Source: Macrostomum lignano (taxonomy: Eukaryota). Taken from it: a DNA stretch of 64,000 bases. The DNA lies in the NCBI GenBank assembly GCA_002269645.1, contig NIVC01000200.1, positions 577,638 through 641,637 of the forward strand, read 5' to 3'. Within the stretch, counting starts at the first letter, position 1. Every line of letters starts with the position of its first letter. The notes under the pieces were generated by a model, which did no database searches, was not told the DNA's origin, and saw only the letters and a list, made by a program, of their open reading frames with translations. Positions 1-64,000 of the stretch are shown here, piece after piece. The translations under genes and the position numbers were made by a program.

Positions 1-858
1 TCATCTACTTGCTAAAGATGTCCCTGCAGCGAGTCATCTACTTGCTGAAGATGTCCCTGCAGCCAGTCATCTACTTGCTGAAGATGTCCCTGCAGCGAGT
101 CATCTACTTGCTGAAGATGTCCTGCAGCGAGTCATCTACAATTGCTGAAGATGTCCTGCAGCGAGTCATCTACTTTCTGAAGATGTCCCTGCAGCGAGTC
201 ATCTACTTTCTGAAGATGTCCTGCAGCGAGTCATCTACTTTCTGAAGATGTCCCTGCAGCCAGTCATCTACTTTCTGAAGATGTCCTGCAGCGAGTCATC
301 TACTTGCTGAAGATGTCCCTGCAGCGAGTCATCTACTTGCTGAAGATGTCCCTGCAGCGAGTCATCTACTTGCTGAAGATGTCCCTGCAGCCAGTCATCT
401 ACTTGCTGAAGATGTACCTGCAGCCAGTCATCTACTTGCTAAAGATGTCCTGCATCGAGTCATCTACTTTCTGAAGATGTCCTGCAGCGAGTCATCTACT
501 TGCTGAAGATGTCCTGCAGCGAGTCATCTACTTTCTGAAGATGTCCCTGCAGCGAGTCATCTACTTGCTGAAGATGTCCCTGCAGCCAGTCATCTACTTG
601 CTGAAGATGTCCCTGCAGCCAGTCATCTACTTGCTGAAGATGTCCCTGCAGCGAGTCATCTACTTGCTGAAGATGTCCCTCCAGCGAGTCATCTACAATT
701 GCTGAAGATGTCCCTGCAGTGAGTCATCTACTTGCTGAAGATGTCCTGCAGCGAGTCATCTACTTGCTGAAGATGTCCTGCAGCGAGTCATCTACTTGCT
801 GAAGATGTCCTGCAGCGAGTCATCTACTTGCTGAAGATGTCCTGCAGCGAGTCATCTA
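1..858. repeat. Minisatellite, 33/32-bp unit (GTCATCTACTTGCTGAAGATGTCCCTGCAGCGA), truncated by window start
   Basis: About 26 near-identical tandem units; the 11-aa periodic ORF 9..245 is its translation. Confidence 0.97.
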
Positions 859-1569
859 GTGACTGAAATTTAGTTCGCCTCCAGGAAGCGTCTCTATGTC
901 GTACAGTCTGTCGTCCAATAGCAATGCAAAATTTGACTCATGGAAATGAATTGAAGCCGAAGTCCATATACTAAAAATGAAAATCTTGCTTGCTTGCTTG
1001 TACGAAATCGATTTTCTCCTGAATGGCTGGACCGATTTTCTGGACCGTACATGCATCTTGGCTAAGAAATTGCTCGATGCTAAAGGGATTAAATATTCGA
1101 AAAACATGCTTTTTTGCAAAGGTCAAGCATTGAAATGCATTGTAAGAATGCTAGCAGAAAAACTGACTGGTTGAATTCTGATTCTAAAATAGATTGCATC
1201 ACAATACACAAGACACTCAATTGAATTGCGTCACAGCGTTGAGTGTGAAAGCATAGCACAGTACTCAATTTATATTGCGTAACCATATTGTTAACTTTTA
1301 TAGAGACTGGTACTGACTTGCCTAAGAAATTGATTATGTCATAACTCATAACTGCTTCGTGACTTTTTACTCTACCTGACTTTGTGTGAGTGTTGAACTA
1401 TTTAAGTGGTACAAATTCACTGATAACTTCGATGAGAGCTAGCCTAGAGCTGAACAGACCAGACTGCTAATGCAGCAAGCTGGGTTCGAATCTAAGTGTA
1501 TGATTAGTAGATTAGTGTCTGAAAAGTAGTAGTGTAAAATTTTTTATTAAAAGCTAAATAAAAACACTT

Positions 1570-4440
1570 AGATTACTGCACTCCATAAGCCAAGGATTAT
1601 TGCTATTAATAAACCAAGGATTACTGCACTCAATAAGCCAAGGATAATTGCTATTAATAAACCAAGGATTATTGCACTCGATAAGCCAAGGATTATTGCT
1701 ATTAATAAACCAAGGATTATTGCACTCGATAAGCCAAGGATTATTGCTATTAATAAACCAAGGATTACTGCACTCAATAAGCCAAGGATTATTGCTATTA
1801 ATAAACCAAGGATTAATGCACTTGATTAATCAAGGATTATTGCTATTAATAAACCAACGATTACTGCACTCGATAAACCAAGGACTATTGCTCTTGGCAA
1901 ACCAAGGATTACTGCACTCAAGAAGTCAAGGATTATTGCTATTAATAAAACAAGGATTAATGCACTTGATTAATCAAGGATTATTGCTATTAATAAACCA
2001 AGGATTACTGCACTCGATAAACCAAGGACTATTGCTCCTGGCAAACCAAGGATTACTGCACTCAATAAGCCAAGGATTATTGCTATTAATAAACCAAGGA
2101 TTAATGCACTTTATTAATCAAGGATTATTGCTATTAATAAACCAAGGATTACTGCACTCGATAAGCCAAGGATTATTGCTATTAATAAACCAAGGATTAC
2201 TGCACTTGGCAAACCAAGGATTACTGCACTTGATAATCCAAGGATTATTGCTATTAATAAACCAAGGATTACTGCACTTAATAAACCAAGGACTATTGCT
2301 CTTGGCAAACCAACGATTACTGCACTCGATAAGCCAAGGATTATTGCTATTAATAAACCAAGGATTACTGCACTCGATAAGCCAAGGATTATTGCTATTA
2401 ATAAACCAAGGATTACTGCACTTGGCAAACCAAGGATTACTGCACTCTATAAGCCAAGGATTATTGCTATTAATAAACCAAGGATTACTGCACTTGGCAA
2501 ACCAAGGATTACTGCACTCGATAAGCCAAGGATTATTGCTATTAATAAACCAAGGATTACTGCACTCAAGAAGACAAGGATTATTGCTATTAATACAACA
2601 AGGATTAATGCACTTGATTAATCAAGGATTATTGCTATTAATAAACCAAGGATTACTGCACTCGATAAACCAAGGACTATTGCTCCTGGCAAACCAAGGA
2701 TTACTGCACTCAATAAGCCAAGGATTATTGCTATTAATAAACCAACGATTACTGCACTCGATAAGCCAAGGATTATTGCTATTAATAAACCAAGGATTAC
2801 TGCACTCGATAAGCCAAGGATTATTGCTATTAATAAACCGAGGATTACTGCACTTGGCAAACCAAGGATTACTGCACTCGATAAGCCAAGGATTATTGCT
2901 ATTAATAAACCAAGGATTACTGCACTCGATAAGCCAAGGATTATTGCTATTAATAAACCAAGGATTACTGCACTTGGCAAACCAAGGATTACTGCACTCG
3001 ATAAGCCAAGGATTATTGCTATTAATAAACCAAGGATTACTGCACTTGGCAAACCAAGGATTACTGCACTCGATAAGCCAAGGACTATTGCTATTAATAA
3101 ACCAAGGATTACTGCACTTGATTTATCAAGGATTATTGCTATTAATAAACCAAGGATTACTGCACTTGATTTATCAAGGATTATTGCTATTAATAAACCA
3201 AGGATTACTGCACTCAATAAGCCAAGGATTATTGCTATTAATAAACCAAGGATTAATGCACTTGATTAATCAAGGATTATTGCTATTAATAAACCAAGGA
3301 TTACTGCACTCGATAAACCAAGGACTATTGCTCCTGGCAAACCAAGGATTACTGCACTCAATAAGCCAAGGATTATTGCTATTAAAAAACCAATTACTGC
3401 ACTCAAGAAGCCAAGGATTATTGCTATTAATAAACCAAGGATTACTGCACTCGATAAGCCAAGGATTATTGCTATTAATAAACCAAGGATTACTGCACTT
3501 GGCAAACCAAGGATTACTGCACTCGATAAGCCAAGGATTATTGCTATTAATAAACCAAGGATTACTGCACTCAATAAACCAAGGACTATTGCTCTTGGCA
3601 AACCAACGATTACTGCACTCGATAAGCCAAGGATTATTGCTATTAATAAACCAAGGATTACTGCACTCGATAAGCCAAGGATTATTGCTATTAATAAACC
3701 AAGGATTACTGCACTTGGCAAACCAAGGATTACTGCACTTGATAAGCCAAGGATTATTGCTAATAATAAACCAAGGATTACTGCACTCGATAAGATAAGG
3801 ATTATTGCTATTAATAAACCAAGGATTACTGCACTTGGCAAACCAAGGATTACTGCACTCGATAAGCCAAGGATTATTGCTATTAATAAACCAAGGATTA
3901 CTGCACTCGATAAGCCAAGGACTATTGCTATTAATAAACCAAGGATTACTGCACTTGATTTATCAAGGATTATTGCTATTAATAAACCAAGGATTACTGC
4001 ACTTGATTTATCAAGGATTATTGCTATTAATAAACCAAGGATTACTGCACTCGATAAGCCAAGGATTATTGCTATTAATAAACCAAGGATTACTGCACTT
4101 GGCAAACCAAGGATTACTGCACTCGATAAGCCAAGGATTATTGCTATTAATAAACCAAGGATTACTGCACTCGATAAGCCAAGGATTATTGCTATTAATA
4201 AACCAAGGATTACTGCACTTGGCAAACCAAGGATTACTGCACTCGATAAGCCAAGGACTATTGCTATTAATAAACCAAGGATTACTGCACTTGATTTATC
4301 AAGGATTATTGCTATTAATAAACCAAGGATTACTGCACTTGATTTATCAAGGATTATTGCTATTAATAAACCAAGGATTACTTACTGCACTTGGCAAACC
4401 AAGAATTACTGCACTCGATAGCCAAGGATTACTGCGCTTG
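1570..4440. repeat. Satellite array of 24-bp monomer variants (CCAAGGATTATTGCTATTAATAAA / CCAAGGATTACTGCACTCGATAAG / CCAAGGATTACTGCACTTGGCAAA)
   Basis: Monomers share the CCAAGGATTA start and alternate mostly as 48-bp dimers with block duplications; about 120 monomers. Confidence 0.97.
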
Positions 4441-4469
4441 ATAAGCTTGGCTACATGTTTAGGATTATT

Positions 4470-4730
4470 TCTATCCAGGGATGCTTGCTATTTAGGGATT
4501 CTTGCTATGTGCAGGATGCTTGCTATCTGGAAGGATGCTTCTACATTATTTGGGGGATGCTTGCTATCTGGAAGGATGCTTCTAAATTATTTGGGGTATG
4601 CTTGCTATCTGCAAGATGCTTGCTATCTGCAGATGCTTGCTATCTGCAGATGCTTGCTATCTGGGTAGATGCTTGCTAGGAGTATTAGGGGATGCTTGCT
4701 ACTGGGGGGATGCTTGCTGTCTTGGGAATA
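4470..4730. repeat. Degenerate ~20-bp tandem repeat (GATGCTTGCTATCTG core)
   Basis: Repeated GATGCTTGCTA motif with decay, directly after the 24-bp array. Confidence 0.8.
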
Positions 4731-4869
4731 TTTTCTATTTAGGGGTAATGACTAAAATTTATGAGAGCTAGCCTAGAGGTAAATGCAGGGACGATGGTTC
4801 GAATTTTTAGAGAGTAGAGTTTTTTTTAATTAAAGCTTTTTAACGCCAAGACAAAAAAAATTATGGAAG

Positions 4870-6050
4870 CGTAATGTAAAAAATCATAGAATCGTTATGT
4901 AAAAAATCATAGAAGCGTCATGCAAGCAATCATAGAAGCGTAATGTAAACAATCATAGAAGCGTCATGTTAAAATCATAAAAGCGTCATGTAAACAATCA
5001 TACAAGTGTCATGTAAACAATCATAGAAGCGTCATGTAAAAAAATCATAGAAGCGTCATGTTAAAATCATAAAAGCGTCATAAAAAATCATAGAAGCGTC
5101 ATGCAAGCAATCATAGAAGCGTAATGTAAACAATCATAGAAGCGTCATGTTAAAATCATACAAGCGTCATGTAAACAATCATACAAGCGTCATGTAAACA
5201 ATCATAGAAGCGTCATGTAAAAAAATCATAGAAGCGTCATGTTAAAATCATAAAAGCGTCATAAAAAAATCATAGAAGCGTCATGTAAACAATCATACAA
5301 GCGTCATGTAAACAATCAAAGAAGCGTCATGTAAAAATCATAGAAGCGTCATGTAAAAATCATAGAAGCGTCATGTAAACAATCATAAAAGCGTCATGTA
5401 AACAATCATACAAGCGTCATGTAAAAAATCATAGAAGCGTCATGTAAAAATCATAGAAGCGTCATGTAAATATCATAGAAGCGTCATGTAAACAATCATA
5501 CAAGCGTCATGTAAACAATCATAAAAGCGTCATAAAAAATCATAGAAGCGTCATGTAAACAATCATAGAAGCGTCATGTAAACAATCATAGAAGCGTCAT
5601 GTAAACAATCATAGAAGCGTCATGTAAACAATCATAGAAGCGTCATGTAAACAATCATAAAAGCGTCATAAAAAATCATAGAAGCGTCATGTAAACAATC
5701 ATAGAAGCGTCATGTAAACAATCATACAAGCGTCATAAAAAATCATAGAAGCGTCATGTAAACAATCATAGAAGCGTCATGTAAAAAAGTCATAGAAGCG
5801 TCATGTAAAAAAGCATAGAAGCGTCATGTAAACAATCATAGAAGCGTCATGTAAAAATCATAGAAGCGTCATGTAAAAAATCATAGAAGCGTCATGTAAA
5901 CAATCATACAAGCGTCATGTAAACAATCATAGAAGCGTCATGTAAACAATCATAAAAGCGTCATGTAAACAAGCATAGAAGAGTCATGTTAACATAGAAG
6001 CGTCATGAAAAAATCATAGAAGCCTCATATAAAAACTAATGAAAGTGTCA
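4870..6050. repeat. Minisatellite, ~23-bp unit (AATCATAGAAGCGTCATGTAAAC)
   Basis: About 50 tandem units with A-run length variation. Confidence 0.95.
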
Positions 6051-6149
6051 TTTAAAAAATTAAGAAGCATCATGGAAGAATAAAAGAATCGTCATGTAAA
6101 AATCAAAAGAAGCGTCATGTCAGACATGAAAGAAGTGTCATATAAAAAT

Positions 6150-7130
6150 TAAATGAAGCTATAGTGCTGTGTTGGGGAGAATTACTGAGACGTCAAGGCT
6201 CACAGAGAATAACTGAGATTACAGGGGGGTTTCTGAGATGTTAAAGCAAAAGTCAGAAGCTACTTCAAAGTACATGTACTTTACTTAAGTTTTTTTATTG
6301 TATTCTTTGTTGGCTTGCCACGGTGGGGGGGGCGCTGATAGAAGAAGAGTCATGTAAAAATAAAAGGAGCACTATGTATACATAAAATAAAAGTCATGTC
6401 AAAGTTAAAAGATTCATTTGGGAATTGCTACGATGTCAAAGCTTGGAGGGAATCGTTATAGTGCTGTGATTCTTAAAGAAGAAATCATTTAAATGCCAAG
6501 GCTTAGGGGAGAAGAATTGCTGTGATTTCAAGGCTTTAGGTTGGGTTAAAGTTAGGTTTACGTCAGGTTTGGGTTGAGGGTTAGATTTTAGCGGGTTTCA
6601 AGGTTAACAGGGGATTTTTTCAGATTTCAAGATTTATGGGGGGCATCGCTGACATGTCAAGGCTTACGAGGGGAATCTATCTATCTATCTATCTATAGCT
6701 GAGATGTCAAGGCTCACGGGGGAATAAATGAGATGTCAAGGCTAATGTCAGAAGCTACATGTAGTTTATTGGAAAAAAGTTATTACATTATTTGTTGGCT
6801 CCTCACGGGAGGGATCGCTGATAGAAAAGACGTAATGTAAAAAAATAAAAGAAGCTTCATGTCGAAGTTAAGAGATTCATTTGGGAATCCCTACGATGTC
6901 GAGGCTTGCAGGGAATCGCTATAATGCTGTAGTAGTGCTATAATGACTCTTAGAGAGAATTACTGAAATTTCAATGCTTTAGGGTTAGGGTTAGGGTTAG
7001 GGTTAGAAAGTAGACAGATTTTTTAAGATTTCAAGGCTTATGGGAGCATCGCTGAGATGTCAAGGGGGGAGTTGATATGTTAAGGCTTGTGGGGGGGATT
7101 GCTGACATGTCAAGGCTTACAAGGGTACTG
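6150..7130. repeat. Diverged tandem duplication of a ~460-bp block
   Basis: For example 6397-6470 (ATGTCAAAGTTAAAAGATTCATTTGGGAATTGCTACGATGTC) matches 6860-6932 (ATGTCGAAGTTAAGAGATTCATTTGGGAATCCCTACGATGTC); recurrent GAGATGTCAAGGCT motifs. Confidence 0.7.
6979..7006 (+). repeat. Short interstitial telomere-type repeat (TTAGGG)4TTAG
   Basis: Four perfect TTAGGG units plus TTAG read directly. Confidence 0.85.
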
Positions 7131-7472
7131 GTAGCGTACTGGAGCGTACTGGTAGAAGTAGCTCTGAAAGAAGGCAAGTATGGTTGAATTTCAATGTCTG
7201 TTATAAAATTCTGCACAAGCATGTTTTATTGGTACATAAGCCTGGAATTAAAATGAGAATTCGATTCCTAGCCCCCCTCCCTAAGAATTTTTTTTCATTT
7301 TAAAGGATTCGTCCCTTGCTTATTGGCCACCCCGAAGGGGGGCGCTAGATTGCTAGTAACGTTCTGATTGGCCAGGCAGAAACGCCATAAAATTCTACCA
7401 GTAAATTTAGCTTCTATCGATGCGGATAATCCCAACTGATGTTCAAGGTGAAAAAGCTAGACAAAAACAAGA

Positions 7473-8756
7473 ATGCTTGTCGCATTGATTTTACTCGCTT
7501 GTCTAGCGGTCACTTCGTCGGCAACTCCAGATTACGAAATCCGGCTGATGCAGTACTTGAAAAATAACATTACAGACTACAGTCCATTGATACTGCCCAG
7601 AATCAATAGCTCTATGGTAATAAACGTATCCATGGACGCCATGGTCAGCCATCTGGTCTCAGTAGACACGGCTAAACAGAGCATGAAGATCTCTGCCTAT
7701 ATTCAAGCCACCTGGGAGGAGGAACGCCTCGTATGGAATCCTGCAGACTTTGGTGGCGTCAGTGTGACTCGCTGGGAGGCCACGCAGATTTGGTATCCAC
7801 CGATCATGATGTACAATGAAAATGGGAACGACCACATTCTTATACCGCAGATCCCCGTTATACTGTCATCATTCAGTCAAAATCTGACCTTTGTCACAGC
7901 ATTCTGGCGCCGAGAGTTTGAGTTTTTCTGCGAATTCACTATGACTGAATTTCCCTACGATAAGCACGAGTGCGAACTGCTGTTCTTTTTCAATAACGGG
8001 GGCTTCAGCAAAACAGTGTTTCCGATTATCAACCAGGCAAACGCGATGCGGGTGATGGGCATTTTCAAGCCTAGCAACGAGTGGACAGTGACGAACGCCT
8101 CAGCTACTGTGGAATTGAAGGGATTTCTGATCATGAAAGGACAACCAGAAGTAAAGTTGCCGACCTACGTACTGAGATTGCACTTGAAGCGAGTGTCAAC
8201 GTACTACTTCATCAACATCATCACGCCTTTGTTGCTGCTGACTCTGCTCCAGGCGCTGGTGTACTTTGTGCCACTGGAGTCCGGTGAGAAGCTGGGATTC
8301 GGCATCACAATCATGCTCAGCTACACCATGTTCTTGCTGCTCCTGGACGGAATCCTGCCGAAGTCGCAGAAGATGCCCGCCATCGCCCTGTTCATCACGG
8401 CCGCCATGGTGCTGTCCACCGTTTCGCTGCTGCTGACATCGCTGGTCATGCTGTTTCACTACAGGCCGGAGGGCAGCCGCATGCCGGGATGCGCTCGGGC
8501 GGTCTTTGTTCGATGCCTGGGCCGCCTGCTCTGCGTCAGCGGCGCCACAGCGTCACGGGTGGGCCAGCAGAGTCCGGCTGAGGCTGAGGGCGACGGCGAC
8601 GGAGTTCAGAAACCGCCTGCGGCGAAAGAGAAATCGTTCGATCCAGACTGGATGGTGGCGGCCCGCGCTATCGAGAGATTCTTGTCGCTGTTTGGAGTGG
8701 TTGCTACCGCCGTCATAATTGGGATTTTTCTGATGCGGCCGTACATGTATCTCTGA
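7473..8756 (+). CDS. Intronless pentameric Cys-loop ligand-gated ion channel subunit, nAChR-superfamily-like, non-alpha, predicted cation-selective (427 aa)
   Basis: Signal peptide; WNPADFGG motif; loop A IWYPPIMMYN; Cys-loop CEFTMTEFPYDKHEC (C-x13-C with FPYD); M1 YYFINIITP; ESGEK before M2 (LGFGITIMLSYTMFLL); M3; short intracellular loop; M4. Confidence 0.95.
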   Translation: MLVALILLACLAVTSSATPDYEIRLMQYLKNNITDYSPLILPRINSSMVINVSMDAMVSHLVSVDTAKQSMKISAYIQATWEEERLVWNPADFGGVSVTRWEATQIWYPPIMMYNENGNDHILIPQIPVILSSFSQNLTFVTAFWRREFEFFCEFTMTEFPYDKHECELLFFFNNGGFSKTVFPIINQANAMRVMGIFKPSNEWTVTNASATVELKGFLIMKGQPEVKLPTYVLRLHLKRVSTYYFINIITPLLLLTLLQALVYFVPLESGEKLGFGITIMLSYTMFLLLLDGILPKSQKMPAIALFITAAMVLSTVSLLLTSLVMLFHYRPEGSRMPGCARAVFVRCLGRLLCVSGATASRVGQQSPAEAEGDGDGVQKPPAAKEKSFDPDWMVAARAIERFLSLFGVVATAVIIGIFLMRPYMYL

Positions 8757-9399
8757 CACTTTTTCAACTGACAAACTGAGCAAAGCATCACTCTGGAGCA
8801 GCTAGCAGCGCAAGCAGTGTCCTGTGATTCACACCTATGAGGGACAACCCCCAAGGCACAGAGTGTGTGTACATGCCTGCCGATTAGACAGTCACCCTGT
8901 GTGTGCGTCTGTATGAGTGCGTGTCTCCTGAGTACATCATTAGCACGCTTGTATGTGCTCAAAACAGAGTTGCCTCAGCGTTGGTTGCGGGACGATGTTG
9001 CTGAAGGCATTGTGCCTGGGTCGCCGCCGCCCCTCATCTAATTTTTGTTATTTTTACGCGTCAAAGTCCTTCTGTTGGCACACTTTTTACGTCCGTGAGC
9101 AAGCATTATACAAGTAGAATTGGACGCTGTGACTCTCGCAAATTGCAAAAACTTCTTTCTTTCTGTTCTGTTTTTGGAAGCACTAAATGGACCATATTAA
9201 TCGATTAGCATTTAAGCTTGCGAGCCAGTACTAGCAATCTTTTCTTAAATTTCTTAAAGAAAAATATGTTCGAACCAATGAAACATCTATCCAACTATCT
9301 AGCCTAAGATATCAGCATCCTGTTTGAGATTTGGCGTCAAAGTCTCCCTTTAAGCCATGTCTTAACCCTCCCTTTGGTCCTTGACTACTGGCAACTCCT

Positions 9400-10076
9400 G
9401 ATTGAGCCATGGCATCTCAGCAACTCTCCACTGAGCCATGGCATCTCAGCAAGTCCTCATTGAGCCTTTGGCATCTCAGCAACTCTCCACTGAGCCATGG
9501 CATCTCAGAAACTCTCCACTGAGCCATGGCATCTCAGCAGCTCCCCCTTGAGCCATGGCATCTCAGCAGCTCCCCCTTGAGCCATGGCATCTCAGCAACT
9601 CTCCACTGAGCCATGGCATCTCAGCAACTCCCATTGAGTCTTTGGCATCTCAGAAACTCTCCACTGAGCCATGGCATCTCAGCAACTCTCCACTGAGCCA
9701 TGGCATCTCAGAAACTCTCCACTGAGCCATGGCATCTCAGCAGCTCCCCCTTGAGCCATGGCATCTCAGCAACTCTCCACTGAGCCATGGCATCTCAGCA
9801 ACTCTCCACTGAGCCATGGCATCTCAGCAACTCTCCACTGAGCCATGGCATCTCAGCAACTCTCCACTGAGCCATGGCATCTCAGCAACTCTCCACTGAG
9901 CCATGGCATCTCAGCAACTCTCCACTGAGCCATGGCATCTCAGCAACTCTCCACTGAGCCATGGCATCTCAGCAACTCTCCACTGAGCCATGGCATCTCA
10001 GCAACTCTCCACTGAGCCATGGCATCTCAGCAACTCTCCACTGAACCATGGCATCTCAGCAGCTCCCATTGAGTCT
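9400..10076. repeat. Minisatellite, 29-bp unit (GAGCCATGGCATCTCAGCAACTCTCCACT)
   Basis: About 23 tandem units; period confirmed at 9782 and 9811. Confidence 0.96.
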
Positions 10077-10103
10077 TTGGCATCATGGATCCTTGTTGGC
10101 TTG

Positions 10104-10296
10104 TGTAGTGCGCTTGTGTAAGTGCAGAAGTTGGCCTCTCATGGCCGTATATTTAAAGCATATATATAGTAGTGAGCACAACGAGCTAATGAGCACAACG
10201 TGCCACTGTTGCGTAACAGTGCGAGGGCGTACACGCACGTGGGGGAAGGCTAAAGTGAGAGAGCGGAGGAGAGACCCGCAATAGCAGTGCACTACA
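10104..10296 (-). repeat. 3' LTR of the Gag-PR element (193 bp)
   Basis: TG...CA ends; preceded on the minus strand by a polypurine tract at 10297-10310. Confidence 0.95.
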
Positions 10297-10524
10297 TCTC
10301 TCCCCCAACCAAAAAAAGTACAAACCCTTTAGAATTAGAAAGTAGAATTAGATAATTTCGCAGATTAAGCATAACGAAAACTGAAACATTTGATACATTT
10401 AAGTAAATTTATGTAATTTGCGCATATGTAGTTTGTTTAATTAATAGAGCCCGGCTGTGTTGCTGTGGCATTGTGTCTCGCTGACGTGTTGCCGCCCAGC
10501 CGATAGCCAATCGCACAGCTTCGG

Positions 10525-12288
10525 TTACTTGCTGGCACAGCGCCGATTGAAATTAGCGGCGCGCCGTCTGGTCACCAGCTTCCAGTCGCGCTCTGACGGC
10601 TGCTGAACGTCTCCTGCTGTGTCTGCCGTCCGCTGTTGGCCGGCTGGGAGTGTCTCGCGCGCGTCACCGCCTCCGAAGTTCTGATGCAGGCGTCGCCTTG
10701 ACAGAGCCGCCTGCGCCTGCCGGACCATGCCGGGCCACCAGACTTCCTTCCGCAGCCGGTCGATGGCCTTTCTCCTGCCGAATTGACCCTGGTGGGCCCA
10801 ACTGATGGTCTGCTGCTGAAGCGCTGCGGGTACAACGATCCTGCCGCCCCTGAGCAGCATGCCGTCCCGCACCAGAAGCTCTCGCTTGAGCGAGTGGAAG
10901 CTGCTCGCCTGGGCTGTAGCGCCGAAGCGCCAGTTGCCAGTCGCCAGCCCCTGCATGACGAAGTTCAGAGCCGGGTCCCGAGCAGTGGCCTCGCGGATGC
11001 TGTTGATGGTCGGGCCTTCCGATGCGGACTCGCCGGTGCTGAGCTGCTGCAGCGATACTCTGTCGTGGACTGGTTGCTCGTCATTAAGAGCATCAGTCAG
11101 ACTTGTAGCCTCTCTGGCCGTTGCCCGGGCCTGCGTCTCCAGACTCAGCAGCTGCAGGGATGTAGAGGTTGCACGGCCGAGTACACTGATGCCGCTACCG
11201 GGGACGATGATGAAGCTGGCACGCTGAACCCTCGGGCCCACCGAGACTCGCAGGCTGCAGACTCCCAGAGTGCGCAGAGGTTTTTCTGAGCGATATGGAA
11301 AGATCCTCTTTGTCGTCGGCTGCAGGCCTAAGGGCCCCGGGAGCTTTCGCCAGGCTGCCTCGGTGAGGATGTTACAGTCGGCTCCGCTGTCCACCACCAC
11401 CTGCACTGGAGTCGCTTCTACCAGCACGGTGGCCAGAGCCGCTGTTGCGTTCGTGTCAGAGGCCATCACGGTAAGGCAGAAGACGTCGTCCTCTTCGCCC
11501 GAACTGTCGCTGCCGACTCGCAGTGCTCGCACGTCCTCTGGCCGGGACAAGCAGGCCTTGGCGAGGTGATTCGGCTTGCCGCATCGGTTGCAGGTCTTGC
11601 CTACCGCTGCGCTGCAGCTGCGGTGGCCGAAGTTGCCGCAGCGGATGCACTTTGGCTGCGTGCGATCGGCTGTCTGCGTGGATGTTTTCTGCGGCTGCTC
11701 TGGCGGGCTGGACTCGCGCTTGCGCAGCCGCTGCACGGTCGCTGCGCTGGTCTCCATGAGGCTGGCCTGCGACTCCGCTGCCTCCATGGCCCTGGCCACC
11801 CGGACTGCCTGGCCCAGGTCCACGTTGTCCATGGCCAGCAGCTTCCTGCGGAGCTGCTCGGAGCTGCAGCCGGCGATCAGCTGGTCGCGGATCAGCGAGT
11901 CCCGGAGGCCTTCGAATTTGCAGCAGTCCGCGGTGTCGTTGAGCCGCCGTAGCCAGTCGTCCAGGGACTCCCCGGTCTGCTGGGTGCACAGCCGGAACTG
12001 GTAGCGTGTGAAGGGCAGGTTGAGCTGGCTGGTGAAGTGCTCATTGAGAGCCTGGATTAGCTTGTCGACGTCATCGCCGGTGTCGGCGAGTCCGGCTGCA
12101 ATGGCCTGCAGGTCCTCGCCCGCTGTGTAGAGCAGCAGTTGGCGAAGTCGCTTCTTGTCAGAGATGTCAGCGGCCGCGGCGAACAGCTGGAACTGAGCCA
12201 GCCACTTGCTCCACTTTGTTTGTGCCGCATGGGGCTCCTCGCGCAAGTTCAATGGGGGCGGTGTGGGTAATCCTGCTTGCGACGCCAT
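10525..12288 (-). CDS. Gag-protease-(integrase N-terminal remnant) polyprotein, ~587 aa
   Basis: Gag W-x-x-W...F and QxxGESLDDW...RDQL motifs; CCHC knuckles (CNRCGKPNHLAKAC); aspartic protease VDSGA; then a DALN RNaseH-end-like remnant and HQGQFG...VWWPGM. No YxDD and no DDE. Probable start ATG at 12288. Confidence 0.88.
   Translation of the reverse strand: MASQAGLPTPPPLNLREEPHAAQTKWSKWLAQFQLFAAAADISDKKRLRQLLLYTAGEDLQAIAAGLADTGDDVDKLIQALNEHFTSQLNLPFTRYQFRLCTQQTGESLDDWLRRLNDTADCCKFEGLRDSLIRDQLIAGCSSEQLRRKLLAMDNVDLGQAVRVARAMEAAESQASLMETSAATVQRLRKRESSPPEQPQKTSTQTADRTQPKCIRCGNFGHRSCSAAVGKTCNRCGKPNHLAKACLSRPEDVRALRVGSDSSGEEDDVFCLTVMASDTNATAALATVLVEATPVQVVVDSGADCNILTEAAWRKLPGPLGLQPTTKRIFPYRSEKPLRTLGVCSLRVSVGPRVQRASFIIVPGSGISVLGRATSTSLQLLSLETQARATAREATSLTDALNDEQPVHDRVSLQQLSTGESASEGPTINSIREATARDPALNFVMQGLATGNWRFGATAQASSFHSLKRELLVRDGMLLRGGRIVVPAALQQQTISWAHQGQFGRRKAIDRLRKEVWWPGMVRQAQAALSRRRLHQNFGGGDARETLPAGQQRTADTAGDVQQPSERDWKLVTRRRAANFNRRCASK
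12270..12287 (-). promoter_or_regulatory. Primer-binding site TGGCGTCGCAAGCAGGAT (tRNA-Ser-like 3' end)
   Basis: 18 nt starting with TGG, 1 nt from the LTR. Its complement ATCCTGCTTGCGACG-CCA has a T-stem CCTGC and discriminator G, as in eukaryotic tRNA-Ser. The tRNA identity is inferred. Confidence 0.7.
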
Positions 12289-12481
12289 TGTAGTGCGCTT
12301 GTGTAAGTGCAGAAGTTGGCCTCTCATGGCCGTATATTTAAAGCATATATATAGTAGTGAGCACAACGAGCTAATGAGCACAACGTGCCACTGTTGCGTA
12401 ACAGTGCGAGGGCGTACACGCACGTGGGGGAAGGCTAAAGTGAGAGAGCGGAGGAGAGACCCGCAATAGCAGTGCACTACA
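12289..12481 (-). repeat. 5' LTR of the Gag-PR element (193 bp)
   Basis: Identical to 10104-10296; followed on the minus strand by the PBS. Confidence 0.95.
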
Positions 12482-13165
12482 GCTTGTTTATTTTGTGCAG
12501 TGAACATAGTAATGCTTTATTGCAACATTACAGTCCGCGATAGGCTTAAACATCGACTGCATGGCAATAATCAATATATAAAGCGTTTTTGGTAATCGAA
12601 TTGGTGTCAGTTGCTATTGGATACTATACAAATAGCTAGATGGACACGATCGAGTCATGCAAACTGCAGCAATAGACGCTGTGGTGATCCGCGAGTGGGT
12701 TAATATTTAAGTAGCAAGATAATTAATCCAGTTTAGCAAACAGCAGATTCGCCCACGCTAATGTCCTGGACTGACATACGATCTAACCGTGCAGCTAATC
12801 TATATAACTAAAATTCACTACTTCGTATGCATCTTCTAATGTAATCTAATATAATTGGAGATTGTGCACGAAAATTAATCATTAAGGCTTTGTCAGGTGA
12901 TTCACTCCCGTAAGAGCAATTGGGACAAAGAGTTTAGACACTGCCTGTAACATTTCAACAGTCGAGTCAAGGCGTGTACGCCCTACATGTACGTGCGTGT
13001 TCGTGCCCAGGGGCAGTGGGGCACCCTGGCGCAACGCCTTCGGCGACTTTCTAATCCTCGGGCATGCGCACTCTCTGTGCCTTAGGGATTGGTCCTCATT
13101 CGTGTGAATCGCAGAGACACCCCCCTGAGCCTTAAAAGCTGACCAACGCCTTGCCCCATTTGCAG

Positions 13166-34164
<20,999 letters not shown>

Positions 34165-34166
<2 letters not shown>

Positions 34167-34560
34167 CCTCTGCTTGACCTCTGTTTGACCTTGGTGTAAA
34201 ATCTGCTTGACCTTGATGTGAACTCTACTTGAATTTGGAATGAACTCTTCTTGACCTTGAAGTGAACTCTGCTTGACCTTGATGTGAACTCTGCTTGACC
34301 TTGAAGTGAACTCTGCTTGACCTTGATGTGAACTCTGCTTGACCTTGATGCGAACTCTGCTTAACCTTGATGTGAACTCTGCTTGACCTTGATGTGAATC
34401 CTGCTTAACCTTGATGTGAACTCTGCTTGACCTTGATGCGAACTCTGCTTAACCTTGATGTGAACTCTGCTTGACCTTGATGTGAATCCTGCTTAACCTT
34501 GATGTGAACTCTGCTTGAACTTGACTTCGATTTGACATCTGTTTGACCTTGATGTGACCT
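34165..34560. repeat. 22-bp minisatellite (GAACTCTGCTTGACCTTGATGT) starting at the aGPCR stop codon (putative 3' UTR)
   Basis: Period confirmed at 34264 and 34286; degenerate ends. Confidence 0.9.
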
Positions 34561-35066
34561 TGTTTGTGCCCTATTTTTTTACCCCCGTGTGTAAGGCAAC
34601 TAAGCAATGTGAGGTCTATTAGACAGTCTGATCTGGTATGACCTTATAATATTTATGACCTTTTTTGACAATCGTGGTACACTGCTTACACCAGTTAAGA
34701 GGCTCTTCGCCCATATGCTTCAGCATCACTTTAGAAGGCAAACATGGAATATTATTGTCTTAATGTTGCTTGATAATCTAGATCAATTTCCTAGACTTTT
34801 GTAGACTTTTGTAGTTAAGACATTATTATTTGCTTGTAACAATCGCCCAATCTAGTCATCAATCAATATTTAAAAATAAAATGATTTGCACAAACTCTTA
34901 AAGTAGCAATGCACCCTGACAGTCACTTGCACATGCCGATCAGAGTCACATTGTAGCAATCGAACTTTGCTAGTGCACCTGCAACTTCACTTCCAAAATA
35001 TAAATCATTTGACGACTAAAGTTCAAAGTGCGGCTTCTGTGAACGTTTTTTTCTACTAAATATTTT

Positions 35067-36086
35067 CAGTCAGTCAGTCAGTCAGTCAGTCAGTCAGGCA
35101 GGCAGTCAGTCAGTCAGTCAGTCAGTCAGGCAGGCAGTCAGTCAGTCAGTTAGTCAGTCAGTCAGTCAGGCAGGCAGTCAGTTAGTCAGTCAGTCAGTCA
35201 GGCAGGCAGTCAGTCAGTCAGTCAGTCAGTCAGGCAGGCAGTCAGTCAGTCAGTCAGTCAGTCAGTCAGTCAGTCAGGCAGGCAGGCAGTCAGTCAGTCA
35301 GTCAGTCAGGCAGGCAGTCAGTCAGTCAGTCAGTCAGTCAGGCAGGCAGTCAGTCAGTCAGTCAGTCAGTCAGTCTGCCAGTCAGGCAGTCAGTCAGTCA
35401 GTCAGTCAGTCAGTCAGTCTGCCAGTCAGGCAGTCAGTCAGTCAGGCAGTCAGTCAGTCAGGCAGTCAGTCAGTCAGTCAGGCAGTCAGTCAGTCAGTCA
35501 GGCAGTCAGTCAGTCAGTCTGCCAGTCAGGCAGTCAGTCAGTCAGTCAGTCAGTCAGTCAGTCTGCCAGTCAGGCAGTCAGTCAGTCAGGCAGTCAGTCA
35601 GTCAGGCAGTCAGTCAGTCAGTCAGGCAGTCAGTCAGTCAGTCAGGCAGGCAGTCAGTCAGTCAGGCAGTCAGTCAGTCAGGCAGTCAGTCAGTCAGTCA
35701 GGCAGTCAGTCAGTCAGTCAGGCAGTCAGTCAGTCAGTCTGCCAGTCAGGCAGTCAGTCAGTCAGTCAGTCAGTCAGTCTGCCAGTCAGGCAGTCAGTCA
35801 GTCAGGCAGTCAGTCAGTCAGGCAGTCAGTCAGTCAGTCAGGCAGGCAGTCAGTCAGTCAGTCAGGCAGGCAGTCAGTCAGTCAGGCAGTCAGTCAGTCA
35901 GGCAGTCAGTCAGTCAGTCAGGCAGGCAGTCAGTCAGTCAGGCAGTCAGTCAGTCAGTCAGTCAGGCAGTCAGTCAGTCAGGCAGTCAGTCAGTCAGTCA
36001 GCCAGTCAGTCACTCAGTCAGTCAGTCAGGCAGTCAGTCAGTCAGTCAGGCAGGCAGTCAGTCAGTCAGGCAGTCAGTCAGTCAGT
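35067..36086. repeat. (CAGT)n/(CAGG) microsatellite, ~1 kb
   Basis: Direct reading. Confidence 0.97.
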
Positions 36087-36405
36087 AAAAATGAACCATG
36101 AAAGTTAGTGAGTCGGTTAGTTAGCGCATATTTCAGGTCAGAGAAACTTTACTTTGCATGCTCAGGCTAAGACACAAATATGAATGAAAACAAACCTAAA
36201 AACTTTTCCGCATAGCAGACTCGGGAAAAAGTGGAAAAAGCGGTCACTCCTGCAAGAAATGATTCTGGAGAAAAAGAAGACCTAACATCTTGTACGCGGC
36301 CTTACGGCTGAGCCAATAAAAAGTGGTACATGACTATCCTTAACCCAGTACCTTTAAATCTGCAGGGAACTCATCTATTACCATCTCTATTGGGTTAGTT
36401 GCAGT

Positions 36406-38966
36406 CTACAATCCCGGAACATTATTGTCCAACTGCTGGCCTCTCTTGAACTGCCCAAAGCGCCTCTGCTCAGCGCGGCTAGCAGTTCTCTTCGGCCCCT
36501 GCGGTCGTCGGGCGGTTGTCAAGGCGTTCTCCAGGTCGAAGCGGAGAACCTCATCGTCTGCTCCTGCTGAACCGCCGCTGAAGCTCTGAGAATGCCGCAG
36601 TCGGGTCTGCAGCAGCTGTCCCAAGGCTGTGCCCACGAACTCCGGCTTCACCGTGGCGTTGTCCTCGTCGATGCGATGCTGACCGACCTCGTCAGATTCA
36701 GCAGCCTGCGTCAATGGCGTCGAGTACGCTGACAGGCCACGACAGGGTTCGTCCAGCGGCTGACGATGTCCCTGCAGTGAGCTGACCGACAGTCGACGGC
36801 GCTGCCGAGGCACAGGAGGAGACTGCGGCGGCGGCAGACAGCGAAGCGTCGAGGCGGCGGCCGGTGCCGGGCCCCCCATTCGACGCTGTCGGGGCGTCGG
36901 TGTCGGGACGGGAGAACGCGGCTGAGTTAGCGGCGGCTGAGGCGGGCGGGAGGCGGATCCGGGCGGCTGACCGACGGCTGCGTTGCAATTGCGGAGCTTC
37001 ATCTGCTGGCTACCTGCTGGGGCAGTTCAGCGAACCGTCTCAATAATCATGTACTTTTACCTCTTTCATGTTCAGAGACATGCTTTATGTTCAGAGACAT
37101 GCTTCATGTTCACAGACATGCTTCATGTTCAGAGAATATGCTTCATGTTCACAGACATGCTTCATGTTCAGAGACATGCTTCATGTTCAGAGACATGCTC
37201 CATGTTCAGAGACACGCTTCATGTTCAGAGACATTTTTTTTTAGAGGCAGGGGGGTTGTGTGCACCCTGGCGCACTTTTAGGCGACATAGGCACACAACC
37301 GGCGAGAGGCATTGCTGCCCATTCCGCCGACTCCCCTGAGCAGGCATACAAGCGCGCGGATACGTTACGCAGGCACACACTCACACAGGAGTGTACAGCG
37401 GCCCTAACTTTATCAATTGTTAGGCATGTACACTTCACTGCGCCTTGGGGGGTTGGCTCTCAAGGCCGTTAATTGCACAAGCGAGCCAAGCCGAAATTCC
37501 AATTCAGCCCCAAATTAATGTGGCTGCACTTGGAATCGAGCCTGGGTCGCTGGCACACCAGAGCAGCTGCGCTACCGCTGGGCTACGGCCCCCGTTCAGA
37601 GACATGCTTCATGTTCAGAGACATGCTTCATGTTCAGAGACATGCTTCATGTTCAGAGACATGCTTCATGTTCAGAGACATGCTTCATGTTCAGAGACAT
37701 GCTTCACGTTCAGAGACATGCTTCATGTTCAGAGACATGCTTCATGTTCAGAGACATGCTTCATGTTCAGAGACATGCTTCATGTTCAGAGACATGCTTC
37801 ATGTTCAGAGACATGCTTCATGTTCAGAGAAATGCTTCAGCATAAACACTGATGCATTGAGGTTGGTGACAAAAATTACCAGACGGAGCGGGCTGGGCTC
37901 TCTGACGGTTCAAGGACGCGGATCGGCGGTCAGTTCGAGGCTTCGGCACGGGCGGCTTGGCAGTCAGGAACACCGCCGTCTCCGCCTCGGGCTCCGCGGC
38001 TGTCTCTTCCTCTGAGAAGTCCGTCAGCAGCAGCTGGTTGCGCATCGTCGGTCGCGGGGTCGCAGCGGTGGCAGGCTGCGGCAGCTTCTGCTGGCAGCTC
38101 GCGGTGTTGCTGGGCGAGTCCAAACTGAAGTGGACGGACTTCCCGCCGGAACCGCCGCCGCCGCTCCAGGCCTGCAGGAGGTCTTCAGCCAGACCCGCAG
38201 TCGAAGCCGCCGAAGTCTTCGGTCCTGGTCTCGGCTGGTGCTGCTGCGGCAGACTCGACCAGCAGTCGGCAGCCTTGGAGCTGCCGTCACCCAGTTTGCT
38301 GTTGGGCCGGCAGTGAAGCTGGATGGCTTGAGCCAGCAGCTGCTCGACCTCCTCGCGAGTGCCGTAGAAACCGCTGTGCATCAGCATGGAGACGTCCAGC
38401 TGCTCGGCCCGCTGCTGCTGCTGCTGCTGCTTCTGGTGCTGCTGCAGGATGGCGGACGCGCTGACGTCTTGGAGAGCGGCGCTGCAGCCAGCCGACTGCA
38501 GGTGACTTCCGCCACCGCCTCCGAACAGCTGGAGACCCGGCCCGGATGCGGATGTGAGGGCGGTGCCGCCGCAGGAGAGCGAATTCTGCAGCTGCTGGTG
38601 CTGCGGCTCCTCTGCACAGAACAAGTCCTCGTCCGCCATCTGACGAAGCTGAAAATCCAACTTAGGGTTCTCCATGTCCAGAAGGCACTGCTGCTCCCTT
38701 TGAGACTGTTGTTGCTGCTGCTGCACCGACGACTCTCTGAGTCCTGCAGATCCAGCAAATTTAGCAACTGCAGCTCGACGCTTCAGCAGGTAGCCGCGGT
38801 GTCGACTGGCTCCGACTCCGCTGCCGTAGCCCTTCTTTGTTAGGGAAGACACCCGTACCGCAGTCTTTGTCCTGTCCGCTGCGACTGCGCTGCGAAAGGT
38901 GCCGGTATCTGAAGTGCGTTCAACCATGGCTAGCTTTGAGTTTTCAATGACTGCAACTGAGCTCAA
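36406..38966 (-). CDS. Low-complexity Q/S/A-rich, probably disordered protein; exons 37880-~38950 and 36406-37013; 5' end uncertain
   Basis: Two GC-rich ORFs joined in phase 1 by a GT-AG intron (donor 37879, acceptor 37014), reading ...PAPSG-SQQMKLRNC... The track start at 38966 is TTG, so the real start is either ATG 38928 or an upstream exon. No recognisable globular domain. Confidence 0.7.
37063..37835. repeat. Intronic 19-bp minisatellite (TTCATGTTCAGAGACATGC), split by a SINE
   Basis: Arrays at 37063-37233 and 37594-37835. Confidence 0.93.
37234..37593 (-). mobile_element. tRNA-derived SINE, 360 bp
   Basis: Minus strand begins GGGGGCCGTAGCCCAGCGG (A box) ... GGCTCGATTCC (B box) and ends in A9; flanked by GTTCAGAGACA on both sides; central segment recurs at ~51055-51156. 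Confidence 0.85.
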
Positions 38967-39115
38967 TGCAGCTGTATGGACTCAATGTTCAGCTGGTAAA
39001 AAGGAAGCCAATTTATGGGAATTCCTGATTAAATATCTATGGTTTTCTAGACTAGTCTAATATGCAAAAACTCGGGGCGCTTGTCTCTGCTCACAAAGAC
39101 TGCAAGGGTCGCACA

Positions 39116-39386
39116 TCTATGAGACAGTGGTGTCATCTATGAGACAGTGGCGTCCGTCTATGAGACAGTCAGTCAGTCAGACAGTCAGTCAGTCAGACAA
39201 TCAGTCACTATGAGACAGTGGCATCCATCTATGAGACAGTGGCGTCCATCTTTGAGACAGTGGCGTCCGTCTATGAGACAGTGGCGTCCGTCTATGAGAC
39301 AGTGGCGTCCGTCTATGAGACAGTGGCGTCCATCTATGAGACAGTGGCCTCTATCTATGAGACAGTGGCGTCCATCTATGAGACAG
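39116..39386. repeat. 21-bp minisatellite (CTATGAGACAGTGGCGTCCAT) with a short (CAGT)n insert
   Basis: About 11 units. Confidence 0.92.
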
Positions 39387-39889
39387 GGGCGCCCACAAAA
39401 TACACCAATACCGCTAAAAATTTCTGTCTCCAATTACACCAAACAAAGTGTCTCAATTTAAATAAAATTAACTATTAAAAGCATCGCGATATAACAGTTC
39501 ATGAAAATGTTCAATCCTGAAACAGTTTGCTTTAGTGCTGCTTGTTTTACGAGATACTCGTATATTATAATAAAAATTGAATGCATTCACAACCAAATGT
39601 TGAACGGACAAGCAATAAACAGCAAAGCGGTAGCGGTAAGGTAGGAGAATTCAAAAACATTTCGATGCCTTTTAGGGTGAAGAAAAATGCTTAAATTCTT
39701 CTCGATCTTCTACTAAAAGTAGTCGGTCAGTATTTTCTACAGAATAATTGAACTATTAATTTAATCATCGAATAAAATTAATTTGAAAATCGTAGCTTCT
39801 TCTATCTCTTAATTCTACCTGGTGGAATTAAGCCGGTTTTTGTATCGGGACTCGGGAGGCAAACCTTGGTGGGGCGTCTCTTTAGTTGG

Positions 39890-40565
39890 AGCCTCTGTCT
39901 CTTTAGTTGGAGCCCGTGTCTCTTTAGTCGGAGCCTCTGTCTCTTGGTGGGCACTCCTGTCTCTTGGTGGGCACTCCTGTCTCTTGGTGAGCGCCCCTGT
40001 CTCTTGGTGGGCGCTCCTGTCTCTTGGTGGGCGCCCCTGTCTCTTGGTGGGCACTCCTGTCTCTTGGTGGGCGCCCCTGTCTCTTGGTGGGCGCCCCTGT
40101 CTCTTGGTGAGCGCCCCTGTCTCTTGGTGGGCACTCCTGTCTCTTGGTGGGCACTCCTGTCTCTTGGTGGGCGCCCCTGTCTCTTGGTGGGCGCCCCTGT
40201 CTCTTGGTGAGCGCCCCTGTCTCTTGGTGGGCGCCCCTGTCTCTTGGTGGGCGCCCCTGTCTCTTGGTGGGCGCCCCTGTCTCTTGGTGGGCGCTCCTGT
40301 CTCTTGGTGAGCGCCCCTGTCTCTTGGTGGGCGCTCCTGTCTCTTGGTGAGCGCCCCTGTCTCTTGGTGGGCGCCCCTGTCTCTTGGTGGGCGCTCCTGT
40401 CTCTTGGTGAGCGCCCCTGTCTCTTGGTGGGCGCCCCTGTCTCTTGGTGGGCGCCCCTGTCTCGGGGGGTCTCCCTGCCCCTGTCTCTTGGTGGGCGCCC
40501 CTGTCTCTTGGTGGGCGCCCCTGTCTCTTGGTGGGCGCCCCTGTCTCGGGGGGTCTCCCTGCCCC
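39890..40565. repeat. 20-bp minisatellite (GTCTCTTGGTGGGCGCCCCT)
   Basis: About 32 units; source of several overlapping spurious ORFs. Confidence 0.95.
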
Positions 40566-41257
40566 TGGTTCATAGGCCGGATGGGATGCCTCGTCCAAGA
40601 GGTTATCAAAAGTTGAGCTCCTGTGATTCGTCAAGCTTGATTTCCTCTTTGATTTTGTTTTTGTGGTGGCGATATCGGGGTGGGACGTAAATACCCCTGC
40701 GTATGCCACTACATTCGATCAAAATGGTTTCGGTTTGACAATTTTACATGTTTGTTTGGCACGAGGTAAATGTAGTAAAAGAGATGACGCAGCATGGATT
40801 CTGGGCCTTCCTGACTGACCAGACCAAACGCGAATTCATTTCTTTCTTTCTTTCTTTCGTTTTTTCTTTCTTCCATTCTTGAGCACGCAGCCATAGAATG
40901 AAGCACTAAGGACGGCTTCCATTTTGTTAACCTCCAACCCTTTCTCACTCTTCTAGCCTCTCTCTCTCTCTATCTCTCTCTCTCGTTCTAGGCTCCAACT
41001 AGTTGAAGCAATATGACAGCCAGTTGCATTGCTATTGTGCGTCCCGACTCCCTCCCCCCCCTTGCGAGTGCACACGCGGTCAGTATAGTTGGGGTGGCTG
41101 GTTGGAGCCTTTGAAGACAAACAGCTAATAATACTTGTATGTATGCTCTGCTCGGCAGCTGGGTTAGAGAGCTAAACAGCAAAAACAGAAAAAAAGCAAA
41201 ATTAAACCGGCTTGAAACTCGGCACGATTGAAACTTCTACAGCAGCATTTGCAAAAG

Positions 41258-41820
41258 ATGCAGAATCGATTTTCATCAATTATACTCCTACTATTGGCAT
41301 TGGCATCAACAACTGGAGTGCTAGGCCTCAGCTGCTACATCTGCAACAGTCTGGTTGACAAGAACTGCGAAGTGGACCCATCGGCTGACTACAAGGTGAA
41401 TTGTTCAGTCGGCAGAACCGTTGGGCCGGACAGAATTGCGGTGCCCAATGCTCAAGTCTGCTGGAAGCAGTCGCAGGACAGTGAGTTATTAATATGTGTT
41501 AATTAATCCCTATTTTATATAATACGTGCATACGTGATGTAAATTACAGTAGTAGTATAGTTAGAATATTTCGCATTTATTTAAACTATTGTTTCATTCC
41601 AGTCGAAGGCCTGACTATCGTTGACCGAACCTGCGGATCTGCGGTTGAGAACAAAAATAACTGCTACGATCGGGTTGGCACTAAGAAGATCAAGATCAAG
41701 TACTGCTCATGCAGTACGCAGGATTGCAACTCGGCCAACAACGGATTCGACAGCTCGGCTCGGCTGATGACAGCGGCCGTTGCTGCTGTCGCTGTTGTTT
41801 TCAAATTTTCTAGCTTATAA
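41258..41820 (+). CDS. Ly6/uPAR three-finger protein, quiver/sleepless-like, predicted GPI-anchored (146 aa; exons 41258-41480 and 41603-41820)
   Basis: Signal peptide; LSCYICNS start; 10 Cys; CSCSTQDCN end; hydrophobic C-terminal tail; phase-1 GT-AG intron. Confidence 0.9.
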
Positions 41821-43158
41821 TAACAATATGTTAACAAGTTACTTGACTAATTTACATGTAGCATCTGACAGAGGGTAGCGATTAGTGTGCATCCATCTAT
41901 TATAATTATCCGAAATCATTACCTACACGCTTAGATTCATCTCGATAAAATATTATTTTGACGAAGTAGTTACTAAGATTTAGGCAAAAATAACAGAATA
42001 ATGTACGTTCACTGAACCTGCAGAGTACGACCCCATAGCTCTCTTGCCTTCCATACTAACATCAAAATCAATAAATACACGACTTATTTGTCTCAAAGCT
42101 GAATAACATTAATAAATGGTTGAAAAAGCGATTTGCGTTCGTCTAACTTAACGTTAATTTTGTTTAAATGAAGATTTTCCAATTTAGAAGCAGAATGAGA
42201 TAGACACTCGAGTTTCTCCACAGAATTTGTCTATGGCGAAACCCCATTGAGTGCTATGCGATCTCTTAAATCGTATGTATATTATAGCTCGAAGCGTCCT
42301 TCACTGCAGTTATCCATGGTTAAAAAAAGTTAGGATAGAGCTAGATTAAGTAATGCAGTCAGGAAAAATAAGCAGCCTAATAAAGTTAATCGGCGTAATT
42401 ATATCGTGAAGTTAACGTGCTGGAATAAGAAAATTTAAACACACGGATAAGTGCAGACTCGATCTAATCTTTTAGCAATAAGCAAGTGCGAATAGGTTCG
42501 AAAACGATCGCTGTTAAGGAAATAAGCACAGACAGGATGCTGGAGTGACAGAATGCTGGCGGAGCAGTCTGTAGGCTCTGATAATCCAGAAGTTTCGCTG
42601 TCATATTTGATGTAACTAGCTGGTATCGTCCAGAGTTAGGACAGCAAGTCTCCGCCGGTGGGTCGATCGTCGGCACGGTCCCGGGAGTAGAGTAGAGTCG
42701 CGAGCGGTGCATTGTAGCTAGCTAGCTTGCGTAAGAACCAAAGCAGGAGTGCAGGGACCCAGATGGCTGAAGACTTTGAATTCAAAATGTCAACAGTTTA
42801 TAAACATGTAGAATCCCAAAGTCGGTCACGTGACGCACTCCAAGGTCGTTGCCATGACACCTCTCTTCGATTGGACACCGGTGCCTTAGCGTCACTGTAC
42901 TGTAACTAAAAAAAGAAATATCTCGAGAGGATCGCGTGCAAAAGTAAGGAAAATTGAGGAAGAATATGGGGATTGGTTGCCCAGACAATGTAGGCTCCGT
43001 TCCAATTAAAATAGGAATGAAGCTCTACGGTCTCCAGAAGGTGCAGATGAAAATATTCAATCAATTTTTATTTAATTTTTTTTGTCAGAAGCAAACCCTT
43101 AATTCCTGTACTGTGTCCTCATGATTCTTGATCTGCACATGAAGAAAAGTCTGCACAT

Positions 43159-45081
43159 TCACCCTGCAGTGGAAACCTTTCTAAACGTGTGCCGCAGACA
43201 ATTTGGCACGCAGGCACAATCGGCGTCTTCACTGCTAATACTGCAGTTGCAGTTGTTGTTTCCGTTGTTATTATTCGGCTTGCAATTCGAGCAGAGTCGA
43301 GACAGGGTGCGCCGCATTATCACCAATGGGCGATGCTTCTTGAAGACTTTGAAGAACCGACTTCGAACCAGCGCTGTCTGACTTGGCCAATAAAAGTTTA
43401 AAATGGTCTGACGAAATTCGAAATTCTTCTGCAGCAAGTCTATCTGTTGGGTCAGTAGAGCTACGCCAAAGTTTAACACAAAGACTGCTACTAGAAGAAA
43501 CGTGCCCACTAGAGGCAGCAACGAGATGTAGTCGCTCACGCCAGGAAAGCTGGCGAGGCTGAATGCGCAGCGAAACGTACGGCCAATGTACTCCACGACG
43601 CAAGCCCACGAGTAAAACGAGCATTCGATGAAAGGTTGGCTAAAAATCATTGTAACGCAAACCATTGACACCGGGAGCATTACGATAATCGTTACCTTTA
43701 TTGTTGCGCTCATGCAGAAGGCAAGCTTGAAAAACACCTGATGAAATGAACTCATTTCGCACATGAAGAAGTACAGCATGAGAAACGAAAACAAGATGTT
43801 GCACACAATGATGGTCTGCAGACGAGTTGGATCCACAATCAGACGACCGTCGAGTTCAAAGTAGCTCGCAGGATCGTTAAAAAAGCTCTGCTCCAAGACA
43901 ATTGACAAAATCTGTTGGAAAAGGAAAACAATCAAAGACAGTTCTGTTAACCTTATCCCTCTCATTGCCAGAGCATCTTTACACAATTGCAGTCCAGTGT
44001 GACGCTTGCGCACCAACTTAAGCTGGCTTCGAAAGTCCGTCACTCTGGTAACTATCCAACAGGGTAGGAATAGTAAAAACCATGCCTGAAGAACAATTCG
44101 CAGGTACAAGACGGGCCTGAACCCGGATACGACAGAGGCTGGAATGAGCTGAAGATAAGACTGATTGGAATTGTCTGTACCAGCAAGGAACACCTGCACA
44201 TTGGAGTCGAACGTGTCCCTCGTGAATATCCGAACCATAAGTGTCAACAGCTCTGTCGTGTACAGAAACAAATAATAGAACAGTGTCACTAAAGACATTG
44301 CTTGACTCTTTTTCAGGTGCACAATGCTGGTGAAGTAGGCCTGTGTTGCCGGACTATTGTAAAAGCAAACATAGCCACTGGAAATGTTCTCACTCAGAAT
44401 GACTTGTCCGAGCCTGGTCAGATGCTGGAACGGAGATTTTAGGAATCGGTCACCGCCGTCGCTGCAGTAGCAGGAGAGGTCGAACTCCTGGATAGTCAGG
44501 CTCGGATCCGTTGGATGCCTCCGTTCTTTGAGTAGGTAGCCGGGAGCGTTGGCGAACGCAGCGGCCAGATGAAAGCAGTCTCTGGCAGCAGCGTACTCAA
44601 GAACTGTCAAGCATTCGTCGGTCATTTCTACAGTGAGCAGTCGAGTACACGAGTCTCCATGCCGACGAGAGAGGCGGACAAAGAATCTGGCCAGCTGCAT
44701 CTCGTCAGTGGAACAGGCCAGACTGGAACAGCAGAAGTCAACCAGTTGGAACAAGGCGCATCTAGCGGTGTCCCACAAGTCGAGACTGACGATGAGGTCG
44801 ATTGTCTCGCTGACCAACTTGTCGTCTCTCGATAGCAGAATGAGACCAAATGGCGACATCTTGAAGTGTTTGTCATCGAGCTCACCGTCCGGAACTGCAT
44901 CATCGTCGCGGCGGTCGCTGTCGCAGCAGAACCGACAGTCGTTGTGCCGAAGGCGAAGCAACTCAACGGGTCGACGCTTCAAAGCGGCCAGGAACTGGTC
45001 GAGATTGCTGTCGCACAGCAGCTCCATGGTCTCAAAGTCCGCATCGGTGACCAGCTCATCCACTGTATCGTGCATGCTCAA
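43159..45081 (-). CDS. Divergent TRPV-like ion channel (copy A), single large coding exon, 640 aa; an upstream exon is possible
   Basis: Helical ankyrin-like N-terminus (LTVLEYAAARDCFHL), TIQEFDLS resembling the TRPV linker YDL motif, about six hydrophobic segments, pore-helix-like YIGRTFRCAFSL, and S6 FLLVAVFVLNFGVALL resembling TRP LMLNLLIAMM. Family call is by eye. Confidence 0.65.
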   Translation of the reverse strand: MSMHDTVDELVTDADFETMELLCDSNLDQFLAALKRRPVELLRLRHNDCRFCCDSDRRDDDAVPDGELDDKHFKMSPFGLILLSRDDKLVSETIDLIVSLDLWDTARCALFQLVDFCCSSLACSTDEMQLARFFVRLSRRHGDSCTRLLTVEMTDECLTVLEYAAARDCFHLAAAFANAPGYLLKERRHPTDPSLTIQEFDLSCYCSDGGDRFLKSPFQHLTRLGQVILSENISSGYVCFYNSPATQAYFTSIVHLKKSQAMSLVTLFYYLFLYTTELLTLMVRIFTRDTFDSNVQVFLAGTDNSNQSYLQLIPASVVSGFRPVLYLRIVLQAWFLLFLPCWIVTRVTDFRSQLKLVRKRHTGLQLCKDALAMRGIRLTELSLIVFLFQQILSIVLEQSFFNDPASYFELDGRLIVDPTRLQTIIVCNILFSFLMLYFFMCEMSSFHQVFFKLAFCMSATIKVTIIVMLPVSMVCVTMIFSQPFIECSFYSWACVVEYIGRTFRCAFSLASFPGVSDYISLLPLVGTFLLVAVFVLNFGVALLTQQIDLLQKNFEFRQTILNFYWPSQTALVRSRFFKVFKKHRPLVIMRRTLSRLCSNCKPNNNNGNNNCNCSISSEDADCACVPNCLRHTFRKVSTAG

Positions 45082-45917
45082 AACTTGTGTAGTCTTTGTT
45101 AAGCTTTGCGTGATAGTGAACTTCGCTGCAGTTGCTAGAAAGTCAAACTGACAAAAAAGTTAGCAACTGCGGGCTAACCAAATACTGCTTTATAACCGGA
45201 TTGTGTATTGACTTGATTAGTCCAGAGTCCATATTACCCGATCCCTTTTTCTGCAGATACTATATTGACTCTCAATCATCTGACTTAATAAACTTTATTT
45301 TGCTTTGTAACTGTCAGCTCCCGCAATCATCTAATTAATTAGTATTTGGAAGCGGCTCGTGGACTCTACCAACGAAATACCGGTATTTTTATTACTTAGC
45401 TATAGCCATCACTACAGTCAATAAAAGCTAGCTTTAACAGTAGGAATGCCAAGCCATTTTTCCGCCCTCGAACTACCAAGAGGGGGAATTCCCCCCCCCC
45501 TGACAATTTTTTTGCTGTGCCGGAACGGAGCAACGCAGGCACACGAAATTCAAGAACACGGGTAAACCTTTTGTTGCGCTTCTTCTTAAGCAAGAATCAA
45601 GTCGCCAGCCCTCCAGACCGTCGAGATATTCAACGATTCTGCCAGAAGGTCGGATTTTTCCCGTAAGCGCTAGTGTAATCAGTACACCCCCCGAAAAAAA
45701 AGTATCCCACCGAAAAGGCTCCCACCGAAAAAATCGATAGTATGTGAAGGTGAAGGGGAACAGGATAGTGGGTACAGAGCATTTTACTGGTCCTGGGGTT
45801 TCTAATCCACCTTTTATATGCGTTCAAATAAGCCATTCTCTCAGTGCTAAAACAACACAAAATTTACCTACCTACTAGAATCAAACCGATTTAATTTAAG
45901 CAACTTTGTATCAAGCG

Positions 45918-48272
45918 ATGGAAGAAGTTAATTCCTCCAAGCCGTCGAAGACTCAAAAATGTGGCAGCTATTGCAGTGCTTTTGGTTGCACGAATAGCGC
46001 AGCTTCCACTTCCGGTCGAGTCTCCTTCCATTCCTTTCCCCAAGGACGATGAGACGAAGAAGAAGTGGGTCGCAGCACTGAGGCGAAAAGACTTCAAACC
46101 GTCAAAAAGTTCAAAAGACTGCTCAGAACACTTTTCTGAGTCTTGTTTCAAGGAGCAGTTTGAAGGCTTCTTGCCCAACGCCAGGAGACAGTGTACGCTG
46201 TTCCTTCGATCTTTCCTGCGTTTCCAGAACATCTGCAGCCAGCTCAGAAGAAGAGAAAGACAATCACAGCAGGTGCGGTCACTCGAGAAGTTGATTTTGA
46301 AATATTTCAGGCGCCTCAAGAAGGCAACGAGACGAAATCTGATTTGGAAGCCATGACTATCAATGACGGACTTCCTCAGCCAGACCTTCATGCCAACTGT
46401 GTAATGTAAACAGGGAAGATTTCAATCAGGCTTTCCAAGAACTTTCTCATCGATGCAGCTCCGACGATGGCACAGCCTTTGACTACTGCAATGTAGTGGC
46501 CGATGAGATGTCATTGGAATCAATGATTGAATGGAATTCGAATGAAGGCATGTTCTTCGGCTATGCTGACAAAGGGGATGGCAAGGCAAGTGATCAGGAG
46601 GCGACGTCGGCATTGGTAGTGATGGCTGTGGGTCTGAAGAACTATTGGAAGTTGCCATTGGGTTATATTCTAGTAAATGGTGTGGATGGTGAATTTTTGT
46701 CTAGTGTTGTAGAAGAATCAATTCAGAGGCTTTATCAGGTTGGCGTTTTCGCCACATCGTTCACATGCGATGGAACGCAGCACAACATTCGAGCTATTGA
46801 ACTTCTTGGGGCTAAAATTAGTTCTCCGGACTCAATTGTCGCCACGTTCCCTCATCCTTGTGACCCAAGCATTCAGGTTTCTGCCTTCCTCGATCCGCCT
46901 CATATGTTGAAGCTGATTCGCAATCAGTGGCAATCAATGGGCACGATAGTTTGGCCGAATAGGGGGAATATTGATTGGAAATATGTTTCACTATTGCAGC
47001 AAGTTCAGGAGAGTTACGGGCACAAACTGGGAAATAAACTAAGCAGGCATCACATCAACTTTGCCAATTTAAAGATGAAGGTCTATTTGGCATCCCAGCG
47101 GCTGCGTCGCAAGTTTTGTCAGCAAATTTTGGCCGGATTCGAGCACCATGATGTACTTGTGACGGCAGATTTTATTGAGCACATGAATGACTTGTTCGAC
47201 GCTTTTAACTCCAAGCGACTAGTAAATTACGGGGCCAAAATGGCTCTAAGAGCTGACAACCAGTCGGACTTTGACTTCTTTACTGACTCCATTAAGCTTC
47301 TCGGAAGTCTTGAAAATCTGTCTGGACGCAAAATTGTTGAAACTGCAAAGAAAACAGGCTTTCTCGGCTTCATTGTGAATTGTGAGGCTGTTATGGACCT
47401 TGCCAAGTATTTTTTTTCAAGTTGTGCTTTTTTCTTTCTTTGCACTTACAAATTGTCGCAGGATTTTCTTGAGTTATTTTTTAATGCCATCAGACTTCAA
47501 AACGGCTGGAATCACAATCCAACTCCGAGACAGTTTCGCTCAGCCTTTAGACAGTTACTAGTGCACGCTGGAGGTGGAATTCTCCAATCGACTAGTCCCA
47601 ATGTTAAGCAACAGGATGCCTTTATTCAGTTGTCATTATCTTGTCTGCCTTCGTCACAATCAACAGAGGCAGGAAAACCTCAATGGAAGCAGATAAGTGC
47701 TCAGAACAGTTTGGGTTTAAGCCTTAATTCTATTCAACATTGTATGAATGCATCAAAATGCGAAGTATGCCAGTCGATTGTGTATAACATTGCAGGCGCA
47801 ATGGTCCGTAGCATGCTAAAATTAATTGAATGCGCCCCGTGCAGATCAGCACTCATTTCCAGCACTGAAATGTCAGCAGCTTCACGGTTGCCCTGCTCTC
47901 TTGTCACCATGAAAAATGTGCTGAATAAAGAAGGGACTGGGGGTTGATTTTTCCAAGCAGCAATCTCTTGCAAGTTTTGCTTCATGCCGAAACAATCATT
48001 CGACTTTCAAACTATAGCAGCGGATTTTCTAGCGATTTGGCTGTCCAGGAGACGTTGCGCATATGTCAGTTGATGCATTTCCCGAACTTGACTTGCATTC
48101 CGCAGCTGCCAGCATTGGCATTGAATCCCACAAGCTTCATCTGATTTGCATCATGGCGCTGTTCTACATGCGGGTTCGAATGAAGAAGGTGGCGAAAGAC
48201 CTTTCATGTCCCAGAAGAAAATCAGGAAAGAGACAAAAGCTTCTACGAACGGCGGTATTTCTTAATCTGTAG
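45918..48272 (+). pseudogene. THAP9/P-element-like transposase remnant, frameshifted and internally deleted
   Basis: THAP domain (YCSAFGC...FHSFP / W...C.EHF / AVPSIFP) split by frameshifts; core ADEMSL, TCDG, FLDPPHMLKLIRN, YKLSQDFLELFFNAIR..NG.NHNPT..QF; C-terminal H.LI..Y..R..K region in shifted frames. TIRs not identified. Confidence 0.88.
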
Positions 48273-49454
48273 TTTAGCCTATTCTAGTGGATACCTGGTA
48301 AGTTGAACTCATTATTTTGATTTTGCAAGTTTTTATACAGACAAGCTTTAATTAAATTAAAAGTCTTTAGAAAGAATCTCTTGAAAAATATTTACAAATG
48401 AGTCTAAAAAGCTATGATAATATTTTTTGTTGGTGTTGTGCCCTGTAGGAACCGAAAAGCAAACCAGTGAAAGTGCAGTTTAGGAAGGGAAATTCTCTAC
48501 CCACTATATCGACTGCGGAGGGGGGGTTGGCTGGGTGCCATTTTTATAACTGGGAAAGAGGCACACTTTTTGTACTCTCCATGCGCAGTCTAGGCTTACT
48601 TCTTGGTCTGTGGTTTAGACCCACCCTTGCGTGGCTGGCGCTCTGCCTCCCCCATTGTGCCTCTAGAGCCCCTCCCTCCCCTCACTGGCGGCAGACCGTG
48701 ATTGGCTGCTGCCCGGCAGACAGACAGCCATTACCCACCCTGCATTCTGCCTGCTGTCTAGCCCCAGTTCCTACGGGTATATATGTGAAAATGTTGTTTA
48801 CGCACCACTTGCCATCCAACACTCGTACATTTATATCACAGACGACATTCCGCGAATTAGGTTTCTATAGTCAACAGCTTCAACACTGAAGAGGTGCGTA
48901 AAATGTTAAAGATTTTCTGCGGCGGAATGGCGCAACAACGAATGACACAAAAAAGTTTATTGCATCTTGTTCCATCTACAAGGACACCAAAAGAAAAGAA
49001 GCTCGCTATGAGGCCTGCCGAATTTGGGCTAGATACATGCGCTGATCACTGATAGGAGCTTGAAGGTACACATGGCCAGCAGAAATTACCAACATCTTCG
49101 AAAAATCACTGGTGGCAGGGCTGTTGACGCACCGCCTGTAAGTATAGATGTACTGTACAGGAAATGCTTGCGAAAAAATATTGTCATATTTTTATTTCTA
49201 TTGCAGCCAGAAGGAGCAAGACAGATTTCCGGCCACGAATTTGTTGTGCATGTCATCAGAAAATTGAAGGATATTTGAAGATGATGAAAAACGTTGCGAT
49301 TGTTCGAGGATTTCTTGCGAGTGTACAGTAGTAGCTATCGTGCTTTTACGCTAATTTTTGTTTGTTTTTTTCTTATAATACTATAGTAGTTAGCTTTACT
49401 TAATCCTAAATTCCATTTAAGTGACAGTGAATTCAATAGGTTTTTTTATTTTTT

Positions 49455-50218
49455 AAAAGCAAAACCCTTTCTGCCTAAAAATTGGTTTTAATATTATAGT
49501 TGAATAAACTAAACAGCTTGTCAAATAAATTTGTATGTATAAAAGTATGTGTATTAATACTAAAAATATACAGAAACATAAGTTCAAGCTTAACTATAGC
49601 AATGCCCGTGCTTAAAATAATTTTAAGAGCTCCATAAATGTTAAGATCATGATGAAAAATCACACTCGGGTGTCCTTACTCACCTGGTGCCACCTGTTGA
49701 AGGTGCCGACAGCGTCGGGGTGATGACGGAATGCTTGAGAGACTAGCTGAGGATGTTCAGCAATTGAGGCTTGCCCACTGTCGAGGCTTGATCGGCGAAA
49801 CTAGAGAAATCCGCATCAGGGTGCTCATAGTCACCTTGCGCCACCTGTTGAAGGTCCAGAAGCTCCGCCTGGGTAAAGGCCAGTGACCAATGAAGTCAGA
49901 GCTGATGCAGACACATGTGGTCGACGTGTTGATGAAATTTGGAGGCTTGGCAAGGCTGCACTGAGGCGCAAGGCTGATTGGCGCACAGGGGTGTACTGAT
50001 TACACTAGCGCTTATGGGAAAAATCCGACCTTCTGGCAGAATCATCGAATATCTCGACGGTCTGGAGGGCTGGCGACTTGATTCTTGCTTAAGAAGGAGC
50101 GCAACAAAAGGTTTACCCGTGTTCTTGAATTTCGTGTGCCTGCGTTGCTCCGTTCCGGCGCAGCAAAAAATTGTCAGGAGGAGGGATGGGGATTTTTCCC
50201 CCTTTCTTGGAAGTTCTA
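49455..50218 (-). repeat. Dispersed ~770-bp unit X: inverted copy here, direct copy at 62934-63705, partial direct copy at ~45451-45690
   Basis: Reverse-complement match, including GGTGTACTGATTACACTAGCGCTT...GGAACGGAGCAACGCAGGCACACGAAATTCAAGAACACGGG. Confidence 0.88.
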
Positions 50219-50399
50219 CTGTTAATAATGCATTCCTATATTGGACTGGCAAACATAACACAATCGGAGTGGATGTGCAGGTAGCAGGGTTTCTCTGCAG
50301 GGTCTGCAGGGTCTGCAGGGTTTTCAGGGTTTCAGATATCTCAGAAAATCACAATCAGCTTCTTTCACAATTCCTACGCTTTGTGTCTCCGAAAACCTA

Positions 50400-51039
50400 T
50401 ACTCAGCAACAGTCAAAAGTTCCACCCTCCAAATTGCGAAAACTTAACACTCACAATTCAATCCTCAAGTTACGCAACTAAGCCGCCGCGAGGAAGGGAA
50501 AGTTGCTTGAATATCAATACTTATAGTTGACGTCAGTCGCACAAAATCATAATTTTTTAAGCAATATTCAGTTAGGATCGCGATGCGTGTGGGATCCCCT
50601 CGCACGCAGAAGTGCGACGACTCTGCGGGGCATCCCAAGGATGAGGCAGCGCAGAAAGTCCCGAGGGAGCTGCTCCAAAGCGTTTTCAATGGCATGACGC
50701 AGAGCTCTCCGCAACATTCTGCGGTAGATTATCTTTTCGAATGCTTCGTTTTAGGAAGTCCCAGACATGCTCGATGGGATTCATGTCTGGGGACCGGGAA
50801 GGCCAGCGCAGAGTGCGCAGCTGTAGCTGTTCCTTCAGTTGACTAACAGCATCGGCTTGGTGTGGCGGGGCGTTGTTCCTGGGCTTGGGTCTGCTTAATG
50901 TCCAGGCCTGGACCATTAAGCAGACCCAAGCCACCCCCAAGCGGCAATAAGCTTTGCGCGTGCCGTAGGTTGCGTCACTCACAATATGCGAAAAAATCAT
51001 CTCGCTTAGTGGAGTGGAACATTTGACTGTTGCTGAGTA
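50400..51039 (-). mobile_element. Tc1/mariner deletion derivative 1 (640 bp)
   Basis: TIRs TACTCAGCAACAGTCAAA / TTTGACTGTTGCTGAGTA, TA duplication, transposase C-terminal fragment NNAPPH...WPSRSPDMNPIEHVWD. Confidence 0.9.
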
Positions 51040-51054
51040 TATATCACCGAAGCA

Positions 51055-51156
51055 GGCACACAAGAACGCGCGGAAACGCAGTCATACGCACAGGCACACA
51101 CTCAGGAATGAACAGCAGCCCTAACTTTATTTATCGTTAGGCATGTACACTTCACT
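51055..51156 (-). mobile_element. Fragment of the SINE central domain
   Basis: Shares GCAGGCACACACTC...GCCCTAACTTTAT...GTTAGGCATGTACACTTCACT with 37330-37440. Confidence 0.7.
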
Positions 51157-51175
51157 AGGGCACTAATGGATCATC

Positions 51176-51211
51176 GCCTGATGATGCCACATGTGTGGCG
51201 AAACATGTCGC
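51176..51211 (+). ncRNA. Minimal type I hammerhead ribozyme motif 1 (Penelope-like/retrozyme type)
   Basis: gc-CTGATGA-t-GCCAC-atgt-GTGGC-GAAAC-at-GTC-gc: full catalytic core, 5-bp stem II, minimal palindromic helix III (ACATGT), 2-bp stem I; predicted cleavage after C51209. Confidence 0.75.
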
Positions 51212-51223
51212 TAAGCTAAAATA

Positions 51224-51834
51224 TACTCAGCAACAGCTAAACCCCCCCCCCAACTCACGCTGCCACACGGGCACAAAAGTTAAGCAATGTCTTTAATTCC
51301 AGTCTCAGTATCGTGTGTAGGAACCACGAGCATGCAAAAGTGCCGTGACTCGTCGTGGCATCCTGATCACCAGCCGGTTGATGAACTCTTGGGGCAGCTG
51401 CTGCCAGGCATTCAGCACCGCCAGTCGCAACTTTTCAGCATTCTGTGGGGCATCCTGCTGAACTCTTCGCTTTACAAAGTCCCAGACATGCTCGATGGGG
51501 TTCATGTCTGGAGACTTTGACGGCCAGTTCAATGTGCGAATGCCGAGCTGCTCCAGCAGCTGCACGTGTGCTACTCGATGTGGCGCAGCGTTGTCGTCTT
51601 CAAGCATGCAGTTCTGCGGGCCGCCAAAGGTTGTCGTAGCAAATGGCAGAAACTTTGCAGCAATGCAGCCACCAGTGGGTTGAGTTGCGCCACCCCCTCC
51701 CCAAATCCCCCATGCCGCACTTTGCGCTCGCGTCTGGCGGCGGCAGCCTTCACACATTTCTGAGTCACCGATGGCATACAAAACTTTTAGGCCGTGTGAC
51801 AGCGTGAGTTGGGGGGTTTAGCTGTTGCTGAGTA
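51224..51834 (-). mobile_element. Tc1/mariner deletion derivative 2 (611 bp)
   Basis: About 40-bp TIRs (TACTCAGCAACAGCTAAACCCCC..CAACTCACGCTG), TA duplication, fragment EDDNAAPH...WPSKSPDMNPIEHVWD; the paralogous empty site near 59318 has a single TA. Confidence 0.9.
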
Positions 51835-52411
51835 TATATCGTTCATAATCATCTTGTAAGATAACGCTTCAAATGATAACGTTGTTATTATTACGAGCGT
51901 ATTAGGCGTAGCAACCTACCAAAGCTATTCAAATTACAGAAAGAAACAGAGCAGAAAATGGCACAAGATTGCGCAAATGTTCGGGTGCAGTACGCTCGTA
52001 AAAACAGAAAAAAGATTATATGTGCTTGACTACTATGGTAAGTAGAATATGACATAAATATGATCAGAGAGTGAGGCGCGTATGCAAGTATGATGGTGCG
52101 AATATTAGCGCCGGCCCTCCAAGCCAATGAAGGCAATTCCCAAGATTGGAGAAAGAAAGGGAGGCGGTGTGAAGGAAATGAAGTGATATGATTCGGTATT
52201 TACAGGGCTACATTATTCTTCTCCTAAAACAGTGCAAGGTAGCCGTGCTAACCAAAAAATAATGTAGCACTACGAGTATACGGCGTCCAAGGTCCAAAAA
52301 ATTATAATTACAACATTTAGCCAAATAATTAATTTCGCTTTTGTCAAAAACAAAACTCCGGGAACTGCTTTCACTGGTGCTTAATCTGCACATGATGAAG
52401 CGTCGGCGCAT

Positions 52412-52434
52412 TCACCCTGCAGTGGAAACCTTTC
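52412..52434 (-). pseudogene. 3'-terminal fragment of a third TRPV-like copy (…RKVSTAG*), interrupted by BEL element 2 and continued at 59109-59120
   Basis: TCACCCTGCAGTGGAAACCTTTC | BEL | ATTTC TAAACGTGTGCCG matches the copy A and B C-terminus; downstream flank 51846-52411 matches 59333-59890. Confidence 0.8.
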
Positions 52435-53483
52435 TGTACTGTAGAAATGAAGAGACCGATGGTCCGCCAAACTATTTTGGAGCTGAGGCTCAAGCGAGAC
52501 GCTAACAAAACGAAAAACGTAAACAGTACACAGGGCTCGCAAGCCCTCTCGATGCTATATTTATTTGCAAGTCAGCCAGAATATCAGTCAGCGGTGGGGG
52601 GTGGGTGAAATGGGCCTGAGCTAGACCCGCGTACATAGCGAAATGAATAAAGCAGTACATTAAATCATGCAATGGAAAGAAAATCAATAAGTTAATAATC
52701 TACCTCCCAAACATACCCCCCACCTTGGCATAACAATGACAAAAAACTATTCGAAGGATGATGGGATGAAATAAAAAACGAATATTAGAAAAGTATTCGA
52801 AAATTATGCATGATGCAAAATCAAATGCAAAAGCAAACAAGCAAACGTGGCATGAACATTGATGGCGACATTGTGAATGGTAGAAATTAGAGCAAAATAT
52901 GAAGATAAATACGCAGATCGTAGATGACAATCGAAAATTTTGCAAAAGTACGTCAGCTATCAAGAAAAATTCAAAATTGAACACGAACGCAGACTTCCGC
53001 CACCAAACGCAACTGAAACAAAAACTTAAACAATAATTGTAAGCATTGGACTATCAAAAGGTCGTAACTGGTGCAAAACTATGGAAAAACTATGCAAAAC
53101 TACTTCTAAGCGCAGAAAATCAAGAAATATTAAGTAGAGCTCAAAGAATGCAAACATCGCTCGTAAAAAACTCAAAAAGCGCAAAAGACAAACCTTGCCA
53201 ACAAATTCAATAGACCGTAACGTCCATCCAGCAAAAATTCACGTAAGAAAATATATAAATAATAAATAATGAATGTTATTCGCATTGCAAACTGAATACA
53301 AAAATTGGGTTATGACTGCAACACAGGGTGAATCCTATTAGCAGGAAAGAGAAAAAAGACAATACGAACAATTCAAAAAACAGGAAAATTGAAAAACTCA
53401 TCAGAAGAATTGCAAAACCTGACAAAGTCAAATTCTCTAGCAAAGGTTCGCAAACTAACCTGCAGATATTGGACACAATTTTG

Positions 53484-56400
53484 TTATTGGTTCATCATTG
53501 TGCGATCACCGACTCTGATTGAGGCGACTCTCACGTGACCGTCCGAACCGCGCATGACCTCCAGCACGCGAGCCAGCGGCCAGTGACCCCGAGGCGAGTC
53601 GGGGCTCACCAGCAGCGCCACGTCTCCAGGTTGTAGGTCAGGCAGCTCGCGGCGCCACTTGCTCCGCGGTGCGAGTCCCGGCAGCCACTCGCGCAACCAC
53701 CGGCGCCAGATCTGCGACACCAGCTGCTGAACGTGACGCCATCTTTTGAAGGACTGCGGGCGATGGCAGCGTCGACCTCCGGTGCAAACTTCCCGCCGAC
53801 TTGCCCGATGAGGAAGTGATTCGGCGTCAGCGGCACATCATCACTCGGATGCGCCGTCTGGTACGTCAACGGCCTTGAATTCAGAAGTGCCTCCGCTCCA
53901 GCAAACGCGCTTAGCAGCTCCTCATCCGTGACGTCCGCCTCCTTCAGAACTGCCCAGATTGCCTTCTTCGCTGCTTTGATCATGATTTCGTGCACCCCAC
54001 CGAAGTGCGGCGCAGCGGGCGGGTTGAAATGCCATCGCAACTGCTGAGAAGCCGTTCGCTGTTGAAGCTTCTGGGTATCCAAGACGTCGACTAGTTCTCG
54101 AAGCTCGCGCGCCGCACCGACGAAGTTCGTGCCGTTTTCCGAGAACAGCTCGATCGGTTGGCCTCGTCGACTGATCATCCGCTGTAGAGTCCGTAGGAAG
54201 GAATCGGTATCCATGCCGAATGCCACTTCCAGATGTACAGCTCGCGTTGCCAAGCAGGTGAACAATGCCAGGTACCTTTTCTGCCGAGCCTTGCCACGGC
54301 CCTGCTTGGTGATGAATGGACCGGCAAAGTCGACAGCGACCCGAGCGAAGGCACGAAGCGGCTCCTTGAATCGGCAAGCGGGAAAGGGGGGCCATAATCT
54401 GGCTGGCTGGTCTGGCTTTCCGTCGGCGACATTCGGCGCACTTTGCTTCCCAAGACTTGATGGCTTCTCTGGCCGAGATGATCCAAAATCGGTTTGACAG
54501 TGCCACCAGAGTTTGGTTTGTGCCTAGATGTTGGACACTTTCGTGGTGATGCTTCACGATGAGCTCCGTCACGCGGTGTGATCTTGGCAGAATGATGGGA
54601 AATCGAGCGCTAAACGGTAGCACATCGGCGAACTTTAGTCTCCCATCAGCGCGAAGCAGGTCGTTGACGTCGAGCTTCGGGTTCAAGTTAGAAATCACAC
54701 TGCGTCCCGGCAACTGCTTTCCTGCTCGCAGACAAGCGATCTCTTCCGCAAACGTTTCTTTCTGGGCTCTCTGGATGATCTTCGATTCAGCTGCTTCAAT
54801 CTCTGCTGGTGATAGCTCGCCAGTATCTCGGTGTCTTCATCAAACGGCAGTTGTTAGCGAACCTGGCCACCCAAGCGTGAACACGGACAGCTCTGATCCA
54901 GCTGGAGAAGCGCTCTGGCTCCAGTCGATGATTGCGCTCTAGCACATCGGTGACATACGTTCTCTGGCTCTCACCGGCCGGCGACTGATCCTCGCATCTG
55001 CGTCTCTCTTCCACCTGCTCAGGAACCTGCACTTTGTTACTTTGTTCTTTGGCCAATTCTCTGCCTCTTCTAAGAGAAACTGAGGTCCATGCCACCACAA
55101 CTGGCTAGCCGCCACTGCCTTGATCGATAGTCCTCGAGAGAGCAGATCTGCCGGATTCTTTTCCGTCGAAACATATCTCCACTGGTTCGGCTCCGTTGAA
55201 GCTTGGATCTCGCCCACTCGAGAGGAGACAAACGGCTTGAACATTTTTCCTCGGCCACGAATCCAGTACAACACGTTTAAGCTGTCAGACCAAAAAACTG
55301 CGTCACGAAGCGGCACTTGCAATGACTGCGCTACTTTGCTTGCGAGTTGGACTCCCAGAACTGCTGCCATCAGCTCCAACCTCGGTGTACTCATGGTTGT
55401 GATTGGAGCTACTCGAGTCTTCGAGATGATAAGTCGAACAGAACGTTCACTGTCAGTTGCCGTTTCACTTCTCCAGTAGCATACAGCTCCGTAAGCTTTC
55501 TCGGATGCGTCAACGAACACGTGCAGACTACCCGACAGGGAATTTTCTCCTTCAAGCGCCCTGGAAAGCCGAATCTCGCTTAATGCTTCAGGTCAATACA
55601 CCAGGCGCTCACTCTCGCACTAAGTTCTGCATTCAGCGGTTCATCCCAATCAATACCTGTCTGCCAAAGCTCCTGCATCAGAATCTTCGCCTGCACGACA
55701 AATGGAGAGATCAGTCCAAGTGGATCAAAGACGCTCGCTAGCTTCTTCAGCAGACCTCTTTTTGTGGTCACCTGACGCGACTCGTTTTCATCTTTAAAGG
55801 TAAATTCGTCCTGCTCACTCTGCCACGTGACACCCAGTGTCTTGGTGCTTGGTAGTTCTTTGCTGTCCAAGGTAACTTCTGCTGCACGGTCTTCAGGCGG
55901 GATTCTATCGAGCACAGCTCTCGAGTTCGAGACCCACTTGCGCGCGTGCATGCCGGCGCGCCTCCAGAGCTCACTGAGTTGATCGTACAGCCTGCAGGCG
56001 GCTGCCTCGGTGGGCGCAGAGTCCAGGCTGTCATCCATATAGGTAGAGTGCAGTACTGTCTCGGCCGCCTTGGAAGCTCACCTTTTAACTTTTCAGCATG
56101 GCAGCGGGTAACGAACTGTGCCAAGAAAGGAGAGCTGGTGACGCCGAACACCACTCTGTTGAACTCGTAGACATCCGGTTGCTTTGAAGGATCGGCGTCC
56201 CGCCAAGGAAACTGTGCAGCGGCCTGTCCTTCGGATCCATCTCGATCTGAGATACATTTCCGCTACATCGCATGCGATCGCAATCGGGTGTCGGCGGAAC
56301 CGAAGCAGCACGTCAACCAAATCCCTCTGCAGTTTGGGACCCTGGAGGATCTGCTCGTTCAATCTGGCAGCCGATGCATCAAAGACTATCCGCACTTTTG

Positions 56401-58756
56401 TTGTAGCCTTGTCTGGCCGCAGCACTGGGAAGTGAGGCAGGAAACAGCGGTCTTCAGTCTCAGCTTGCGACACTTTTCGGATATAACCTTGCTGTTCATA
56501 CTTTTCAAGGATCTCCTGATACTGCTTGCAGACGTGCACATCATTAATCAGCCGCTGTTCGGTGTTCTTTAGTCGCTTCAAGGCCATTGAGAAAGTGCCT
56601 GCTGGAGCCAGCCGATCCTTTTTCCATGGAATCCCGATCTGGTAACGGCCCTTCATGTACTTCAGCGACGACTTGGCTTGCTGGACGGCTCTCTCTTCAT
56701 CGGCGGTCAGCGGACTTCGATTGGCACCTTCTGAGACGTTCTCGATCTCCCAAAACTGCCGCAGGATCTTAGCCACCTGACCAGATTCGGAATCGCAGCT
56801 GAAGAAAGTGGCAGCGAAATGGGCGTTCTGCATCTCAGAATTGTCCTGCTCTGTGCGACCGATGCGCGTCCAACCCAGGGGAGTCAGGCGCGCCTTTGGC
56901 TCCAGCGGCTGTCCGACGATTTCCTTGAGGGACACGTGAAGATCCGGGTGATCAGCACCAATCAGCAAGTCCACTACTGCAGGCTCACACAGCTTCGGAA
57001 ACGGCACATTTCTCAGATGAGGCCACTGCTGCGCTTCTTCGTGCCAGTCGACGCCTTTGAGGGACCCGGTCACGTGATCAGCGGTGAAGGCGACGATCAT
57101 TAAGCTGGTCTGACCATCCAGACTTTCCAAGCTAAAGCAGACTGGGGCTGTCATGAAGATCTCTGTTTGGCCATTGATGACTCCGACTTTCACCTTTTCG
57201 AGCGCTCCATGCACTCCAAGCGCCTCTGCTATCCCGATGTTGATGTAGCTCTTGGTACTGGCATCGTCGAGCAAGGCGTTCACCTTCAGCTTCCGGGACC
57301 CGTTCCGTAGGACTACAGGCACCGTTCGTAACGAGATTGCCATTTCACCAGCTGACAGAAGCGTCACCGGTCCAGTCTTTCCTGAACTGGAAGCGGATTT
57401 AGCGTCCTTGGATGCAGTCTGCTTCGCTTCACCAGACTTGGCCAACACTTTTTCTGCATGAAGCAGGCGATGATGGAACTTTGTGCAGCTTTCGAGCTCT
57501 GCGCCGCGTCCCAGCGTTTTTCCACCGGAAGCTCCTTGAACTCACTGCAGGACCACAGCTCGTGATCACCTTGACAAACAATGCAAATCTTTCGCTGTAC
57601 CTTCTTGTCACTGTCCGTAGTAACGAAAGTCTTTGGTCGCTGCTCTCGCTTTTGACGCTCCTGCTGCACGGTGGCAACGCCCTGCACAATCTCTGACGCT
57701 TCAGTCTGAAACTCTGCTTCTTGCAGCACCCAAATTCTCAGATTTCTAACACTCTGCGGCTTCCGCTGCTTAAAGATCCACCTCCGGAAGCTGGTAACCA
57801 TCTGCTCAGGCAACTTTTTCTGCAGCCTCACATACAACATCCCATCTTGAAGCTCTGCCTCTTTACCCGCACCCTCAAGGTTAACGACAGCCACATCCAG
57901 TAGATTAGCAAAGCTTTTGAGATCCTTGGCGTTTCCATTTCGCACGATCGGGAAGCTGTCCAGCTCTTCCAAGTGCAGAGCAAGTTGCCTACACTGTCCA
58001 CCAAATTCTCTCTCTAGTCTCTCTTTTGCAGCCTCATATGCAGCAGCGGAGTGTCCTAGATGTTCTTTAACCTTCAAAGCTTCACCGCTGAGGTACTGCT
58101 TAAGCTGCAGCAACTTGAATTCTGGTGTTGCAGGGCGCTGTCGATGCACGCAACAAAGGCTGCCTTCCAGTTTTCATACTTCTGCTTTTCTCCACTAAAC
58201 GTTGGGATTTCAACACGCTTCAGCATCTTCCACAAATCCTTTGAAAGCTCCTTCGCGTTGGATCCTTTGCTGGACGCAGCACTGCCAGAAAGTTTGTCTA
58301 ACTCACCAGCTGCTTCTTCTTGGTCACCCGCAGCGTTCTCACCGCTTGAACTCGCGGCAGGAGGGGCTTCTTGGGCGCGCTGCAATCCCCGGTTTCTGGA
58401 ACTTTCGACGCGCTGAATGGCAGCTTGGTAGTCACGCTCAGTCTCCTCCATCTCTTCTAGTAGGCGCTGTCGCCTCTCGTTGTCCTTGGCGTCGGCGTAG
58501 CTTGATGCAGTTCTTCCTGGATGGCGCTGACCAGGTCCTGCAGGTCGGATAGAGCGTCGCAGGCAGCTTGCACTTCGTCATCAGAGGCGCGCGTCTTTAG
58601 CAGCCAAGACAGCTTGTTTTTGCAACGAGTGAACACTGATTTTTTCCGGGATTTCTCGAAGCGCAGCTTCTCTAAACGCAGCGCGCCGGCATCGTCTTGG
58701 GCTTCCTGCTGTTGTTCATTGGCGTCGTCACTGTCCATCTTGGTCCTTCGTTTCAC
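53484..58756 (-). pseudogene. BEL/Pao gag-pol of element 2, fragmented by roughly ten frameshifts
   Basis: IPTFSGEK gag, LLDDASTKSY protease, FGVTSSPFLAQ and MDDSLDS RT, FVDASEKAYG RNaseH, HLGTNQT..C.EC, FTCLATRAVHLE integrase, [10 protein letters not shown] end, spread over many short ORFs. Confidence 0.92.
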
Positions 58757-58803
58757 AGTAGGATTCTATTGCTTGCCACGTCAGTGGTAAGTTAGGCTTG
58801 TCC

Positions 58804-58821
58804 AACCACGCTCTGCTACCA
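58804..58821 (-). promoter_or_regulatory. PBS TGGTAGCAGAGCGTGGTT (tRNA-iMet), identical to element 1
   Basis: 18/18 identity with 31125-31142; 3 nt from the LTR. Confidence 0.85.
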
Positions 58822-59271
58822 AAATGTACTGTAGAAATGAAGAGACCGATGGTCCGCCAAACTATTTTGGAGCTGAGGCTCAAGCGAGACGCTAACAAAA
58901 CGAAAAACGTAAACAGTACACAGGGCTCGCAAGCCCTCTCGATGCTATATTTATTTGCAAGTCAGCCAGAATATCAGTCAGCGGTGGGGGGTGGGTGAAA
59001 TGGGCCTGAGCTAGACCCGCGTACATAGCGAACTGAATAAAGCAGTACATTAAATCATGCGATGGAAAGAAAATCAATAAGTTAATAATCTACCTCCCAA
59101 ACAATTTCTAAACGTGTGCCGGGCGCGTCTGGACAGACATTACAAGATAATAAAAGTCAGGTGAACGTCATTTACCGTGCGTTCACCTACCACAACTTTT
59201 GTTAGAATTTCACCCCTTCTTTTCATCCACTTATTTTTTTCTAGGCCTGCTTTAGCCTATCAGAACTCATC

Positions 59272-59307
59272 GCCTGACGATGCCACATGTGTGGCGAAAC
59301 ATGTCGC
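59272..59307 (+). ncRNA. Minimal type I hammerhead ribozyme motif 2
   Basis: gc-CTGACGA-t-GCCAC-atgt-GTGGC-GAAAC-at-GTC-gc; differs from motif 1 only at the free N7 position; predicted cleavage after C59305. Confidence 0.75.
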
Positions 59308-59892
59308 TAAGCTAAAATAATCAAGATGATTCATAATCATTTTGTAAGATAACGCCTCAAATGATAACGTTGTTATTATTACGAGCGTATTAGGCGTAGC
59401 AACCTACCAAAGCTATTTAAATTACAGAAAGAAACAGAGCAGAAAATGGCACAAAATTGCGCAAATGTTCGGGTGCAGTACGCTCGTTAAAACAGAAAAA
59501 AGATTATATGTGCTTGACTACTATGGTAAGTAGAATATGATATAAATATGATCAGAGAGTCAGGCGCGTATGCAAGTATGATGGTGCGAATATTAGGGCC
59601 CTCCAAGCCAATGAAGGCAATTGCCAAGATTGGAGGAAGAAAGGGAGGCGGTGTGAAGAAATGAAGTGATATTCGGTATTTACAGGGCTACATTATTCTC
59701 TCCTAAAACAGTGCAAGGTAGCCGTGCTAACCAAAAAATAATGTAGCACTACGAGTATACGGCGTCCAAGGTCCAAAAAGTTTATAATTACAATATTTAG
59801 CCAAATAATTAATTTCGCTTTTGTCAAAAAACAAAACTCCGGGAACTGTTTTCACTGGTTCTTATTCTGCACATGATGAAGCGTCGGCACAT

Positions 59893-61834
59893 TCACCCTG
59901 CTGTGGAAACCTTTCTAAACGTGTGCCGCAGACAATTTGGCACGCAGGCACAATCGGCGTCTTCACTGCTAATACTGCAGTTGTTGTTCCCGTTGTTATT
60001 ATTAGGCTTGCAATTCGAGCAGAGTCGAGACAGGGTGCGCCGCATTATCACCGATGGGCGATGCTTCTTGAAGGCTTTGAAGAACCGACTTCGAACCAGC
60101 TCTATCTGACTTGGCCAATAAAAGTTTAAAATGGTCTGACGAAATTCGAAATTCTTCTGCAGCAAGTCGATCTGTTGGGTCAGTAGAGCTACGCCAAAGT
60201 TTAACACAAAGACTGCTACTAGAAGAAACGTGCCCACTAGAGGCAGCAACGAGATGTAGTCGCTCACGCCAGGAAAGCTGGCGAGGCTGAATGCGCAGCG
60301 AAACGTACGCCAATGTACTCCACGACGCAAGCCCACGAGTAAAACGAGCATTCGATGAAAGGTTGGCTAAAAATCATTGTAACGCAAACCATTGACACCG
60401 GGAGCATTACGATAATCGTTACCTTTATTGTTGCGCTCATGCAGAAGGCAAGCTTGAAAAACACCTGATGAAATGAACTCATTTCGCACATGAAGAAGTA
60501 CAGCATGAGAAAAGAAAACAAGATGTTGCACACAATGATGGTCTGCAGACGAGTTGGATCCACAATCAGACGACCGTCGAGTTCAAAGTAGCTCGCAGGA
60601 TCGTTAAAAAAGCTCTGCTCCAAGACAATTGACAAAATCTGTTGGAAAATGAATACAATAAAGAATAGTTCTGTTAACCTTACTCCTCTCATTGCCAGAG
60701 TATCTTTGCACAATTGCAGTCCAGTGTGACGCTTGCGCACCAACTTAAGTTGGCTTCGATAATCCATCAATCTAGTAACTATCCAAGACGACAGAAACAG
60801 TATGAATACTACCTGGAGACTGATGCGCAGGTACAAGACGGGCCTGAACCCGGATACGACAGAAGCTGGAATGAGCTGAAGATAAGACTGATTGGAATTG
60901 TCTGTACCAGCAAGGAACACCTGCACATTGGAGTCGAACGTGTCCCTCGTGAATATCCGAACCATAAGTGTCAACAGCTCTGTCGGTACAGAAAAAATAA
61001 TAGAACAGTGACACAAACGACATTGCTTGACTCTTTTTCAGGTGCAAAATGCTGGTGAAGTAGGCCTGTGTTGCCGGACTATTGTAAAAGCAAACATAGC
61101 CACTAGGAATGTTCTCACTCAGAATGACTTGTCCGAGCCTGGTCAGATGCTGGAACGGAGATTTTAGGAATCGGTCTCCGCCGTCGCTGCAGTAGCAGGA
61201 GAGGTCGAACTCCTGGATAGTCAGGCTCGGATCCGTTGGATGCCTCCGTTCTTTGAGTAGGTAGCCGGGAGCGTTGGCGAACGCAGCGGCCAGATGAAAG
61301 CAGTCTCTGGCAGCAGCGTACTCAAGCGCTGTCAAGCATTCGTCTGTCATTTCTACAGTGAGCAGTCGAGCACACGAGTCTCCATGCTGACGAGAGAGGC
61401 GGACAAAGAATCTGGCCAGCTGCATCTCGTCAGTGGAACAGCCCAGACTGGAGCAGCAGAAGTCAACCAGTTGGAACAAGGCGCATCTAGCGGTGTCCAC
61501 AAGTCGAGACTGACGATGAGGTCGATTGTCTCGCTGACCAACTTGTCGTCTCTCGATAGCAGAATGAGACCAAATGGCGACATCTTGAAGTGTTCGTCAT
61601 CGAGCTCACCGTCCGGAACTGCATCATCGTCGCGGCGGTCGCTGTCGCAGCAGAACCGACAGTCGTTGTGCGAAGGCGAAGCAACTCGACAGGTCGACGC
61701 TTCAAAGCGGCCAGGAACTGGTCGAAACTGCTGTCGCACAGCAGCTCCATGGTCTCAAAGTCCGCATCGGTGACCAGCTCATCCACTGTATCGTGCATGC
61801 TCAAAACTTGTGTAGTCTTCGTTAAGCTTTGCAT
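59893..61834 (-). pseudogene. TRPV-like copy B, frameshifted paralog of 43159-45081
   Basis: Highly similar to copy A but split across ORFs 61487-61834, 61353-61739, 60772-61500, 60264-61016 and 59893-60351 by mostly single-base deletions, which may be assembly errors. Confidence 0.8.
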
Positions 61835-62166
61835 GATAGTGAACTTCGCTACAGTTGTAGAAAGTCAAACTGACAAAAAAGTAGCAACTGCGGGCTAACC
61901 AAATACTGCTTTATAACCGGATTGTGTATTGACTTGATTAGTCTCGAGTCCATATTACCTGATCCTTTTTCTGCAGATACTATATTGACTCTCAATCATC
62001 TGACTTGATAAATTTATTTAGCTTTGTAACGTTCTCCCGCAATCATCTAATTAATTAGTATTTGGAAGCGGCTCGTGGACTCTACCAACGAAATAGGTAT
62101 TCTTCATTACTTAGCTATAGCCATCACTACAGTCAATAAAAGCTAGCTTTAACAGTAGGAATGCCA

Positions 62167-62929
62167 TGTGACATTATTGGCGTGGTGGCCTGGAGAGCGA
62201 ACGAAGACAAATAAATGTGGTAGAGGCAGAATTGTAGCGGTAGCACTTGGCAGTAATCGGATCAGCGTTAATACTAACGTAGGATGCAGATTTGGTTTAT
62301 TGTTACTTCCTTTACTTTGATTAACAATGCACTGGCGGCTACACAACAATATAATAATTAGCTTAAATATTAGATGTGGCGTGGCTAGGATTGGCAAAGG
62401 CGTAGCTAGGAGTGGCAAAGACGTGGCTAGAACTAGCAGAGACGGCTAGTGACTAAATAAGGCAGTCAGAGCCTACAGGCTACACAGACTCGCAAGGGTG
62501 CGAGAGGCTAACGAAGTCTAACAGGCCCAGACGGGGTGGCGGCGGAGTTAAAGTCTAAACAGTAGGGCAGACAGGAGCGCCCGGAGCGAGAGGCGGAGCT
62601 AAAGGCGGAGCGAGAGACGAAAGGGACGAGCAAAGGGACGAAAGAAAGTGAAAAGGCCCGAGCGCACGGCCAGACAGAGCTGATAAGGACCGGGCTGGGG
62701 GGGTGCGCGCGCGAGAGAAATTAGTATAATTTATGCGGCGTATTTCTATTGGCTAACTGTAAAAACAGGAACAGAAATTATTGATCGCGCGCTGTACGCA
62801 GAGTTTACAATTGTACGCAGTTGAATAAAATTCTTAGGGCACTACGTTAAAATACAATACCGGCAATATTAAAGATCGGTACCATGTCAAAACGGCCTTG
62901 GCGGGGCCACTGAAACTGACAACGTCACA
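62167..62929 (+). mobile_element. Solo LTR (763 bp), probably Gypsy-type
   Basis: TGTGAC...GTCACA ends, 4-bp TSD GCCA, absent at the paralogous site in copy A (~45450); TATA-like motif at ~62724 and AATAAA at ~62824 suggest + orientation. Confidence 0.82.
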
Positions 62930-64000
62930 GCCAAGCCATTTTCCGCCGATCGAACTACCAAGAGGGGGGAATTCCCCCCCCCCCTGAAAGTTTTTTGCTG
63001 CGCCGGAACGGAGCAACGCAGGCACACGAATTCAAGAACACGGGTAAACATTTTGTTTGCGCTCCTTCTTAAGCAAGAATCAAGTCGCCAGCCCTCCAGA
63101 CCGTCGAGATATTCGATGATTCTGCCAGGTCGGATTTTTCCCACAAGCGCTAGTGTATTCAGTACACCCCTGTGCGCCAATCAGCCCTGCGCCTCAGTGC
63201 CGCCTTGCCAAACTCCAAATTTCATCAACACGTCGACCACATATTTCTGCATCAGCTGTGACTTCGTTGGTCACTGCCTTCACCCAGGCCGAGCTTCTGG
63301 ACCTTCAACTGGTGGCGCAAGGTGACTATGAGCACCCTGATGCGAATTTCTCTAGTTTCGCCGATCAAGCTCGACAGTGGGCAAGCCTCAATTGCTGAAA
63401 ATCCTCAGCTAGTCTCTCGAGCATTCCGTCATCACCCCGACCGTCGGCCTTCAACAGGTGGCACCAGGTGAGTAAGGACACCCGAGTGTGATTTTTCATC
63501 ATGCTCTTAACATTTATGGAGCTCTTAAAATTATTTTAAGCACGGGCATTGCTAAAGTTAAGCTTGAACTTATGTTGCTGTATATTTTTAGTATTATTAC
63601 ACATACTTTTATACGTACATACATATTTTATTTGACAAGTTGTTTAGTTTTTTCAACCATAATATTAAACCCAATTTTTAGGCAGCAAGGGTTATGCTTT
63701 TAAAAAATTAGCGGCTTGCGGAAAAACGTAGTAAGTTGCAAGCGAGAAACGAAAAAGTTTATTAGGCTTTACGCGTCAGGTATAAATTTAAGCACGCGAT
63801 CACATGGGGAGGTGCGCCAAAAAGGGGTACGAACCGCCCCCCCCGACTTAGCATATTGAGTGTCTGTCCGAGTACACCCACCCCCGCTTGGCGAGCAGGG
63901 GGTTTCAGTGCAGATGTACACGCAATCGCTGGCTGCGTGCTGATTGGGCCGCCACACAGCTCCCCAAGCACCGAGCTATGTGTCGAAAATCGTTGAGCGG

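Follow-up and report, generated by a model that had tools for sequence, protein, structure and literature searches.

Two hammerhead ribozyme motifs lie 8.1 kb apart in the stretch of DNA analysed here (64,000 nt, referred to as the window), and the question they raise is whether they are a pair of self-cleaving RNAs belonging to a non-autonomous mobile element, as a first-pass annotation had it, or whether some other history has put them there. An exact pattern search with CTGANGANGCCACATGTGTGGCGAAACATGTC gave two sites in the window, at 51178-51209 and 59274-59305 and both on the + strand, and none in 100 shuffles. Read from its 5' end the first copy runs CUGAUGA, an unpaired U, GCCAC, the loop AUGU, GUGGC, GAAA, CAUG and UC, with a predicted cut after C51209, and the second is the same save that N7 is C (CUGACGA), with a predicted cut after C59305. 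The catalytic core is complete in both (C3-U4-G5-A6-N7-G8-A9, G12-A13-A14 and A15.1...U16.1-H17), with GAAA and GUC as its other letters and C17 as the cleavage site. A single unpaired U (U51185 in copy 1, U59281 in copy 2) sits between A9 and G10.1, helix II (GCCAC/GUGGC) has five Watson-Crick pairs closed by G10.1-C11.1, and helix III is the palindrome ACAUGU (positions 15.2-16.2 together with loop 3), its 4-nt self-complementary insert CAUG making an intermolecular helix possible. Helix I has two contiguous pairs (GC/GC), and three of its five modelled pairs form. N7 is the sole change within a 53-nt block common to both copies (U51182 versus C59278). The core, the extra nucleotide, helix II, the palindrome, the N7-only difference and the 2-bp stem I had all been described in the annotation and hold on re-reading both sites. 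Its suggestion that stem I might be extended in copy 2 by pairing TCATC with GATGA fared less well: both strings are there (59267-59271 and 59325-59329), but the pairing is rejected, as it is available in copy 2 only and would leave about 17 nt looped out on one side. The TCATC of copy 1 pairs instead with GAUGA of the catalytic core.

To what class such a motif belongs can be judged from hammerheads that stand beside Penelope-like elements (PLEs). A metagenome scan with a pattern that fixed the core together with three pairs of helix II (22 fixed bases) gave five distinct contigs; helix II is longer than the forced pairs in four of the five, and two of the five adjoin PLE ORFs. At locus L008 an RVT_1 ORF with GIY..YIG motifs stops 127 nt upstream of the hammerhead on the same strand. 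Five more PLE loci, reached through protein homology, have an equal architecture 130-200 nt past the RT ORF, with 91.7% of cells paired and strong covariation, a value reached in none of 500 shuffles. The identical pattern run across 596 Gb of prokaryotic genomes yielded one match, in a bacterial MAG (L020) and without extra pairing, and a scan of viral contigs yielded none. The helix III inserts of the reference set (CAUG, CUAG, CCGG and CGCG) are all palindromic. A covariance model, R1, built solely from the hammerheads of the five loci reached through protein homology, with the window sites and L008 left out, ranks the window's two sites on top, copy 1 at 20.3 bits (E ~0.002) and copy 2 at 18.8 bits (E ~0.006), the third match scoring 14.0; the earlier assignment to the Penelope-type minimal class is borne out by this ranking. 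The unpaired nucleotide between A9 and G10.1 is found in 15/15 sequences aligned to R1, a count that includes the doubtful L019 and L006 and the chance match L020. In core architecture and spacing the window copies are like L008, L010, L012, L013, L015 and L018, which stand beside PLE RT/GIY-YIG ORFs (L008 and L012 have the identical segment GAAACAUGU in common). They differ in three respects: each reference follows an RT ORF of its own strand at a distance of 130-200 nt, whereas the window copies are without one; the metagenome references have a covarying helix I of 4-5 bp, which the window copies are without; and most metagenome references take the hammerhead shape at minimum energy, which the window copies do not.

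Could a motif of this kind simply be a hammerhead consensus that arose by chance in AT-rich intergenic DNA, the paired look being due to duplication? A relaxed hammerhead descriptor found the two known sites and no others in the window, and among 400 Markov-shuffled 64-kb windows it matched in 2.75%, or in 0.75% when a palindromic helix III was also demanded. The bit scores exceed that of the prokaryotic chance match to the fixed pattern (13.4 bits) by 5-7 bits, a modest margin, and at the scale of a whole genome tens of R1 scores like these could occur by chance. The near absence of helix I and the lack of any PLE sequence nearby point the same way, as does the bacterial match itself, and the two copies count as one event. 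Against chance, none of the 400 shuffled windows combined a palindromic helix III with a helix II of 5 bp or more, the class extras beyond the core (bulge, G10.1-C11.1 and palindrome) are all there, E values in the window are ~0.002-0.006, and PLE-bearing genomes contain thousands of mostly solitary motifs (PMC4209133), which makes a real relic far likelier a priori. An origin by chance is considered unlikely. The Rfam hammerhead families (Hammerhead_1, _3, _II, HH9 and HH10) gave no window match at the gathering threshold or at E <= 10, but this blank carries little weight because in a control none of the genuine PLE-adjacent hammerheads was reported at E <= 1 either.

Why there should be two copies is answered by the DNA around them. 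Copy 2 lies in a block of 663 nt (59267-59929, +), with the hammerhead 7 nt from the left edge, followed by 0.55 kb of AT-rich non-coding DNA (38% GC) and, at the right end (59856-59929), by the 3' flank, the stop codon and the last 11 codons of a minus-strand gene. The other copy of the block has been broken into three + strand parts: the hammerhead end (51171-51223), up to the TA hit by a Tc1-like element; a central part (51837-52434) that matches 59330-59915 at 95.5% including indels; and the final 13 nt (59109-59121), which lie beyond a BEL/Pao insertion and match 59917-59929. The block shares 74 nt with the end of the host gene, 37 nt of coding sequence and 37 nt of 3' flank, and conservation at the C-terminus of the host protein identifies these 74 nt as gene sequence. 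Both hammerheads lie in a single 663-nt duplication that includes the host coding end and therefore do not represent separate insertions of a mobile element. In evolutionary terms the two sites count once and are not independent matches, and to speak of a pair of ribozymes was an overstatement. The block copies have diverged by 2.9%, at which the probability of at most one change in 32-53 nt is 0.54-0.76; the N7-only difference is what neutral drift would be expected to give, the motif being conserved no better than its surroundings.

The present spacing is a later development. The Tc1/mariner-like element, internally deleted (a MITE), occupies 51224-51834 and starts 13-14 nt past C51209; its TIRs are 27 nt long, its target duplication is TA, and a remnant of DDE_3 is left in it. 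A Tc1 insertion about 13 nt downstream of copy 1 had been recognised in the annotation, and the TIRs and TA duplication bear this out. Copy 1 is further interrupted by a 6.7-kb BEL/Pao LTR retrotransposon on the - strand (52435-59103), with DUF1759 gag, Peptidase_A17 and rve in broken frames. Each LTR measures 279 nt (52435-52713 and 58825-59103), with two differences between them, and the element starts with TG, ends with CA and is flanked by TTTC. The LTRs differ by 0.7% as against 2.9% between the block copies, which places the duplication before the BEL/Pao insertion. The Tc1-like element also inserted after the duplication, and it is these insertions that stretched the hammerhead spacing from ~808 nt to 8.1 kb. 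With them removed the copies are direct repeats, separated from the end of copy 1 to the start of copy 2 by a unique 145-nt spacer (59122-59266) that has no other match in the window.

Direct repeats ~808 nt apart invite the explanation that the locus holds an active or recent non-autonomous PLE derivative, or something retrozyme-like: a head-to-tail dimer with double-hammerhead self-cleavage, served in trans by a PLE RT. The motif is of the PLE class by R1, PLE hammerheads are thought to act as dimers (PMC4209133), a 2026 preprint traces animal retrozymes to pLTRs, and the GC content of the block is as low as 38%. Set against this, the repeat takes in a stop codon and 37 nt of host coding sequence that is conserved, the copies number only two and their 145-nt spacer is unrepeated, the unit exceeds the 150-450 nt of non-LTR retrozymes, which bear canonical hammerheads (PMC7229834), helix I is weak and competing folds are predicted, and the motif is conserved no more highly than its surroundings. 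We regard such an element as rather improbable. The view that the motifs are self-cleaving RNAs of a non-autonomous element thus stands in part: the motif is of PLE type and without a PLE ORF, but the independent pair falls away and the element is not supported. Nothing marks the surrounding 0.6 kb as an element: the block forms no tandem array, lacks a tRNA-like head and is not found again in the window, and ARAGORN, run over the window, found no tRNA-derived head with pol III boxes (a trait of Sm-alpha-like SINEs). The statement that the window contains no Penelope RT or GIY-YIG ORF was correct: tblastn with 126 PLE proteins gave no match in it, and with a profile of 107 PLE RTs the best E was 0.22, so that no PLE RT or GIY-YIG coding sequence was found. 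An empty site or target duplication for the 0.6-kb segment was also sought, and the spacer 59122-59266, the stretch upstream of copy 1 (51042-51170) and the one flanking the third copy of the region (42600-43121) matched nothing useful.

The neighbouring gene offers another possibility, namely that the motif is a host regulatory ribozyme, acting for example on an antisense transcript of the gene's 3' region. The gene encodes a multi-pass membrane protein in a single exon, and the copy beside the hammerhead (59893-61834, -), whose 3' end overlaps the duplicated block, is disrupted into three ORFs. The motif, ~590 nt past the stop codon and on the strand opposite to the gene, was duplicated together with the gene's end, which may be taken in favour of such a role. 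An intact paralogue of 640 aa (43159-45081, -) lies inside another copy of the region, the third and an incomplete one (43122-45690), which has neither the hammerhead nor the whole 0.59-kb AT-rich segment, and three Macrostomum lignano loci of a homologue (22 kb of unique DNA) likewise showed no hammerhead and no such flank. Together with the opposite strand of the motif and the broken state of the adjoining gene copy, these absences make a host ribozyme extremely unlikely. The same absences, at the paralogue and at the three M. lignano loci, reject the idea that the 640-aa gene carries the hammerhead and its 0.6-kb segment as a conserved flank.

The account that we favour, as probably the correct one, is that of a single relic of a PLE-type minimal type-I hammerhead, doubled by local duplication of a 663-nt stretch. 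Its source would have been a fragment of a PLE or pLTR after severe truncation, or else a non-autonomous sequence derived from a PLE, and this source would have come to lie in the gene's 3' flank ahead of the duplication. Besides the modest score, the absence of a PLE ORF and the competing folds, three observations count against a relic. The homology of the copies extends downstream of the motif, although PLE hammerheads lie near the 3' end of their unit (PMC8557442); helix I has 2 contiguous bp as against 4-5 in every PLE-adjacent reference; and the motif lies 7 nt from the duplication boundary, a coincidence for which a relic does not account. That boundary, 7 nt upstream of the core, and the piece of gene carried along in the block prompted a further thought about the duplication itself, which is that it might be RNA-mediated: a + strand transcript would have run from near the hammerhead into the antisense of the host-gene end, and a PLE RT acting in trans would have copied it for re-insertion 145 nt upstream. 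This is very improbable, but if true it would amount to a long-unit (~0.8 kb) minimal-hammerhead 'retrozyme' of macrostomid flatworms that transduces host sequence.

A PLE-type relic implies no present-day function, and whether the window copies could still cleave can be considered from their predicted folds. Self-cleavage of PLE minimal hammerheads is typically confined to the dimer and is weak in vitro. If the + strand were transcribed, the two motifs could pair through ACAUGU in a 6-bp intermolecular helix III, and the resulting double hammerhead would be predicted to cut after C51209 and C59305. Energy calculations gave minimum-energy folds for both copies and for their dimers that are not hammerhead-like, the best dimers reaching -39.2 and -33.6 kcal/mol versus -22.8 kcal/mol for the double-hammerhead pairing. 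Cleavage is doubtful because helix I has two contiguous pairs and the competing folds are stronger, and on these models the window copies would be expected to cleave weakly or not at all.

PLE-type minimal hammerheads are already known by the thousands from many animal genomes, mostly solitary and with poor in vitro activity, and the find is therefore an ordinary one that matters little by itself. It probably exemplifies the class in a macrostomid-like flatworm lineage, for which there seems to be no earlier description of such a hammerhead in the literature. Two practical points emerge, one being that no Rfam model catches the minimal class and the other that segmental duplication, rather than element structure, can yield 'paired' hammerheads in a window.

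Among known systems, the Sm-alpha SINE-like elements of Schistosoma also place a hammerhead in a flatworm repeat, but theirs is canonical where that of the window is minimal, and the window has no tRNA-like head and no sign of multiple copies. The animal non-LTR retrozymes bear canonical type I hammerheads, in which helix I is ~6 bp long and loops 1 and 2 are in contact, arranged in tandem monomers of 150-450 nt that form dimers to multimers (Cervera and De la Pena 2020, PMC7229834). The locus shares with them low-GC direct repeats, a type I hammerhead and a short palindromic helix III of the sort that acts as a dimer, and departs from them in its minimal motif, its ~808-nt spacing, its two copies only and the host coding sequence inside the repeat. 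The class that the motif fits is that of the minimal hammerheads of metazoan PLEs, including families of Schistosoma mansoni (Cervera and De la Pena 2014, PMC4209133), among whose published traits is the unpaired nucleotide between A9 and G10.1. Helix II has 5 bp in the window as against 7-8 in the S. mansoni families and 3-6 in the metagenome PLE set, and helix I has 2 contiguous bp where PLE minimal hammerheads usually have 4-5, a Drosophila virilis variant also having 2. Unlike pLTR-borne minimal hammerheads, which lie next to an RT and GIY-YIG ORF, the window motif has no pLTR or PLE nearby. Most genomic minimal hammerheads, which number thousands in PLE-carrying genomes, are likewise solitary and away from an RT ORF, and in this, as in its type I topology, CUGANGA/GAAA/UH core, unpaired nucleotide, G10.1-C11.1 pair and palindromic helix III suited to two-molecule pairing only, the window motif is like the PLE minimal hammerhead (PMC4209133).

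The hammerhead motif of copy 1 lies within 51170-51217, which reads AUCAUCGC-CUGAUGA-U-GCCAC-AUGU-GUGGC-GAAA-CAUG-U-C-GCUAAGC, and that of copy 2 (59274-59305) differs from it solely at N7, the freely variable core position, which is U in copy 1 and C (59278) in copy 2. Direct reading and a pattern search bore out the first-pass annotation on this point and in the rest of its description of both motifs, including the TCATC/GATGA pairing available to copy 2 alone and the Tc1-like insertion 13-14 nt past C51209, the predicted cleavage position of copy 1. With up to three mismatches allowed, the pattern matched nothing but the two copies on either strand and had 0 matches in 100 shuffles, and a relaxed hammerhead descriptor likewise found only these two in the window. 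When chance occurrence was estimated from 400 Markov-shuffled windows, the relaxed motif was present in 2.75%, the relaxed motif with a palindromic helix III in 0.75% and the strict motif (a palindromic insert together with a helix II of 5 bp or more) in none of the 400.

The two motifs do not stand for separate events: both form the left edge of a single 663-nt block that occurs twice. Block copy 2 occupies 59267-59929 and block copy 1 is in three pieces (51171-51223, 51837-52434 and 59109-59121), having received a deleted Tc1-like element (51224-51834, 611 bp, with 27-nt TIRs, a TA duplication and a DDE_3 remnant) and a minus-strand BEL/Pao LTR retrotransposon of 6.67 kb (DUF1759, Peptidase_A17 and rve domains), flanked by TTTC, whose 279-nt LTRs carry 2 differences and have TG...CA ends. 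Once both insertions are taken out, 129 nt of another repeat is followed in turn by block copy 1, a unique spacer of 145 nt and block copy 2, giving an original motif spacing of about 808 nt. Substitution divergence is 2.9% (19/653) between the block copies against 0.7% between the BEL/Pao LTRs, which makes the duplication older than the retrotransposon insertion. A single change within the 32-53 nt that span the motif matches the neutral expectation (P = 0.54-0.76), so that the N7-only difference is uninformative on selection.

The right end of the block (74 nt, 59856-59929) belongs to a single-exon, minus-strand gene encoding a 640-aa multi-pass membrane protein without a Pfam domain, of which it takes in the final 11 codons with the stop codon and 3' flank. 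An intact copy of this gene (43159-45081, minus strand) lies within a third, partial copy of the region (43122-45690, 95.7% identical), and a copy broken into three ORFs (59893-61834, minus strand) adjoins block copy 2. The only detectable homologue, Macrostomum lignano BOX15_Mlig004730g1, is 50% identical across 97% of the length, which would point to a macrostomid-like flatworm distinct from the sequenced M. lignano as the source of the window. Since the match takes in the C-terminal ...NCLRH(T/A)F(R/K)KV(S/A)T, the 74 nt common to the copies are true gene sequence. The block therefore takes in the end of a host gene, and the hammerhead pair is the product of a local duplication that carried host gene sequence along. 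The homologue's gene is flanked by CUB and ADAM genes at each of three homeologous loci, where there is neither a hammerhead nor similarity to the window's 0.59-kb AT-rich segment; that segment is also absent beside the intact paralogue, similarity being at background left of 43122. It is highly improbable that the motif is a host regulatory ribozyme.

Several other features were observed in the window. A 0.76-kb inverted repeat (49448-50216 and 62952-63708, 92% identical; third, partial copy at 45470-45690) encloses the region with both hammerheads, and its right arm, which is situated about 1.1 kb upstream of the copy with the broken gene, may be a duplicate of the membrane-protein gene's 5' flank. 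Upstream of hammerhead copy 1, at a distance of 129 nt, is a second deleted Tc1-like element (50398-51041, 28-nt TIRs, DDE_3 remnant), whose TIRs are related to those of the element at 51224-51834. Another BEL/Pao retrotransposon (24413-31416, minus strand) has 272-nt LTRs that are 99.3% identical and long ORFs with RVT_1, Peptidase_A17, Integrase_H2C2 and DUF5641, and at 10104-12484 a 196-nt direct repeat pair (99.5% identical) surrounds a 660-aa ORF with PNMA-like gag, zf-CCHC and Integrase_H2C2 domains that may represent a domesticated gag-int gene or else a short element of the LTR type. The 483-aa ORF at 46496-47947 (plus strand; TNP-like RNase H N and C domains, GTP-binding insertion domain) is a P-element/THAP9-like transposase, and an uninterrupted 427-aa ORF at 7473-8756 (plus strand), a Cys-loop ligand-gated ion channel with Neur_chan_LBD and Neur_chan_memb, is probably a host gene or exon block. 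Repeat arrays (1-858, 1571-4444, 4855-6149, 9403-10073, 39891-40547, 18514-20019, 31417-32384 and 35066-36086) comprise several satellites, with units of 33, 48, 23/90, 29 and 20 nt, and three arrays of tetranucleotides, each 1-1.5 kb long: (GTCT)n, which gives rise to spurious long ORFs, (AGTT)n and (TCAG)n.

Rfam gave no match for the window motifs, even at E <= 10 on 200-nt pieces, and an independent covariance test was built for this reason. A metagenome scan with the pattern CTGANGANGCC-N(4-14)-GGCGAAACATGTC yielded six contigs, five of them distinct, and in four of the five helix II extends past the three forced pairs. In one contig (L008) the motif lies 127 nt downstream, on the same strand, of a 615-aa ORF that carries RVT_1 and GIY...YIG motifs, and another (L005) also contains ORF fragments of a Penelope-like element (PLE). 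The identical pattern had one match in 596 Gb of prokaryotic genomes, without extra pairing, and this lone match was used as the empirical example of a chance match. The L008 ORF has 1287 homologues, with RVT_1, DUF8422 and HTH_animal domains and in some cases GIY-YIG, and nine further loci were taken around eight of them. A similarly built hammerhead was present 130-200 nt past the ORF stop in five distinct loci (L010, L012, L013, L015 and L018; L014, a repeat of L013, was not counted), with one bulged nucleotide after A9, a G10.1-C11.1 pair, a helix II of 3-4 bp, a 4-nt palindrome in helix III (CAUG, CUAG or CCGG) and a helix I of 4-5 bp. Across the hammerheads beside PLE RT genes, the helix III inserts are CAUG, CUAG, CCGG and CGCG, self-complementary throughout, and L013 shows the U3-A8 core covariation known from the literature. 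Rfam 15 models, even at E <= 1, detect none of the hammerheads of L008 and these five loci, so that Rfam's silence on the window copies is uninformative, and the PLE-adjacent class appears to be missing from Rfam.

The covariance model R1 was built on the five sequences alone, in which 91.7% of cells are paired, with no shuffle or slid register coming near, and four of five helix I pairs have compensatory changes. Run across the entire window with filters off, it ranked the two copies first and second (20.3 and 18.8 bits, next match 14.0), with E-values of about 0.002 and 0.006 that apply to one window and not genome-wide. That the motif arose by chance is unlikely. A weak point of the model test is that the bacterial chance match scores 13.4 bits against R1, just 5-7 bits below the window copies.

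The window copies do depart from the references in helix I, which has 4-5 bp in every PLE-adjacent hammerhead but two contiguous pairs here, three of five modelled pairs being formed; a 2-bp helix I has been published for a Drosophila virilis variant only (PMC4209133). The minimum-energy fold has the hammerhead topology in most references and not in the window copies. A competing hairpin in copy 1 (51170-51186) joins AUCAUC of the 5' flank to GAUGAU of the core and is weakened in copy 2 by the N7 U-to-C change, and the cleavage-site region of either copy is predicted to be able to pair with the 3' half of helix II. At -39.2 and -33.6 kcal/mol, the best homodimers pair via the near-self-complementary GCCACAUGUGUGGC, against -22.8 kcal/mol for the double-hammerhead pairing through ACAUGU. 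With so short a helix I and these predicted folds, the copies are probably weakly active or inactive.

As the first-pass annotation had stated, the window contains no detectable Penelope RT or GIY-YIG ORF: tblastn with 126 PLE proteins gave no match at E <= 0.01, and the best E-value from a profile built on 107 PLE RTs was 0.22. PLE hammerheads sit near the 3' end of the unit and, for one PLE in vitro, the start of reverse transcription is about 90 nt downstream of where the RNA is cut (PMC8557442, PMC11167929). The sequence common to both copies extends 0.6 kb downstream of the motif and just 7 nt upstream, an arrangement more in keeping with a very short, 5'-truncated PLE tail lying in host DNA than with a 0.6-kb mobile unit. 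A short PLE tail does not account for the duplication boundary coinciding with the motif. The best reading, which we hold to be reasonably probable, is that of a solitary minimal hammerhead relic, probably of low or no activity, that would have derived from a PLE and then been duplicated together with its surroundings. The proposal of a non-autonomous element stands in so far as R1 places the hammerheads in the PLE class, and lacks support as regards a mobile unit, on the arrangement and on retrozyme features; a true non-autonomous, dimer-forming element is quite improbable. Non-LTR retrozymes have canonical hammerheads and tandem monomers of 150-450 nt (PMC7229834), neither of which is seen here, and the window copies are without the tRNA-like head of the Sm-alpha kind. 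The minimal hammerhead class is already well known and abundant, and the traits of the window copies agree with the published description of metazoan PLE motifs, including those of the flatworm Schistosoma mansoni, most of which are solitary (PMC4209133).
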